Below are positions 1-64,000 of a stretch of 64,000 nucleotides of DNA, in pieces. The stretch comes from an uncultured Bacteroidales bacterium (GTDB taxonomy: Bacteria > Bacteroidota > Bacteroidia > Bacteroidales > DTU049): assembly GCA_964526285.1 (NCBI GenBank), contig CAZGIW010000002.1, forward strand, positions 23,594-87,593. Reading direction: 5' to 3'. The position numbers and the translations under genes were made by a program. Each line of letters begins with the position of its first letter. Position 1 is the stretch's first letter. The notes beneath the pieces are model-generated. The model saw nothing but the letters and a program-made list of their open reading frames with translations. It was not told the origin of the DNA and did no database searches.

Positions 1-1
1 A

Positions 2-772
2 TGTGCTTCAAAAGCATTGAAAAAATTTAAACATGTGTTTATTGAAAAACCTGTTGTAACAACCATTGAAGAGGCAAAATTGCTGATTGCAATAAGCCGT
101 GAAGCTGATGTGAAGGTACAGGTTGGACATGTGGAACGCTTCAATCCGGCATTTATATCAGTGAAAGATTTTATTCAGGAGCCATTGTTTATTGAAGGAC
201 ACAGACTTGCTCAGTTTAATCCCCGTGGAACAGATGTGCCTGTTGTGCTTGATTTGATGATACATGATATTGACATTGTGCTAAGTGTGGTGAATTCAAA
301 AGTAAAAAAAGTTTTTGCAAGTGGAGTGAAAATTGTAAGTGATACCCCTGATATTGCCAATGCAAGGCTGGAATTTGATAATGGATGTGTAGCCAATCTC
401 ACAGCCAGCAGAATTTCAATGAAAAATATGCGAAAATTAAGATTTTTTCAACCACACGCATATGTTTCTGTTGACTTTCTTGAAAAACAATCTGAAATTA
501 TCAGGATTAAAGATGCAGACAAAGAAACATTGAAAAATCCTTTTGCAATGGTGATTGACATGGGTGAAGATAAAAATAAAAAAGAAATCATTAGAGATGT
601 GCCTGAAGTGATCCCAATCAATGCTATTCAAACTGAATTGATAAGTTTTTGTGAGTCAATTTTAGATAATAAAAATCCTGTGGTAAGTATATTTGATGGG
701 TATTATGCTCTTGAAGTAGCTCATATGGTTCTTGCCAAAATCAATGAAAAAATTGATTTTTATGAAATATAG
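2..772 (+). CDS. Gfo/Idh/MocA family oxidoreductase (5' end outside window)
   Basis: The frame is open from nt 2 (..ASKALKKFKHVFIEKP..), so the TTG at 17 in the ORF track is internal. KHVFIEKP and VGHVERFNPAF are typical of this family. Confidence 0.8.
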   Translation, partial: CASKALKKFKHVFIEKPVVTTIEEAKLLIAISREADVKVQVGHVERFNPAFISVKDFIQEPLFIEGHRLAQFNPRGTDVPVVLDLMIHDIDIVLSVVNSKVKKVFASGVKIVSDTPDIANARLEFDNGCVANLTASRISMKNMRKLRFFQPHAYVSVDFLEKQSEIIRIKDADKETLKNPFAMVIDMGEDKNKKEIIRDVPEVIPINAIQTELISFCESILDNKNPVVSIFDGYYALEVAHMVLAKINEKIDFYEI

Positions 773-819
773 GATAATATTTTTTTGAAATTTTCGTTTG
801 CAGAAAAGATTATAACTGC

Positions 820-1686
820 GTGAATAAAAAATCGACCCCATTTTTACTTGTTTTATTTTTTATCTCTTTTTTTTTAAAATCATGCTCATGGTTTGATAAA
901 GAAGTTCAGGTTCCGGCATATATTTATATACCGGCATATACATTTGAGGCAAGTTCCGGAGAGGGAACATCAAGTCATAATATTACTGATGCATGGGTGT
1001 ATGTAAATGATCAGAAAATCGGTGCATTTGAATTGCCTGCTATGATTCCTGTTTTGGAATCTGGTGATTGCAATATTAAAGTATATGCGGGCATTAAGCT
1101 TAATGGAACTGCTGCAACCCGTGCAGCTTATACTTTCTATAATTTTTTTGAACAGGATGTGTATCTCATACCGGATAGTATCATTTCTATTGCCCCTCAT
1201 ACCACATATCTGGAAGGATTAACCTTCGAGTTTATTGAGGATTTTGAAACAGTGGGCTTGGTTTTTGAAAAAACCCAGAATAGTGATACAACTATCAATA
1301 AAATTAATGATCCTGTTCATGTATTTGAAGGAACTTCAAGCGGAGAAATTGCTCTTGCAGGTTCAATAAGAAATTGTATGATTAAGACCATTGATCACTA
1401 TGAACTACCTAAAACAGGTGGATTTAGCTTTATTGAACTTAACTGCAAAGGAACAATACCTTTTGTTGTGGGTGTTTATGCCAATATGGTAAATTTCTCA
1501 ACAGCACACGAAATTGTTTACGTTACTCCATCGGAAACCTGGAAAAAATTATACATAAATCTCACTCCAACTGTTTCAAGACATCAGAGTGCGTTGGATT
1601 TTGATATTTTTATTGCTACAGGTTTGTCAGAAGAAGAAAATTCAGGCAAGGTATGGCTTGACAATATTAAACTTGTCAGATATTAA
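820..1686 (+). CDS. hypothetical lipoprotein
   Basis: GTG start. Lipoprotein-type signal peptide (LLVLFFISFFLKSC). No family recognised. Sits 10 nt upstream of the sugar transferase gene. Confidence 0.5.
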   Translation: MNKKSTPFLLVLFFISFFLKSCSWFDKEVQVPAYIYIPAYTFEASSGEGTSSHNITDAWVYVNDQKIGAFELPAMIPVLESGDCNIKVYAGIKLNGTAATRAAYTFYNFFEQDVYLIPDSIISIAPHTTYLEGLTFEFIEDFETVGLVFEKTQNSDTTINKINDPVHVFEGTSSGEIALAGSIRNCMIKTIDHYELPKTGGFSFIELNCKGTIPFVVGVYANMVNFSTAHEIVYVTPSETWKKLYINLTPTVSRHQSALDFDIFIATGLSEEENSGKVWLDNIKLVRY

Positions 1687-1695
1687 CAGCTCCGC

Positions 1696-3114
1696 ATGAA
1701 CAGACTTAAACAAACTCTTAAGTATATTTTCTGGGATTGGTTAACAGCTATTACTGCATGGTCATTGTTTTTCTTTTATAGAAAAAAGGAATTTTACAGC
1801 TATTTTGACGAATCTGTTGAGTCTGTTATTTCAGATCCAAAATTCTATTATAGCATTATACTTATTCCCGTTTTCTGGTTGATTTTATATACTCTCATTG
1901 GCTCATACAGACACATTTTCAGAAGATCCAGAATCAAAGAAATGGGGCAGGTGCTTTTGGCTACTCTTATCGGTGTCACAATAATATTCTTTGCATTTAT
2001 ACTGGATGATACAATTGTTTCTTATAAAGATTACTATAAGTTTTATTTGTTTTTGTTCTTTGTTCATTTTCTTTTAACTGCAACTGTGAGGTTTATCCTT
2101 ACAATGATTACCAATAAAAGTATTCATAAGGGAAAATTGGGATTCAACACGCTGATGATTGGATCAAACGGGAATGCCCTGAAGGTATATTCAGAAATTA
2201 CAAATCAACCTGTTTATTCAGGGAATAAATTTATTGGTTATATACATATCAATCAGGAAACTCAGGACATGATGAAAGATATTCTCCCATGTCTTGGTCA
2301 AATCGAAGAAATTCAGGCAATTGTTGAAGAGCATAAGATTGAGGAAATTATTATTGCCATTGACCCTGCCCAACATCACATCATAGAAAAGATTCTTCTT
2401 GAATCATATAGCCTGAAGGTAATGATTAAGATTATGCCTGATTTTAAAGATATCATTGCTGGTTCTGTGAGATATAGTGCAATCTATAACACGCCTCTGA
2501 TTCAGTTACCCGATGAGATAATGCCCATTTGGCAACAGGTTGCAAAACGGGTAATTGATGTTGTTGTATCTTCTCTTGTGTTGATAATCTTCTTTCCATT
2601 ATATTTGTTTCTTGCCATTGGAGTGAAAAGATCATCCAAAGGACCTGTTTTTTATTCTCATGAACGTATTGGACTTAGGGGCAAACCTTTTCAGATTTTT
2701 AAATTCCGCTCTATGGTTGTTAATGCAGAAGCTGGAGGCACACCCCAACTATCCAACAAAGAAGACCCCCGGGTAACCAAATTTGGCAGGTTTATGAGAA
2801 AATACAGACTGGATGAGATTCCTCAATTTTATAATGTTATTAAAGGAGAAATGACTCTGGTTGGACCAAGACCTGAACGACAGTTTTATATTGATCAAAT
2901 TGTACAGCAGGCTCCGCATTATCGCCTTTTACATCGTGTAAAACCAGGTATAACAAGCTGGGGACAAGTCAAATATGGATATGCCGAAAATGTGGATGAA
3001 ATGATTGCCAGAATGAAATACGATCTCTTATACATTGAAAATATGTCCCTGGCAACGGATTTTAAAATACTTTTTTATACAATTCTTACTGTAATCAAAG
3101 GTACAGGAAAATAA
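1696..3114 (+). CDS. polyprenyl-phosphate sugar phosphotransferase (bacterial sugar transferase, WbaP/WcaJ-like)
   Basis: N-terminal TM bundle. C-terminal domain has the motifs KRVIDVVVSSLVLIIFFPL, FKFRSM, PRVTKFGRFMRKYRLDEIPQF and LVGPRPE. Confidence 0.85.
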   Translation: MNRLKQTLKYIFWDWLTAITAWSLFFFYRKKEFYSYFDESVESVISDPKFYYSIILIPVFWLILYTLIGSYRHIFRRSRIKEMGQVLLATLIGVTIIFFAFILDDTIVSYKDYYKFYLFLFFVHFLLTATVRFILTMITNKSIHKGKLGFNTLMIGSNGNALKVYSEITNQPVYSGNKFIGYIHINQETQDMMKDILPCLGQIEEIQAIVEEHKIEEIIIAIDPAQHHIIEKILLESYSLKVMIKIMPDFKDIIAGSVRYSAIYNTPLIQLPDEIMPIWQQVAKRVIDVVVSSLVLIIFFPLYLFLAIGVKRSSKGPVFYSHERIGLRGKPFQIFKFRSMVVNAEAGGTPQLSNKEDPRVTKFGRFMRKYRLDEIPQFYNVIKGEMTLVGPRPERQFYIDQIVQQAPHYRLLHRVKPGITSWGQVKYGYAENVDEMIARMKYDLLYIENMSLATDFKILFYTILTVIKGTGK

Positions 3115-3152
3115 GAAAAAAATGAACTGCAGAGCTGTGCTGTAACAAAGGT

Positions 3153-3761
3153 TTATTTTCTTGCCTCAAAATATGCATCCAGCAATTTTGCCACATATTT
3201 TCCAAACACATCAAATTCAATATTAACAATTGATCCTGGTTTGAAATTGTGAAAATTGGTTACATCATATGTGTATGGAATAATTGCAACAGAAAACATG
3301 CCCTTTTCAGAGTCAACAACTGTCAGACTTACTCCGTTGACTGAAATTGACCCTTTATCAACAGTGATGTTCCCTTTTTCCGAATCATATTGAAAGTAAA
3401 ATTTCCAACTGCCATCCAATTCTTCAACCTTGATGCATTCAGCTGTTTGATCAACATGCCCCTGCACAATGTGCCCGTCAAATCTGCCTCCAACAACAAC
3501 ACTGCGCTCAAGATTAACCTCATATCCTGCATCCCAGGTTCGCAAATTCGTTTTGTCTAGTGTTTCCTGAATGGCTGTAACAACATATGTGTTTTCTACA
3601 GGTGAAACTTTAACCACAGTCAAACAAACTCCATCATGAGACATGCTTTGATCAACTTTTAATTCAGTTGCAATTTCTGTTTCAATTGTAAAATGAATAT
3701 TGCCTCCTTCTTTTTCAATTTGGACAACTTTTCCTGTTTTTTCTACAATTCCGCTAAACAT
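3153..3761 (-). CDS. ribE: riboflavin synthase alpha chain
   Basis: MFSGIVE start. Two lumazine-binding repeats (SMSHDGVCLTV; GGRFDGHIVQGHVD). Confidence 0.9.
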   Translation of the reverse strand: MFSGIVEKTGKVVQIEKEGGNIHFTIETEIATELKVDQSMSHDGVCLTVVKVSPVENTYVVTAIQETLDKTNLRTWDAGYEVNLERSVVVGGRFDGHIVQGHVDQTAECIKVEELDGSWKFYFQYDSEKGNITVDKGSISVNGVSLTVVDSEKGMFSVAIIPYTYDVTNFHNFKPGSIVNIEFDVFGKYVAKLLDAYFEARK

Positions 3762-3778
3762 ATTTTTGTTTTTTTATA

Positions 3779-6412
3779 TTAATAAATCTTTTCCTGTGGA
3801 TTGCGAAGTACAGTTACACTGCCTGTAAGTGTGCGTTGTGTTAAACCGCTTAGTCGTATCTCCCATACTTCACAAATATAAAAATATGTACCCTCAGATA
3901 CATCCTGATAATTTTGATAATGTTTTCCGTCCCAGCCAACTGCAGGATCTTCTGTGGCAAAAACAACTTTGCCCCAGCGATTGAATACCTGAAGGTCTAT
4001 TCTCTCTACAAAATCATAGGGAAAAGGAATCCAGTAATCATTGTATCCATCTCCGTTGGGTGTAAATATATTTGGTAACCTGTAAAGAGAACACTCATCA
4101 ATATCAATACAAACTGTATCCGAAAAAGCACTCACATTGCCTACGCTGTCAACAGCTGCTATTGAATAACATCCCGCAATGGTTTGACCAATTTCATGTC
4201 TCCAAAACAAAACCCATGGGTCTTCAATTGTATTAATCAAATTCATTTCCCCTCCTTCTAAAGCTGAAAAATAAATCAAATATTTCTCCGTATCTCCGGA
4301 ATAATCACAGTCTGTAATGGGATTGTTCCATCTTAGTAAATTGGATGGTATATCGCATTCAGGTGTAACCGTAAGATCAGGAGTACATGGGGGAACCATG
4401 TCAATGGGAATCTCACAGTTTATCTGAGAAAAATTAATAATAGGGTCAATAAAACCCGGAGTAAAGTAACTTGCAGTGGATTTTACTTTGTAACAGTACT
4501 CGAAACCGTTTTCCAGTCCCGAATCTGTAAAAGAATTTGTGGTTGAAATACCAACAGAATCAAATGTCATCGTGGCCTCGTTGTATCTGTATATTGTAAA
4601 TAAATATTCTGTCCATGGTACAAACTCCTGCCAATTGAGAATCAAGGCCTGATCAAATGGGAGAATACTGAGAAATATGGAGGTACTGCTTACTGTGCTG
4701 CCAATGAATTCAGGAGGATTGTAACTTATGTCAAACATGTCAATTCTGTATGTCCATGGGTCATCTCTGGTATTGATAAGTGTGTCAATGAATGTTGTAT
4801 CGTTGATGTTATTTAATATATCAATTTCGTAAAAGTTGGTAGAATTAAATCCTCTTGCTCTCTGAATCCGATATTCATAGGGTCCGGGATAAACAATTGT
4901 GTCAAGGGCCGATGGCTTGCTCCATGCAACATATACAGAGCCATCTGTGGGATGTGTCTCACGAATACTGATATTGGTAATAACAGGCACATTCTTTAAT
5001 AAAATGGCACATGCCTCATTTGAAGCATAACTCTCTGCCCCGTCAGGAAAAATTGCAATAACCATATAGCAATATTCGGGACCGTGACTAAGTCCTATGC
5101 CATTATTATTATCAATGAATGTGGTGTCGTTGATGTTATAGGTTTGTCCAATATAAGAATAACCAGTATAAGCCGGAACTCCTGTTTCGCAATGTGCAGG
5201 CACAAATCCATATGAGCCCATGCGCCTGTATATTTTATATCCAACTGCATTGTCGCAGGGACTCTTGTTCCAGTTAAGTCCTATGCTGTTTGGCAGAGGC
5301 GTTGCTGTTAAATTTTCAGGAGCAGGTGCTACAACTTTAATCATGGTAGTTTTGATATCAATGAGATTAACTTCGTTATTGTTATCCTGAAGTCTGAAAT
5401 ATACTATCCATGGGTTTTTTCTAACATGCGAACAATTGGTCTGCCAGTTAAAAGTGCCTGTTACAGGGGGATATCCATTTTGAGGGTTGAATTGTGCAGG
5501 ACTTGAAGGAGTATCAAAAGGACCTCCATTTGCAGTAAGTGTAAGATAATCGTTGTCAGGATCATTGCCTGTGACATTGAATGTGATGAAATCACCTGCA
5601 TTGACACACAGTTCGTCAATGACATCAATCGCCGGAGGTTGGTTGTTGCATGCCAGAATATTGATCTGCATGTCACGTGTGATGGCACTCATCAATACTC
5701 CGCTGCGATATTCTTCTATGAGAATTGCTACGTTATATTCTCCCTGCATCATTGGGCTATCCCATGTAAGTGTTCCGCTTATGGGGTCAATGGAAAAACT
5801 ATTTGATGCCTGAGGATATGTGTATCCAAGAATATTGAGACCATCTTCTCCGCGACATGGAATTAAACGATAAGACAATGAATCCCCGTCAGGGTCATAG
5901 GCTCCTGGATTATGATAAAAAGGAACCCCAACACACCCTTCGTCAATGGGAGGGAAAGTGAGAACAGGAGAACTGTTGGGGCCAAGTAATGGATTTACCA
6001 GAATTGTTGTACTGATAAACATTGGAACATTGACAGAATATGGAATGTTGATAACCCCTCCGTTACGGTTGGGATCTTCCATGGTTACCTCATATAATCC
6101 TGGTGTTTGATATGTGTGCACCCCTACATACACGTTTTTAGTGATGTTGACTGCACCGGGCACAGGTGTTTTTTCTATTCTGGCAACTGTTGTTGATGTT
6201 CCATCTCCCCAATTGATATCAAGAGAAGGTCGGTCAGCTGGACTGGGAGTATATGTGTAACTTACCAATGTAAACTCATAGGTATAGTCAGTTGAGTTAA
6301 TCCCAATATGACGAAATGTAATTTCAGCAGCACGCTGATGTGTCCCGAAAACAGAAAAAACTGCAACGAAAAACAATAAAAACAAACTTAACTTTGCTGC
6401 CAAATGGTTCAT
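3779..6412 (-). CDS. large secreted surface protein with T9SS type B (gliding motility-associated, CHU_C) C-terminal sorting domain
   Basis: C-terminus reads LPNIFTPNGDGYNDYWIP...VFNRWGKVVF...GWDGK. Signal peptide follows the ATG at 6412 (the track start at 6430 is TTG). Ig/FN3-like repeats. Confidence 0.8.
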   Translation of the reverse strand: MNHLAAKLSLFLLFFVAVFSVFGTHQRAAEITFRHIGINSTDYTYEFTLVSYTYTPSPADRPSLDINWGDGTSTTVARIEKTPVPGAVNITKNVYVGVHTYQTPGLYEVTMEDPNRNGGVINIPYSVNVPMFISTTILVNPLLGPNSSPVLTFPPIDEGCVGVPFYHNPGAYDPDGDSLSYRLIPCRGEDGLNILGYTYPQASNSFSIDPISGTLTWDSPMMQGEYNVAILIEEYRSGVLMSAITRDMQINILACNNQPPAIDVIDELCVNAGDFITFNVTGNDPDNDYLTLTANGGPFDTPSSPAQFNPQNGYPPVTGTFNWQTNCSHVRKNPWIVYFRLQDNNNEVNLIDIKTTMIKVVAPAPENLTATPLPNSIGLNWNKSPCDNAVGYKIYRRMGSYGFVPAHCETGVPAYTGYSYIGQTYNINDTTFIDNNNGIGLSHGPEYCYMVIAIFPDGAESYASNEACAILLKNVPVITNISIRETHPTDGSVYVAWSKPSALDTIVYPGPYEYRIQRARGFNSTNFYEIDILNNINDTTFIDTLINTRDDPWTYRIDMFDISYNPPEFIGSTVSSTSIFLSILPFDQALILNWQEFVPWTEYLFTIYRYNEATMTFDSVGISTTNSFTDSGLENGFEYCYKVKSTASYFTPGFIDPIINFSQINCEIPIDMVPPCTPDLTVTPECDIPSNLLRWNNPITDCDYSGDTEKYLIYFSALEGGEMNLINTIEDPWVLFWRHEIGQTIAGCYSIAAVDSVGNVSAFSDTVCIDIDECSLYRLPNIFTPNGDGYNDYWIPFPYDFVERIDLQVFNRWGKVVFATEDPAVGWDGKHYQNYQDVSEGTYFYICEVWEIRLSGLTQRTLTGSVTVLRNPQEKIY

Positions 6413-6468
6413 GATTATTATAAAGTACAAATATACAACATTTTTTCAATAAAGACAATCCTGAAAAA

Positions 6469-7374
6469 TTATTTGTTTGTCAATTTTCTGAACAATTCTT
6501 CAATGCTCGACTTCCCCTTTTCCATTGATAACACTGTTGTGTCATGCTCAACCGCATATCGGAAAACCTCTTTTCTGATGTCTGTATCTGCCTGTGCATG
6601 AATTTCCCATTTAAGCTCATCTTCTGATTTGCACAAAACAATACCCTTTATTTTCATCAGTTGGTTTTTGTTTGCCTTTTTGTCAAATTCAACATAAATA
6701 ATGTTGGAACCCGATTTCTCTTTCAAATTTGCTAATGTGTCATCTGCAATTATCTTTCCGTGGTCAATTATAATTGCCCTCGAACAAATGGCTTCCACTT
6801 CCTGCATAATATGCGTGGAAAGTAAAACGGTTTTCTCTTTGCCGATTTGAGTAATGAGATTTCTGATCTCAATAATCTGATTGGGGTCAAGTCCGGATGT
6901 GGGCTCGTCAAGTATCAGTACTTCAGGATTGTGTATCAATGCCTGAGCCAACCCAACTCTCTGACGATAACCTTTTGATAATTGACCAATCTTCTTCTTT
7001 TGTTCAATATCAAGTCCTGTCAATTCAATCATCTCCTGAACCCTTTGTTTCTTATTGCGAAGTTTATGTACTGAAGCAATGAACAAAAGAAATTCATGAA
7101 CATACATTTCAAGATATAATGGATTGTGTTCGGCAAGATAACCAATTCTTCTGCGAACCTCCAAAGGAGACTCAAGCACATTAATGTCACACACTTTTGC
7201 AATTCCCTCGTTTGGAGGAATAAAACAGGTGAGAATCTTCATTAACGTGGATTTGCCTGCCCCATTGGGACCAAGCAATCCAACAACTTCTCCTGAAAGT
7301 ATACTGAAATTGGCAGAATCAACAGCTCTCTGAGTCCCGTATAGCTTTGTAACATTGTTTACTGTAATTGACAT
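6469..7374 (-). CDS. gldA: ABC transporter ATP-binding protein, GldA-like
   Basis: Walker A GPNGAGKST, signature LSKGYRQR, Walker B LILDEPTSGLD. The N-terminal region closely follows my memory of Flavobacterium GldA (GYLAEHNPLYLEMYV). Confidence 0.7.
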   Translation of the reverse strand: MSITVNNVTKLYGTQRAVDSANFSILSGEVVGLLGPNGAGKSTLMKILTCFIPPNEGIAKVCDINVLESPLEVRRRIGYLAEHNPLYLEMYVHEFLLFIASVHKLRNKKQRVQEMIELTGLDIEQKKKIGQLSKGYRQRVGLAQALIHNPEVLILDEPTSGLDPNQIIEIRNLITQIGKEKTVLLSTHIMQEVEAICSRAIIIDHGKIIADDTLANLKEKSGSNIIYVEFDKKANKNQLMKIKGIVLCKSEDELKWEIHAQADTDIRKEVFRYAVEHDTTVLSMEKGKSSIEELFRKLTNK

Positions 7375-7421
7375 CTCTGTACTGTTTTATAAAAAAGCAA
7401 AAATAAGCATTTTCAATGAAC

Positions 7422-10226
7422 CTAATAACTGTACACTCCGTATTTTGAACGATAAAACTTTTTCTCCTCCTCGCTAAGGTTTGTTAATATGCGTACCTGA
7501 GGTATTTCTCTTGCAACCCTGCGAATTTCTTTTGATGAACTGGATGATGGCATAATAAGCACTTTGAGCGACTGACAGGTGTGTAAATGATGGAGGTCAC
7601 TGCCAATATATCCCGATATATCAAGATATTCAAGTGATGGTAGTTCAGAAATAAAGTCAAGTGAACTAAAATCTTGTTGAATGGCAAGATATCTTAACTT
7701 TTTTAGTTCCTTCAATTGCGAAAGATTTGTTTCTTCTCCATAAAATGTTGATAATGTCAGTGCTTCGAGATTCTTTAACTTCGTGAGTGGACTTATGTCT
7801 GAAATATAACTGTAGCTCAAATGCAAATATTTTAATGATGACAGGTTTTCTATGCCATTTAAATTCAAATTGCTATTGCTGGATAAGTCAAGTTCAGTTA
7901 TTGAGGTGCACTTTGAAATGTGACTGATGTTAATAATCTCATTATTCGTGGCATGAAGCACCTTCAATCCGGGAAAATTTTCTATGCCTTTCAGATGAGA
8001 TAAACTGTTTTCACTAACATCAAGATGTGTAATATGTTGCAAAACAGCTTTGTCAATATTGCTGTGGCCAGGAATGACAATATTGTTGAATAATACAATG
8101 CTGTCTGAAAAATATGTGAGAGACTGAAGTCCGGTGCTCCTTAGTGTCACTCTTTGAAGATTGGGTGCATTTGAAATCAGTATGGCTAAATTTCCGTGCA
8201 TGCTCAGGTTGTTGTTGTAGGATAAATCAATTTCCTCAAGTGCAGGGCATATGGGTAGGGTTGAAAAATCAGCTTCTGGAAGACTCCTGATTTCAAGTTT
8301 TTTCAGATTTTCCATTTTTTCAAGTGTGCTCAAATCACGAACCTGTGTAAATGAAATGTTGAGTGATTCAACATTTTGAAGTTGTGCAAGAAAGCCAATG
8401 CTTTCAACCGGATTCATTGATATGTCAACTTGCTTCAGCCCGGGATAATTCACAAGATGACCCATGTGCAAAATGTCGTTGTTGCTGAGATTCAAATTCT
8501 CCAGCTCAGGAAAAACAGAGAGTTTGTCAATGTCTTCAATTCTCATATCTGTCAAAGATAGCTTTTGTAACTTATTGAATGCAGAAAGTTGTTCAATCCA
8601 TGCAGAGTTGTTTGGTTGAGAGTTGTGAATACTTAAGCCCTTTAACCCTTTAAACTCTGTAATCAGGCTGATATCAAAATCACTTTTATTGTTGATTTCA
8701 AAATTCTTTAATGTTCCGGATTCATATAAACGCCTGATTTTATTAATGGTGCCACCTTCGGAAATACTGAATGACTTCCATGATGTTTCCCGGTTTTTGG
8801 CAAGCAAATCGTAGGTCTTTGAATATATAATGTCCGTGAGTAAAGGTCGTTGCCAGTAAAATGATGAATATGTGAAAAATGTTCTGCTTTTTAATGAAGG
8901 ATTGATGCGTTCGCCCGCCGGATTACTTTCAATGTATTGAAGAAGATGGGGTAATCCGGCACTGTTCATGTCAACCAAATAGTCTATGTCTGGATGTTCG
9001 CTGTTTTTTAAGTTGAATTTTGTGATAACAGCATCCCAGTTGAACAAACTAACAGCAATAAACACAATTAAAATAGCGAAACTGTTGGAACGGAACAAAT
9101 AATAAATGTTTTTTGTCCTTAATATCTTAATGAAGGCAGTAATCAAGCCAATTACAAGTAGTGCAAGCAGCATAAAAATAATAATTCTTCTGTATGTCAG
9201 TGCATAAGTGGAAATATAAATGCCGTTTCTCAATGCACATGAAAGTGCCATAAATATGTTCTGGATTATCCATGCATATGCAAGTATTTTAAGCGATTTG
9301 TTTTTCTCAATAAAATTTAATTTTCCTCTGAACATTAATAAAATCAATAAAATAGCCATCACACATGAGAAAATCAATGTAAAAATACCTTTGTGAAGAT
9401 ATTCGGCATATGTGAATCCCTCCGGAAGTTTCATGCCTGTCCAGACAAATGATATGTCAAGCACATTAATGGCAAGAATCATAAAATTGAGTAATGCAAA
9501 TAGCACAACTCCCGATTGTAGTTCAATTTTTTCGTCAAGTGAAAACCACAGAAAACGATTTTTTGAAGCTTCAATCTTTTCCCTGTTAGTTTGTGTGTTG
9601 CTTACTGTTTCAAAAAAGTCCCATTTTTTGATATATCTTGTGTACATAAAACCATACACAAGCAAAAAACCAAGCAATGTGAACATAATCCACTCAAACG
9701 AAATAAAATCAAGATTGATGAATTTGGTAATTTCCTTAAACAGTGGGTTGGCCGACTGATACAAAAAGAAAAACATGGCAACCACAATAAAAATGAAAAC
9801 ACCCATTGTGATTACAGCTCCCCATTTGATTTTTCTTTTTCGTTTCTCCTCACCTGTTCTTCTGCGTATCACAGCATCGGCAATGACAAATCCAGGCGAT
9901 GACAAATATGAAAATGTAGCGTAGGATATGGCTGCAAAAGGAGATGAGTTGAGGCTTATACTCACACCTGCCAGATAGGATATGGCGAAGTAGAAACCAA
10001 AAACCGATAATGTGGTGGAATTGAGAAATACCGAAAATCCAGTTAAACCCGTTATCCCCACGCCCAGCAACCATAATTTGTTTTTTACCAGTTCGGGCTT
10101 GTAAATGCCAAGCAAAACAGGCATAATCAATGAAAATAAAAAGAAATTAAGACCTGCGCCCTGTTTGTAAAACAAAAAACTAAACAGCGCAGTGCCAATA
10201 ATCAGGATTAAATCATTCTTTTTCAT
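7422..10226 (-). CDS. polytopic membrane protein (DUF4173-like N-terminal half) fused to a C-terminal leucine-rich repeat domain
   Basis: About 11-12 hydrophobic segments in residues 1-400. Residues about 505-905 carry about 16 internalin-type LRRs (LxxLxxLxLSxNxI). Confidence 0.7.
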   Translation of the reverse strand: MKKNDLILIIGTALFSFLFYKQGAGLNFFLFSLIMPVLLGIYKPELVKNKLWLLGVGITGLTGFSVFLNSTTLSVFGFYFAISYLAGVSISLNSSPFAAISYATFSYLSSPGFVIADAVIRRRTGEEKRKRKIKWGAVITMGVFIFIVVAMFFFLYQSANPLFKEITKFINLDFISFEWIMFTLLGFLLVYGFMYTRYIKKWDFFETVSNTQTNREKIEASKNRFLWFSLDEKIELQSGVVLFALLNFMILAINVLDISFVWTGMKLPEGFTYAEYLHKGIFTLIFSCVMAILLILLMFRGKLNFIEKNKSLKILAYAWIIQNIFMALSCALRNGIYISTYALTYRRIIIFMLLALLVIGLITAFIKILRTKNIYYLFRSNSFAILIVFIAVSLFNWDAVITKFNLKNSEHPDIDYLVDMNSAGLPHLLQYIESNPAGERINPSLKSRTFFTYSSFYWQRPLLTDIIYSKTYDLLAKNRETSWKSFSISEGGTINKIRRLYESGTLKNFEINNKSDFDISLITEFKGLKGLSIHNSQPNNSAWIEQLSAFNKLQKLSLTDMRIEDIDKLSVFPELENLNLSNNDILHMGHLVNYPGLKQVDISMNPVESIGFLAQLQNVESLNISFTQVRDLSTLEKMENLKKLEIRSLPEADFSTLPICPALEEIDLSYNNNLSMHGNLAILISNAPNLQRVTLRSTGLQSLTYFSDSIVLFNNIVIPGHSNIDKAVLQHITHLDVSENSLSHLKGIENFPGLKVLHATNNEIINISHISKCTSITELDLSSNSNLNLNGIENLSSLKYLHLSYSYISDISPLTKLKNLEALTLSTFYGEETNLSQLKELKKLRYLAIQQDFSSLDFISELPSLEYLDISGYIGSDLHHLHTCQSLKVLIMPSSSSSKEIRRVAREIPQVRILTNLSEEEKKFYRSKYGVYSY

Positions 10227-10469
10227 GATGTCATATTTTTTTTAAAATGTATAAACGAGAGATAAACTCAAATATTATCATTTATCATAATGTAAAAGTA
10301 GAAAAAAACAGGAGATAGTTTGGTAATGTAAAATGAAACGAATACTACAAATTATAATTTCCTTTTTTAAATCTACTGAGACCTCTGTCTCAGCACAATA
10401 TAGCTGAAACATAATAAAAGTCGTCACCTTTTTTTGCGACTTCATTTCACAAGGTGTATCCCTTATAGA

Positions 10470-11543
10470 TTACTGAATAATGAGTTTTTTAGTAAGACGA
10501 CCTGCATCTGTGGCAAAACTAACATAGTACTGCCCTGCAGCAAAACCTGTTAAATCAACAGTGAATACGTATTCACCGGATGTAATAAAGCCAAAATCTG
10601 AAGTATGAACAATACGGCCAACTGCATCAATGATATCAACTTTTGCATTCATGTTTTTGTTTACTGCATAAGCAATGGTTAATATGTCTGAAGTTGGATT
10701 AGGTGAAATCGTAAGTTGCATATTCTGAAAGAAATCAACACCACCAACAGGGATATAGTCAAGGTCAACAATTGCAAAAATTGCAGGCATTTTATTTAAG
10801 CCTGACGTAAGGAGGTGGTCATACAATACATAATTACTAAGTGCAGGATAGTAAACCCATGTGTAATCACGCCCGTAAACTATATCAATAACACCATCAT
10901 CAGAAGCAAATACACCAATGGTATCACCAAGGAGTGTGCAATTGCTTGCATCAAATATCACAGCCAGATCTTCACCCGCATTAATTAAAACGGTTGTAGG
11001 AAAATCAACTGCAATAAATCCATAAGACTGAGACCAGGCAGTGTCAACATCATTGATATTGAATGATGCCGTGGAAAGAACTGGTCCAGGGCAATCAATA
11101 GTTTGTGGAGACCCTCCAACAGAATAATTGCTGATTCCGTCAATTTTTGCAGCTTTAATCTGAATGTTACATCCTGCACTTGATTGAATATCAACATTAC
11201 TAACCCATATCAAAGCTCCAACAAAACCAATATTGGAAGTATAAATATTAAAATAACCCTGGGCAAATGTGTTTAAATAATTACCTGTCCCATTGAGGTC
11301 AGCGCTTGTTCCAAAAACATATCCACCGGCTCCCCACCTTAATGAATATACCTGAGCAGTGTATAGAAAAAATTCAAAAAAGCCCAATGTGTCATAGGTT
11401 GCTTTTGATGAAGGAATGTTAATTTCTGAAACGTTTCTTACATCTTGAATCTGAGTTTCATATTGTGTAATTTCAACCTGACAATGAGCTGAAACAACAA
11501 CAACAAGAAACATAATAAAAACATAAAATTTTTTCATGAGCAT
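10470..11543 (-). CDS. secreted protein with T9SS type A (Por_Secre_tail) sorting domain
   Basis: Signal peptide present. C-terminus reads LTISPNPTSDILTIAY...GQYYVSFATDAGRLTKKLIIQ. An alternative ATG lies at 11537. Confidence 0.7.
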   Translation of the reverse strand: MLMKKFYVFIMFLVVVVSAHCQVEITQYETQIQDVRNVSEINIPSSKATYDTLGFFEFFLYTAQVYSLRWGAGGYVFGTSADLNGTGNYLNTFAQGYFNIYTSNIGFVGALIWVSNVDIQSSAGCNIQIKAAKIDGISNYSVGGSPQTIDCPGPVLSTASFNINDVDTAWSQSYGFIAVDFPTTVLINAGEDLAVIFDASNCTLLGDTIGVFASDDGVIDIVYGRDYTWVYYPALSNYVLYDHLLTSGLNKMPAIFAIVDLDYIPVGGVDFFQNMQLTISPNPTSDILTIAYAVNKNMNAKVDIIDAVGRIVHTSDFGFITSGEYVFTVDLTGFAAGQYYVSFATDAGRLTKKLIIQ

Positions 11544-11797
11544 GTTTTTTTTTAACGGAGGTTCTGGAAAATTTATTTTTTTAGGTTTTCAGTCTGTTAA
11601 CAGACATAGATGTAAAAAAATCGCAGAACCCTTTAACGACTTTTTCTAAATCAGAGCTAAATTACAATAACTTTTTCAATATTGTATCAAAGAAATTAAA
11701 CTTTTTTTCTTTTTTATCTATGTTATCTGCTATTTAATTTGCAGAATATTTACATATACAACCTGTTCGCATTGAAAATTGTTGTTTACAGACATAC

Positions 11798-12160
11798 TCA
11801 CCCCAATCTCACAGCCTTCAGTGTATCATCAACTGCTGCCATCGTAAAAATAGCTGTTGCAGCTTTTTGCATGGTGCCCTCATAAATGTCTTCAGCAAAT
11901 ATTTCAACCAGTACTTCAAGTTTTACTCTGCCAATATTTGCAATTTTTCCTGAAACTTCTGCAATCATTCCCGACTTCAATGGTTGGTGAAACTGGAGAT
12001 TGTTGACTGAAATTGTTACCATCTTTCTGCGTGTGTGCCTCACAGCCGTAATATAAGCAATCTCATCCATCCACTCAAGTGTAATGCCCCCAAACAATGT
12101 TTCATGATCGTTCAGATGACAGGGAAATATAATTCTGCTTTGTTTTGTTTCGGTATTCAT
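11798..12160 (-). CDS. acyl-CoA thioesterase (hotdog fold)
   Basis: HLNDHETLFGGITLEWMDEIAYI and SVNNLQFHQPLKSG are typical of the YciA/Acot family. The ATG at 12160 follows a TATTTTTG -7 box, and the longer track ORF start is unlikely. Confidence 0.75.
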   Translation of the reverse strand: MNTETKQSRIIFPCHLNDHETLFGGITLEWMDEIAYITAVRHTRRKMVTISVNNLQFHQPLKSGMIAEVSGKIANIGRVKLEVLVEIFAEDIYEGTMQKAATAIFTMAAVDDTLKAVRLG

Positions 12161-12172
12161 AAATTTTTTTTG

Positions 12173-12180
12173 CAAAAATA
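12173..12180 (-). promoter_or_regulatory. candidate -7 box TATTTTTG for the thioesterase gene
   Basis: The reverse complement of CAAAAATA matches TAnnTTTG, 13 nt upstream of the ATG at 12160. Confidence 0.35.
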
Positions 12181-12213
12181 GAAAAAAAATTTGGTCAGTG
12201 AACAAATGTTTAT

Positions 12214-12221
12214 TAATTTTG
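12214..12221 (+). promoter_or_regulatory. candidate -7 box TAATTTTG for the DUF134-led operon, bracketed by direct repeats
   Basis: Matches TAnnTTTG, 25 nt before the ATG at 12246. CAGTGAACAA occurs at 12196-12205 and 12222-12231. Confidence 0.4.
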
Positions 12222-12245
12222 CAGTGAACAATAGTTCATTAAAAA

Positions 12246-12689
12246 ATGAAAAACAGATCCAGAACCGCAAGAAAAGTATCAGTGTTGCCGGTTATCAAAG
12301 GCTTCAGACCATTCGGGGTGTCAGTTGAAAAACCTGATAAAACTCCTGTGGTTTTATTGCTTGAAGAATATGAGGCAATCAGACTATGTGATTATGAAAT
12401 GATGAATCATCATGCTGCATCTTTTGAAATGGGGGTGTCACGACCAACATTCACACGTGTTTATGCTTCGGCATTACGTAAAATTGCAAAAGCAATGGTG
12501 GAGGGAAGACCTGTTTCTATTGAAAGCGGGAAGGTCTATTTTGACAGTGAATGGTATAAGTGCAATTCATGCGGATGTGTGTTTACTCATCCTGAAAAAC
12601 TTGAACCTTTGCACGAGTGTGCCCTTTGTGGTGAAGCAGATATAGTTTGCTGTTCTGAAGAAGTGAACAAAGAAATTATTAACCAATAA
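12246..12689 (+). CDS. DUF134 (UPF0251) putative DNA-binding regulator with C-terminal Cys4 zinc ribbon
   Basis: GFRPFGV...LLLEEYEAIRLCDYEMMNHHAASFEMGVSRPTFTRVYASALRKIA is the DUF134 sigma-70 region-4-like HTH core. The tail has CNSCG..CALCG. Confidence 0.7.
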   Translation: MKNRSRTARKVSVLPVIKGFRPFGVSVEKPDKTPVVLLLEEYEAIRLCDYEMMNHHAASFEMGVSRPTFTRVYASALRKIAKAMVEGRPVSIESGKVYFDSEWYKCNSCGCVFTHPEKLEPLHECALCGEADIVCCSEEVNKEIINQ

Positions 12690-12702
12690 AAAATAAATAA
12701 TT

Positions 12703-13407
12703 ATGGAAGAACAAATTTTTTCAATGCCAAGAATCGGAGAAAAAGCGCCTGAATTTAAGGCCATAACAACTCAGGGTGATATTAATTTTCCTGCTGACTA
12801 CAAAGGAAGCTGGGTGATTTTATTCAGCCATCCGGCTGATTTTACACCTGTGTGCACATCAGAGTTTATGACTTTTGCCTCAATGGAAAAGCAGTTCAAT
12901 GAAGCCAATTGCAAGTTGGTTGGTTTATCAGTTGACGGATTGTATAGTCATATAGCATGGCTTCGTACAATCAAGGAAAAGATTGAGTATAAAGGAATGA
13001 AAGATGTTGAAGTAACGTTTCCTTTGATAGAGGATATCACTATGGAAGTTGCAAAAAAATATGGTATGATGATGCCCGGAGAAAGCAATACAAAAGCAGT
13101 TCGTGCTGTATTTGTCATTGACCCTGAGGGTATTGTGCGTACAGTATTGTATTATCCACTTAGTTTGGGTCGCAATTTTGATGAGTTATACAGAATAGTG
13201 ATCGCACTGCAGGCTGCAGATGAGTTTAAAATTGCAACACCAGCCGACTGGCGTCCCGGTGACGATGTGATTGTTCCCACTGCTGGTTCATGCGGAGTTG
13301 CAAAGGAAAGAATGGAAAACAAAGAAGAAATGCACTGCTATGATTGGTTTTTCTGTACAAAAAAACTGGATAAGGACACAGTGCTGAACAAAATTATTAA
13401 AAAATAG
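12703..13407 (+). CDS. peroxiredoxin (Prx6/archaeal-type)
   Basis: Peroxidatic Cys motif FSHPADFTPVCTSEF. C-terminal CYDWFFC pair as I recall from archaeal-type Prx. Confidence 0.85.
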   Translation: MEEQIFSMPRIGEKAPEFKAITTQGDINFPADYKGSWVILFSHPADFTPVCTSEFMTFASMEKQFNEANCKLVGLSVDGLYSHIAWLRTIKEKIEYKGMKDVEVTFPLIEDITMEVAKKYGMMMPGESNTKAVRAVFVIDPEGIVRTVLYYPLSLGRNFDELYRIVIALQAADEFKIATPADWRPGDDVIVPTAGSCGVAKERMENKEEMHCYDWFFCTKKLDKDTVLNKIIKK

Positions 13408-13499
13408 ATTGTTTGGGTTGAAATCCGGAAAATCATGAAGGAATTTTGTTTTCTGATATGGTTTTCCGGAATTTAAAAAAACAAAAGGGAAAAAAAATT

Positions 13500-14012
13500 A
13501 TGAAAACAGCAATATCAGCAGTTGAAAATTCATTTGAATCAAAAATTGACAGACAATTTGCCCGATGTGGTTTTTTTGTTATTATTGATCAGGAAACCGG
13601 ATCAGTTGAATTTCTTCCAAATCCTAACATTGACAAAGAGGAAAATGTGGGTGCAGCAACTGTTGAATTGCTCAATTCACGTAACATAAAAAAGGTTGTT
13701 GCAGGTGATTTCGGAATCAAAGTCAAGCCTTTGCTTGACAGTTTGAAAATTCAGATGATTGTTATCAGTGATAATTCTCTCACTGTGAATGATATAATAG
13801 GAATGTTAACAAAAACAAGAAAAGTTATGCCAAAAATGGATGGAACAGGCCCCGATGGAAAAGGTGCAGGCACCGGACGGGGATTGGGAAGATGTGGAAA
13901 ATCTTCTCAAAAGGAAAAACTCGATCAACTTGGAAAAGGATTGGGAAACAAGCGAAAGACTGGAGGTGGACAAGGCAAGGGCAAAAGACTTAAAGGTGGT
14001 TCAAAAGATTAA
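13500..14012 (+). CDS. NifX/NifB-C-terminal-like (COG1433) cluster-binding domain fused in frame to a DUF5320-like Gly/Arg-rich tail
   Basis: The ATG at 13500 gives MKTAIS..DRQFARCGFFVIID (NifX-like). From the internal ATG at 13827 the sequence MPKMDGTGPDGKGAGTGRGLGRCG matches the canonical DUF5320 N-terminus. Confidence 0.65.
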   Translation: MKTAISAVENSFESKIDRQFARCGFFVIIDQETGSVEFLPNPNIDKEENVGAATVELLNSRNIKKVVAGDFGIKVKPLLDSLKIQMIVISDNSLTVNDIIGMLTKTRKVMPKMDGTGPDGKGAGTGRGLGRCGKSSQKEKLDQLGKGLGNKRKTGGGQGKGKRLKGGSKD

Positions 14013-14036
14013 TACATTAAGAAAAAGGAGGAAATT

Positions 14037-14291
14037 ATGCCAGGTTTAGATCAAACAGGTCCTTTTGGACAAGGCTCAATGACAGGACGCCGAATGGGGC
14101 GTTGTGTAAGTAATCAACAAATGAGTGAAGAAAATTTTAGAAATCAGTCTTTTTCTGATAATCAATCAGTAGATTCAGGTTTTGGGCGAGGGCTGGGTGT
14201 AGGACGGATGAACCGGAATAATACTGGTCGCGGCTTTGGTTTTGGCAGGGGAAAAGGTTGCGGACAAGGATTCAGAAGAAGAATGGGTTAG
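14037..14291 (+). CDS. DUF5320 domain protein
   Basis: MPGLDQTGPFGQGSMTGRRMGRC N-terminus with a Gly/Arg-rich tail. Preceded by AGGAGG at 14026-14031. Confidence 0.6.
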   Translation: MPGLDQTGPFGQGSMTGRRMGRCVSNQQMSEENFRNQSFSDNQSVDSGFGRGLGVGRMNRNNTGRGFGFGRGKGCGQGFRRRMG

Positions 14292-14302
14292 GAAAAAAAA
14301 AG

Positions 14303-14396
14303 CAGAAGCAGCATCCCGTGACATTGTTTTTTCATAATGTTTGGGCGAAAAATCATGTAAAAAATCATGTAAAAAAAAGCGGGGTGCTGTCTTCTG
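14303..14396 (+). other. long-range imperfect inverted repeat enclosing a 12-nt tandem repeat (intra-operon structured element)
   Basis: 14303-14318 pairs with 14380-14396 (17 pairs by hand, including one G-U, with a 1-nt bulge). The loop holds AATCATGTAAAA x2 (about 14350-14373). A T-rich tract follows. Confidence 0.45.
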
Positions 14397-14456
14397 TTTG
14401 TATTGAAACTGACAGGTGTTTATTAGTTATTAATGAATATTTTATATTTGACGAAA

Positions 14457-14741
14457 ATGACCGAAATTCAACAAAAATTATGTCTCATTATAAACAAACA
14501 TAATTGCACAAAATGTGGAAAATGTTATGAGATTTGTAAAGATGGTGCTGTTGAAAGAGTGAAGAACCAGTTTTGTTCAAAATGCATCAGATATTGTATT
14601 TCTCTTGATGTGCCATGTAATACTTTTTATTATTTAATAGTTCAGGAAAAATGCACATCTTGTGGCAAATGTATAGAATCATGCCCCGTTGGCGCAATAG
14701 AATCTGTTGTCCCGAAAAATGAAAACGAAATAATTGAATAA
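14457..14741 (+). CDS. small ferredoxin-type iron-sulfur protein
   Basis: CTKCGKCYEICKDGA and CTSCGKCIESCPVGA are CxxCxxCxxxC(P) motifs, plus a central CSKCIRYC. The start is uncertain (14433 or 14457). Confidence 0.6.
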   Translation: MTEIQQKLCLIINKHNCTKCGKCYEICKDGAVERVKNQFCSKCIRYCISLDVPCNTFYYLIVQEKCTSCGKCIESCPVGAIESVVPKNENEIIE

Positions 14742-14746
14742 AAAAA

Positions 14747-15085
14747 ATGAAAAAAATTATCGCAATTCCAATGGAAAACGGTGTGCTTTGTGCACATTTT
14801 GGTCACTGTCAGCAGTTTGCAATTGTTGAAGTGAATGAAAATAATATTGAATCTGTAAAAGAAATAACACCGCCTGAACATCAGCCCGGACTCTATCCAA
14901 AATGGGTGGCAGAATTCGGAACAACGGATGTGATTGCCGGAGGCATGGGACAACATGCCGTGAATTTGTTTAATGAACAAAATATCAATGTGTTTGTAGG
15001 AGCACCCCTGAAAGGAGCACGTGAACTTGTTGAAGATTTTATCAATGGAAATCTTTCTCTGACAGCAAATTACTGCAGTCATTAA
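14747..15085 (+). CDS. NifX/NifB-like (COG1433) dinitrogenase FeMo-cofactor-binding-domain family protein
   Basis: AIPMENGVLCAHFGHCQQFAIVEV...VIAGGMGQHAVNLFNEQNINVFVG is the typical family pattern. Confidence 0.75.
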   Translation: MKKIIAIPMENGVLCAHFGHCQQFAIVEVNENNIESVKEITPPEHQPGLYPKWVAEFGTTDVIAGGMGQHAVNLFNEQNINVFVGAPLKGARELVEDFINGNLSLTANYCSH

Positions 15086-15117
15086 GATGCTCTTGTTTTT
15101 TGATAAAGATTTGAGAT

Positions 15118-15981
15118 ATGATAAAAATTGCCGTGGCCAGTGGTAAAGGTGGGACAGGAAAAACGATGCTTGCCGGAAACTTAGCTGTTTTTTTGAGCAA
15201 ACAATTCAAGGTTTTACTCACAGATTTGGATGTGGAAGAGCCCAATAGTTCGTTTTTTGTCAAAGGCAATGAATCTCTTGTTACTGAAGCTTTTAAAAGT
15301 ATTCCTCAATGGAAACAGGAAACATGTGTTTTGTGTGGTAAATGTGCAGAAAATTGCAATTTTCATGCGGTCATCAGATTAGGACCCAATATTTCAGTCT
15401 TCAATCAATTGTGTCACTCCTGTTTTGCCTGTTCGGAATTATGTCCAACAGATTCTTTACCAATGGGGAAACACAAAATTGGAGAAATCAGGCATGTTGA
15501 AAATATTAATTCTATACTTATTGAGGGAAAATTACAAATTGGTGAAGAACAGGCTGTGCCTCTAATCCGGCAAACCAGACAATATGCTGTGAATTATTTT
15601 TCCAATGCTGAAATACAGATATATGATTGTCCTCCAGGAAACTCATGTCCTGTAGTGGCTGCTGTTGAAGAAGCTGATTATGTTTTGTTGGTTACTGAAC
15701 CCACTCCTTTTGGACTCAACGATTTAAAAATTGCAGTTGAAACGATGGAGAACCTTGGAAAGAGAATTGGGGTTGTTATAAACAGAGACGGAACAGGGAA
15801 TAACGAAGTTGAAAAATTTTGTACAAATAAACAGATAGAAGTGGTTGGAAAAATTCTTTATGACAGAAGGATTGCAGAATCTTATGCAAGAGGGGAGTTG
15901 GTATTTAATAAAATTGGTCATCTAAATCAGTCTGTCCAAAATATTGCTGAGAATTTGATAAAAAAGTTCAGTCATGTATGA
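15118..15981 (+). CDS. MinD/ParA-superfamily P-loop ATPase with inserted 2x[4Fe-4S] ferredoxin domain (COG1149-like)
   Basis: Deviant Walker A ASGKGGTGKT. Insert CVLCGKCAENCNFHA + CHSCFACSELCPTDS. Confidence 0.8.
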   Translation: MIKIAVASGKGGTGKTMLAGNLAVFLSKQFKVLLTDLDVEEPNSSFFVKGNESLVTEAFKSIPQWKQETCVLCGKCAENCNFHAVIRLGPNISVFNQLCHSCFACSELCPTDSLPMGKHKIGEIRHVENINSILIEGKLQIGEEQAVPLIRQTRQYAVNYFSNAEIQIYDCPPGNSCPVVAAVEEADYVLLVTEPTPFGLNDLKIAVETMENLGKRIGVVINRDGTGNNEVEKFCTNKQIEVVGKILYDRRIAESYARGELVFNKIGHLNQSVQNIAENLIKKFSHV

Positions 15982-16849
15982 AATAGTGATTTTATCAGGA
16001 AAAGGAGGCACCGGAAAAACCTCAATTGCTGCATCTCTTGCAATGATTGCATCAAAGGAAGTGGTTGTTGCTGATTGTGATGTGGATGCTGCAAATATGC
16101 ATTTGTTGCTCAATCCTGATTTTGCAAAGATTGAAGATTTTTATAGCGGATTGCTTGCTGTTGTTGATAATTCTGTTTGTACAGCATGTGGAAAATGTGT
16201 CAGTATTTGTCGATTTGATGCACTGAGTTTGAATAATTCAGGCTGCCATGTGAATGAATTTAATTGTGAAGGATGTGGGTATTGTGAGAAAATTTGTCCC
16301 GAAAAAGCAATATCTATGCTAACAAGAAAGTCAGGACATGTGTTTGTCTCAACAATAAAATCAGGGGGTACAATGGTGCATGCCAGACTTGAACCGGGAG
16401 GAGAAAACTCAGGAAAGCTGGTTGCCAAAGTAAAAAATGAAGCCGTAAAACTTGCTCATAACCAGGGAAAGGAATATGTTGTTGTTGATGGATCTCCCGG
16501 TATTGGATGTCCTGTGGTTTCTTCTTTGTCAGGTGCATCAATCGTCTTGCTTGTTACTGAACCATCAATTTCTGCATTGAATGATATGAAACGACTTTGT
16601 CAGTTGCTGGATAATTTTAAAATTTCAGCAGCCTGTGTTATAAATAAATCTGATCTGGATAATGTTTCTGTGAGTGAAATCAAAGAATTTCTTTATGAGA
16701 AAAGCATTCCATTGGTTGCTGAAATAACTTACAATAAAGTATTTACAGACGCAATGATGAATGGAAAAACCATTGCAGAGTTTGATGAGCATTTGAAAAA
16801 AATGAGTATTGATATTTGGAAAAAAATAAAACAACTTTTAAATAAATAA
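15974..16849 (+). CDS. MinD/ParA-superfamily P-loop ATPase with inserted 2x[4Fe-4S] ferredoxin domain (paralog)
   Basis: LSGKGGTGKTS. Insert CTACGKCVSICRFDA + CEGCGYCEKICPEKA. Overlaps the preceding paralog by 8 nt. Confidence 0.8.
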   Translation: MYEIVILSGKGGTGKTSIAASLAMIASKEVVVADCDVDAANMHLLLNPDFAKIEDFYSGLLAVVDNSVCTACGKCVSICRFDALSLNNSGCHVNEFNCEGCGYCEKICPEKAISMLTRKSGHVFVSTIKSGGTMVHARLEPGGENSGKLVAKVKNEAVKLAHNQGKEYVVVDGSPGIGCPVVSSLSGASIVLLVTEPSISALNDMKRLCQLLDNFKISAACVINKSDLDNVSVSEIKEFLYEKSIPLVAEITYNKVFTDAMMNGKTIAEFDEHLKKMSIDIWKKIKQLLNK

Positions 16850-16858
16850 AAAAAAATT

Positions 16859-17197
16859 ATGAAAATTGCATTTACTTCAACAGGACCCGCATGGGAATCT
16901 ATCATTGATTCTCGTTTCGGAAGAGCAGATTATATTGTTATGTTTGATGAAGATACAGGAAATCTTGATGTGTTGGACAATACGTCTGTGCAGAATGAAG
17001 CTCATGGTGCTGGAACAGCTACAGCACAAAAGGTTTTTGCAATGAGCCCCGATGTCCTTATCACAGGAAATGGCCCTGGTGGAAATGCTGCATCAGCCCT
17101 CAAGCAAATGAATATGAAGATTTATGTAAATGCCCATAATCTCAGCCTCAGAGAAGCTTATGAACATTATAAAAATGGCAAACTGAACGAATTTTAA
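16859..17197 (+). CDS. NifX/NifB-like (COG1433) family protein
   Basis: IDSRFGRADYIVMFDEDTG...VLITGNGPGGNAASALKQMNMKIY. Confidence 0.75.
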   Translation: MKIAFTSTGPAWESIIDSRFGRADYIVMFDEDTGNLDVLDNTSVQNEAHGAGTATAQKVFAMSPDVLITGNGPGGNAASALKQMNMKIYVNAHNLSLREAYEHYKNGKLNEF

Positions 17198-17212
17198 TAA
17201 ATTAGAGAATTT

Positions 17213-17725
17213 ATGTCCGGAATGACACATCTTTACACAGGGAATGGAAAAGGCAAAACAACTGCTGCACTTGGGCTTGCAATTCGTGCTGCTGGCGCAG
17301 GTAAAAAAGTTTTTATCGGACAGTTTGTGAAGGGAATGTACTATTCTGAAATGGAAGCATTAAAAAGATTTCCGGAAATTGATTTGTTTCAGTTTGGACT
17401 TGATTGTTTTATTGTGAACAAACCAACACAAAAAGACATTGATGCTGCAAAAACCGGACTAGCTGAAACTGAAATGGCCATGGCAAGCTCTGAGTACGAT
17501 ATGTATATTCTTGACGAAGTGTGTATTGCCATCCATTATGATTTGTTTACAGTTGAAGAATTAAAAAATGTACTTTTTTCAAAACCTGAAAATGCAGAAT
17601 TGATACTTACAGGTCGCTACGCAACTGATGAACTTTATGAGATGGCTGATTTAATTACTGAAATGAATGAAGTGAAGCATTATTTTAATAATGGAATTCA
17701 AGCAAGAATAGGAATTGAATTTTGA
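17213..17725 (+). CDS. CobO/BtuR-like P-loop protein (cob(I)yrinic acid a,c-diamide adenosyltransferase family)
   Basis: LYTGNGKGKTTAALGLAIRAAGAGKKVFIGQFVKG and LDEV..A are typical of COG2109. Confidence 0.75.
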   Translation: MSGMTHLYTGNGKGKTTAALGLAIRAAGAGKKVFIGQFVKGMYYSEMEALKRFPEIDLFQFGLDCFIVNKPTQKDIDAAKTGLAETEMAMASSEYDMYILDEVCIAIHYDLFTVEELKNVLFSKPENAELILTGRYATDELYEMADLITEMNEVKHYFNNGIQARIGIEF

Positions 17726-17744
17726 AAAATTGATTTGAAATATA

Positions 17745-18443
17745 ATGAAATTATGTGGAAACCAAAAGGTTAAATTAAATATCATAATTGATATAATATT
17801 GTTTTTGTTGTTGGGATTGATAGCAGGAATTGGGTTTTTACTTAAATATGTTTTAATTCATGGAAGCGAAAGAAACATCATTTATGGGAATGATATTGAT
17901 TTGCTCTTTTTGGGGATGGACAGGCATGAATGGGGATATGTTCATTTTGTATTGAGTATAGCCTTTATTGGCTTTCTTGTTTTGCACATTATTTTCCATT
18001 GGAATATGATTATTTGTATGTTGCAAAGGTTATTTGTTTTAAAAAAAATCAGATATCTTGTTGTTTCATTCTTTATCGTAATTTTTGTGTTGTTTTTTGT
18101 TTTTCCATTTATTGTTCGTCCTGATATTGTTCAAAAAGATGCTTATTTCAGAAATTTCAAACATCAAAGCAATCAGAAAATGAGTGAAGAAACGGATGAG
18201 GTACAATATAATGACAAAAAACACCATCAGCATCATGATGATGATTTTCATCAGTATGAAATCAATGGGCAAATGACTCTTCAATCTGTTGCAGATGCAT
18301 ATGATGTGTCTTTGGATTTACTGACTAATGAGGTAAATATTCCTGTTTCTGAAAAAGATATTAAACTTGGGAAACTAAAAAAAAATTACGGTTTCACCAT
18401 GACAGATATTGCCAGGGCAATTGATAAAATTAAAAACAGATAA
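17745..18443 (+). CDS. DUF4405-like His-rich membrane protein with soluble C-terminal domain
   Basis: Four TM segments with conserved His (HEWGYVHFVLS..LHIIFHW), a His-rich linker (KKHHQHHDDDFHQ), and a small helical C-terminal domain. Confidence 0.5.
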   Translation: MKLCGNQKVKLNIIIDIILFLLLGLIAGIGFLLKYVLIHGSERNIIYGNDIDLLFLGMDRHEWGYVHFVLSIAFIGFLVLHIIFHWNMIICMLQRLFVLKKIRYLVVSFFIVIFVLFFVFPFIVRPDIVQKDAYFRNFKHQSNQKMSEETDEVQYNDKKHHQHHDDDFHQYEINGQMTLQSVADAYDVSLDLLTNEVNIPVSEKDIKLGKLKKNYGFTMTDIARAIDKIKNR

Positions 18444-18445
18444 AA

Positions 18446-19042
18446 ATGAAACACATAAACTGTTCTGCTTGCAAAATTTATACTTGCTATGATGGGAAAG
18501 GCTGTGCTCAGGGCCATGGCTTTGATGATTATATATCCAATACGAAACAGGAATATGCAAAGGATGAAAACAATAAAATTCTTTCAGTCTCTTCTCAGGT
18601 AGAAAGTGATAATTACATGAAGGGGACAAGACTGGAAGAACTCATTGATTTTGCCCTGAAGATGAATTTCAAAACAATTGGAATAGCCCATTGTGTTGGG
18701 TTGATGAACGAAACCAAACAACTAAAAACGTTTCTTGACAAACATTTTGTTGTGCATACAGTGTGTTGCAAGTTTTCTGGAATTAATAAAAGGGATTTCA
18801 ATATTCCGCAAATCAAAAACGACCGATATGAAGCAATTTGCAATCCTGTTGGACAGGCAATGATTCTAAATGATCTGAAAACAGATATGAATATCATTGT
18901 TGGTTTGTGCGTGGGGCATGATATGCTGTTCAATAAATATTCAGAAGCACCTGTTACCACTTTTATTGTGAAAGACAGAGTGACCGGACACAACCCTGCA
19001 GCAACTGTTTATTCTGATTATTACAAGAGAAAACTATCTTAA
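18446..19042 (+). CDS. DUF1847-like Cys-rich metal-binding protein
   Basis: N-terminal CSACKIYTCYDGKGC, then conserved HCVGL, VCCKFSG and GLCVGHD. Start lies 3 nt after the previous stop. Confidence 0.5.
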   Translation: MKHINCSACKIYTCYDGKGCAQGHGFDDYISNTKQEYAKDENNKILSVSSQVESDNYMKGTRLEELIDFALKMNFKTIGIAHCVGLMNETKQLKTFLDKHFVVHTVCCKFSGINKRDFNIPQIKNDRYEAICNPVGQAMILNDLKTDMNIIVGLCVGHDMLFNKYSEAPVTTFIVKDRVTGHNPAATVYSDYYKRKLS

Positions 19043-19072
19043 AATCAATATATTAATTTAATTTTAAAAGAA

Positions 19073-20254
19073 ATGGATACAAAAAACAAGGGATTCAACA
19101 CAAAACTGATTCATGCAGGAGCTTTTGACGATGAGTTTGGAAGTGCTACTGTTCCCATTTATCAGACATCAACATTCAAATTTAAAAATGCACAACACGG
19201 TGCTGATTGTTTTTCAGGCAAAAGCGACGGATATATTTATACACGTATAGCAAACCCTACAATCAGAGCATTTGAGAAAAATGTTGCAGAGCTTGAAAAC
19301 GGATATGATGGCATAGCCACAAGTTCAGGGATGGGAGCAATAAACAGTGTTTATATGGCATTGCTGGGAGCAGGGAGTCATATTGTAAGTTCTGATTCTG
19401 TGTATGGACCTGCAAGGGGACTTCTTGAGATGGACTACGTGAATTTTGGAGTTGAAGCCACATTTGTCAATACATCAGAAATTGATAGAATCAGTGCTGC
19501 AATCAGACCAGAAACCAAGGTATTGTATATTGAAACACCCGCCAATCCAACCATGAATGTGACGGATATTGCAGCCTGTGCAAAACTGGCTCATGACAAT
19601 AATATTTTGCTTGTTGTTGACAATACTTTTAGTTCTCCATATCTTCAAAAGCCCTTAAATCTGGGCGCGGATGTTGTTTTGCATTCAATTACAAAATTTA
19701 TCAACGGACATGCGGATATTGTGGGAGGTGTTATTGTTGCCAAATCTGAAGACATTTACAAAAAGATAAGGCATACAATGGTGTATACAGGTTGTAATAT
19801 GGATCCAACTCAGGCATTTATGGTGTTGCGTGGATTGAAAACACTGGGAATAAGAATTGACAGGGCACAGGAAAATGCAATGAAGGTGGCAAAGTTTCTT
19901 GAATCTCATCCTGCTGTTGATTGGATCAGATATCCAGGGCTGGAGTCTCATCCTCAGTATGAACTTGTAAGGAAACAAATGAGTGGCTTTGGCTCAATGA
20001 TGAGTTTTGGTTTGAAAGGGGGATATGAAGCAGGACGCAAACTGATGGATAATGTGCATCTGGCTCTTCTTGCTGTTTCTCTTGGAGGAGTTGAAACGCT
20101 TATTCAGCATCCTGCATCAATGACACATGCTGCTGTCAGTCATGAAAATAAACTCAAAGCAGGTATTACAGATGATTTGGTCAGGTTTTCTGTTGGAATT
20201 GAAGATGTGGATGATATTATTGATGATCTCACACATGGATTAGAGGCAATATAG
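19073..20254 (+). CDS. Cys/Met-metabolism PLP-dependent enzyme, methionine gamma-lyase-like
   Basis: NTKLIHAG, YTRIANPT and SITKFINGHADIVGG (PLP lysine) indicate the trans-sulfuration family. Confidence 0.8.
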   Translation: MDTKNKGFNTKLIHAGAFDDEFGSATVPIYQTSTFKFKNAQHGADCFSGKSDGYIYTRIANPTIRAFEKNVAELENGYDGIATSSGMGAINSVYMALLGAGSHIVSSDSVYGPARGLLEMDYVNFGVEATFVNTSEIDRISAAIRPETKVLYIETPANPTMNVTDIAACAKLAHDNNILLVVDNTFSSPYLQKPLNLGADVVLHSITKFINGHADIVGGVIVAKSEDIYKKIRHTMVYTGCNMDPTQAFMVLRGLKTLGIRIDRAQENAMKVAKFLESHPAVDWIRYPGLESHPQYELVRKQMSGFGSMMSFGLKGGYEAGRKLMDNVHLALLAVSLGGVETLIQHPASMTHAAVSHENKLKAGITDDLVRFSVGIEDVDDIIDDLTHGLEAI

Positions 20255-20326
20255 CCTTCTAAAATGAAATAGTTCATTTTTTATCCCAGTTTTTTATGTA
20301 TTTTTGTAAGTCTTAAATAACTAAAT

Positions 20327-22699
20327 ATGAAATCTATTAAATGTCTTTTATTCCTTTTTATGTTTCTGCCGGCTCTCTGTTATGCTCAATCAATCAGCGG
20401 AACAATTATGGATGCAGAATCCGGCAATCCTCTCCCTTATGCCACAGTGTTGTTGTCGCCTGCCAACAAGTCGTTTGTGTCAGATCTCAAAGGTAACTTT
20501 TTTATTCAGGCAAAGCCCGGAACTTACACTCTGAAGGTGTCTTATCTGGGCTATGCATCATCGCAGAATGTGTATATTCTGGATGAGGGAGAAAAACTTG
20601 ATGTCACTGTGACGCTGAAAAAAGAACCCTATTTTCTCAGTGGGGTTGAAATTATTGGAGATAAAAGTGGCAATAAAGTGGTGAAAATAAACAGTATAAA
20701 TGCAGAACAATTGCAACTTATGGGCACTGGTGAAGTTGGCGAAGTACTTCGCAGTATTCCCAATGTGGGTGGTGTGAGAAGGGGAGGAGCTGTGCTCGAT
20801 CCTGTGGTGAGAGGCTTCAAGTATTCACAACTTGGAGTGTATATTGACGGATTGTTCAGTATTGAAGGCGGATGTCCCAATCGGATGGATCCAACAGTGA
20901 GTCGTGTTGATGCCCACGACATTGAACGCATTGAGGTCATTAAAGGTCCATATGCACTCAAATATGGTCCCAATTTCGGCGGAGTTATTCGTCTTGTTTC
21001 TCACAATCCGGTGTTTTTTGATACTGATAAACCAGATTTTCGCCTCAATGCATTTGCCGAAATGACACCATGGCTTGGCATGAGAGAACATATCCGTCTC
21101 GATGCAGGAAACAGAAAAACTTCTGTCATGGCCTTTGGAGGAAAAACCGATTTTGGAAACTATGTGGATGGAAACGGCGATGTGCTGAAAATGCATGTGA
21201 TGAAATACAATTTTGGTTTCAAAACTTTACACCGGTTTTCTGACAAAAGCATGATAAAACTCACCTTTAATAATCTGCAGGGTCGAAATGTGTTGTTTGC
21301 CGGACTTCCAATGGACGAAAGATCTGATAATACCTGGTTTGCACATGCTGATTATCTGGGTGTTCTGCCATTTGAAAAAAACAAAACCATCGCTTTTTCG
21401 GCATATTATGCTTCAGTTGAACATATTATGGATAACTTTGAACGCCCGATTGCCGATACTGTCGCAGCTGTATCAACAGTGTATGCAGAAACTATGGGAG
21501 CCAAAGTAAGAACCAACTGGATGCTCACTGAAGACGGAGAGTTGACCGCAGGTATTGATTTTCACCGTATTCAGAAAGACGGACAAAGAGTGAGAAATAT
21601 GATTGCGCAAGCACCAACAGCCAATGGTACAATCCCTAAAGCTGTGGATCAGCTATGGGCAAATGCAGTGATTGATAATGCAGGCCTGTTTGCCGAATGG
21701 AATTGCACCAAACGAAATCACAGAAGATTTTTGGCCACAAGATTGGACTACAATTCTGCATTTTCTGATGATATCATTATCCTCCACCCAATGTTGGGTG
21801 AAATTTATGCCTATGGTAGTGACTCAGTGTCAAGTAGTCATTTGAATTTGAGTGCCAGTGCAGGCTATTCTGTTGATCTCAATCAGTATTTCACCACTTC
21901 AATTGCCGTTGGCAGGGGAGTCAGAAGCCCTGATATGCTTGAGAGATTCATTATTCTCTTGCCAGTTGGTTATGATAATTATGACTATCTGGGTAATCCG
22001 CATCTTTTGCCTGAAAAGAACAATGAAATTGATATTACTTTGAAATATGAAACTCACCGCATGGGTGCAGCCGAACTTACTGTGTTTTATTCTTATGTGC
22101 AGGATTTTATTGCAGGAGAAAGAATTCCACCTTCACAGCAAAAACCATTGTCTTTGGGTGTGCTGGGAGTAAAGCAATACTATAATGCTGAATATGCTAC
22201 ATTTACAGGTTTTGAATTTGCCTTTTCATCACCAATCAAAAATAAACTGGTGTTCTCTGCAAATGCTGCATACACAATGGGAACCATAGGAGAAGCAACA
22301 AAAGCAATTATTGACCCTTCTCAACCTGTCAATCAACAGGTGACAGGGGATACATTACTTCTCAACGATCCTCTGAATGAAATTCCACCTTTCGAGGCAA
22401 ATGCCAAACTTATGTTGTTCCTTTTTGACAGAAAGCTTAATCTGAATCTCAATACAAGAATAATTGCAGGTCAGAATCGTGTGTCTGAAGCTTTTTATGA
22501 ACAAACAACTCCGGGAACAGTATTATTAAACTTTTATGCAGGCTATAAACTCAGTGAAAAAGTGACACTCAATGGCGGGGTTTATAATTTGCTTGATGAA
22601 TACTATTATGAACATCTGAACAGAAGGATGATCGGTTCGTCTCAGAAAATTTTTGAACCCGGAAGACGGTTTTTTATTAATGTCACTATAAAAATTTAA
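20327..22699 (+). CDS. TonB-dependent receptor with N-terminal carboxypeptidase-regulatory-like domain
   Basis: Signal peptide. CarbopepD_reg-like ISGTIMDAESGNPLPYATVLL. Plug region (IEVIKGPYALKYGPNFGGVIRL). C-terminal beta-barrel ending RRFFINVTIKI. Confidence 0.85.
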   Translation: MKSIKCLLFLFMFLPALCYAQSISGTIMDAESGNPLPYATVLLSPANKSFVSDLKGNFFIQAKPGTYTLKVSYLGYASSQNVYILDEGEKLDVTVTLKKEPYFLSGVEIIGDKSGNKVVKINSINAEQLQLMGTGEVGEVLRSIPNVGGVRRGGAVLDPVVRGFKYSQLGVYIDGLFSIEGGCPNRMDPTVSRVDAHDIERIEVIKGPYALKYGPNFGGVIRLVSHNPVFFDTDKPDFRLNAFAEMTPWLGMREHIRLDAGNRKTSVMAFGGKTDFGNYVDGNGDVLKMHVMKYNFGFKTLHRFSDKSMIKLTFNNLQGRNVLFAGLPMDERSDNTWFAHADYLGVLPFEKNKTIAFSAYYASVEHIMDNFERPIADTVAAVSTVYAETMGAKVRTNWMLTEDGELTAGIDFHRIQKDGQRVRNMIAQAPTANGTIPKAVDQLWANAVIDNAGLFAEWNCTKRNHRRFLATRLDYNSAFSDDIIILHPMLGEIYAYGSDSVSSSHLNLSASAGYSVDLNQYFTTSIAVGRGVRSPDMLERFIILLPVGYDNYDYLGNPHLLPEKNNEIDITLKYETHRMGAAELTVFYSYVQDFIAGERIPPSQQKPLSLGVLGVKQYYNAEYATFTGFEFAFSSPIKNKLVFSANAAYTMGTIGEATKAIIDPSQPVNQQVTGDTLLLNDPLNEIPPFEANAKLMLFLFDRKLNLNLNTRIIAGQNRVSEAFYEQTTPGTVLLNFYAGYKLSEKVTLNGGVYNLLDEYYYEHLNRRMIGSSQKIFEPGRRFFINVTIKI

Positions 22700-22703
22700 G
22701 CAT

Positions 22704-23078
22704 ATGAAAAGCAAAATCAACATATTGATAATAACAGCTCTTCTGGGGTTAATTTTTCTATCCTGTGAAAAGCAAATTGACCAGGTGAGTGTAACATATC
22801 GAATTGTCAATTTTCAGGACGGATTTACTGTATTCTACAAACATCAGTCAGATACACTTGATAAAGAAACTGTCACCGGAGCTTACACGCTTGCAACGCC
22901 ATGGACATATAGTTTCAAGGCAGAACCGGGCGATATCATTTATGTATCAATGTCAGATACTGTGGAAAACTCATTCTCTCGCGTTCAGGTTTTAATTAAT
23001 GGCAAAATATATAAGGAAAAAAGTCGTTCTGATGACAGATTTATGCCAGTGGTTGTGTCTGGAGTTGTCCCTTTTTAA
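22704..23078 (+). CDS. small hypothetical lipoprotein
   Basis: Lipobox LIFLSC. Lies 4 nt after the TBDR stop. No family recognised. Confidence 0.45.
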   Translation: MKSKINILIITALLGLIFLSCEKQIDQVSVTYRIVNFQDGFTVFYKHQSDTLDKETVTGAYTLATPWTYSFKAEPGDIIYVSMSDTVENSFSRVQVLINGKIYKEKSRSDDRFMPVVVSGVVPF

Positions 23079-23099
23079 AAAAATGAAATCTATAGAAAA

Positions 23100-23933
23100 A
23101 TGAAAAAATCGTTCATATCCGGAATTTTGTTTCTTTGTCTTGCAGGAATGATGCTGTGTTTGAATTCATGCAAAAAGCCCGACCCTGTTGATGATACAAA
23201 ATACGGGAAAATCAGATTTGAGTTTTTGCATTACTGGGATGGAGAACCAATTGTGTATGATACGTTAATGTATGTAAATACTTCAGGAAACCAGTTGATG
23301 ATCAACGAAATACAGTATTTTGTGTCAGATGTAACATTGAAATCTGATTTTGGAAGCCGCATGATTAAAGACTGGGTTGATATTTACTATGTTGACAAAG
23401 ATATTCCTTCAACTATGACATGGAATGTTTTTGACCGAATTCCGGTTGGACAATACTCGGGAATTTCATTTGTTTTTGGTATTCCGGCTTCTAAGAATAT
23501 TCCTTATATGTATGTGAATCCTCCTGAGCGTGATATGTTTTGGCCTTTTTTTCTAGGAGGACAAAACGGAGGGTACCATTATCTGAAACTCAATGGAAAA
23601 TGGAGACAAATGCCTGAAGATCAAATATCTCCCTTTGATTTTCATTTGGGTGTAGGACAGATTTATGCAGGTGGTGTTGTTGAGGTTGATTCAATTACTG
23701 GATTTGTTCAGAATTATTTTACAGTGACTCTTCCATCTTCAGGCTTTACTATTGAAGAAGATAAAACTACTGTAATTCAAATTGTTATGAATGTTGAGAA
23801 ATGGTTCTGCGAGCCCAATGATTTTGATCTGGATTTTTGGAAAGGTTACATTATGCAGAATCAGGATGCAATGAATGTTGCTTGTCAGAACGGCAATAAT
23901 GTGTTTTCAGTTAAGGATATTCAAAATCAGTAA
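23100..23933 (+). CDS. MbnP-family lipoprotein (putative copper-binding partner of MbnH)
   Basis: Lipobox LCLNSC. Pattern IRFEF.H.WDGEP...Y.N.SGN...INEIQYFVSDVTL plus MFWP..GGYHYLKLNGKW fits my memory of MbnP. Immediately upstream of a di-haem peroxidase gene. Confidence 0.55.
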   Translation: MKKSFISGILFLCLAGMMLCLNSCKKPDPVDDTKYGKIRFEFLHYWDGEPIVYDTLMYVNTSGNQLMINEIQYFVSDVTLKSDFGSRMIKDWVDIYYVDKDIPSTMTWNVFDRIPVGQYSGISFVFGIPASKNIPYMYVNPPERDMFWPFFLGGQNGGYHYLKLNGKWRQMPEDQISPFDFHLGVGQIYAGGVVEVDSITGFVQNYFTVTLPSSGFTIEEDKTTVIQIVMNVEKWFCEPNDFDLDFWKGYIMQNQDAMNVACQNGNNVFSVKDIQNQ

Positions 23934-23936
23934 GTT

Positions 23937-25139
23937 ATGATTAGGTTATTTTTGATGCTTATTGCTTTTTCGTTCTTGCTTTCATCATGCAAGCCCGATG
24001 AACCAATAATAACGCCCATCCCTCCTGCAACACCATATCAGATTGAGATACCTCCGGGTTTTCCAACCAATCTTAATATTCCTGCTGATAACCCCATGAC
24101 AGTTGAAGGTATTTGGCTGGGCAGGCATTTGTTTTATGATGGCAGAATCAGTGGGCGTACACATCCTGACAGCCTCATGTCATGTGCCACATGTCATGTT
24201 CAGTCAAGAGGATTTTCTACCGGCATAGATAATCCAAGATTTCCCGGAGGGCAAGCTTTTGGACTCACAGGAATTGAAACACCACACTCCACTATGCCGC
24301 TTGTGAATCTTGTTTTCAATGCAAACGGATATTTGTGGAACGGAATGATTCATGAATCAAACACTTTTTTATATCAGGACGACCCCAGATATCACCGAAA
24401 AAATATTGAATCACTGGTGTGGATGGGTATTGTTGCTCCCCATGAAATGAAAGGAAATATTGATAAAACTGTTGAACTCATTGCTTCAATACCAATGTAT
24501 CCCCCAATGTTTGCTGCTGCATTCGGAACACCTGATGTAACATATGAAAGAATTAGCAAGGCAATTGCTCAATTTATCAGAACGCTTATTTCTGCTGACA
24601 GTAAATTTGATAAATATATGAGGGGAGAATATCAGTTGACAAATTCTGAACTGAATGGTTTTGTTTTATTTATTACTGAAGAAGGAGCTGACTGTTTTCA
24701 TTGTCACGGAGGCGATGGGAATCCCTTGTTTACTACAAATCTATTCTATAATAATGCAACTGATGATACATTTGGTGATCCAAGAGATCGTTATGCAATT
24801 ACAGGCAATCCTGTGGATATTGGAGCATATAAGGCGCCAACTCTGAGAAATATTTTTTCAACAGCACCTTATATGCGTGATGCAAGATTTCAAACTGTTG
24901 ATCAGGTGATTGATTTTTATAGCCATGAACTTGTATGGTCTCCTTATGTCCATCCCCTGATGCATAAGATAAATGACGGAGGTGCTCAGTTGCTGCCTTT
25001 TCAAAAACAGGATTTGAAAAATTTTCTGCTCACATTGCAGGATACAACTTTTTTAACCAATCCTGCTTTTTCAAATCCAAGGCCAAATGATCCGTTTTTT
25101 CAGAATGATCCTTTTTCCAAAAGTACATTCAAAAGATAA
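23937..25139 (+). CDS. di-haem cytochrome c peroxidase family protein (MbnH/MauG-like)
   Basis: Two haem c motifs, CATCH and CFHCH. Also APTLRNI and MRDARF, typical of the CCP family. Confidence 0.8.
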   Translation: MIRLFLMLIAFSFLLSSCKPDEPIITPIPPATPYQIEIPPGFPTNLNIPADNPMTVEGIWLGRHLFYDGRISGRTHPDSLMSCATCHVQSRGFSTGIDNPRFPGGQAFGLTGIETPHSTMPLVNLVFNANGYLWNGMIHESNTFLYQDDPRYHRKNIESLVWMGIVAPHEMKGNIDKTVELIASIPMYPPMFAAAFGTPDVTYERISKAIAQFIRTLISADSKFDKYMRGEYQLTNSELNGFVLFITEEGADCFHCHGGDGNPLFTTNLFYNNATDDTFGDPRDRYAITGNPVDIGAYKAPTLRNIFSTAPYMRDARFQTVDQVIDFYSHELVWSPYVHPLMHKINDGGAQLLPFQKQDLKNFLLTLQDTTFLTNPAFSNPRPNDPFFQNDPFSKSTFKR

Positions 25140-25176
25140 TAATGCATTGATTTAAATTTTAACTACAAGTATAATT

Positions 25177-25539
25177 ATGAACAAAAAAACTGTTGTTATT
25201 GGCGCTTCCACAAATCCCGAAAGATATTCTTATCTTGCAGTGGAGAAGCTTCTTGCACATAATCATGATGTTGTCCCTGTAGGGATAAAAAAAGGAGAAT
25301 TGTTTGGGCTTGAAATTCACAATGATTTGCCGGCATTATCAGATGTGCATACGGTAACATTATATGTAGGAAAAAAAAATCAGGATGAGATTATTGATTA
25401 TGTATTGAGTCTCAATCCAAAACGTGTGATTTTTAATCCTGGAACGGAAAATCAATCTTTTGAAAGTATTCTTGCTCAAAATGGCATTGAGGTTTTGCAG
25501 GCATGTACCCTTGTGATGCTATCTACAGATGAATTTTGA
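25177..25539 (+). CDS. CoA-binding domain protein
   Basis: KTVVIGASTNPERYSYLAVEKLLAHNHDVVPVG is typical of YccU/YneT-like CoA-binding proteins. Confidence 0.7.
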   Translation: MNKKTVVIGASTNPERYSYLAVEKLLAHNHDVVPVGIKKGELFGLEIHNDLPALSDVHTVTLYVGKKNQDEIIDYVLSLNPKRVIFNPGTENQSFESILAQNGIEVLQACTLVMLSTDEF

Positions 25540-25646
25540 GATAGATTAAACTTATACAAATCACATGAGTCAAAGAATTGTTTTTTTTTAAAAAATATTT
25601 GGTATAAATTTTGTAATTTTGAATTGTCTTTTAAAAATCTCCAGTG

Positions 25647-26093
25647 ATGAAAAAACTTAAACTTACTTTAATCATTGTTTTTCTTGTGAATATTGTTTTT
25701 GCCCAGGATGCTAAACAAAGCAGTCCTGAAATTTCTTTTGAAAAACTGGTTCATGATTTTGGAACAGTGATGCAGGGCGACAAAACCGAATATGAATTTA
25801 AATTTACAAACACAGGAAAAGAACCATTGATTATTAGCGATGTCCGTTCTTCCTGCGGGTGTACAGTTCCCGAATGGCCTCGAAACCCCATTTTGCCTGG
25901 TAGCTCAGCCAACGTAAAAGTTAAATACAACTCTAATATTGTAGGAAATATCAACAAACAGGTGACAATTATTTCCAATGCTGCTAATAGCCCTACAGTT
26001 CTTCGTATTGCAGGCAAAGTTGATAAAATGCCTACCGAAGTTTTACCTTTTCAGCAACAAAATGCTGCACCCGTACCAACGAACAGAAAATAA
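25647..26093 (+). CDS. DUF1573 domain protein
   Basis: Signal peptide. FEKLVHDFGTV..G....EFKFTNTGKEPLIISDVRSSCGCTVPEWP. Confidence 0.8.
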   Translation: MKKLKLTLIIVFLVNIVFAQDAKQSSPEISFEKLVHDFGTVMQGDKTEYEFKFTNTGKEPLIISDVRSSCGCTVPEWPRNPILPGSSANVKVKYNSNIVGNINKQVTIISNAANSPTVLRIAGKVDKMPTEVLPFQQQNAAPVPTNRK

Positions 26094-26112
26094 CCTTTAA
26101 TACCATACTAGT

Positions 26113-26502
26113 ATGAAAAAAATATGTTTTGTCTTAACAGTTTTATTTGCAACCGTTCTGTATTCAAACGGGCAAACTTCAACCAATGAGTCAGCCCCTG
26201 TAATGACATTTGAAAAAACTTTGCATGACTACGGAACCATTAAAAAAGGTTCAGATGGTTCTTATGATTTTGTGTTTACAAACACAGGAAAAGAACCTCT
26301 GATTCTCTCCAAACCACGTTCAAATTGTGGATGTACTGTTCCTGACTGGCCCCAACAACCAATTATGCCAGGTCAGTCAAATAAAATTAAAGTAACCTAT
26401 AATACCAATATCGTAGGCCCCATTAATAAACAGGTGACTGTAATTTCAAATGCTTCAAATTCGCCAATTGTGCTTCAGATAAAAGGGACAGTGACCGAAT
26501 AG
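26113..26502 (+). CDS. DUF1573 domain protein (tandem paralog)
   Basis: FEKTLHDYGTIKKG...FVFTNTGKEPLILSKPRSNCGCTVPDWP is collinear with the preceding gene. Confidence 0.8.
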   Translation: MKKICFVLTVLFATVLYSNGQTSTNESAPVMTFEKTLHDYGTIKKGSDGSYDFVFTNTGKEPLILSKPRSNCGCTVPDWPQQPIMPGQSNKIKVTYNTNIVGPINKQVTVISNASNSPIVLQIKGTVTE

Positions 26503-26523
26503 AAAATAATCTAATGTCAAAAG

Positions 26524-26550
26524 GCCGAAAATTTATTTTCGGCTTTTTTT
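26524..26550. terminator. bidirectional intrinsic terminator between convergent DUF1573 and queD genes
   Basis: GCCGAAAA-TTTA-TTTTCGGC (8-bp stem) followed by T7 on the plus strand and preceded by an A-run, which gives a U-tract on the minus strand. Confidence 0.7.
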
Positions 26551-26570
26551 ATGTTTCAACCATAAACCTC

Positions 26571-27014
26571 TCAATCTCCAAACCACTCAACATAAGATGT
26601 ATCAGTTTCGCTGAGTTTAAGACTGTGCAGATTGAGATTTTCAGGAAGTGTTGATTTTATCTTTTCTGCAAAATGCATTATCAGGTTTTCACTTGTGGGC
26701 TGAAAAGGTAGTTTTTTTATGTTCTCAAAAGGTAGATTTGAATTAATCAGGTTGTCTGCCTGAGGGCTGTTTTCGTTTATTACAAATGTGTGATCAAATT
26801 CATCAACAACCTGTTTTTGAATAAGTTTTTTGAGCTTTCCAAAGTCCATCAGCATTCCGTCTTCAGGATGGCCTTTTTCATTAACAGGTGTTCCTGAAAG
26901 GGTTACATATAAAACATATGAATGTCCGTGAATATTTTTGCATTTTCCTTCATAATTCCATAGGGCATGGGCCATTTCAAAGCGGAAAATTTTTGTGATT
27001 CTGATATGTGACAT
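26571..27014 (-). CDS. queD: 6-carboxy-5,6,7,8-tetrahydropterin synthase
   Basis: FRFEMAHAL...C.NIHGHSY....L.G is the PTPS/QueD signature. Confidence 0.85.
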   Translation of the reverse strand: MSHIRITKIFRFEMAHALWNYEGKCKNIHGHSYVLYVTLSGTPVNEKGHPEDGMLMDFGKLKKLIQKQVVDEFDHTFVINENSPQADNLINSNLPFENIKKLPFQPTSENLIMHFAEKIKSTLPENLNLHSLKLSETDTSYVEWFGD

Positions 27015-27019
27015 AGAGA

Positions 27020-28048
27020 TTATTGAATTACAGATTGAAATTGCTTCAGAAACCGAATATCATTTTCAGAAAATGAACGTAAATCTTTCACAGAAAACAA
27101 AAGGTTAGTGATGCGCTCAATACCAAGACCAAAGGCAAAACCAGAGAACTCTTCCGGATTAATATTGCAGTTTTTCAATACATTTGGGTCAACCATTCCA
27201 CAGCCGAGTATTTCAACCCAGCCTGTGTATTTGCAAAATGAGCAGCCCTTTCCTCCGCAGAGATTGCATGAAATGTCCATTTCAGCCGATGGTTCAGTAA
27301 ACGGAAAGTAAGAAGGACGCAGACGGATATCCGTAGATTCATCAAACAATTGTCTGGCAAAATGCAAAAGTGTTTGTTTCAAATCAGCAAAGGAAACATT
27401 TTTGTCAATATACAGACCTTCAATCTGGTGAAAAAAACAATGTGCACGAGCAGTGATGGCTTCATTGCGATAAACTCTTCCGGGGAAGATACTCCTGATT
27501 GGAGGCGTGCGACTTTCCATCACCCTGATTTGAACTGAAGAGGTGTGTGTGCGCAATGCTATATCAGGGTTTTGTTCTATGAAGAAAGTATCCTGCATAT
27601 CTCTGGCCGGATGTTCCGGTGGAAAGTTTAATGCTGTAAAGTTATGCCAGTCGTCTTCAATTTCAGGCCCTTCTTCAACCGAATATCCCATGTGATGAAA
27701 AATATTGATAATTTTATTAGCAACAATGGAAATTGGGTGTCTGCTGCCGATAGTTGAGAAATCAGCAGGTATTGTCAAATCAATTTCAGTTTGTGTCTGG
27801 TTTTTTCCCAATTGTTGAATTTGATTCTTCTTATCATCGTAAATTTTTTGAACAGATTGTTTCAATAGGTTAACAGGCTGTCCCCAAAGTTTTTTTTCTT
27901 CTGAAGGTAATATTCTGAATTCATCGAAAAGTTGAGATACAGAACCGTTTTTGCTCAAAAACTTTAGCCTGTATTGCTCAAGCATCTCCATATTTTCAAT
28001 ATTGAAACTTTCTGCCTCCTGTTTGATTTGATCAATTTTGTCTTTCAT
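27020..28048 (-). CDS. pheS: phenylalanine--tRNA ligase alpha subunit
   Basis: HPARDMQDTFF, RTHTSSVQIR and FPFTEPSAEMDI are class II aaRS motifs. Confidence 0.95.
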   Translation of the reverse strand: MKDKIDQIKQEAESFNIENMEMLEQYRLKFLSKNGSVSQLFDEFRILPSEEKKLWGQPVNLLKQSVQKIYDDKKNQIQQLGKNQTQTEIDLTIPADFSTIGSRHPISIVANKIINIFHHMGYSVEEGPEIEDDWHNFTALNFPPEHPARDMQDTFFIEQNPDIALRTHTSSVQIRVMESRTPPIRSIFPGRVYRNEAITARAHCFFHQIEGLYIDKNVSFADLKQTLLHFARQLFDESTDIRLRPSYFPFTEPSAEMDISCNLCGGKGCSFCKYTGWVEILGCGMVDPNVLKNCNINPEEFSGFAFGLGIERITNLLFSVKDLRSFSENDIRFLKQFQSVIQ

Positions 28049-28139
28049 TGTATTGAGAAAAATTTATATAAAAATAAATGCAAAATTAAACATTTTAGTT
28101 TTGCATTTATTTAAAAAACAAACTGAAAGGATAATCAGT

Positions 28140-28796
28140 TTATCTTATGATTTTAATGGTCATGCTAATATCAGTTGCAGGTCTGTCTCCTTTTGCTGTT
28201 TTTGTTCTGGCGATAGCATCTACAACATCAAGGCCTGAGATAACTTCTCCGAAAACAGTATAGTTGCCATCCAGATGAGGTGTGCCACCAACTGTTTTGT
28301 AAATTTCTCTGTGTTCTACTGAATACTTACTGCCAGATCTGAGCTCCATCTGATTTAATTCATTTTCGCTGAAAGGTCTGCCCTGAACAATATAAAACTG
28401 AGAGCCTGAACTTTCTTTGTTGGGATTTGTGTCATCACCCATGCGTGCTGCAGCAAGTGCTCCTTTTTTATGAATATTTTCCGGTACAAACTCTGCAGGG
28501 ATTGTATATCCTGGTCCACCTATGCCGAGCATTTGCCCTGATTTGGCATTTTTGCTATCCGGGTCACCTCCCTGAATCATGAAATTATTAATTACTCTGT
28601 GAAATAAAGTGCCGTCATAAAAGCCTTCAGAAACCAACTGAATAAAATTGTCGCGGTGAAGGGGAGTGTTGTCATACAATAAAATTTCAAGACTTCCGTA
28701 AGATGTAGTGATTTCAACAACTCTTGATGTGTCCTGTGCTTTTGTGATTGATGTCATAATTGCAAACATTGTAAGTGTGAGAAAAAAACGATTCAT
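28140..28796 (-). CDS. peptidylprolyl isomerase, cyclophilin type, secreted
   Basis: Signal peptide. FHRVINNFMIQGGDP, GSQFYIV and VFGEVISGLDVVD. Confidence 0.9.
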   Translation of the reverse strand: MNRFFLTLTMFAIMTSITKAQDTSRVVEITTSYGSLEILLYDNTPLHRDNFIQLVSEGFYDGTLFHRVINNFMIQGGDPDSKNAKSGQMLGIGGPGYTIPAEFVPENIHKKGALAAARMGDDTNPNKESSGSQFYIVQGRPFSENELNQMELRSGSKYSVEHREIYKTVGGTPHLDGNYTVFGEVISGLDVVDAIARTKTAKGDRPATDISMTIKIIR

Positions 28797-28958
28797 ATAC
28801 TTGTCTTTTTTTAATTTATTGCAAAGTTACAAAAAACTCATGATTATTGTTTTTCTTGTAATTAAAAAATAATTGAATTAAACATTGAAAAAAAAAACTA
28901 CTCTAATAGTAACTTTGTGTGAAAATTTATTGTATAATTGCAAAATAAAAATCATATC

Positions 28959-29306
28959 ATGAAAAAATTATTATCCTTTTTTGTTGTGCTATCTGTTATT
29001 GTACTCATAGTTGCAACTAGTTCATGTAAAAAAGATGAAGATATCAATGTCATTATCACTGTGAAGTATCTGTCTGATACAGCTGAGGTTGTTCCCCTTG
29101 CACATGTTCTTATTGAAAAATATGATGTAAGTGTACCGGGTGTGTGTAATGAAAAAGGTGTATTTGAACATACTTTTCGTGATGAAATGATTCTTGATGT
29201 TCGTGCATGGGAGATTGATTCTCTTGGTGAAGAAACAATGTACGGAGAAACAACCATACGTTTGGTAAAAGGAAAAACAGTGAGAAAATCAGTGTTTATT
29301 AACTAA
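28959..29306 (+). CDS. hypothetical lipoprotein
   Basis: MKKLLSFFVVLSVIVLIVATSSC lipobox. The ATG at 28959 is preferred over the TTG at 28938. Confidence 0.45.
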   Translation: MKKLLSFFVVLSVIVLIVATSSCKKDEDINVIITVKYLSDTAEVVPLAHVLIEKYDVSVPGVCNEKGVFEHTFRDEMILDVRAWEIDSLGEETMYGETTIRLVKGKTVRKSVFIN

Positions 29307-29399
29307 TCGGTTGACAGTTTCATCGGTTTTTTAGTTTTGAGCTTCACTATCTTGGTCTGTTATGATTAAGAAAAATAAGAATTTTTATAGTTGAGAAAC

Positions 29400-30350
29400 T
29401 TAAAGTTCATTTAATCCCAGTTTAGTATATCTTTCTTTAAACATTTTTCTGTATAGAAGTATCATTTCTTTAGAGAGAAAAGAAATATCTAACAAATTAA
29501 TTGAAGTAATTATACTATTCTGAATTCTTTCAAACGTACTTTTAATCTGTTTATCTGTCAGGCCTAAATCTTTTCCCAGTTGAATAAAGTGTTCCCTTTT
29601 TAGGTTTTTTCTCTTGCCATGAAGTGTAAGTGCAAGTTCTTCTTGATCTTCCGGATTGAGGATGGAAGCATTAAGTAAATCATATGCAGGTGCTAACACC
29701 CAGCCTGAAGGACTCTCAATCATTGAAAAATTTTTCAGATGCATATCATTATTTCCAGAAAGAAAAGAAAACAATGTTAATTCGTAAAAGAAGATTGTGT
29801 CAAGTAAAGTGTTGTCAGAATATTTGCGTAAGGACTTTCCTACTTTTTCCATTGAACTTCTGTACTTGTCATATGCCTCAGTAATTTGAAACATGTCAAT
29901 CATATGAATCTTTTCTCCTTTTTCAGTTCTGTCAATTCTTTTTGTAATGTATGCAAGTTCGCCAGATGCCAACCTGATTAGGGAAGATGGAACTACCCTG
30001 ATACCAAATGATTCAGCCATTCTCATGGTAACATGTTCGTTTGCAGGCATTTCAGGATAACGATCTGCAGGTGGTTTGAAAATATACATTCCGCCTATTG
30101 CATCAAAAAAAGTAAGACGAGAACCAGCTTTTTCTTTCGCATCTTTCACATGAGATAATGAAATTTTTGGCTGAACACCGGGTATCGATATGCTTCGTTC
30201 TACTACTTTTTTTGCAAGTTCATCAATTTGACTAAGAGTATACTCAATAACAGGTGGTTTTGATGTTCCAAAAAATTCTAATGAACACTTATCATGAAAA
30301 TCATGCCCTGATTTGATTGGTTGATAACAATATAAACACTTATTATTCAT
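29400..30350 (-). CDS. HipA-C-terminal-domain serine/threonine kinase toxin (HipT-like, lacks the HipA N-subdomain)
   Basis: N-terminal CLYCY...HDKC mini zinc finger. Gly-rich loop SISIPGVQPK (S53-I-S55). Catalytic loop NNDMHLKNFS. Confidence 0.8.
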   Translation of the reverse strand: MNNKCLYCYQPIKSGHDFHDKCSLEFFGTSKPPVIEYTLSQIDELAKKVVERSISIPGVQPKISLSHVKDAKEKAGSRLTFFDAIGGMYIFKPPADRYPEMPANEHVTMRMAESFGIRVVPSSLIRLASGELAYITKRIDRTEKGEKIHMIDMFQITEAYDKYRSSMEKVGKSLRKYSDNTLLDTIFFYELTLFSFLSGNNDMHLKNFSMIESPSGWVLAPAYDLLNASILNPEDQEELALTLHGKRKNLKREHFIQLGKDLGLTDKQIKSTFERIQNSIITSINLLDISFLSKEMILLYRKMFKERYTKLGLNEL

Positions 30351-30675
30351 TGTTTTTCAGAATTGGTTCAATACTTACTGCCCCTATGCAATTACGACAA
30401 CATGCTAATAACAATCCCATCCTGTCATTTCTATTGATTTTCCAACTTTCAGATGCAATATTTAACAACCATCCCTCAGGAATCAATCCGTCAAAAAATG
30501 GAAAAAGTCGGTTTTCTTTATATGGCATTTCTGTTACTGGCAGTGTGAAACTTATGAAATTTTTAGGATATTCCGTAACGTATTTTTCGTCATATTGAAA
30601 AATGAATTCTCCTTCATTTGTCTCAGTAATGATGCCAGCAAATTGATTTTTATAAAAAACTTTTCCTTGTCTCAT
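30343..30675 (-). CDS. stand-alone HipA N-terminal subdomain protein (HipS-like)
   Basis: FAGIITE...FQYDEKY......ISFTLP....Y....LFPFFDGLIPEGW is the couple_hipA pattern. Overlaps the kinase gene by 8 nt. Confidence 0.7.
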   Translation of the reverse strand: MRQGKVFYKNQFAGIITETNEGEFIFQYDEKYVTEYPKNFISFTLPVTEMPYKENRLFPFFDGLIPEGWLLNIASESWKINRNDRMGLLLACCRNCIGAVSIEPILKNNE

Positions 30676-30881
30676 ATAATTAATTCTTTACTTCTGACAG
30701 GTGCTAACTCATGACCGAACATACTTAAAACAATATTAACTTTGGCCATATTAAGATTGGTTTTGCCCTGTTCTATTTTTCTGATCACTGTGAGAGCAAC
30801 ACCTGCACGATTTGCAAATTCTTCCTGTGTAAGGCTTACTTCTTTTCTGCGTGCTTTAACAAATTCGGATAATTTTATCAT
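30672..30881 (-). CDS. XRE-family helix-turn-helix protein (HipB-like)
   Basis: LTQEEFANRAGVALTVIRKIEQGKTN. 4-nt ATGA overlap with the next gene. Confidence 0.75.
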   Translation of the reverse strand: MIKLSEFVKARRKEVSLTQEEFANRAGVALTVIRKIEQGKTNLNMAKVNIVLSMFGHELAPVRSKELII

Positions 30882-30907
30882 TATATGTTTTTAAATATAA
30901 ATATTTG

Positions 30908-30915
30908 CAAAATTA
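30908..30915 (-). promoter_or_regulatory. candidate Bacteroidota -7 box (TAATTTTG) for the hipB-like operon
   Basis: The reverse complement of CAAAATTA matches TAnnTTTG, 27 nt upstream of the ATG. It is flanked by two TTAAATATA copies (30891-30899 and 30941-30949). Confidence 0.35.
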
Positions 30916-31042
30916 AGAAATTATACGTAATTAAATATATTTTGATTAAAAAAAACGCTTTTATATTCAATTGCATATCCTTTAGTTGAGAAAAATTGCT
31001 ACTGTAATGAGAACCCCATGAGGATTGTAAAGCAACATCGGA

Positions 31043-32536
31043 TTACCATCTTCCTCCTGCACCACCACCACCTGTGCGGCCTCCTCCCCATGAGCCACCA
31101 CCGCCTGAACTGCCACTGCCCGAACTACTGCTGCTTCTGGTTTTCATTGGAATTGTATAGGTAGAATATGTTTTATTTCCGCAAAATTTACATGTGTATT
31201 CTCGTTCACCTGTTCCTGATGATGAATAAGTGGCATGTGTAATTGTTCGGTTCCTTGTTTGTCTCACTGCTAAGGTGCCACAGGAATTGCATTTTGTATA
31301 TGAACGGGACCCCGGGAAGGGGACTTCTACAGTATGCATGTTTAAACATTGAAAAATACGGTGGTCAACACTTTTGATCTTTTTTTCAAAAAGTTTGCTT
31401 TTACTTAGAATATTGCTGTATAAACTATTATCTTTTGAAGGCATTGCATGTGTTTTGCATATGGGACAGATAACAGCAGAATTTTTTAGTGATTTCAACT
31501 GAAATCTGTATCCAATTGCGTATAATAAAAATGGAAACGGAAAAAATATTGCCCTTGCTGCAAGTGCACCGTTGGATTTTTTCAGAGTAAAGTATTTTCC
31601 AATATTGTCATTTGTGATTTTATTTACATTGCTGTTTATTCTAAGTTGAATAATTGAAGATAACCCAAGAAGAAATGCATAAAGTCCTATAAATGAATTT
31701 TTTGCAGGATTGGAGAAAAAATCATCAAAATACATTGACATGGCAGGAACTATGGCTGAAAGCATATATATGCTCGCAAATTTCAGTGTTCTGTCTCCGC
31801 CCCAAACATCTACTTTTTTTGCCTCATCAGGAATAATTCTGGAGTGACTCTTGTCAACAACTTCTGTTGAATACAAGCTTGTTTTTTTTGGCGCTTTGTA
31901 ATTGCTCTTTTTTAAGAAACCGATAAATCCCAAAAGAAAAATAATTCCCCAGATTAACCAAATCCATATTCTCCAGGTATGCCACCATTCTTCGTAAGCA
32001 GAATAATACTTAATGAGACTTTCAGCATCTTCGCTGGTTACAATTTCTTCAATTTTTTCTGATACCTTGATAAGTCCCGTATCATACAATCCTTCCCTGA
32101 AATAAGGAACAATGAATCCCTCTCCCAGACTTTTCAGTAAAGCATCTGTCAGTAATCCCTCAAGGCCATAACCAGTAATAAACCTCCAGTCACGTGTACC
32201 CATTACTATCAGAAGCAAAAGTCCGTTGTCTTTCCCCTTTTCTCCTATTCCCCAGTGTGTAAACAAATCAACCCCAAACTTAAAGGCATCCCATTTGTAA
32301 TCAATGTTCTCCAAAACTACAATGGCATATTGAACACCAGTTTCATTTTCAATACGACGGCAAATAGTATTCAGGTCATTGATTGATTGATGACTTAAGT
32401 AATTGTCAGGGTCAGCAACATAGCCTGCACCTGGCTCTTTCTTTGGGTCTGGAACAGTTTCAGGGGTCCAGGCAGAGAACAGATGAAAACTAAGAAAACT
32501 AAAAAAAAATGAGAAAATCAGTATTTTCTGTTTCAT
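31043..32536 (-). CDS. TPM-domain membrane protein with zinc-ribbon region and Gly-rich tail
   Basis: TPM core (GVQYAIVVLENID..., GLLLLIVMGTRDWRFITGYGLEG). Several TM segments. CPICK/CNSCG/CKFCG ribbons. GGGGSWGGGRTGGGGAGGRW tail. The ATG at 32536 gives a signal peptide. Confidence 0.7.
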   Translation of the reverse strand: MKQKILIFSFFFSFLSFHLFSAWTPETVPDPKKEPGAGYVADPDNYLSHQSINDLNTICRRIENETGVQYAIVVLENIDYKWDAFKFGVDLFTHWGIGEKGKDNGLLLLIVMGTRDWRFITGYGLEGLLTDALLKSLGEGFIVPYFREGLYDTGLIKVSEKIEEIVTSEDAESLIKYYSAYEEWWHTWRIWIWLIWGIIFLLGFIGFLKKSNYKAPKKTSLYSTEVVDKSHSRIIPDEAKKVDVWGGDRTLKFASIYMLSAIVPAMSMYFDDFFSNPAKNSFIGLYAFLLGLSSIIQLRINSNVNKITNDNIGKYFTLKKSNGALAARAIFFPFPFLLYAIGYRFQLKSLKNSAVICPICKTHAMPSKDNSLYSNILSKSKLFEKKIKSVDHRIFQCLNMHTVEVPFPGSRSYTKCNSCGTLAVRQTRNRTITHATYSSSGTGEREYTCKFCGNKTYSTYTIPMKTRSSSSSGSGSSGGGGSWGGGRTGGGGAGGRW

Positions 32537-32618
32537 ATTGTCTAAATTTGCCCGTAAAATTATGATAAATTTGTAATTCATAAAATCATTCATTGAAATA
32601 ATTATAAAAAAATAAATT

Positions 32619-34073
32619 ATGTCACACGAAATCCTTCAACTTGAACCAACTTCCGTATGGAAGTATTTTTACGAAATTACCAAAGTACCCCGTCCTTCAA
32701 AAAAAGAAGAAAAAATCATTGCATGGCTTGAAAACTTTGCCAAGGAACATAATCTGGAATATCAGATTGATAAAACCGGAAATGTCCTGATTAGAAAAAA
32801 TGCATCTCCCGGTTTTGAAAACAAACCATGGGTATGCCTGCAAAGCCATATGGATATGGTGTGTGAAAAACACAGTCATGTACAGAAAGATTTTTTAAAT
32901 GATCCCATTGATGTCATCATTGATGGAGAATGGGTAAAGGCAGACGGAACAACTCTTGGAGCTGATGATGGTATAGGAATGGCTGTGCAGCTTGCTATTT
33001 TGGCTGATCCCTCTTTGCAGCACGGACACATTGAATGTTTGTTTACTGTGGATGAAGAAACCGGATTGACTGGTGCGTTTGGAGTGGAAGCAGGTTTTAT
33101 GAAAAGCAATATTCTTCTCAATCTTGACTCAGAAGATGATGGCGAGTTCTTCATCGGATGTGCCGGTGGAAAAGATACAGTTGGCAGACTCAATATGGAA
33201 ACCAATCCAGTGCCTGAAGGATATAAGTTTATTCAAGTAAACATTGCAGGTCTCAAAGGCGGACATTCAGGTGATGATATCGAAAAAGGTCTCGGAAACG
33301 CCAACAAAATTCTTTGCCGTTTTTTATGGCAACATCAAAATGAATTTCAAATGCGCATTGCACATATTGATGGCGGAAATCTGAGAAATGCCATCCCACG
33401 GGAAGCATATGCTGTCATTGGCGTTCCTGCAGAAAAAATTGAAAAACTGAAAGAATTGCTACAAGAATTTGATCATGTGCTGAAAAATGAACTCTTCGTC
33501 ACTGATCCGGGGGTAAATGTCACAGTAAAAGATGCTGATAATGCAATTTCAGTGTTCTCAATGCCTCTGCAAAAAACATTATTGAATCTCATATATGCAC
33601 TGCCTCATGGAGTTGTTGCCTGGGCACAGGACATTAAAGGTTTTGTTGAAACTTCCACAAACCTTGCTTCTATAAAAATTGAAGGAGATAAAATTGTAAT
33701 CACAACAAGTCAGAGAAGTTCTGTTGATTCTGCCAAAACAAATGTTTGCAATAAAGTGGCTTCTGTTTTTCAACTGGCTGGTGCTGAGTATGAACATTCT
33801 GACGGATATCCCGGCTGGACTCCCAATCCCAACAGCAAAGTGCTGAAATTTGCAAAGGGAGCATGGGAAAAACTGTTTGGTGAAGAACCAGTTGTCAGAG
33901 CAATTCATGCAGGCCTTGAATGTGGTTTGTTCAGCGAAAAATACCCCGGAATGGATATGATTTCATATGGTCCAACTCTCAGAGGTGTGCACAGCCCCGA
34001 CGAAAGACTGCTAATTCCTACAGTGAAAAAATTCTGGGACTTCACCTTGGAGGTGCTGAAGAATATTGAATAA
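32619..34073 (+). CDS. pepD: aminoacyl-histidine dipeptidase (M20C, PepD)
   Basis: LEPTSVWKYFYEITKVPRPS, LQSHMDMV, GADDGIGMA and FTVDEETG. Confidence 0.85.
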   Translation: MSHEILQLEPTSVWKYFYEITKVPRPSKKEEKIIAWLENFAKEHNLEYQIDKTGNVLIRKNASPGFENKPWVCLQSHMDMVCEKHSHVQKDFLNDPIDVIIDGEWVKADGTTLGADDGIGMAVQLAILADPSLQHGHIECLFTVDEETGLTGAFGVEAGFMKSNILLNLDSEDDGEFFIGCAGGKDTVGRLNMETNPVPEGYKFIQVNIAGLKGGHSGDDIEKGLGNANKILCRFLWQHQNEFQMRIAHIDGGNLRNAIPREAYAVIGVPAEKIEKLKELLQEFDHVLKNELFVTDPGVNVTVKDADNAISVFSMPLQKTLLNLIYALPHGVVAWAQDIKGFVETSTNLASIKIEGDKIVITTSQRSSVDSAKTNVCNKVASVFQLAGAEYEHSDGYPGWTPNPNSKVLKFAKGAWEKLFGEEPVVRAIHAGLECGLFSEKYPGMDMISYGPTLRGVHSPDERLLIPTVKKFWDFTLEVLKNIE

Positions 34074-34317
34074 ATAGTAACTTATTGTTTTTTAATCGCC
34101 ACAGAATCACAAAAACACTAAATAACACAAAATAAAGCACATAACTTCTGTGAAATTCTGTGTTTTTGTGCTTTAGTGGCAAAAAAATGAAACTGACCCT
34201 CCTCTTAAATACTAATCCCCATTATCACTAGTGTTGATGGAAGTTTCAAACTTTAGTTTTTTACTTTTAGAGGACAATAGGTAAAAATATATTCAGGTTG
34301 AATGTTTTTTAGAAAAT

Positions 34318-35367
34318 ATGGAAATAAAACAAAGAATACACGCTTTTTTCCTCCTCGGAAAAAAATTAAGAGAATTAATTGCTGAACTGGAAGCCAACCC
34401 CAATTGTGAACTGGCAAAAACCATGATTCAGGCTGAAACCCAAAACCAGTGGTTTACTGCAGAGCATGTCAAATATGCACTTAGTTCGGTTTCTTCAATG
34501 CTGGATGAAAAAAAACTCATTGAATTCGGACAAAAATATCTTTTAGATTCTGATCATATTAATCCCAAAACAGTTGCAATTATAATGGCAGGAAATATCC
34601 CGCTGGTGGGATTTCAGGATTTTGTCCATGTTTTGCTATCAGGAAACAAAGCTTTGTGCAAACTTTCGTCTGATGATGCTGTTTTGCTGCCTTTTGTTGC
34701 TCAGTTGCTCATTGAAGCCAATCCCGAATTTGAGAAATATATTGAATTTGCAACCGGAAAAATTGAAGGTTTTGATGCAGTCATTGCCACCGGAAGCAAC
34801 AATACTTCAAGATATTTTGAATATTATTTTTCTAAATACCCTCATATAATCCGTAAAAACAGAAACAGTGTTGCTGTTCTTTCAGGAAACGAAACTGCTG
34901 AACAGCTGGAAAGATTGGCCGATGATGTGTTTTTGTATTTTGGGTTTGGTTGCAGAAATGTTTCGGCTTTGGTTGTTCCTGAAGATTATGACTTTGAAAT
35001 GCTGATACATGTGTTTCAGAAATACTCACATTTTGGCAATCATCATAAATATATGAATAACTATGACTACTACAGAGCAATATTTATGGTGAATTCAACT
35101 CCATTTATTGATGGTGGTTTTTTTATGCTGATGAATTCTGATACAATTCATTCATTTCCTGGAATTATACATTATCATGTATATAAGGATATTAGCGAAG
35201 TCAGAGATTTAGTTAATGATAGAAGAGAAGATATTCAGTGTATTGTTGGGGATTCTTCAGAGATTGAGAATGTGATTCCTTTCGGCAGTGCACAGCAACC
35301 CCTTTTGGATGATTTTGCTGATGGAGTAAATACAATGAATTTTCTTTCAGAATTATCATGTAAATAG
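34318..35367 (+). CDS. LuxC-like acyl-CoA reductase family protein
   Basis: IMAGNIPLVGFQDFVHVLLSG and RNSVAVL match my memory of the about 350-aa Bacteroidota acyl-CoA reductase family. Confidence 0.6.
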   Translation: MEIKQRIHAFFLLGKKLRELIAELEANPNCELAKTMIQAETQNQWFTAEHVKYALSSVSSMLDEKKLIEFGQKYLLDSDHINPKTVAIIMAGNIPLVGFQDFVHVLLSGNKALCKLSSDDAVLLPFVAQLLIEANPEFEKYIEFATGKIEGFDAVIATGSNNTSRYFEYYFSKYPHIIRKNRNSVAVLSGNETAEQLERLADDVFLYFGFGCRNVSALVVPEDYDFEMLIHVFQKYSHFGNHHKYMNNYDYYRAIFMVNSTPFIDGGFFMLMNSDTIHSFPGIIHYHVYKDISEVRDLVNDRREDIQCIVGDSSEIENVIPFGSAQQPLLDDFADGVNTMNFLSELSCK

Positions 35368-35451
35368 TCAGGTTTATTTGTTTTTAAACTTCTCAGTACA
35401 GTCTTTTATAAGCCACCAATACACGAATTTTCACGAACAATTGCGTTGGTT

Positions 35452-35578
35452 CTGCAAAAGCCATTACACAATTTCAAATACTGAGAACTTGAAAGCAAGC
35501 TTTCGTTCTCAGTATTTGAAGCTGTGTAAAAGCAAATATGAATGCTCATATTTGCTTTTTTAACAATGGCTTTTGCAG
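35452..35578 (+). other. nested perfect inverted repeats (candidate structured RNA or palindromic element)
   Basis: Outer 14-bp stem 35452-35465/35565-35578 encloses a 16-bp stem 35473-35488/35505-35520 and a 14-bp stem 35528-35541/35546-35559. The last is followed by a T-run. Confidence 0.5.
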
Positions 35579-35948
35579 AAAGAAAGTTTTTGCGAATCAC
35601 AATTGACATTTGTTTTATAAATTTTTTGTGTTTGAAAAAAATTTCAGCAATACAAAAGGCTGTGTTTGTTTTGTTGAAATTGCGACGAGAAGGATTCTCA
35701 GGAGCAATTGCAACAGAGCAAACCAAAATCAACAACGTTGATTTTGATGCAAGGCAAAAGCCTTTTGTATTGCATAGCACTTAATATTCGTCACATCGTG
35801 ATAAATGGAAATCTGTGAATTTTTCCATAGGAATCCCGATGGGAGTGGCTAAAAAACTGCGATATTATTTTTGTGTCACATAGTGATAAATTGCTGGGCA
35901 GTTACGTTTTTTTAAAAAAACTTCGTACTTTTACAAAAAATTTTTCCA

Positions 35949-36350
35949 ATGAAAAAAATTACCCTATTCATCAGTGTTCTTTATATTGCAATTGCAATAA
36001 TCCCCTCATTTTCAGTTGCACAGAGTTCAGGCGGTGATGAGATTTTTGTTATTGTTGAAGATATGCCGCAATATCCTGGAGGCAACAATGCTTTGTCAGC
36101 ATTTATTTCTCAAAATCTCAAATATCCTGAAAATGCCAGAAAAAACAAAGTTGAAGGCACTGTATATGCTCAGTTTGTTGTTGAAAAAGATGGTTCTGTT
36201 TCTAATATTAGGATTTTGCAAAGTCTTCATCCTGAGTGTGATGCAGAGGTTTTGAGAGTGTTGGCACTGATGCCAAAATGGACACCCGGAAAACAAAGAG
36301 GGAAACCAGTTAGAGTACAGTTTAACCTGCCTGTTTCTTTTAAATTGTAG
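35949..36350 (+). CDS. TonB C-terminal domain protein
   Basis: Signal/anchor segment. MPQYPGGNNALSAFISQNLKYPENARKNKVEGTVYAQFVVEKDGSVSNIRI....P.....A.RV.....KW.PG.Q.GK.V. Confidence 0.75.
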   Translation: MKKITLFISVLYIAIAIIPSFSVAQSSGGDEIFVIVEDMPQYPGGNNALSAFISQNLKYPENARKNKVEGTVYAQFVVEKDGSVSNIRILQSLHPECDAEVLRVLALMPKWTPGKQRGKPVRVQFNLPVSFKL

Positions 36351-36362
36351 TTATATAACTTT

Positions 36363-38468
36363 ATGGTTCAAAAAAAAATACTTATTCCCGCTGGAATTGT
36401 GCTGGGAATTGTAATTATTTTCATTCTTTTTTTAGTTTTGAGAAAGGACAATAGCTCAGATATGGTTCCTTTACTCAAAGCTGTTCCTGAGAATGCAGCA
36501 TTTGTTATCCAAATCAGTGATATTGTGAAGCTGAGTAATGAACTTGCAGATAATCAGGCATTTGGTCAGTGGAAAAATATTGAGGAATATGATACGTTGA
36601 TATATCATTTTCAACGAATAGTTCAGACCTTGAAGAATAATGATGAAGCTGCTGAAATGATTCAAAATGCAGTGATGCTCATTAGTTTTGTGTACATTGA
36701 TGATTTAAAAGATGTGTCATTTATTTTGGGTTTTTCCGAAAATAATTCATTTAAAAAAATTGCAGGTATTTTTCAGTCACTGAAGAAAGAACTGGAAATT
36801 GATGTAATAAATGAACGCAAAGGACAACATCGTATTGAATTGGTTCGTTTTGAAAAAGATACAGTGCATGTGGGCTATATTAATAATGTCATGGTTTTTT
36901 CACATAGCATTCAGTCTGTTGAACAATCAATAGGACAACTTCAAACTGAAGAAACACAGCCCTGGGAAAGTTTTTCATCTCATACCTCATCTGACGATAT
37001 GTTGTTTTCTCTGTTCTGTAGAAATGGCTCCCTGAAGGAATATCTCAACCGGTACTTTCTTGAGAATTCAATGTTTCCAATGGAGTTAATTCCAGACTCA
37101 GGAAGCATTGATGTGGTTTTAACTGAGAAAAATCAAGATGAAATAAGTTTAGTATTTAACGGTACTTTTTCACGTATGTTTGTTGAACAGGGTCATTATT
37201 CAGCCGATTACTCAATATGGTTTCATGCATTGCAGGGAAAAGCTCTGGCTGTGACAGGATATGTGGATGAGTTTGAAATTCATGAAAAAATTTCAGGTTT
37301 GTTTTCCGATAATTATATTGAATTTGTTTTTCGTCCGCTTGAAACTGAAACTTCTCCTGTTTCATTGCTTGTGTTTCACATCACGGATACTGCTGCATTT
37401 ATTCAGAACTTACAGTATTTTTCACGCCCCCTAAGTGAAGCTCAGGTAAAAAATCATAGTTTCAGTAATTGTGATACAGTAGGGGTGTTGCGTGAAGCGA
37501 CAATGATTACCCATAACCCTTTTATGTATTCAATTCTTAGAGAAAACACATATTTTGCCCTGATTCGGCAATATTTGATTGTGTCGCCATACTTAGGCAC
37601 TATTGAAAGAAGTGTGGATGATTTTGTTGAATATAACAAGCAGGAAAATTTGCAATCACAAAACTTTCATAGTAGCATGTATTTGGATTTTGCTTCTTAC
37701 TATCCTTACCTTCTTGTTTCAACTGGTTCAGAATATGAAAGTTTTTTCAGTGAAATGTATGCTGTGCTCGCTTCATACAGACATCTCCAATTTAATCTTA
37801 TATCCAAAGGAAGTATTTCAAAATTTGAAGTAATTCTGCGTATTGATCCAAAAGGACAATTTTCATTCCTTGAGGAAAATGCTGACTTTTTTCTTGGCAG
37901 AATGTTGAGAAGAAATCTGGAAATTGAGGAATCTCTTCTTGTATTGCCCAATGAGGCTAAGATGAATGAAGATAGTCCAATGTTGAATGTATATTATCCT
38001 GATAGTGTTTTGCATTATACCGGACATTTTTCTGATGGGAAACCTGATGGAACCTGGAGGTTCTATTATCCCAATGCTTCAATGCAGGCGACCATTGAAT
38101 ATAAAAACGGAAAAGCTGACGGAAGAGCCGTTTTTTATCGCTCAAATCCCGATGGTAAAATGCTGGTAACCTGCACATACAGAGGTAATACATTGCATGG
38201 ACAGTATATTGAATTTCACAAAAACGGAAAACCGGCTTTGTCGGTCAATTTTGTCAACGGAGTCATGAAAGGAAATCTAAGGTTGTATTATGCCACAGGA
38301 ACCATCATGGCTGAAACGGTTGTTGATAATAACGAAAGGATTCAGGATTATTCTTTATACACAATCACCGGTGATTTTATCGAGCCCGATAATTTCAGCG
38401 CTTCCGGCTTTATTCTCAACAACTATATTGCGTTCATCGCTGCTCAAAACTCCATGCTGGGCAAATAA
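36363..38468 (+). CDS. membrane-anchored hypothetical protein with C-terminal MORN/YwqK-type repeats
   Basis: N-terminal TM segment. C-terminal repeats YTGHFSDGKPDGTWRFYY / EYKNGKADGRAVFY / HGQYIEFHKNGK. Confidence 0.55.
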   Translation: MVQKKILIPAGIVLGIVIIFILFLVLRKDNSSDMVPLLKAVPENAAFVIQISDIVKLSNELADNQAFGQWKNIEEYDTLIYHFQRIVQTLKNNDEAAEMIQNAVMLISFVYIDDLKDVSFILGFSENNSFKKIAGIFQSLKKELEIDVINERKGQHRIELVRFEKDTVHVGYINNVMVFSHSIQSVEQSIGQLQTEETQPWESFSSHTSSDDMLFSLFCRNGSLKEYLNRYFLENSMFPMELIPDSGSIDVVLTEKNQDEISLVFNGTFSRMFVEQGHYSADYSIWFHALQGKALAVTGYVDEFEIHEKISGLFSDNYIEFVFRPLETETSPVSLLVFHITDTAAFIQNLQYFSRPLSEAQVKNHSFSNCDTVGVLREATMITHNPFMYSILRENTYFALIRQYLIVSPYLGTIERSVDDFVEYNKQENLQSQNFHSSMYLDFASYYPYLLVSTGSEYESFFSEMYAVLASYRHLQFNLISKGSISKFEVILRIDPKGQFSFLEENADFFLGRMLRRNLEIEESLLVLPNEAKMNEDSPMLNVYYPDSVLHYTGHFSDGKPDGTWRFYYPNASMQATIEYKNGKADGRAVFYRSNPDGKMLVTCTYRGNTLHGQYIEFHKNGKPALSVNFVNGVMKGNLRLYYATGTIMAETVVDNNERIQDYSLYTITGDFIEPDNFSASGFILNNYIAFIAAQNSMLGK

Positions 38469-39137
38469 GTTCCATAGGGTATCTCCATCAGGAGGATTTG
38501 CAACGAAACGAAAACACTCTTTCTTAACAGGATGAACAAATGCAAGCCCATGTGCATGCAAATGAATAGACCCGTTTTTGTTGCTCCGGGATGCTCCGTA
38601 TTTTAAATCACCTTTTATGGGACAGCCAATATGTGACAACTGCGCACGTATCTGATGATGTCTTCCGGTGATGAGCTCAACTTCAATTAATGAATATCGT
38701 TCAGTCTTGCCCATAATCTGATAGTTCAAAATAGCTTCTTTTGAATGTGGTGTTTCAGACTCAACAATATACGATTTGTTTTGTTTTTCGTTTTTCTTTA
38801 AGAAATGTTTTAAAGTCCCTGAATGATTAGCAGGTTCAGATTCACAAACAGCCCAATAGGTTTTCTTTACCACTGATTCTCTGAAGATTGCATTCATTCT
38901 CTCAAGTGCCTTTGATGTTTTTGCAAATACAACAATTCCACTGCAAGGTCTGTCAAGTCTGTGTGTTAATCCCATAAACACATTGCCCGGTTTATTCTCG
39001 GATTCTCTGATATACTCTCTTAAATGCTCAAGCAGAGGCAAATCACCAGTCTTGTCGCCTTGAACAAGCTGTCCGGGCAACTTATTCACAACCAGCAAGT
39101 GATTGTCCTCAAAAATAATCTGATTTTTAATATCCAA
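38355..39137 (-). CDS. RluA-family pseudouridine synthase
   Basis: HRLDRPCSGIVVFAKT (catalytic Asp), GRHHQIRAQL and HLHAH. The last about 35 codons overlap the convergent gene. Confidence 0.85.
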   Translation of the reverse strand: MDIKNQIIFEDNHLLVVNKLPGQLVQGDKTGDLPLLEHLREYIRESENKPGNVFMGLTHRLDRPCSGIVVFAKTSKALERMNAIFRESVVKKTYWAVCESEPANHSGTLKHFLKKNEKQNKSYIVESETPHSKEAILNYQIMGKTERYSLIEVELITGRHHQIRAQLSHIGCPIKGDLKYGASRSNKNGSIHLHAHGLAFVHPVKKECFRFVANPPDGDTLWNLFAQHGVLSSDERNIVVENKAGSAEIIGLDKITGDCV

Positions 39138-39244
39138 TATTTTCTATTTTTTTACACTGAGTAAGCGAAGCGCATCGAAGTGCTATCTTCTATTTTCTAT
39201 TTTCTATCTTCTATCTTATGGATTGTCAGCACATTACAATAAAC

Positions 39245-40069
39245 CTAATACTGCTCCGACTCATTAGGAAAGTCTTTTGATTTTACGTCATCAATATACT
39301 GAGATACGGCTTTAAAAATTTCTGCATCCAGATTGTGATATCTTCTGAGGAAGCGGGGAGAAAACTCCTGAGTGACGCCCAGCATATCATGAAGCACAAG
39401 CACCTGACCATCAACATTTTTGCCAGCACCAATACCAATTGTGGGAACACTGACAGATTTTGTAACCTGAGTGGCCAGTTTTGAAGGGATTTTTTCAAGT
39501 ACGATTGCAAAGCAGCCTGCCTGACTAAGCAATTTAGCATCTTCCATCAGTTTGTGGGCTTCCTGACTATCAGTGGCTCTCACCACGTAAGTTCCGAATT
39601 TATTGATTGACTGAGGTGTTAATCCAAGATGTGCCATTACAGGTATTCCGGCAGAAAGGATTCTTTCCACCGACTCTAGGATTTCTTTTCCACCTTCCAT
39701 TTTCACAGCATTGGCTGATGATTCCTTCATAATCTTAATTGCAGAATTCAATGCCTCTTTTGAGTTCCCCTGATAGGTTCCGAAAGGCAAATCTACAACT
39801 ACAAGGGCACGCGAAACGGCTCTCATCACAGAGGAAGCATGATAAATCATCTGGTCCAGTGTGATGGGCAATGTTGTTTTGTGACCAGCCATCACATTTG
39901 AAGCGGAATCTCCAACAAGAATAATATCAATTCCTGCGCGATCCAATATTCTGGCATATGAGTAATCATAGGCTGTGAGCATTGAAATTTTTTCACCTTT
40001 TTGCTTCATGGATTGGAGCACATGAGTAGTGATTTTGGTGAAAATATGACTTTCTTTCATTTTATTCAT
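39245..40069 (-). CDS. panB: 3-methyl-2-oxobutanoate hydroxymethyltransferase
   Basis: [21 protein letters not shown] and VKMEGG. The track start at 40087 is TTG, with ATGs at 40069 and 40060. Confidence 0.9.
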
Positions 40070-40183
40070 TTTAAAAATGAACGGCAAAGTTCGTAATTAT
40101 TTTTTGAAAGTATGTTTTGTTTCTCCAAATAAAAAAAAAGACCGCTCATGAGAACAGTCTTTTTTTTGTAATATTGAGTGATA

Positions 40184-41455
40184 TTATTTTTCAATAATCA
40201 ATTGTCTCAGTTCATCAATTTGTCTTTGCAACTCATCAATCTGATGTTGTTGTGACTCAATAATTAGCTGTTGTTCCTGAATGGCTTTGATCGCAATAAT
40301 TGACATATTCCCGTATGCTATACCATAATATGAATCTTCACTGTCATTATCTTTGCTTACAACTTCAGGGAATAATGGCTCAACATCCTGAGCAATAAAA
40401 CCAATAGTGTTTGAGTTTTCACGTTTTTTAAAACTATACCTGACAGGGTTAAGTAACATAACCCGGTCAAGCACACTTTCCATACTTGTTATTCCTGTTT
40501 TTAAACGTGCATCTGATGTTGTTGTCCAAGCTCCAGTTGATTCAGAAACATATGCAACTCGAACATTGTTAAATGCAAAACTCAAATAACTATTACTGTT
40601 ATAGATAGTCCATAATGCAGTACTTGAACTGTTTTCTAATGAAATGCCTGCATCGCCTGGAGTATCAAATGCTGTCTGGGGGTGCTGTTTTACATGAAAA
40701 GTAGTTACTGGTGTTGAGATTCCAATTGCAACTTTTCCATTATTTTTTATAGTCATTCTCTCAGTAGGAACTCCACCACTCAATCTTGTTAGAAAGGTCA
40801 TTTCTGAAGAATAATTACCAGATGAGTTTCCCGTTGCAACAAAGGAAATTTTATTGGGAGAGCCAACAGTTGAATACGCATTAATAACCAAACCGCCATA
40901 ACCTGCATATGTGGGGGCATCATAGGCTGTGCTGCCTGTTCTTAATCCAAAAAAGCCATTGCTGACATCAAGTTTAGTTAAGGGACTTGTAAGTCCTATT
41001 CCTACATTGCCGGAATTGCTGTTGTAAATATCATTTCCTGCAACAGTCCAGTTTGAACTTCCACCGCCTGCAATTGATCCTGCAAATAATGCATATGGTA
41101 CAGAAAGCAATTGTGAAGTTCCCATGTCCTCATAACCTGATCCTGCATCAACTTCAACTTTAACTGAGTATGTGTCTGCTCCCCAGTCAATTGTTGCAAA
41201 AACACCTGACACAACTGTGCCTTCACCAATATTTAATGTAACAAGGCCAAACTGTGAGGTTGTAACGGAATGTGTTTCCACATACACATCAGTAGTGGAA
41301 TTCTCAATTGTGATTTGAAGAGTGACTGCCTGACTGACAATTAAATCATCATTGCTGTCTCTCAAAACAGCCTGATACTTGAAAGCTTGAGGAGCTTGTG
41401 CGTACAAAACTCCTGTGATAACTAAAGCTATGCTAATTAAAAATAACTTTTTCAT
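40184..41455 (-). CDS. secreted tail-fibre-like protein with C-terminal peptidase S74 intramolecular chaperone domain
   Basis: Signal peptide. SDARLKTGI......L..V..L.PV.Y.....(FIAQDVEPLFPEVV) and a terminal coiled coil. Confidence 0.7.
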   Translation of the reverse strand: MKKLFLISIALVITGVLYAQAPQAFKYQAVLRDSNDDLIVSQAVTLQITIENSTTDVYVETHSVTTSQFGLVTLNIGEGTVVSGVFATIDWGADTYSVKVEVDAGSGYEDMGTSQLLSVPYALFAGSIAGGGSSNWTVAGNDIYNSNSGNVGIGLTSPLTKLDVSNGFFGLRTGSTAYDAPTYAGYGGLVINAYSTVGSPNKISFVATGNSSGNYSSEMTFLTRLSGGVPTERMTIKNNGKVAIGISTPVTTFHVKQHPQTAFDTPGDAGISLENSSSTALWTIYNSNSYLSFAFNNVRVAYVSESTGAWTTTSDARLKTGITSMESVLDRVMLLNPVRYSFKKRENSNTIGFIAQDVEPLFPEVVSKDNDSEDSYYGIAYGNMSIIAIKAIQEQQLIIESQQHQIDELQRQIDELRQLIIEK

Positions 41456-41485
41456 AATTTTTTGTTTTTTGGGGTTATAAATTAT

Positions 41486-41971
41486 TTAACGGGTTTTTAA
41501 AATCTTTGCGTTCAAAACTTCGCTTGTTGAAACTTTCCTGATTTGCAAAAGGTAGGTTCCGGTGGCAAACGAGTGCATGTTAATTGTGTTAGAGCCACCA
41601 ACAAGTGTGCTGGCTGATAACAGTTTGCCGTTGAGGTCAAACAAACTGCAAACGAATTCTCCTGAATAATGAGAAGGAATCTCAATTGTAAGTTCGTCTG
41701 TGACAGGGTTCGGAAAGAAACTGATGTCTGTGAGACCCTCAGGTTCTTCAATTGAAGTAATTGTGAGAGATGGTTGATGAAACCCCTGAGTCAACGTTAA
41801 ATTTGTTGTCTCAAATGTTTCAATTACAGGTTCTCCGATTGTGTAATCAATCTGGAGATTTGCAGATGAAGTACTTGCTCCGCCCGATGATATAACATCA
41901 TTCTGAATGCTTTGCGCACTCAATAAAAATGCAGAGAAGACAATAATTAAGGATAGAAAATAATGTTTCAT
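41486..41971 (-). CDS. small secreted protein with T9SS type A sorting domain
   Basis: Signal peptide. FFPNPVTDELTIEIP...GTYLLQIRK C-terminus. Confidence 0.7.
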   Translation of the reverse strand: MKHYFLSLIIVFSAFLLSAQSIQNDVISSGGASTSSANLQIDYTIGEPVIETFETTNLTLTQGFHQPSLTITSIEEPEGLTDISFFPNPVTDELTIEIPSHYSGEFVCSLFDLNGKLLSASTLVGGSNTINMHSFATGTYLLQIRKVSTSEVLNAKILKTR

Positions 41972-42127
41972 ATTAGTTTATTTTTTACAAAAGTATAATT
42001 TTTTTTTAATGAATCAATAATTTATAGAAAATTTAATATTGTTTAAAGTATAAAACTACACATTGTTTAAACTAATAACAAGTTCGTGAATCGCTGAAAA
42101 TGTCTATTTTTGAAAATTATTTCAAAT

Positions 42128-42874
42128 ATGATATCAGTAATCATCATAACATACAACGAAGAAAACAACATCGGAAGGTGTCTTGAGGCTGCCAGTCATG
42201 TGGCTGATGAGATTGTTGTTATTGATTCTTTTTCCCAAGATAAAACTCAGGAAATTTGTGTTTCATTTGGAGTAAAATTTCTGAGCAGACAATGGGAAGG
42301 CTATTCCAAAGCGAAGAATTTTGGCAATGCTCAGGCATCACATAATTATATCCTCTCATTGGATGCTGATGAGGTGCTTTCAGAAGAATTGATTCAGTCA
42401 ATTAATGCAAAAAAAGAAAATCTAAGTGGAGCATATCAATTCAACCGGCTTACAAATTATGCCGGAAAGTGGGTCAGGCATTGCGGATGGTATCCCGATC
42501 CAAAAATTCGTCTTTTCCCCAAAGACAAAGCTCAATGGATAGGCGATTTTGTCCATGAAATTCTGGAAGTTGAATCAAATGTTGCTATCAACAAACTCAA
42601 AGGTGACTTGCTGCATTATTCATATATCTCAAAAGCAGACCACCTTTCGCGAATTGAGAAATATTCGGTACTTCATGCTCAGAAACTGTTCAATGAAGGG
42701 AGAAAGTCAGGATTTTTTAAAAAAATTATCAGTCCTTTTGCGAAATTTGTAAGAGATTATATCTTTCAGCTGGGTTTTTTGGATGGAAAAACAGGGTTTA
42801 CAATTTGCCGTCTTTCTGCCAGGGCAGTATATCTGAAATATGTAAAACTGGAAAAACTAATCAGAAATCAATAG
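42128..42874 (+). CDS. family 2 glycosyltransferase
   Basis: ISVIIITYNEENNIGRCLE...DSFSQD...LSLDADE. The ATG at 42128 is preferred over the TTG at 42110. Confidence 0.8.
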   Translation: MISVIIITYNEENNIGRCLEAASHVADEIVVIDSFSQDKTQEICVSFGVKFLSRQWEGYSKAKNFGNAQASHNYILSLDADEVLSEELIQSINAKKENLSGAYQFNRLTNYAGKWVRHCGWYPDPKIRLFPKDKAQWIGDFVHEILEVESNVAINKLKGDLLHYSYISKADHLSRIEKYSVLHAQKLFNEGRKSGFFKKIISPFAKFVRDYIFQLGFLDGKTGFTICRLSARAVYLKYVKLEKLIRNQ

Positions 42875-42908
42875 TGTTTTTTTGTTTTTCCCCATAGCAT
42901 GCTACTTT

Positions 42909-43038
42909 TATCAACACAACTTCAGTTGTGTTGGATTACAATACATTGCGTTCAACTATTATTCAAAAGTTGCCATGAGCTTCAGCTCGTGGAAAAAGAA
43001 CAACCCCCACATCACGGGGTTTTAACCCCCCTTCAACC
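42909..43038 (+). repeat. intergenic hairpin repeat unit, copy A (130 nt)
   Basis: TATCAACACAACTTCAGTTGTGTTGG hairpin, then TTGCCATGAGCTTCAGCTCGTGG hairpin, then a CCCC/GGGG/CCCC tail. Near-identical to 43302-43431. Confidence 0.8.
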
Positions 43039-43137
43039 CGATGAAGCATGTTTGTGGGAGAATAAAAGTTCAATTAATAAATGCGAATTTTAAGAATATT
43101 ATTGTATTGTTGTCTCGCGAAAAACACTGCTTTTTGT

Positions 43138-43301
43138 TATCAACACAACTTCAGTTGTGTTGAGTATTCCACATTGCTTTCAACAATTTTTTTAATTGCC
43201 ACGAGCTTCTGCAGTATGTCTGAAAAATGAGAAAAAGAAAAAAAACGAATCAGTAGCAAATAGTGGTTTTTTATTTTTTTCAATTGAATGACCTTTTTTT
43301 C
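43138..43301 (+). repeat. intergenic hairpin repeat unit, copy B (variant with long A/T-rich tail)
   Basis: Same 5' hairpin module, then TTGCCACGAGCTTCTGCAGTATGTCTGAAAAATGAG... From 43197 on it is shared with 49384-49489. Confidence 0.8.
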
Positions 43302-43431
43302 TATCAACACAACTTCAGTTGTGTTGGAGCAGAATATATTGCGTTCAACTATTATTCAAAAGTTGCCATGAGCTTCAGCTCGTGGAAAAAGAACAACCCC
43401 CATATCACGGGGTTTTAACCCCCCTTCAACC
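43302..43431 (+). repeat. intergenic hairpin repeat unit, copy C (130 nt)
   Basis: Collinear with copy A with only a few substitutions. Its 3' end overlaps the TGA stop of the gene at 43426-44604. Confidence 0.8.
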
Positions 43432-44604
43432 AGTCTTAATCCTTTTCAGAGCATCAGCAAGATACTCATATTGTTCAAGGCTGTTATACAAATGGCATGA
43501 AAACCGAAGAAGTCTTTGTCCAGAGTCTGGTAATCTGAATACAGGAACTTCAATTTGATATTCATTTGCCAGTTGTTGCTGCAGAGGATCAGGTTCGCCA
43601 GGCGCTATTGAATTTGATAAATCAGGAAGCGGAAACGAAGTCATGCAGGCAAGCATGTGAGCAGGGCAGGGAAGAGGAATGTTTATTTCTTCGCAAATAA
43701 GCTGAGCAGCCCTTTGGTTCAATTCATTGTTATGATTAATGATATCTGAATAATCTGTTTCTGAAATTTCCTGAAGAGTTTCTATTGCTTCAGGGATGCA
43801 CAAAAACGGTGTAGGATCATATGTGCCAGTCCAGTAAAATCTGTCCTGAAACTCATTCCCTTTTACATTAATCATACTGAAATTCAGAGGAACCAGGTTA
43901 AACTGAAACTCAGGGTGTGCCCATAGAAAAGCAGCACCTTTGGGACTACACATCCATTTGTGGCAATTGCCGGTATAAAAATGAACACCCAGTTCTTCAA
44001 TATTCAAAGGAATTGCTCCGGGAGCATGTGCACCGTCAACCAGAATCTCTGTTTGTGTGTCCGAAATTGCCTGAGAGATTTTTTTTACAGGATACACAAA
44101 TCCGGTGGGTGATGCAATATGGTCAAGAATAACAAGTCGTGTGTCAGGCTTGATGGCTTTCAGAACAGGTCTGATGACTTCATCTTCGTGTGCAAAAGGA
44201 TAGGGAAGGATGACCTCATCTACCTGATAGCCAAAACGATGGGAGTGATAATACACGGCATTGCGACAGGCCGGATATATCTGATTTGTGATTAAAACTC
44301 TGTCGCTTTCACCCCAGTAAAGAGAATTCAAAACAGTATTGACCCCTTCTGTAGCATTTTTAACAAAAACCATGTCATGCGAATTGCAACCAGTGAATTT
44401 TGCAAGCAACTGTTTGGCATTTTCCAGCAAATCAGGCAGGTCATAAAGCAGAAACTTCATTGGCTGTTTTTCAAGTTGCTCTCTGAAAAATGTCTGTTTT
44501 TCCAGGACTTTTGCAGGGCATGCGCCAAATGACCCGTGATTCAGATACACTGTGTTTCTGTCCAACAACCAGTGATGAATTTTATTGGAATAATGAGGCA
44601 ACAT
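43426..44604 (-). CDS. class V aminotransferase-fold PLP-dependent enzyme (isopenicillin-N-epimerase/cysteine-desulfurase-like)
   Basis: YLNHGSFGACP and GNCHKWMCSPKGAAFLW (PLP Lys). Confidence 0.8.
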   Translation of the reverse strand: MLPHYSNKIHHWLLDRNTVYLNHGSFGACPAKVLEKQTFFREQLEKQPMKFLLYDLPDLLENAKQLLAKFTGCNSHDMVFVKNATEGVNTVLNSLYWGESDRVLITNQIYPACRNAVYYHSHRFGYQVDEVILPYPFAHEDEVIRPVLKAIKPDTRLVILDHIASPTGFVYPVKKISQAISDTQTEILVDGAHAPGAIPLNIEELGVHFYTGNCHKWMCSPKGAAFLWAHPEFQFNLVPLNFSMINVKGNEFQDRFYWTGTYDPTPFLCIPEAIETLQEISETDYSDIINHNNELNQRAAQLICEEINIPLPCPAHMLACMTSFPLPDLSNSIAPGEPDPLQQQLANEYQIEVPVFRLPDSGQRLLRFSCHLYNSLEQYEYLADALKRIKTG

Positions 44605-44610
44605 ACATTT

Positions 44611-44829
44611 TTAAATTTCAGAGTTATCTACATCCTTGCTTTCGGCAGTGTCAAAGCTTTTTAAAATATTATCAATATCATCTTCGGTTTCCCTAAGCTT
44701 CGTGCGGCAAAACGTAATTAGTTCACCTGCACGTTTGATTTTTTCTGATAAGTTGTCAATATCAGCATCTCCCCGCTCGATATCTGATATTATTATATCC
44801 AGTTCTGCTTTTGCTTCTTTGTAATTCAT
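44611..44829 (-). CDS. xseB: exodeoxyribonuclease VII small subunit
   Basis: 72 aa. YKEAKAELDIIISDIERGDADIDNL....RAGELITFCRTKL. Sits directly downstream of xseA. Confidence 0.85.
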   Translation of the reverse strand: MNYKEAKAELDIIISDIERGDADIDNLSEKIKRAGELITFCRTKLRETEDDIDNILKSFDTAESKDVDNSEI

Positions 44830-44846
44830 AACAGATTTTTTTAGAT

Positions 44847-46169
44847 TTATTGAATGGTGTGTTTTTTGTCTGTAACAACACTCAGGATTTTGCCATCAGC
44901 AACAATTGTTTCAATTGCGTCTCCTTCTGTGATGTTGTGACTGTTTTTGATTGTTTTGCCTTTTTTACGTGTTATACTATAACCCTTTTTTAATAAAAGC
45001 AGTGGGTCATGTGCTTTAACATACTTTTCGCCTGAAAGCAATAATGCCTCTTCCTTTTCAAACATTCTTTTGCCTGATGCTTTCATGTTTTTGAAAGCAT
45101 GTGTCAGTGAAGCTTTTTCCAAAGTTAACAGAGCTTTTGGTTTTGATGAAATCAGTCCGGAATATTTACTGAGCAAAATGTTTTCATTTTGAGTCAGCAG
45201 TTTGGGCTTATATCGAATACTTGCAGCAGCTTTTTCAAGTTGCATTTCCTGATAATCAAGCAAGCGCACAGTGAGTCGGTTAATCTTTTCAACTTTTTCG
45301 TTTATGGAATTTTCAAATTCAAGGCATAGGCTGATAATATACTGAGCCACAGCCGTAGGTGTTTCCTTGTGGACAGCAGCCACTTCATCAGCCACAGTAT
45401 AGTCGGTTGTGTGACCAATTCCTGTAACAACTGGTAAACTGCAATTTGCAATAGCTTCAGCCAGAATGTATGAGTTGAAACAGTGCAGATCCACATTGCC
45501 ACCGCCACCGCGAACCAGCACAACAAAATCAAATTCGCCGGAGCGTGTTTCAATTAACTTCATTTGTCCGGCAATACTTTCAGCTGCTTTGTTTCCCTGA
45601 AGCATCACAGGAAAGAGTTTTACATTAAATTTATACTTGTGCTGATTGTTCAGAAGTACATTTGCAAAGTCTTCAAATCCCTTCGAATCAATAGCTGATA
45701 ATGCTGCAATGCGCTGTGGAACGGGTGGGAGAGAGGTGAGTTTGTTTTTCTCGTAGAGTCCGGTTTTTTTTAGTTGATCAATTGTTTTCTGACGATCGAG
45801 CATCATTTCTCCAATTGTGTATTCGCCTTTAATGTCGAAAATATTCAGACTTAAACCATAGCGTGGACTGTAATTTACTACAACAAGACACAAAATACTG
45901 ATGTCCTGTTTCAGGTCAAATCCGGTTGTTTCAGCAAACTTGTCGTTGATGCGCTGGTAATTGTTCTGCCATATGATTCCTCGCATTTCAGCCTTTGGAA
46001 AAGCACTGCCGGCATCTTTGTCAATAAGATTGAGATAGCAGTGTCCTCGCCTCAGATTGATAGATGAAATTTCAGCTGTAACCCAAAAGTATTTGCCACC
46101 GAATGAATCATCAAGATATGATTCAAGCATCAGTGTCAGGTCGAATAGGCTGATGATGTTATTATTCAT
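44847..46169 (-). CDS. xseA: exodeoxyribonuclease VII large subunit
   Basis: N-terminal OB fold (FWVTAEISSINLRRGHCYLNLIDK), RGGGG motif (VLVRGGGGNVDL) and GIGHTTD. Confidence 0.9.
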   Translation of the reverse strand: MNNNIISLFDLTLMLESYLDDSFGGKYFWVTAEISSINLRRGHCYLNLIDKDAGSAFPKAEMRGIIWQNNYQRINDKFAETTGFDLKQDISILCLVVVNYSPRYGLSLNIFDIKGEYTIGEMMLDRQKTIDQLKKTGLYEKNKLTSLPPVPQRIAALSAIDSKGFEDFANVLLNNQHKYKFNVKLFPVMLQGNKAAESIAGQMKLIETRSGEFDFVVLVRGGGGNVDLHCFNSYILAEAIANCSLPVVTGIGHTTDYTVADEVAAVHKETPTAVAQYIISLCLEFENSINEKVEKINRLTVRLLDYQEMQLEKAAASIRYKPKLLTQNENILLSKYSGLISSKPKALLTLEKASLTHAFKNMKASGKRMFEKEEALLLSGEKYVKAHDPLLLLKKGYSITRKKGKTIKNSHNITEGDAIETIVADGKILSVVTDKKHTIQ

Positions 46170-46566
46170 TTTTCATGATAATAATGTCTGTGATTCCGGT
46201 TATTGGTAATCATCAAAAGTACAAAAAAAACTTTTTGAAAAGAAAATCAACCAAAAAATATTTCCAAATCACTCATGTCCGATTAAACAAAAACTTTTAT
46301 TTCGCTACAGAACCAGTGAATTCTACAAATTCAAACATATGGTTTCTGTGTAATTCCGTGTTTCTCCCGAAGGGATCACGATGTGAAGTGTTTTGTGGCA
46401 AAAAGAAAAAGTGACTCTCCTTGAAGAAGAATAGTCATTATTGTGCGGATTAACAAGATAAACCTGAATAATTATTGTTTTTTGTTGGACACTAGTGTTT
46501 CCAAATAAAAGAAAAAGCAGTGATTCATGTTTGTGTGTTAGAAGCTTGCAAATTCTGCGATTTTTA

Positions 46567-46574
46567 TATCTTTG
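46567..46574 (+). promoter_or_regulatory. candidate -7 box TATCTTTG for the nitroreductase gene
   Basis: Matches the Bacteroidota TAnnTTTG consensus and ends 20 nt before the ATG at 46594. Confidence 0.4.
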
Positions 46575-46593
46575 TGGCAAAAAAGGAATAACT

Positions 46594-47196
46594 ATGAAAA
46601 ACTTAATTGCTCTGATTCTTATTGCTTTTGCACTTCAGTCAACAGCTCAAAGCGAAATTCCCGATGTTCTCACAGTGATTCATTCACGCAAAAGTGTGAG
46701 ACAGTTTACCGAACAGGAAGTAAGCAGAGACAAACTGGAAATTTTGGTCAGAGCAGGTATGGCAGCTCCAACGGCCATGAACAAACAGCCCTGGGCTTTT
46801 GTGGCAATTGATAGCCGTGAAGTTCTTGATCTTCTTTCTGAAGAACTGGGAAACAATCCAATTCTGAAAAGAGCACCCGCTGCCATTGTGGTTTGTGGTG
46901 ACTTGAATAAAGCAGTACCTTCAGTGCCCGATTATTGGGTGCAGGATTGCTCTGCTGCCACACAAAACATCCTTCTTGCCGTGGAAGGCATAGGACTTGG
47001 CGCAGTATGGATTGGTATTTTTCCGCGTGATGAAAGAGTGGAAGCTGTCAGGAAAGTCACCAAACTCCCCGAACATCTGATTCCTCTAAATGTTATTGCA
47101 ATCGGATATCCCACCGGTGCCGAACAACCCAAGGACAAATGGAAACCAGAGAATATGTTCTGGAATGTGTGGGAAGAGAAGATAAAAGAACAATAG
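46594..47196 (+). CDS. nitroreductase family protein
   Basis: The ATG at 46594 gives MKNLIALILIAF. RKSVRQFTEQEV and APTAMNKQPWAFVAI. Confidence 0.8.
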   Translation: MKNLIALILIAFALQSTAQSEIPDVLTVIHSRKSVRQFTEQEVSRDKLEILVRAGMAAPTAMNKQPWAFVAIDSREVLDLLSEELGNNPILKRAPAAIVVCGDLNKAVPSVPDYWVQDCSAATQNILLAVEGIGLGAVWIGIFPRDERVEAVRKVTKLPEHLIPLNVIAIGYPTGAEQPKDKWKPENMFWNVWEEKIKEQ

Positions 47197-47222
47197 AATT
47201 CTCTTTCATCCACCTTCGGGGT

Positions 47223-47278
47223 ATTTTCCTCCTTCATTCACTTTCAGTGAATTTTCCTCCTTCATTCACTTTCAGTGA
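47223..47278 (+). repeat. 2 x 28-nt perfect tandem repeat, each unit carrying a small hairpin
   Basis: ATTTTCCTCCTTCATTCACTTTCAGTGA occurs twice back to back. Each unit contains TTCACT-TTC-AGTGAA. Confidence 0.85.
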
Positions 47279-47553
47279 ATTACGGGGAACAAAGTCAGAG
47301 AACGAAGCAATAGAACAATAGAAAAAATAAAATAGAAAATTGGATTTGGGAGTTATTAAATTGGATAATTAGTAATTCGTAAAATTAGTTATTCGTTGTT
47401 AGTAGTGCAAATTCGTAGAATTTGTCCCATAGGGATCCCGATCCCATCGGGACAAGTTGGGATATTTAGTAGAGCAGATTAGTAGTAGTAAGAATAATAA
47501 TCGCAATGAATTGATTTTTTTTTACTTTTGTTGCAAAGTTTCAAATAAAAAAA

Positions 47554-48315
47554 ATGCTACTCGGAAAAAAAATCATTGTCGTCTTTCCAGCCTATAATGC
47601 AGAAAAAACCATAGCCGATACATACAGGGAAATTCCTTTTGATATTGTGGATGATGTTATTTTGGTTGATGATTGCAGTCATGACAATACCATTGCCGTT
47701 GCAGAAAAACTAGGAATTAAGCATATTCATCGTCATGAAAAAAACAAAGGCTATGGAGGGAATCAGAAAACCTGTTACGATACCGCCCTCTCTTTGGGTG
47801 CAGATATTGTGATTATGCTTCATCCTGATTATCAATATACTCCAAAACTCATTCCTTCGATGGCATATTTGATTGCAAAGGGAATTTATCCGGTAGTTTT
47901 GGGTTCGCGGATTCTTGGAAATGGTGCATTAAGAGGAGGAATGCCATTTTATAAGTATGTGTTTAACCGTATGCTGACTGTGTTTCAGAATATTCTCATT
48001 GGTGCCAAACTTTCTGAATATCACACTGGTTATCGGGCATTTTCGGCCGAAGTGCTCAGAAAAATTAACTATCAGGCCAATTCAGATGATTTTATATTTG
48101 ATAATCAGATGCTTTCACAAATTCTGTATGCAGGTTATGAGATTGCTGAGGTGACATGTCCCACAAAATACTTTGAAGATGCTTCATCAATCAACTTCAG
48201 AAGAAGTGTTAAATATGGACTGGGAGTAATCGCTACATCAGTAAAACATAGACTGCAGATTTGGGGACTTACAAACTATGAAATTTACAAGAGCAAAGAA
48301 AAGGATGGAGAATAG
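47554..48315 (+). CDS. family 2 glycosyltransferase (dolichyl-phosphate-mannose-synthase-like)
   Basis: IIVVFPAYNAEKTI, VILVDDCSHDNT and MLHPDYQY. Confidence 0.8.
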   Translation: MLLGKKIIVVFPAYNAEKTIADTYREIPFDIVDDVILVDDCSHDNTIAVAEKLGIKHIHRHEKNKGYGGNQKTCYDTALSLGADIVIMLHPDYQYTPKLIPSMAYLIAKGIYPVVLGSRILGNGALRGGMPFYKYVFNRMLTVFQNILIGAKLSEYHTGYRAFSAEVLRKINYQANSDDFIFDNQMLSQILYAGYEIAEVTCPTKYFEDASSINFRRSVKYGLGVIATSVKHRLQIWGLTNYEIYKSKEKDGE

Positions 48316-49288
48316 AAAAACTGAGTGTCTCAATTGCCAGTCTCATTCTTGTGAAGAATTCTTAATTGCCGGAGATATTTTCGGGAATGTTCATACTTAT
48401 CTAAAATGCTTAAGCTGCGGACTGGTTTATATGTGGCCGCTTCCCAGTGAGGAAATGCTTGTTCAGGCATACAACACAGACTATTACGGAGAGGGCAGTG
48501 AGGAAAAATTTTCAGTCTCATTCATTGTCAAACTTATTGACAGTTTTGCAAAGAAAAGGGCAAAACGTTTTGCAAAACATCTGACAAACGGCGACAGAAT
48601 TATGGATGTTGGTTGCGGAAATGGCAGATTTCTTGAGCACATGTATAAAATGAAACGAAATTTCGAACTAAACGGAATTGAAATGGATGCGCGAGCAGCA
48701 TTGCGGGCTTCAAGCCGGCTGAAAGCCAAAGCCTGGATACACACTGTGACAGACATTGATAAATTTTTTGGTGCGAATTCGTTCAATGCTTTGAGCTATA
48801 TTCATGTTTTTGAGCATCTTCCAAATCCAACTGAAGTCATGAATCAGTTGCAGCGTGTTATTCGTTCCGACGGACACGTATTAATTGTAATCCCAAATAT
48901 TGAAAGTACTCAGGCAAGAAAATATAAACACAACTGGTTACATCTGGACCCACCGAGACATTTGAATTTTTGTCCTCCCCAATTGCTCATTGATGAAATG
49001 GGAAAAAGAGGATTTGTGCTTGTTGGCAGAAGATATACTGACTGGGAACAAAACCCATTTGGTGCTGTGCAGAGCATGCTCAATGTGATTACTGCAAAAA
49101 GAGATGTGTTGTTTGAAAGACTAAAAGGAAATAAAAACTATGCCCCAAAATATAAGGCATTCCGTGTTTTCCTGATGAAGCTTTTTTGGGTCACTTCAAT
49201 GCCTTTTTGTATGATTTCCGACCTGATTGCTGCAACACGAAACAAAAGTGCCACTGTTGAAATGATATTTCAGAAAAAAATGGAGTAG
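48278..49288 (+). CDS. class I SAM-dependent methyltransferase with N-terminal zinc ribbon
   Basis: CLNCQS...CLSCG, then SAM motif I IMDVGCGNGRFLE. An alternative ATG lies at 48305. Confidence 0.75.
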   Translation: MKFTRAKKRMENRKTECLNCQSHSCEEFLIAGDIFGNVHTYLKCLSCGLVYMWPLPSEEMLVQAYNTDYYGEGSEEKFSVSFIVKLIDSFAKKRAKRFAKHLTNGDRIMDVGCGNGRFLEHMYKMKRNFELNGIEMDARAALRASSRLKAKAWIHTVTDIDKFFGANSFNALSYIHVFEHLPNPTEVMNQLQRVIRSDGHVLIVIPNIESTQARKYKHNWLHLDPPRHLNFCPPQLLIDEMGKRGFVLVGRRYTDWEQNPFGAVQSMLNVITAKRDVLFERLKGNKNYAPKYKAFRVFLMKLFWVTSMPFCMISDLIAATRNKSATVEMIFQKKME

Positions 49289-49383
49289 AAAAAGTGTCAC
49301 TATTAAGTACATTTTTATAAGCCACGAATACTTCGATATTTCTCAATTTATCATTTATTACAATTTATGCCGATTTATCATAA

Positions 49384-49537
49384 TGCCACGAGCTTCAGCA
49401 GTATGTCAGAAAAAATGAGAAAAAGAAAAAAAACGAATCAGTAGCAAATAGTGGTTTTTTATTTTTTTCAATTGAATGACCTTTTTTTCTATCAACACAA
49501 CTTCAGTTGTGTTGGAGCAGAATACATTGCATTCAAC
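49384..49537 (+). repeat. 154-nt repeat, near-identical second copy of 43197-43349
   Basis: Base-by-base comparison shows about 5 differences, including one 1-nt indel. Contains the TATCAACACAACTTCAGTTGTGTTGG hairpin at 49490. Confidence 0.85.
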
Positions 49538-49590
49538 GAATATTCTGATATTGCCACGAGCTTCAGCAGTATGTCTGAAAAATGAGAAAA
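49538..49590 (+). repeat. partial repeat unit (TTGCCACGAGCTTCAGCAGTATGTCTGAAAAATGAGAAAA module)
   Basis: Third copy of this module in the window (see 43196 and 49384). It abuts the stop of psd. Confidence 0.7.
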
Positions 49591-49598
49591 TGGAAAAA

Positions 49599-50261
49599 CT
49601 AAATCAGTCTTGCAATTGCAGTTTCCAGTCCTTTGGTTTTATCACCAATTTTTACAAGTACTTCACTCCCCACAGGCAAAATGACATCCACTCTGCTGCC
49701 AAAACGAATAAACCCAAGTTCATCTCCCTTTTTGCACACATCTCCCGATTTGAGAAAGGGTATAATGCGTCGGGCAACAATTCCGGCAATCTGCTTCACA
49801 ACGATGGTTTTTCCATACTGATTTTTAAATACCGCACACACCATTTCGTTGAGCATGGATGATTTGGGATTTCGGGCAAGAAGATATTTGCCTGGAAGAT
49901 ATGTCACCTCTTCAGCAGTGCCGTCAATGGGAACCCAGTTTAAATGGACATTATAGGGCGACATAAAAATTGAAATCTGAATGCCTGGAGCTTTCATGAA
50001 ACGGTCATTATCCACATTCTCAATTGTAACAATAAGCCCGTCGGCAGGCGCTACAACAACATTGTCTTCAATGTGAAGTGGTGTGCGACTGGGATATCTG
50101 AAAAAGCGTATAACCAAAACAAGCAGAACAAGTGAAGGAATGATAAAAACAAGTAACCAGTATAATGCAATGGGCAAAAGTATCCATAGAAGCACATTGA
50201 CAGAAGTCAGCAAAAGAACAGTAATAGCAATAATTTTATATCCCAGAGGATGAATTCTCAT
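49599..50261 (-). CDS. psd: phosphatidylserine decarboxylase proenzyme (short form)
   Basis: N-terminal TM segments. GDELGFIRFGSRVDV carries the self-cleavage G-S motif. The ATG at 50261 is preferred over the TTG at 50279. Confidence 0.85.
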   Translation of the reverse strand: MRIHPLGYKIIAITVLLLTSVNVLLWILLPIALYWLLVFIIPSLVLLVLVIRFFRYPSRTPLHIEDNVVVAPADGLIVTIENVDNDRFMKAPGIQISIFMSPYNVHLNWVPIDGTAEEVTYLPGKYLLARNPKSSMLNEMVCAVFKNQYGKTIVVKQIAGIVARRIIPFLKSGDVCKKGDELGFIRFGSRVDVILPVGSEVLVKIGDKTKGLETAIARLI

Positions 50262-50342
50262 GTGTAATTTTTTTTGCAAAAATAGTTAAAATTAGTGGCT
50301 TATAAAAAAACGTACTGAATGGTTAAAGAGATATTACTTTAA

Positions 50343-51158
50343 CTATCTCACAACCAGAAACAAATACAAAATAAACGGTATAGTTGCAAAAAACACTGAA
50401 TCGAATCTGTCAAGTACTCCACCATGTCCGGGGAATAATGTGCCGCTGTCTTTCACATCTGCCTTTCTCTTTAAAACCGATTCAAACATATCGCCAAAAG
50501 TTGAGAAGAAGATAATAACCACACCTGCTCCAATGGCTTTTATATCATCCATTTGCACAAACAGTCTGTTGGCAAAAAACAGAAGAATCAGTGTCAGTAT
50601 GGTTCCTCCAATGAGACCCTCCCATGTTTTTTTGGGTGAAATTTTTTCACAGAGTTTGTGTTTGCCAAACAGCATTCCACAGCAATAGGCAAGAGTATCA
50701 TATGCCCATATGATTGAAAAAAGTGCAACAATGTATAGGGTTTTGCTTTCAGGATGAAGTCCGTAAAGAAGGACCAGGCTGCTCATGGGGACAGCCAGAT
50801 AGAAAATGCTAAATAGTGTGATGGCAGAATTTTTCAATGAATTTTCCTGGTTTCTGAACATTTCCAAAATTGGAATCATGAGAATTGATGTGAGCAGAAA
50901 TGGCCAGAATAAAATAAAATAATCCTGAAAAAAGTGTATTGATATAATACTGAGAAACATAGTAAAAGCTCCTGTGTATATAAGCGGAGGAGAAAGGTGG
51001 ATACTTGACTTTTTGAGCAGCAACATCAATTCCGAAACGGCAATAAACAAAAACAAGAGCATTACAAGAGCAAAAGCTGCTGAATGAACGAGAACAGATC
51101 CGATAACCAGAGCAATAAAAACGATTCCTGTGAGAGTTCTTGTGATGACCTGTTTCAT
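50343..51158 (-). CDS. cdsA: phosphatidate cytidylyltransferase
   Basis: SPKKTWEG and GDMFESVLKRKADVKDSGTLFPGHGGVLDRFDS. Confidence 0.9.
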   Translation of the reverse strand: MKQVITRTLTGIVFIALVIGSVLVHSAAFALVMLLFLFIAVSELMLLLKKSSIHLSPPLIYTGAFTMFLSIISIHFFQDYFILFWPFLLTSILMIPILEMFRNQENSLKNSAITLFSIFYLAVPMSSLVLLYGLHPESKTLYIVALFSIIWAYDTLAYCCGMLFGKHKLCEKISPKKTWEGLIGGTILTLILLFFANRLFVQMDDIKAIGAGVVIIFFSTFGDMFESVLKRKADVKDSGTLFPGHGGVLDRFDSVFFATIPFILYLFLVVR

Positions 51159-51808
51159 TATGAGATTTTATCAATAAGAAAAACGAAAACCTGAGCGGGG
51201 CCATGGGCTCCCATCACCAACTGCTTTTCAATGTCCGCTGTGCGACTGGGACCGGTAATTACACTTACCAAAGAAGGGTAATTTTCACTGTATTTTTCTT
51301 TAATAAGTTTGTAGGCCTGGGTCAGTCCTTCCACTACCTGTTCAGTTGCAGCAATGACAATATGAGAATGGCAATAACTCCATGCAAGTCTGTCGGGACA
51401 AACGGTTGTTGAAATAACAATGCTTCCTGTTCGGGCTGCAAGATATTCACAGCGAGTGATGCTTACCTCTTCTCCAGTGGAGGATTCGGGCTGAATAATC
51501 ATGTTCTCTGGCAAGCCAGTAAAATCTAAAATGGCTTTACTTCCAATTCTGAATTTGTTCCAGTTATACTGATCAATCATCGCATTGAACTGAATGTGAA
51601 AATCATTCACATCTTCGCAAAAAACAAAACTACCTCCTGCTTCCATAAACTTTCTGGCAAATACCAACTCAGGCATCTCATCAATTTGAGTGAATACATC
51701 CATGCTCAGGTCTTCATCCTCATATGGATGTTCTTTTTGAACAAGCAGAGCATCTCTGATTTTTTTCAGCATGGTTTCGCGAGCGATGATTTCTTCTCTC
51801 TGTCCCAT
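51158..51808 (-). CDS. LUD-domain (LutC/YkgG-like) protein
   Basis: ITRCEYLAARTGSIVIS and VITGPSRTADIE are typical of the lactate-utilisation B/C (LUD) domain. Confidence 0.7.
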   Translation of the reverse strand: MGQREEIIARETMLKKIRDALLVQKEHPYEDEDLSMDVFTQIDEMPELVFARKFMEAGGSFVFCEDVNDFHIQFNAMIDQYNWNKFRIGSKAILDFTGLPENMIIQPESSTGEEVSITRCEYLAARTGSIVISTTVCPDRLAWSYCHSHIVIAATEQVVEGLTQAYKLIKEKYSENYPSLVSVITGPSRTADIEKQLVMGAHGPAQVFVFLIDKIS

Positions 51809-51817
51809 ATTGATTAT

Positions 51818-54010
51818 TTATTGTGGCTTTTCTTCTGATTCCTTTTCTTCATCTTTCATATCTTCGTCAAAAAGACCCTTCTGTTTTCTTACTTTTTTTG
51901 CAAATTCTTTCAGACTTGATGATTCTTCTTTTTTGTTGTCAGTGCTCTCTTTTTTTTGCTCAGTAGATTTTGCTGATATTGCGTCTGTTTTTCTGTCATT
52001 ATCAGTTTTTGTTTCTTCTGGTTTTTCACCTGCTCTTCTTCCAAAAATTTCCTCAACATCTTCCTTAAATATCACCTCTTTTGTAAGCAAACGATTGGCC
52101 AGTTCTTCCACTTTTTCCTTGTTTTCAATAATCAGTTTTTTAGCTGTCTGATATGCTTTTTCCACAAGTTTGCTCGATTCTTCGTCAATGACTTCAGCTG
52201 TTTTTTCGCTGTATGGCTTTTGAAATACATATTCCTGAGCACCTGAACTGTCAAAGAAACTCAGGTTGCCGATTTTATCATTCAATCCAAAAAAGCTTAC
52301 AGCGGCATATGCCTGTTTGGTTACTCTTTCAAGGTCATTGAGTGCACCGGTAGAAACTCTTCCAAAAATTACATCCTCAGCAGCTCTCCCTCCCAATGTG
52401 GCAATCATTTCGTCAAACAACTGGTCAAAAGTGGTTATTTGTCTCTCCTCTGGCAAGTACCAGGCTGCTCCCAGTGCTTTGCCACGCGGAACAATAGTAA
52501 CTTTTACAAGTGGATGAGCATGTGGCAGAAGCCAGCTAACAGATGCATGACCGGCTTCATGAAAGGCTATTACTTTCTTTTCATCAGGAGAGATAATTTT
52601 ATTACGTTTTTCAAGTCCGCCAATGATACGATCAACAGCATCCAGAAAATCCTGCTTTCCAACAAGTTTCTTGTTTCTTCTTGCTGCAATAAGAGCTGCT
52701 TCGTTACAAACATTGGCAATATCAGCCCCTGAAAAACCAGGTGTTTGTTTGGAAAGAAAGGATGCAACAACATCTTCTTCAAGTTTAAGAGGTCTGAGGT
52801 GCACTTTAAAAATGTCTTCACGTTCGTTTAAATCAGGTAATTCAACGTGAATCATGCGATCAAAACGACCTGCCCGCATCAATGCTTTATCAAGAATATC
52901 AGCTCTGTTTGTTGCAGCAAGAATAATTACGCCATTATTTGATGAGAATCCGTCCATCTCGGTAAGGAGCTGGTTAAGGGTGTTTTCTCTTTCATCGTTA
53001 CCGCCAGTGATGGCGTTCTTTCCACGAGCACGACCAATTGCATCAATTTCATCAATAAATACAATGCATGGTGCTTTTTCTTTGGCTTGTTTAAATAAAT
53101 CACGCACGCGTGATGCACCAACTCCCACAAACATTTCAACAAAATCAGATCCAGACATACTGAAAAATGGGACTTTCGCTTCACCAGCAACAGCTTTAGC
53201 CAACAAAGTTTTTCCGGTGCCGGGAGGGCCCACAAGAAGCACTCCCTTGGGGATTTTTCCGCCAAGCACAGTGTATTTCTTAGGACTTTTTAGAAAATCA
53301 ACAATTTCAACAATTTCAACCTTGGCTTCGTCCAAACCAGCCACATCTTTAAATGTTACAGCAACAGATGAATCCTTGTCAAACAACTGTGCTTTTGATT
53401 TGCCTACATTAAATATGCCTCCCGCTCCTCCCGAACCACGAGTCATTGATCTCATTATCAGTATCCAGATAACAATAAAAAACCCAATAGGTATCAGCCA
53501 GCTGAAAACATCTCCAGTCCAGTTTCTTCTTGTTTCAGGGGTGAGCTCAATCCTGCTTTCCTTTTCAATTTGTTCCAGTTGAGCAGGTGATTTACCAACT
53601 GTATCACGCCTGAAACGCTTATCTTCCAACTCTTTGATGTTTGACTCAAAGGATTCAATGGTGATAAATTTCATTTTGTAATGTGGCCCTTCGCTCACAT
53701 CTTTTCCCCATGATCCTTCGGCCACATCCTTATATGTAGTGTCTGATTTCAATAACTCAGGTTTGATAAATATTTCAGCATAATCCTTATTTACTACCAA
53801 AATCTTTTGATGATGATCCTGCATTACAATCTTTTCAAACTTTGTCCAGGTAATTTCTTCTATGGACTTGGGAGAGTTGAAAAAATACATCGCTATCAGA
53901 ACAACAGCAATGATGATGTATATTGTGTAGAAATTAAATTTTTTGCCACCTGAAGGTTGTGGCATATTTCCTTTACTGTTTCTTCCGTCAGTATTACGTC
54001 TTTCTGTCAT
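51818..54010 (-). CDS. ftsH: ATP-dependent zinc metalloprotease FtsH
   Basis: [18 protein letters not shown], Walker [19 protein letters not shown]. Acidic/Lys-rich C-terminal extension. Confidence 0.95.
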
Positions 54011-54025
54011 TTTGTCAGTGTTAGA

Positions 54026-54367
54026 TTAATTGTCTTCAATACGTGATACAATGGCATCTGCCCACAAATCTTCCAGTTTGTAAAAATTTCTTGATTCCTC
54101 ATTAAAGACATGTACAATAATATCTCCGTAGTCCATCAAAACCCATTCCATGTTGTTTTTTCCTTCTATATGAAGGGGATGCTGTTTTTGTTTTTTTCTC
54201 ATTTCACGGTCAATATTATCAACAATCGCTTCTATCTGGGGTGATGAAGTGCCATGACAAATCACAAAACCGGAAAACAAAACTTCATTAAGACCCGAAA
54301 AATCAATAACCACAATGTCTGCTCCCTTCTTTTCACGTATTGCATCAACAATCACTTGTGTATCCAT
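54026..54367 (-). CDS. rsfS: ribosome silencing factor
   Basis: 113 aa. KKGADIVVIDFSG...FVICHGTS..Q..AI...I......EG......WVLMDYGDIIVHVF. Confidence 0.85.
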   Translation of the reverse strand: MDTQVIVDAIREKKGADIVVIDFSGLNEVLFSGFVICHGTSSPQIEAIVDNIDREMRKKQKQHPLHIEGKNNMEWVLMDYGDIIVHVFNEESRNFYKLEDLWADAIVSRIEDN

Positions 54368-54497
54368 ACTTTTATTTTTAACTCTGCAAAGGTAGTATAA
54401 TTCATTTATATATTCTTAAATTAACATTATAAATCAATCAAGATCTGCGCCGGCTGATTTTTTTCTACATTGTTCTAAAATCATTAATTTTGCATGT

Positions 54498-55244
54498 ATG
54501 ATGAAAAGAAAAGCTCATTTTGTTTTTGTTGAGCAAACCGAATCCACAAATGTGTATTTGCAAAAACTCCTGTTCACAGATGAACCGGAGCAGTTTACAG
54601 TTGTATGGACTGATAATCAGACCAAAGGGAAGGGACAGGGAAATAATAAATGGGTGTCTGAACCAGGCAAAAACCTTACTTTTTCACTTCTGTTTAAAAC
54701 AGAGAATATGCCTCCGGAAAATTTGTTTATTATTAATAAAAGCATTGCTCTGTCTCTTGTGCAGTATCTGAATAAACAATATCAGCTCGATGCTGCTGTT
54801 AAGTGGCCCAATGATATTATTGTGAGCAACATGAAAATTGCAGGGATACTCATTGATAATTTTTTTGTGGGTGAACATATTTTTTGCATTATCGGAATTG
54901 GGATTAATATCAATCAGACCGAATTTCAATCAATGCAACTGCCGGCTGTTTCTTTAAAAAATATTATGGGAAATGATTACATCATCAAACAATGTCTTAA
55001 CCAACTGACAGAAATTTTAATCAGTAATTTAATTAAAACCGAATCGGAAGACAGAAATATCATTGTAGGGGATTATGATGAGTATTTGTTATTCAGAAAT
55101 ATTGAGCGGAGTTATATGTATAACAACTGCAAAGTGACAGGTGTAATTGAAGGTGTGAACAATTCAGGGCAACTGGTTTTTAGAAACAGTCTCACTGGGA
55201 AAACTGATTTTATTGATCACGGAAATTTTGGCTATAATTTGTAA
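54498..55244 (+). CDS. birA: biotin--[acetyl-CoA-carboxylase] ligase (group I, no HTH)
   Basis: QTKGKGQGNNKWVSEPGKNL (GRGRxGRxW-like loop) and KWPNDI..S..KIAGIL. Confidence 0.8.
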   Translation: MMKRKAHFVFVEQTESTNVYLQKLLFTDEPEQFTVVWTDNQTKGKGQGNNKWVSEPGKNLTFSLLFKTENMPPENLFIINKSIALSLVQYLNKQYQLDAAVKWPNDIIVSNMKIAGILIDNFFVGEHIFCIIGIGININQTEFQSMQLPAVSLKNIMGNDYIIKQCLNQLTEILISNLIKTESEDRNIIVGDYDEYLLFRNIERSYMYNNCKVTGVIEGVNNSGQLVFRNSLTGKTDFIDHGNFGYNL

Positions 55245-55250
55245 AGAAAA

Positions 55251-55913
55251 ATGAAACCCATTCGAAGCTCACTCAATATTGTTCTGATGATTTTATATAT
55301 TGTGCTGTATCTTATTGCTCCGGCAGTGTTTCTCTTTTTAGGTTTGGACAGAGTTGAAATGCATGGATTTTTCAGAGTAACATATGCTTTTGCCGGAATA
55401 GGGATGTTGTTTTTTATTATCAGTGGAATGGTGCTGATTTTTAAATATTTTCCTCACAAAACCACAAGGAGTTTACTGATAATCATGCCGGTTGTTTTGA
55501 ATTATGTGTTGTATTTTGTTTTCAACAGGACTGATGATTTTCTGAATATCTTCATAATAAACTCATCAATTGTGTTTTCATCTTTGGTGTTTTCAATATT
55601 CATATCCACATTTCTTATTCCCTGGGATGCAGAAAAATCATTGAAGAATAAAGAAGAAACTTCCAATCTCAAATCATTAAAAGATAATTTGCGATATTTA
55701 AAAAAGAACCCAGTGCTATGGATAAGTTTTGCTGTGTTTTTGCTGCCTCTTATGGCAGCCGTTCATTTTTTTTCAATGGGTTTGATTTTGGTTTTTTCAG
55801 GACAATTGCAAATTGAAACAATAGTATCAGTGATTTTGTTTGTTGCTGCATTTTCAAATGTCAGTGTATTTCACATACGTGAAACAATGAAACATTTTTT
55901 GGATAAGGATTGA
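55251..55913 (+). CDS. hypothetical integral membrane protein
   Basis: About six hydrophobic segments. No family recognised. Confidence 0.5.
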   Translation: MKPIRSSLNIVLMILYIVLYLIAPAVFLFLGLDRVEMHGFFRVTYAFAGIGMLFFIISGMVLIFKYFPHKTTRSLLIIMPVVLNYVLYFVFNRTDDFLNIFIINSSIVFSSLVFSIFISTFLIPWDAEKSLKNKEETSNLKSLKDNLRYLKKNPVLWISFAVFLLPLMAAVHFFSMGLILVFSGQLQIETIVSVILFVAAFSNVSVFHIRETMKHFLDKD

Positions 55914-56013
55914 TTAAAAAAAAATCGGACAACAAAGGGAAAATCTTATTCAAATACTTTTGTTGTTGAAAAAAAATTATATTTGCTGAATATTAACAAA
56001 AAACCATTGAGTT

Positions 56014-57876
56014 ATGAATATCGTACCAAATAATCAGACTGTAGAAAAATGTTTAAAACAAAGGACTTATTATATTGACTTCTATCAAAGAGAATATGTC
56101 TGGGAAAAGGAAATAGTTCAGATTTTACTAGATGATATTTTTTATACATTTGATATTTCCTATGAGGAACATAAAGATAAAGATATTTGCCCAGAAGTAT
56201 TGGCAAAGTACAATTGGTACTATTTGAACATATACATTACGAATCATATTCAAGGAAAAGAATATATTGTAGATGGACAACAACGCTTAACAACACTCAC
56301 ATTAATAGCTATAAAGCTATTGAAGATTGCAACACAGAATGAGAGCTATTTTGAGAATATCATTGATAACTTGAAGGATTGTATTTATGGAAAAGATAAA
56401 TTCAAGGGAAAAATCTTTTGGCTTGACAATGAAAAAAGACAAGGGGTAATGGAAAAATTGCTAAAGGATGATTTAAAAGCAGAAAAGTTTAAGAATGCAA
56501 CTGAAGAGAATATCTTCAACCGATATAAAGATGTTTCAAAATATATTGATGACAAGAAAATGAGCAAAGAAAAAATACAATCATTTATTATGTATTTTTT
56601 GGAGAGGCTTGTTCTTGTTGAATTAAAAATTGAAAAAGATGATACTCCTATGGTTTTTGAAGTAATAAATGATCGTGGGGTGGCACTCAAGCCTTTTGAA
56701 ATTTTAAAAGGGAAACTCATTGGAGCATTAGAAAAGGACGATACTGAAAAATATAGTTTATTGTGGGAAGAATCTCTGGAAAGAATACGCGGAATCGAAG
56801 ATGACTTTTTTACAGATTATATAAAAGCTAATTTTATATTCAAACGGAATGCGGATATTGAAAAATTAATAAATAATCAATACCACAGATATATTTTTGA
56901 AGCAAATGAAATTGGAGATAGCCTGAAGTTTAGAAAAAAAGATGAAAACCACAATCATAATATCAAAAAGTTTATTGAAGAAAATCTCACCTATTACAGT
57001 GAGTTATATGCCAAAATTCGAAAAAACGAAAATACATTTCTAAGTTACAATAATAATATCAATGCATTATCTGGACAATATCAGAATATTATTTCTGCCT
57101 GTGAAATACATGATAGAAATGAGGATGAAAAAATTGATACAATCGCTAAAGAAATTGACAGATTATATGTGCTGTTACGATTGAACGGGATTTATGACAG
57201 CAATAATTATCAGGAAATTTCCTACGATCTGAATAAAGAACTAAAGGATTGTGATATAGTAGATTATAGGGGGAAATTCAACAATTGTATTGAAAATAGA
57301 ATAAGGGAAGTCAGAAATTTAAGTGAAATTACTTCCTTACTGGATTATGAAAGATTTAAAACCAGAGGATACGATAACATAGACAGAAGAGCATTGAGAT
57401 ATTATTTTGCCAGAGTAGAAAAATACATCTGTGAGTCAATAGGCAAAGAAATTGAAAATGATGTATATTATATTTCAACAAAGACAGGTCATAAATCGGG
57501 GTATCATATTGAGCATATTTTTTCGAGGAACAATCAGAATATGAAGTATTTCAAATCCGAAGAAGAATTTGAAAACCAAAGGAATAGATTGGGTGGGTTA
57601 TTGCTATTATATAACATGGATAATATCATTTCCAATAATGAAAAATATTACAAAGGGAAAAGAAAAACATACTCGAATGGGTTGTATTGGGGAAGAACAT
57701 TAATTGATACATTTTATCATAAAAGCAATTCACGTTTTCATGATTTCAATAAAAAATTCAGATCAGAAACAGGGATAACTTTTAAAGAAATTTCTGTTTT
57801 TGATGTAAAAGCACTTGAATACAGGAGCAGGCTTTTGTATGAAATCACCAAGAAAATTTGGCCAATCGAGAAATAG
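56014..57876 (+). CDS. GmrSD-like type IV restriction enzyme (N-terminal DUF262, C-terminal DUF1524 His-Me finger)
   Basis: IDFYQREYVW and VDGQQRLTTLTLI (DUF262/ParB-like NTPase). C-terminal YHIEHIFS...N.LGGLLLL. Confidence 0.75.
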   Translation: MNIVPNNQTVEKCLKQRTYYIDFYQREYVWEKEIVQILLDDIFYTFDISYEEHKDKDICPEVLAKYNWYYLNIYITNHIQGKEYIVDGQQRLTTLTLIAIKLLKIATQNESYFENIIDNLKDCIYGKDKFKGKIFWLDNEKRQGVMEKLLKDDLKAEKFKNATEENIFNRYKDVSKYIDDKKMSKEKIQSFIMYFLERLVLVELKIEKDDTPMVFEVINDRGVALKPFEILKGKLIGALEKDDTEKYSLLWEESLERIRGIEDDFFTDYIKANFIFKRNADIEKLINNQYHRYIFEANEIGDSLKFRKKDENHNHNIKKFIEENLTYYSELYAKIRKNENTFLSYNNNINALSGQYQNIISACEIHDRNEDEKIDTIAKEIDRLYVLLRLNGIYDSNNYQEISYDLNKELKDCDIVDYRGKFNNCIENRIREVRNLSEITSLLDYERFKTRGYDNIDRRALRYYFARVEKYICESIGKEIENDVYYISTKTGHKSGYHIEHIFSRNNQNMKYFKSEEEFENQRNRLGGLLLLYNMDNIISNNEKYYKGKRKTYSNGLYWGRTLIDTFYHKSNSRFHDFNKKFRSETGITFKEISVFDVKALEYRSRLLYEITKKIWPIEK

Positions 57877-58281
57877 GAATATCCTAAATAGCTTTGGGTT
57901 GTTTTTTATCTGGCACAAACGGAGCGGTGGAGGCGGTTGGAGCGAAGTGTCTTTTTGTTTAGTGTGTTTGGAAAAGCTCTTTGCAGGCATTATGAAGCCC
58001 TTCAATATATAACATGAAAATTACTCGAAATAATGACTGCAATGTGCTTTAGCAGGGTGGGATTACAAAAAGTGTGACAGAAAAAAACAACAGAAGCGTT
58101 GGCGTGGGAAGTAGGGGGAAAAAGACCATGCAAGCCCCGTTTTTGTTCACCCAAAAGAAAAATTATTATGGCAGAACATTACTGAAATCAAGCGAGAAAA
58201 TTCATTACTATAGCCTCATAGGGTGACAAAATAAGGGGCGGGGATTTTTACCCCACGAGGAAAAAGCAATAAAAAGTATTT

Positions 58282-58956
58282 CTACTTAATTGAGTTTATA
58301 AAATCTTTTTTTAAATCAGGAGAAGGATTCAAACAATCTTTTAGCGAAGTCCATAAATTAGAATTCACTTTATTTTCATCATACCTCCTAATTGCCATTG
58401 CTAATAATTTGCAGAATTTCAAATTGTGAACATTTTTATCACCGTTACTATTAATGTAATCCATAATTACATTACCATTTTCCTTATCTATATTAGAAGG
58501 ACGATACTTCATACGAGAAAGGGAATTTGAATCAACTATCATATGACAAATTTCATGAATAATAATTATGTCTATGACTTTTTTTTGTTTTCTTAATAAA
58601 CTTGAATGAACAGCGAATACATCAAAATTCCCCAGAAAAGAAATTTTAAAACAGGAATTTCTTTTATTCGAATCAATGATTGCTTTTTTTAATCTTTCAA
58701 CAGTTGAATAATATGCTATAAAAAAACTATTATCACTTTCTTTTAAATCAAGAAATTTAACAAAATCAATCATATTCTGATTAAATTCAAAAAAGAAATG
58801 TTCAATGGTTCTTTTCTTATATTTAGTAGAATATCTCAATCCGATTATCTTCCTATTTTTTTTCAAAAGGTAATTATCTAAATCAAAACCGAATATTTTG
58901 GTGAGAATGTTATTGATACTTGATTCAAAATCTTCTTTATTCATACAGAGTTTCAT
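58282..58956 (-). CDS. hypothetical protein with HExxH motif (possible ImmA/IrrE-like or other zincin)
   Basis: IIIHEICHMIVD is the only recognisable motif. Very AT-rich. Last gene of the R-M operon. Confidence 0.45.
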   Translation of the reverse strand: MKLCMNKEDFESSINNILTKIFGFDLDNYLLKKNRKIIGLRYSTKYKKRTIEHFFFEFNQNMIDFVKFLDLKESDNSFFIAYYSTVERLKKAIIDSNKRNSCFKISFLGNFDVFAVHSSLLRKQKKVIDIIIIHEICHMIVDSNSLSRMKYRPSNIDKENGNVIMDYINSNGDKNVHNLKFCKLLAMAIRRYDENKVNSNLWTSLKDCLNPSPDLKKDFINSIK

Positions 58957-58965
58957 TTACTTAAA

Positions 58966-59292
58966 CTAACCTCCAAAAATCACAAGTAAAAAATCAGTTT
59001 CATCAAAATATAAAACGCCATATTTCGCTAATGCAATGCGGAATTTATGATTTTCTTTCTTTATATCCAAAACTTCATGAATATGATATTTAGGCAAAAC
59101 CACAGGATATCCTAATCTTAAATCACATGGGTTAAGTCTTTTGCAGGTTTGTTTTGAACCGTTTAAAATTGTTTTAATAGAAATGGCATTTTTGCAAAAA
59201 GGACATTTCCAAGTCAAATTAACTTGAAAAAATTCAAAATCAATCTCACATTGATTGCACCTATATTTTTCATTGATGTGAGGAATAATCAT
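58966..59292 (-). CDS. hypothetical small zinc-ribbon protein
   Basis: CNQCE...(16)...CPFCKN is a Cys4 ribbon. No family recognised. 9-10-nt gaps to both neighbours. Confidence 0.4.
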   Translation of the reverse strand: MIIPHINEKYRCNQCEIDFEFFQVNLTWKCPFCKNAISIKTILNGSKQTCKRLNPCDLRLGYPVVLPKYHIHEVLDIKKENHKFRIALAKYGVLYFDETDFLLVIFGG

Positions 59293-59302
59293 AAAAAAAA
59301 AT

Positions 59303-60019
59303 TTAAAATTTATAAACAGATGGCATTTGCTTGTAATTCACTCCATCTAATAAACTCCCAGCTTTCTTTTTGTTTGTACCCCCCCATTGCTTGAAGAAGA
59401 ACGGGATATCCAATTTCTGACATTTGTCTCTGATTTCAATGACCCATTCTTTTTGCATTGGCCTTGCCCCTGGGCCAGATTCACCACCAACAATTACCCA
59501 ATCAATACCTTTCAGATTGATTTTACTCATTGATGACAGAAGTGGTTCGCAAGACAGGAATTTAATCTTTGCACCTGTGTTTTTTAATAATTCTATTCGA
59601 TCATAATGCTTGTTGTTTTCAACTGTAACACCCATCCAAATATTCTCTGTCCATGTAAATTTATCCGAATGTTTTTCCAGAATATCTGCTCTTTTGGTAA
59701 GTACCTGAAAAACATGTTGCGGATTTTCATTCATTACTTTAAATACTTTATTAATGAAGCTGACAGGTATATCTTTATGGAATAAATCACTCATGGAGTT
59801 TACAAAAGCTATTCTAGGTTTACGCCAAGAGTATGGTTCCTGCAATACTTCATCGTGTAACGTTAATTTGAAACCATTGCAATATTTTTTCTGCCCCATA
59901 GCCTTTAGTCTTTTTGCCATTTTTTCAGCATAGCAGTGTAAACACCCATCAGATATTTTTGTACACCCTGTTGAAGGATTCCATGAAACCTCAGTCCATT
60001 CTATTTTAGTTTGTGCCAT
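59303..60019 (-). CDS. DUF5131 (phage Gp37/Gp68 family) three-Cys-motif protein
   Basis: MAQTKIEWTEVSWNPSTGCTKISDGCLHCYAEKM is the hallmark N-terminus (Cx6CxxC). Also FLSCEPLL, VIVGGESGPGARP and FFFKQWG. Confidence 0.75.
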   Translation of the reverse strand: MAQTKIEWTEVSWNPSTGCTKISDGCLHCYAEKMAKRLKAMGQKKYCNGFKLTLHDEVLQEPYSWRKPRIAFVNSMSDLFHKDIPVSFINKVFKVMNENPQHVFQVLTKRADILEKHSDKFTWTENIWMGVTVENNKHYDRIELLKNTGAKIKFLSCEPLLSSMSKINLKGIDWVIVGGESGPGARPMQKEWVIEIRDKCQKLDIPFFFKQWGGTNKKKAGSLLDGVNYKQMPSVYKF

Positions 60020-61145
60020 TTGTTTGTTTTAAGTATAATATCGAATCGTCATTCAGTTTTCCAGTATTTTTCACATCTATAAATGAAATTTTATTATTAT
60101 CGTATAATTCTTTGACAGCCTTTTTAAAATCAGATTCCTTAAACTTCATGAAGTCTGATATTATTATTTTGTGCCAAATTCTAATTCTTGACAACTTTTC
60201 TGATTCAATTATTTCAAGTATTTTCTGTTTCAAATCACTATAATAATTTGGAGGAAGAGATAGATCCATGTAATCATCTTCAAACAATGTTTGTTTGTAG
60301 TTGCAATTCCATATATGCTTATAATAAGCATCGAACATAATGTTGTTGAGTAAAACGACCGTATCAATGTGTCTTGAAGCAAAAATCAGAAAATATTTCA
60401 GGACTGAGCCAGGGCCTCTTTCATAAACAGGACAATATCCTACATATTCAATATCTTTTTGCAGAAGGCTTTTATATTCATTTATTGCTCCAAAAATCTG
60501 CTGATCGCATGAAAGTCTTTCATTAAAAAGATATTTTTTCCAGTAATCTCCCCCCAGAGATTCAGATAGAGAATGATGTTTGCCTCGGATTTGCGGAGTA
60601 TCTTTTTCATATTGTGATTTGGCAGATAGCCTGTGTATTGCACTCACATTAATATTTAACAAGAGTTCAGTACTGAATCTTTTATCCCTTTTTAGGTACG
60701 GAAGAATATCAGCGTAATTAAATCCAGATATACCAAATTGATCAAGATATACAAAAACTGTCTGATCATCAATAATATCAAATATTCTTTTCAGAGCTTC
60801 TTCGGCTGTAGAATTTAAAGTAATTGCAACACCCTGATCAATGCAGTTCTTTAAGTGATTTGTAAGAATTTCATGGTGTTCAGGGTCTTTATTCACAAGA
60901 AATGCTTTATACCTGAAAGGAACATTTTCTTCTGCAATATCACAAATAAAAATAGGAGACCCTTCTGAATTATCATCAAAAACACCAGGGCCAGCAAAAC
61001 CGTCAATAATTAAAATGTTTTTGTTGAGAAATTTTACTTTTTTTAAGTAAGGTGGCAAATAATGTTTTAATATTTGGTCTTTCAATAATGACCAAGGCCT
61101 TTTGCCAAGGAAGAAATCATCTTTGCCTGAACAATTATTTACCAT
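60006..61145 (-). CDS. tcmP: three-Cys-motif partner protein TcmP-like
   Basis: WSLLKDQILKHYLPPYLKK...IIDGFAGPG matches my memory of TIGR04474. Overlaps the DUF5131 gene by 14 nt. Confidence 0.65.
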   Translation of the reverse strand: MVNNCSGKDDFFLGKRPWSLLKDQILKHYLPPYLKKVKFLNKNILIIDGFAGPGVFDDNSEGSPIFICDIAEENVPFRYKAFLVNKDPEHHEILTNHLKNCIDQGVAITLNSTAEEALKRIFDIIDDQTVFVYLDQFGISGFNYADILPYLKRDKRFSTELLLNINVSAIHRLSAKSQYEKDTPQIRGKHHSLSESLGGDYWKKYLFNERLSCDQQIFGAINEYKSLLQKDIEYVGYCPVYERGPGSVLKYFLIFASRHIDTVVLLNNIMFDAYYKHIWNCNYKQTLFEDDYMDLSLPPNYYSDLKQKILEIIESEKLSRIRIWHKIIISDFMKFKESDFKKAVKELYDNNKISFIDVKNTGKLNDDSILYLKQTNGTN

Positions 61146-61147
61146 AG

Positions 61148-62347
61148 TTACAATTCTCCTTTAAATGTTCTATCTAACAAACTTGCTTTTAGTGCTTTTA
61201 AATATATCAGTTTTGAATGAAGTTTTTCCGTCATTAAAAATGATTTTGTAGAAAGTGAAATAATCTTATCTATTGTAGCCTGCTGTTCCTTTCTTGGCAG
61301 AAATTTAATTTTCCAATCAGATAAAAACTTGGCAGGAACTCTTTTTAAACCAGATGAACCAGTAAAGTTTCGAACACCTTCCTTTTTAAAACTTGCTGTC
61401 ATAACAGAAAAATATATCCATTCTGGCATAACATCTTTGGTAGGACGTAACACATGAAATTCAGAAGAACCAAAACCAATTTTGTTTCTGAGATTAGTTG
61501 CAATACCTGCCTTTCCGTTCTCAAAACAAGGTGTTACTTTAGCCAGCAGAACATCTCCATCCTTGAAATATGTGTAGCCAGAATAAGCATCCTGTAATTT
61601 TATTTGTTGTATCGCTTCAAAATAAATTTTATGCTCCTTTAAATCTGTCATGGGCAGAAATGACACAACCATTGATTTATCACATGATGCTACTTCAGAT
61701 TTTTTCGGATTTATAATACATAATTCACCAAGTGGAGTATCACCATCCCCGAAAACATCATCCAAAACACTGGCTATCAAATTTTCTGATACAATAATAT
61801 TCTCCTTCACCAGTTCAATGGCTTTGTCAATTCTTTCAAAAAGCGCATCAAGTTTGGCGACAATGCGGTGTTGTTCGGGGAGAGGGGGAAGAAAAAGTTT
61901 AATATTGGCAAGCTTTGTGCCATTTACATTTGGCTGAGCAGAACCAAGTTCTGCATCACGTATCTGTATCCAATATAATGGGCTTTGAAAAAACAAATAA
62001 AGAAATTTCGAGTTTACTTTTTGTGTATCTGGAATAATCCGTATTAAATATGATGCAAAAATTGAATTTACATTTTCAGCAAACAAAAAAGATTTCCCAA
62101 CTGTCCCACCAGTTCTTGCAAAAAGAATATCACCAGTTTTCAATTCATAATTGGGAATATCTTTATCACTACAATCACAAAATGGAACTGAGCTCCAATT
62201 AACCTTGCCATTTTGAATATCTGTTATACGTAGATAAAAATGACTACCTGAATTAACGACTTTGCCAGTGTAGCCATATTGAATTTTTAAAGCAATATCA
62301 TTCACATTACAACACTGCCAATTAATAAAAGACATCCTATTTGTCAT
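61148..62347 (-). CDS. hsdS: type I restriction-modification specificity subunit
   Basis: Two target-recognition halves separated by the conserved LPPLPEQHRIVAKLDALFERID, with a distal FLPRKEQQATIDKI. Confidence 0.85.
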   Translation of the reverse strand: MTNRMSFINWQCCNVNDIALKIQYGYTGKVVNSGSHFYLRITDIQNGKVNWSSVPFCDCSDKDIPNYELKTGDILFARTGGTVGKSFLFAENVNSIFASYLIRIIPDTQKVNSKFLYLFFQSPLYWIQIRDAELGSAQPNVNGTKLANIKLFLPPLPEQHRIVAKLDALFERIDKAIELVKENIIVSENLIASVLDDVFGDGDTPLGELCIINPKKSEVASCDKSMVVSFLPMTDLKEHKIYFEAIQQIKLQDAYSGYTYFKDGDVLLAKVTPCFENGKAGIATNLRNKIGFGSSEFHVLRPTKDVMPEWIYFSVMTASFKKEGVRNFTGSSGLKRVPAKFLSDWKIKFLPRKEQQATIDKIISLSTKSFLMTEKLHSKLIYLKALKASLLDRTFKGEL

Positions 62348-63821
62348 ATCCGTTAATTAAAATATCTTCAATTTCAATTAATAATCCATTAATGGACTGG
62401 TCATTTCTTTTCAGTTTATCCAAAATTACAGAAGGCGATAAATGTTCAACAGCCTGTTGTTTATTGGGATTTTTTGCTGAGAGGTCATATTCTTTTATAT
62501 CTGCAACATTCACTACCCATGAATTAATAGTTGAAGGTCTTGCATTATAGAGATCAACAAAATCCTGCATGTGTTCCCATGTGATGGGTTTATTCTTTGT
62601 GAGTTTTTGAGGAGGGTTTACTTCGTAATACCATATGTCGGATGTTGAGCCTGTGCGCTCAAAAAAGATGATGTTGGTCTTAACCCCGCTATATGGCAGA
62701 AATACACCTGCTGGTAAACTTACAATGGTATGCAGATTGAAATTTTCAAGCAGTTCTTTTTTTACTGATGCAAACGCATTGTTGGTTTGAAATAACACCC
62801 CTTCGGGAACAATGACGGATGCTTTGCCCCCAAGCTTCAGCATTTTCATGAAATGTTGCAGAAATAATAATTCCGTGGCATTGCTTTGTATTGGAAAGTT
62901 TTGCTGAATCTGTGCTTTTTCTTTGCCACCGAAGGGAGGGTTTGCTACTATAATATCATGTCGTTCTTTTTCCTGAATGTCCCTTATGTTTTGAGTGAGT
63001 GTATTTAGTTTAAAAATATTCGGGCTTTCGATGCCATGGAGAATCATATTCATTACTCCCATTACATAGGCAAGGGGTGTTTTTTCGTTTCCGAAAAAAG
63101 TGTCCTGTTGTAATGTTTGCCAATCAGAAGTTGAGAGTTTTTCCCTTCTCCCAGGTGCAGTCATATACATATAGCTTTCAACAAGGAAGCCTGCGCTACC
63201 TGTGGCACCATCATATATTGTTTGTCCTACCTGGGGGTTAAGTGCCTGTATCATTGCTTTAATTACAGGACGGGGTGTATAAAATTCACCAGAATTGCCC
63301 CCATCGCTTCCCATTCCTTTTAGCAGGTTTTCATAAATGTGGGAAAGTTCGAATAATTCTTCGTGGTTCTGAAAGTCAAGTGTATCAATGATATCAAGGA
63401 TTTCCCTTAATGTATGTCCAGATGCAATGCGGTTGTCGAGAAATTCAAAAATTGCACCTATCTTATATCGAAGGCTTTTGAGGTCGGTGCTGTTAGTTTT
63501 AAATTTTTTCAGGAATGGAAATAGCTCTGTATTTACATAATCACGCAAATCATCACCTGTAAGAGCTACTTTTTTGTCAGTATTCCCTTTTTGATCTTTG
63601 GGACATGCCCAAAAAGACCAACGGTGTTTATTGTCAATTACGTACGAATAAGCCTGATTTGATAATATTGCTTCATCGTTTTTGTTTTCTTCATAATCAT
63701 TGAGGAATTTCAAGAATAAAATCCATGAAATCTGCTCTGTATAGTGCATTGCTCCACTGATTCCATCATCTCTGCGGAGAATATCTGTAATACGGTCTAT
63801 TTTGGGTTGTAGGTTACTCAT
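62337..63821 (-). CDS. hsdM: type I restriction-modification N6-adenine DNA methyltransferase subunit
   Basis: HsdM N-terminal domain, GEFYTPR, motif I YDGATGSAGFL and motif IV NPPFG. Confidence 0.9.
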   Translation of the reverse strand: MSNLQPKIDRITDILRRDDGISGAMHYTEQISWILFLKFLNDYEENKNDEAILSNQAYSYVIDNKHRWSFWACPKDQKGNTDKKVALTGDDLRDYVNTELFPFLKKFKTNSTDLKSLRYKIGAIFEFLDNRIASGHTLREILDIIDTLDFQNHEELFELSHIYENLLKGMGSDGGNSGEFYTPRPVIKAMIQALNPQVGQTIYDGATGSAGFLVESYMYMTAPGRREKLSTSDWQTLQQDTFFGNEKTPLAYVMGVMNMILHGIESPNIFKLNTLTQNIRDIQEKERHDIIVANPPFGGKEKAQIQQNFPIQSNATELLFLQHFMKMLKLGGKASVIVPEGVLFQTNNAFASVKKELLENFNLHTIVSLPAGVFLPYSGVKTNIIFFERTGSTSDIWYYEVNPPQKLTKNKPITWEHMQDFVDLYNARPSTINSWVVNVADIKEYDLSAKNPNKQQAVEHLSPSVILDKLKRNDQSINGLLIEIEDILINGYDK

Positions 63822-63824
63822 TTT

Positions 63825-64000
63825 TTACTTAAATAATTTTTTATTCATTTCTTCCAACTCAGACACTAATTTTCCAAATTCAGTAGTCTCTTGAGGTGTT
63901 CTTTCTAGATTTTTATTTTCTAAGAAAATTTTTCTATCATATTTTTCAGTATAACTATCACTAAAATGAAGTTCGAGGGCATTATGTTTTAATTTATTTA
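63825..64000 (-). CDS. 3' end of an unidentified gene upstream of hsdM (5' end outside window)
   Basis: My manual translation of the minus strand gives an open frame from the window edge: ..NKLKHNALELHFSDSYTEKYDRKIFLENKNLERTPQETTEFGKLVSELEEMNKKLFK*. The stop lies 3 nt before the hsdM ATG. It is absent from the ORF track because it has no start codon in the window. Confidence 0.4.
   Translation of the reverse strand, partial: NKLKHNALELHFSDSYTEKYDRKIFLENKNLERTPQETTEFGKLVSELEEMNKKLFK

Follow-up and report, generated by a model that had tools for sequence, protein, structure and literature searches.

An orange protein (orp) gene cluster of the Bacteroidales with a possible role in iron-sulfur cluster storage and delivery

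The locus described here raises the question of what three NifX-like proteins, two MinD-type ATPases, and a set of redox proteins accomplish when encoded side by side in an uncultured Bacteroidales bacterium. The window, by which is meant the whole 64,000-nucleotide stretch of DNA that was analyzed, contains twelve open reading frames between positions 12246 and 19042, all on the forward strand (Table 1). In gene order they are separated by 13, 38-92, 24, 141, 5, 32, -8, 9, 15, 19, and 2 nt, and no terminator-like sites lie between them. The 141-nt spacer, which is found 5' of the ferredoxin gene and is not conserved, was counted against a predicted single operon. Pfam searches assigned the first six products as DUF134, AhpC-TSA plus 1-cysPrx_C, Nitro_FeMo-Co plus DUF5320, DUF5320, two Fer4 domains, and Nitro_FeMo-Co, and the remaining six as CbiA/ParA with a Fer4 insert (twice), Nitro_FeMo-Co, CobA_CobO_BtuR, DUF4405, and DUF1847. 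The motifs PVCTSEF, GKGGTGKT (twice), and GNGKGKTT, along with two CxxCxxCxxxC motifs per ATPase, were read from the translations. None of nifHDK, nifEN, or nifB occurs among the approximately 45 open reading frames scanned in the window. The original prediction was accurate in these respects, and both of the DUF5320 copies that it listed are present, but one is the C-terminal tail of NifX1 and not a gene of its own. The Bacteroidota background that it described is likewise supported. Type IX secretion domains (Por_Secre_tail and CHU_C) and TonB receptors of the CarboxypepD_reg type are encoded in the window, and the loci closest to the cluster are, without exception, from Bacteroidales MAGs.

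Table 1. Coordinates of the cluster genes and promoter features in the window
Feature	Position	Strand	Description	Basis
Predicted DUF134 operator 1	12199..12212	.	TGAACAAATGTTTA	1 mismatch to palindrome TGAACA-N2-TGTTCA
-7 promoter element	12214..12221	+	TAATTTTG, Bacteroidota-type	Read from sequence
Predicted DUF134 operator 2	12225..12238	.	TGAACAATAGTTCA	1 mismatch to TGAACA-N2-TGTTCA
DUF134	12246..12689	+	DUF134/UPF0251 putative regulator, HTH plus C-terminal Cys4 ribbon (CxxCxC...CxxC)	Pfam PF02001, E 1e-20
Peroxiredoxin (Prx)	12703..13407	+	1-Cys type, accessory	Pfam AhpC-TSA + 1-cysPrx_C, E 2e-32
NifX1	13500..14012 (ORF 13446/13500-14012)	+	Nitro_FeMo-Co plus cationic Gly-rich DUF5320 tail	Pfam
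DUF5320	14037..14291	+	Stand-alone, GRG/F-rich, cationic, pI 11.7	Pfam
Ferredoxin (Fdx)	14433..14741	+	2x[4Fe-4S], accessory, 141-nt spacer 5'	Pfam
NifX2	14747..15085	+	Stand-alone homologue of MrpORP Di-Nase domain	Pfam Nitro_FeMo-Co
MinD1	15118..15981	+	Deviant-Walker-A P-loop ATPase with 2x[4Fe-4S] insert (Orp3/Orp4 type)	Pfam
MinD2	15974..16849	+	MinD1 paralogue, 8-nt overlap with MinD1	Pfam
NifX3	16859..17197	+	Orange protein (ORP) homologue, 0 Cys	Pfam Nitro_FeMo-Co
CobO	17213..17725	+	CobA/CobO-type ATP:corrinoid adenosyltransferase-like P-loop protein	Pfam, E 3e-61
DUF4405	17745..18443	+	Membrane protein, 3 hydrophobic segments	Pfam
DUF1847	18446..19042	+	Rossmann-like	Pfam, E 4e-54
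Met-gamma-lyase-like (MGL)	19073..20254	+	Cys/Met-metabolism PLP enzyme, nearest to methionine gamma-lyase; 30 nt downstream of DUF1847	

Sequence comparison identified the cluster as a Bacteroidales form of the orp ("orange protein") locus known from anaerobes. NifX3 shares 34% identity with the Desulfovibrio gigas ORP (PDB 2WFB, E 5e-20) and, like that protein, is free of cysteines, whereas NifX1 and NifX2 show barely any match or none. In 74 of 80 loci, NifX3 comes after the two ATPase genes. MinD1 shares 36% identity with the first ATPase of a Desulfovibrionaceae orp locus as opposed to 29% with its own paralogue, MinD2, which in turn is 39% identical to the second ATPase of that locus and is found, as the exact protein, in four other metagenome assemblies. 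The 2x[4Fe-4S] motifs are also present in Orp3/4 (PMC6345978). In the Desulfobacterota relatives of the true ORP the gene order is DUF134-ORP-MinD1-MinD2-NifX2. Because of the match between NifX3 and ORP, the closer relationship of the ATPases to their positional counterparts than to each other, and the shared synteny, the core composed of DUF134, MinD1, MinD2, the cysteine-free NifX3, and the CxHFGHC-containing NifX2 is orthologous to the Desulfovibrio orp cluster. The earlier statement that such genes have no assigned pathway thus overlooked the Desulfovibrio ORP complex and its operons.

The core gene order was found again in more than 130 loci of other genomes and is therefore not a matter of chance. 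Over the 37 loci with sufficient flanking sequence, MinD1 and NifX3 are each present in 36, DUF134 in 33, NifX2 in 23, and NifX1 in 20; homology and synteny show DUF134, MinD1, MinD2, and the ORP-like NifX3 to be a conserved core. In the Bacteroidota, NifX1, DUF5320, and NifX2 are added to it. A single scan located the core in dozens of species of Bacteroidales, Lentimicrobiaceae, Prolixibacteraceae, and Rikenellaceae. The core is thus common in Bacteroidales MAGs, and its occurrence in a Bacteroidota background, which had been considered notable, is not.

The assignment of DUF134 as the regulator is supported by its model and by its promoter. Residues 35-90 of the AF2 model (pLDDT 83-96) overlay region 4 of sigma-70 at 0.6-0.9 Å, and Cys 106, Cys 109, Cys 125, and Cys 128 are invariant in 44 homologues. 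The palindrome TGAACA-N2-TGTTCA is found in the promoter 5' of DUF134 across three phyla. With two or fewer mismatches allowed, 40 of 47 loci have it at -150 to +10 of DUF134, an enrichment of 130 times over background, and exact sites upstream of DUF134 are enriched 628 times; nearly all of the "background" sites lie 5' of other cluster genes. In the Campylobacterota it is positioned between the -35 and -10 elements, and in the Bacteroidota it adjoins the -7 box, with a TTAnnTTTG box 3' of the palindrome in most loci. The window has two copies, one on each side of TAATTTTG, an element so named from TAnnTTTG, which we take to be the Bacteroidota -7 consensus. The first lies between the -33 (TTTG, about 12189) and -7 elements, and the second overlies the expected transcription start and ends 8 nt 5' of the DUF134 ATG. 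Given this co-occurrence, the palindrome is probably the DUF134 operator.

NifX1, which likely begins with the ATG at 13500, resembles IssA in architecture, namely a NifX domain with a cationic, glycine-rich tail. IssA functions in Fe-S storage and in the rebuilding of ferredoxin clusters (PMC5524996). [quoted passage not shown] Unlike that of IssA, its tail is devoid of aromatic residues. The fusion to DUF5320 is confined to eight close relatives, the two being adjacent genes elsewhere, and in the Campylobacterota GRG-rich segments have been fused to NifX domains independently. The head of the stand-alone DUF5320 protein carries a conserved MPxxDxTGPxGxGxxTGRxxGxC motif. NifX2 matches positions 265-365 of the NCBIfam MrpORP model (E 7e-34) and contains CAHFGHC and, at the C-terminus, CSH, motifs that are described in PMC6345978. 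The Di-Nase domain of MrpORP binds a [3Fe-4S] cluster, and MrpORP hands Fe-S to the ORP-complex proteins (PMC6345978).

The original suggestion of a system that assembles, stores, or delivers a metal or Fe-S cluster fits this homology and the ORP, MrpORP, and IssA literature. It agrees also with the joint shift of Dde_3197-3199 with feoA and flavodoxin in Oleidesulfovibrio alaskensis G20 (PMC10533852) and with the Fe-S-related accessories of sister loci, which include an Mrp/NUBPL ATPase, a ZIP transporter, CGGC, and radical SAM. With moderate confidence, we regard the locus as an orp variant that most likely serves, in a reducing environment, as an ATP-driven machine for building, holding, and passing on clusters of the Fe-S (or a related thiometallate) kind, the functions of all members being transferred from homologues of 30-40% identity.

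Counted against an Fe-S machine was the cluster of native D. gigas ORP, [S2MoS2CuS2MoS2]3-, which is of the Mo-Cu rather than the Fe-S type (PMC6345978). This cluster, and the likewise cysteine-free NifX3, could signify that the ORP-like protein and the ATPases sequester or build Mo-S-Cu type (Mo/W-Cu) clusters, in sulfidic habitats, either to detoxify copper or thiomolybdate or to supply them, a possible but unlikely reading. A TonB-dependent receptor (TBDR), followed by MbnP and MbnH, lies directly downstream; the receptor scores highest against the TonB copper receptor family, although at 208 bits it is below the cut-off of 472. The TBDR-MbnP/MbnH adjacency is retained in loci L003 and L214, MbnP is also located 3' of the cluster in L030, and in L012 a TBDR-MbnP pair diverges from the cluster with an operator in the common intergenic region; yet only a few lineages (five loci) show such adjacency, and no operator precedes the TBDR in the window. 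The orp genes of G20 respond strongly on copper surfaces (PMC10533852). The window, however, contains no Mo/W transport or molybdopterin genes, and the 2x[4Fe-4S] ATPases, the CxHFGHC domain, the IssA-like tail, Mrp, and ZIP argue for Fe-S.

Somewhat less probable still is that the functional unit is the core of four to seven orp genes by itself, with the peroxiredoxin, ferredoxin, CobO, DUF4405, DUF1847, and MGL genes as unrelated same-strand neighbors. The full set of twelve genes is not, as had been supposed, conserved as a neighborhood. Among the 37 loci, CobO is present in eight, DUF4405 and peroxiredoxin in four each, and ferredoxin and DUF1847 in one each, and add-on content varies even among the closest relatives, L214 and L003 each lacking some of these genes. 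Ferredoxin, DUF4405, DUF1847, and peroxiredoxin are lineage-specific, and ferredoxin is missing at the corresponding position of L214 and L003. The peroxiredoxin (336 bits against NCBIfam PRK13189, cut-off 211) is encoded within the cluster or close to it in L001, L010, L020, L027, and L214 only. CobO, a recurrent accessory that 13 of 80 loci, as well as L214 and L216, carry within the cluster, scores 178.6 against TIGR00708 (cut-off 167.75) and may be unrelated to the cluster since it exceeds the equivalog cut-off of the genuine, housekeeping corrinoid adenosyltransferase. The DUF4405 protein, which 5 of 80 loci encode inside the cluster, has histidines at positions 39, 61, 67, 81, and 85, with an HHQHH linker and a C-terminal domain that is soluble; it is probably a haem-b electron carrier, as haem b binding is known for DUF4405 proteins, which are relatives of the ferrosome protein FezC (PMC11334425). 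DUF1847 has conserved cysteine groups C6/C9/C14/C20 and C83/C108/C132/C155, and its AF2 model (pLDDT 92) resembles no PDB fold significantly. Its linkage to the cluster is restricted to the window, L214, L216, L084, L139, and L068, and 69 of the 71 DUF1847 loci of other phyla lack orp genes. Against a chance assemblage, the gaps are mostly 2-32 nt without terminator-like sites, every add-on is a redox, metal, or sulfur protein, a CobO-DUF1847-MGL trio lies beside the MinD ATPases in three Bacteroidales (the window, L214, and L216), and Pelovirga (L139) has a DUF134-DUF1847 pair. Beyond the window, the MGL gene comes after the cluster in L003, L013, L031, L214, and L216; it is a probable thirteenth member, and the boundary drawn at 19042 was too tight. 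The notion of oxygen protection gains from the antioxidant passengers that recur across loci, namely peroxiredoxin, OsmC, and a pyridine-nucleotide disulfide oxidoreductase.

We give little credence to a nitrogenase-style assembly line without nitrogenase, in which a complex NifB-co-like cofactor is matured for some enzyme. Three NifX/NafY-fold carriers accompany NifH-like dimeric P-loop ATPases, and several sister loci have a radical SAM gene after NifX3, in L061 with an operator 5', but that gene is optional among loci, the window has neither it nor a candidate client enzyme, and NifX3 and NifX1 are without cluster-ligating cysteines. Least probable is the placement of the division site in anaerobes by the MinD/ParA-like ATPases, which the ORP-complex authors first proposed and favor (a point counted against the Fe-S machine). 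In its favor are morphological defects in DvH cells without OrpR, the localization of MrpORP to the poles, and weak scores of the ATPases against MinD models, but the MinD similarity, far below the family cut-offs (56 bits, cut-off 202), is limited to the P-loop fold, minC, minE, ftsZ, and par genes are absent nearby, the partner genes all encode metal-cluster or redox proteins, and morphology defects can follow secondarily from Fe-S deficiency.

The orp system is already known and widespread; new here are the palindrome preceding DUF134, the NifX1-DUF5320 fusion, and the recurrent MGL thirteenth gene. In the Fe-S machine that we favor, DUF134 would bind the two operators bracketing the -7 box and repress its own operon by occlusion until released by a metal, Fe-S, or redox signal. 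The cationic tail of NifX1 and the free DUF5320 protein may hold anionic Fe-S material electrostatically, as IssA does with thioferrate. MinD1 and MinD2 would form a heterodimeric ATPase with four [4Fe-4S] clusters that mobilizes or inserts clusters using ATP and electrons from ferredoxin. We infer that the MGL enzyme, DUF4405, DUF1847, the peroxiredoxin, and the CobO-like protein are lineage-specific helpers: sulfide could come from the first, electrons could pass from or to the DUF4405 haem protein and DUF1847, and the peroxiredoxin would protect the system. NifX2, with its Cys/His ligands, and the cysteine-free, ORP-like NifX3 would then serve as the carriers to client proteins.

The cluster comprises twelve open reading frames in the order DUF134, peroxiredoxin, NifX1, DUF5320, ferredoxin, NifX2, MinD1, MinD2, NifX3, CobO, DUF4405, and DUF1847, with spacers of 2 to 141 nt and a single 8-nt overlap. 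NifX1 to NifX3 designate the three Nitro_FeMo-Co proteins, MinD1 and MinD2 the two ATPases, and MGL a methionine gamma-lyase-like gene that follows after 30 nt. A Pfam search of all twelve genes confirmed each domain named in the original prediction, namely DUF134, a 1-Cys-type peroxiredoxin, three Nitro_FeMo-Co domains, two DUF5320 segments, a 2x[4Fe-4S] ferredoxin, two CbiA/ParA-type ATPases with an inserted ferredoxin domain, CobA_CobO_BtuR, DUF4405, and DUF1847. Both of the DUF5320 segments are present, but the first is the C-terminal tail of NifX1 rather than a separate gene. As had been stated, no nifHDK, nifEN, or nifB genes occur among the ∼45 window open reading frames scanned. The assignment to an uncultured Bacteroidales bacterium is backed by type IX secretion sorting domains, CarboxypepD_reg-type TonB receptors, and the nearest relatives. 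An Rfam search, at gathering thresholds over the whole window and at permissive ones over 11900-20400, revealed no riboswitch or other RNA, the sole match being a chance lncRNA. Scans for sigma-70 promoters and terminators gave background levels and are uninformative for a Bacteroidota genome. The 141-nt spacer between the DUF5320 and ferredoxin genes may hold an internal promoter. It contains a tandem 13-nt repeat, has no Rfam match, and showed no conserved element when aligned with the two closest relatives, loci L214 and L003. PDB sequence searches with DUF134, DUF1847, and the full MinD-ferredoxin architecture returned no solved relative, and no functional study of DUF134, DUF5320, DUF1847, or COG1149 came up in a literature search.

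Coordinates of the cluster, its neighbors in the window, and selected features of comparison loci
Feature	Position	Strand	Remarks
Membrane/leucine-rich repeat protein	7422-10226	-	934 aa; long membrane N-terminal half, leucine-rich repeats
Predicted operator, first copy	12199-12212		
TAATTTTG	12214-12221		flanked by the two predicted operators
Predicted operator, second copy	12225-12238		
Twelve-gene cluster	12246-19042	+	begins with the DUF134 ATG at 12246
NifX1 with DUF5320 tail	13500-14012	+	
Tandem repeat	14348-14373		AAAATCATGTAAA x2
8-nt overlap	15974-15981		
DUF1847	18446-19042	+	
MGL	19073-20254		
Putative copper-uptake module	20327-25139	+	TonB-dependent receptor (best NCBIfam match TonB copper receptor family, 208 bits, below cut-off), 124-aa protein without family, MbnP, MbnH-type di-haem peroxidase
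DUF1573 pair	25644-26502	+	tandem paralogues (HYDIN/VesB-like Ig) after a CoA-binding protein gene
HipA_C-domain kinase	29400-30675	-	316 aa; 110-aa ORF overlaps its start
Low-GC stretch	56014-63821		GC 0.30-0.33
GmrSD-type restriction endonuclease	56014-57876	+	
HsdS (type I R-M)	61148-62347	-	
HsdM (type I R-M)	62337-63821	-	
L012, operator-plus-promoter unit and Hdr-like genes	5160-6916		Prolixibacteraceae MAG; upstream of DUF134
L214, disulfide oxidoreductase	12248-13194		called as two adjacent fragments
L214, TonB receptor	13444-15826		called as two adjacent fragments

A search with MinD2 as the query, restricted to one genome per species, yielded 80 loci, to which all window proteins were compared by tblastn. 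Among the 37 loci with sufficient flank, MinD1 and NifX3 are each present in 36, DUF134 in 33, NifX2 in 23, NifX1 in 20, DUF5320 in 12 (under-counted because of its low complexity), CobO in eight, DUF4405 and the peroxiredoxin in four each, MGL in three, and the ferredoxin and DUF1847 in one each. These counts contradict the notion of twelve genes forming one conserved neighborhood. Likewise, the presence of the set in Bacteroidota had been called notable, yet the 80 loci show that the core is common there. In the Bacteroidales, Lentimicrobiaceae, Prolixibacteraceae, Rikenellaceae, and Tenuifilaceae the order is DUF134-NifX1-DUF5320-NifX2-(DUF89, ZIP or CGGC)-MinD1-MinD2-NifX3, followed by accessories that include radical SAM, DUF4405, CobO, Mrp/NUBPL, OsmC, and disulfide oxidoreductase genes. 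In Sulfurovum, Sulfurimonas, and Sulfurospirillum it is DUF134-(GRG-rich protein)-MinD1-MinD2-NifX3. Given these differing gene frequencies and orders, the locus is best described as a conserved core with a phylum-level extension and changing redox, metal, and sulfur accessories, rather than as a fixed twelve-gene unit. The window shares with L214 and L003 a 4HBT thioesterase gene on one side and MGL and a TonB receptor gene on the other. L214 lacks the ferredoxin and DUF4405, and L003 lacks the peroxiredoxin, DUF4405, and DUF1847 and has its own ferredoxin located elsewhere. The split oxidoreductase and TonB receptor genes of L214 may reflect frameshifts, pseudogenes, or assembly errors.

Sequence comparison revealed that the three NifX-like proteins are of different kinds. 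NifX3, with 112 residues and no cysteine, displays 34% identity to the orange protein (ORP) of D. gigas (PDB 2WFB; E 5e-20), and it has the attributes by which ORPs are recognized, namely ∼110-120 residues, the Nitro_FeMo-Co fold, and no cysteine ligands. In NifX2 the match is to Di-Nase, the C-terminal domain of MrpORP (NCBIfam positions 265-365, E 7e-34), whose motifs CxHFGHC and C-x-H are both present. The nearest relatives of NifX1 are MTH1175 and TM1816, and it hardly matches ORP. With the ORP sequence as the query, 58 loci of close relatives were retrieved from the Desulfobacterota, typically arranged as DUF134-ORP-MinD1-MinD2-NifX2-type, and the best match of each gene there is the corresponding window paralogue. 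The first ATPase of a Desulfovibrionaceae locus is 36% identical to MinD1 and the second 39% identical to MinD2, whereas the two window paralogues share only 29% identity, which argues for an old duplication and a conserved pair. Like Orp3 and Orp4, the two are adjacent paralogues, each with a GKGGTGKT sequence and two CxxCxxCxxxC motifs. On the basis of the match between NifX3 and ORP, the synteny in Desulfobacterota, and the orthology of the paired ATPases, the core is orthologous to the orp operons. These encode the ORP complex, in which Orp3 and Orp4 are ATPases with 2x[4Fe-4S] motifs, Orp8 is ORP, and Orp9 is MrpORP (PMC6345978). From synteny, we infer that the DUF134 protein would correspond to Orp7. 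The cluster is real and was correctly described, and it belongs to a known but unsolved system rather than to a new kind. The assertion that its genes have no assigned pathway overlooked the orthologous operons; it holds in that the ORP complex is still without an established role.

The reference operons are those of D. vulgaris Hildenborough, D. gigas, and O. alaskensis G20 (PMC6345978; PMC8359166). In common with them, the window encodes a cysteine-free ORP-type protein, a paralogous pair of 2x[4Fe-4S] P-loop ATPases, and a Di-Nase domain with the CxHFGHC motif; a DUF134 gene and a small GRG-rich gene lie nearby in Desulfobacterota loci as well. The window order is permuted, however, with the ORP homologue after the ATPases instead of before them, and the Di-Nase domain is a protein of its own, without the fused Mrp ATPase. 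Indeed, NifX2 scores 117.8 bits against a cut-off of 450 for NF041136, the model for MrpORP (Orp9, an Mrp/NBP35 ATPase fused to Di-Nase). The window also differs in its predicted regulation, which would run through DUF134 and a palindromic operator; no gene for an OrpR-type enhancer-binding protein is located nearby among the open reading frames scanned, and a sigma-54 search gave chance-level results with no TGGCAC-N5-TTGC-like site at 12100-12245 on the forward strand. Added in the window are an IssA-like NifX-DUF5320 fusion, the peroxiredoxin, the ferredoxin, CobO, DUF4405, DUF1847, and MGL.

MinD1 and MinD2 share with MrpORP, Nbp35-Cfd1, and ApbC the character of deviant Walker A dimeric P-loop ATPases tied to Fe-S delivery (PMC6345978), and NifX2 is homologous to the Di-Nase domain of the first of these. 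They lack the CxxC bridge motif of the Mrp ATPases and contain an inserted ferredoxin domain instead. The window cluster has no Mrp-type gene; true Mrp/NUBPL genes are present in the sister loci L014, L019, and L216. With the nitrogenase carriers NifX, NafY, and the NifB C-terminal domain the NifX-like proteins have in common the small alpha/beta fold PF02579, which holds anionic metal-sulfur clusters. In sequence they are nearest to MTH1175, TM1816, PH0822, and ORP rather than to NifX or NafY, and the window contains no nif structural or assembly genes.

The IssA protein of P. furiosus consists of a NifX-fold domain and a disordered, cationic, glycine-rich tail; thioferrate is the form in which it stores iron and sulfur, and it is able to reconstitute the clusters of ferredoxin (PMC5524996). 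[quoted passage not shown] NifX1 has a pI of 9.78, two cysteines, and 28% glycine in its last 40 residues. NifX1 thereby resembles IssA and the uncharacterised "IssX" clade in these numerical criteria and in architecture, with an N-terminal IPR003731/Nitro_FeMo-Co domain and a disordered, cationic, glycine-rich tail. Whereas the P. furiosus tail is rich in aromatic residues (14 of 70) and in proline (PMC5524996), the 62-residue tail of NifX1 contains no aromatic residues and no proline-rich part. Aromatic GRGFGFGRG repeats are found instead in the adjacent free DUF5320 protein (pI 11.7). Moreover, the host of NifX1 is a mesophilic bacterium, and most relatives have one gene for the domain and another for the tail. 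The fusion is limited to eight close relatives, outside of which NifX1 has 105-107 residues and a DUF5320 gene of 63 residues starts no more than a few bases behind it. In Campylobacterota, GRG segments have been fused independently to the N- or C-termini of NifX domains. These repeated independent fusions argue that the NifX domain and the cationic segment work together.

Alignment of the regions upstream of DUF134 genes revealed the palindrome TGAACA-N2-TGTTCA. Within -150 to +10 of DUF134, a site with at most two mismatches is present in 40 of 47 loci (130-fold enriched relative to the rest of the loci), one with at most one mismatch in 22 (218-fold), and an exact one in 12 (628-fold). Nearly all of the "background" palindromes in fact precede cluster genes, namely those for DUF5320/GRG-rich proteins, GRG-NifX fusions, a radical SAM protein, and an HdrC/B-like pair. 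The palindrome directly adjoins a TTAnnTTTG box in Bacteroidota and occupies the spacer between the -35 TTGACT and the -10 GATATAAT in Campylobacterota; it occurs in Desulfobacterota as well. The window has two predicted copies. The DUF134 protein scores 74 bits for PF02001 against a Pfam cut-off of 27, and its model contains a confident three-helix core (residues 35-90) that superposes on sigma-70 region 4 and DeoR DNA-binding domains to within less than 1 Å. The predicted helix-turn-helix fold and the conserved palindrome in its own promoter support the suggestion that DUF134 is the regulator, and the simplest reading of the predicted operators is autorepression by promoter occlusion. Bacteroidota DUF134 proteins add a ribbon with four invariant cysteines, possibly a metal or Fe-S sensor.

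The GAAC-N4-GTTC core of the palindrome raised the question of a LexA/SOS box. This was rejected for Bacteroidota, since their SOS motifs are GGA-N5-TCC and CTAA-N5-TTAG (PMC8565304) and the palindromes track the cluster in three phyla. In L012, an operator-plus-promoter unit precedes genes for an HdrC-like Fe-S protein and a protein with a CCG-like cysteine motif, HdrB-like as read by eye. This suggests that the DUF134 regulon can include heterodisulfide-reductase-like genes.

DUF4405 proteins are haem b binders with a kinship to the ferrosome protein FezC (PMC11334425). The window protein shares with these cytochromes the DUF4405 membrane domain, conserved histidines, and an association with iron storage or redox gene clusters (PMC11334425; bioRxiv 10.1101/2020.01.10.902569). 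It differs in having only three hydrophobic segments, which carry five histidines, together with an HHQHH linker and a soluble C-terminal domain, and in the absence of fez genes or ApbE nearby. The very confident model of DUF1847 (pLDDT 92) shows a helical N-terminal part and a Rossmann-like domain of four strands. The eight conserved cysteines of the protein fall into two groups, one at an N-terminal knuckle and the other at the ends of the strands. A comparison with the PDB gave only generic Rossmann-like matches, none significant (best E 5e-3, TM 0.37), and no functional lead; the modeled fold is a candidate for a new metal-cluster-binding variant. As a regular partner of the cluster DUF1847 was rejected outside Bacteroidales, being unlinked in 69 of 71 loci (Desulfosporosinus, Geomonas, other Desulfuromonadales). 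Within Bacteroidales a CobO-DUF1847-MGL trio recurs beside the ATPases (window, L214, L216). CobO contains the P-loop GNGKGKTT and passes the TIGR00708 equivalog cut-off for ATP:corrinoid adenosyltransferases (178.6 versus 167.75 bits). Its presence beside the cluster may thus be fortuitous or may point to a requirement for a low-potential reductant. Genes for thiol-based antioxidant proteins are repeatedly found with the cluster, as shown by the window peroxiredoxin, OsmC (L014 and L214), and a disulfide oxidoreductase (L003, L006, L009, L040, and L214). MGL recurs in six loci, and its product could supply sulfide.

The genes directly downstream of the cluster resemble a module for copper uptake, and in L030, too, the cluster is followed by MbnP. 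In L214 a DUF1573 pair likewise comes after the MbnPH module. The HipA_C kinase and the overlapping frame probably form a HipBA-type toxin-antitoxin pair, and the low-GC stretch at the window end looks like a small defence island. The counterpart of the membrane/leucine-rich repeat protein in L214 is a separate DUF4153 gene and LRR gene, which points to a fusion in the window or to a frameshift or split in L214.

On balance, we favor the view that the cluster encodes an ATP- and ferredoxin-driven machine for Fe-S storage and delivery under DUF134 repression. This view is supported by the Fe-S nature of almost every component, the occurrence in sister loci of genes for Mrp/NUBPL, ZIP, CGGC, and radical SAM proteins, the demonstrated Fe-S transfer by MrpORP to ORP-complex proteins (PMC6345978), and the finding that in O. 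alaskensis G20 Dde_3197-3199 vary together with feoA and flavodoxin (PMC10533852). A less probable but more far-reaching reading is that sulfide-exposed Bacteroidales, Campylobacterota, and Desulfobacterota have one DUF134-repressed regulon, controlled via TGAACA-N2-TGTTCA, in which IssA-like NifX domains with cationic GRG tails would keep iron and sulfide in the form of an inorganic polymer, to be mobilised by the Orp ATPase pair.

The main rival, handling of Mo/Cu thiometallates, is rather unlikely. In its favor, the cluster bound by native ORP contains Mo and Cu, genes for a TonB receptor of copper-receptor-like type, MbnP, and MbnH are directly downstream in the window, L003, and L214, and L012 has a TBDR-MbnP pair transcribed away from the cluster, with the operator in the common intergenic region. 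The components themselves are almost all of Fe-S nature. That unrelated neighbors simply form a mosaic appears improbable; in its favor, the ferredoxin, peroxiredoxin, DUF4405, and DUF1847 genes are seldom retained. An assembly line for an unknown complex cofactor would fit the NifX-like fold and is quite improbable; for nitrogenase cofactor maturation in particular, the accompanying nif genes are lacking among the frames scanned. Cell division, suggested by the authors of the ORP complex, is very improbable here, as the ATPases fall far below the MinD family cut-offs (TIGR01969, 56 versus 202 bits; TIGR01968, 32-52 versus 213) and no minC or minE genes were found among the window frames scanned.

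The contributions of this analysis are the orthology to orp, the cross-phylum operator, and the IssA-like fusion. The orp/ORP system, reportedly known since 2011 as "anaerobe-specific," has to our knowledge no agreed function, and we know of IssA-type Fe-S storage being demonstrated only in a hyperthermophilic archaeon. The window locus and its relatives unite orp and IssA-like parts in a single putative operon, and this lineage even has them in a single polypeptide. Both the core and the operator are also common in Bacteroidales and in MAGs of sulfur-oxidising, often microaerobic Campylobacterota (Sulfurovum, Sulfurimonas, Sulfurospirillum, and others; loci L023, L024, L029, L051, L058-L060, L066, L071, and L076), and the "anaerobe-specific" label for ORP therefore looks too narrow. 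If the cluster does serve in Fe-S storage and delivery, it would bear on how gut, sediment, and digester anaerobes cover their very high Fe-S demand. Should the shared regulon and the IssA-like polymer prove correct as well, these bacteria would possess a thioferrate-type route of Fe-S supply parallel to SUF and ISC, and a function would finally be assigned to the orange protein complex.
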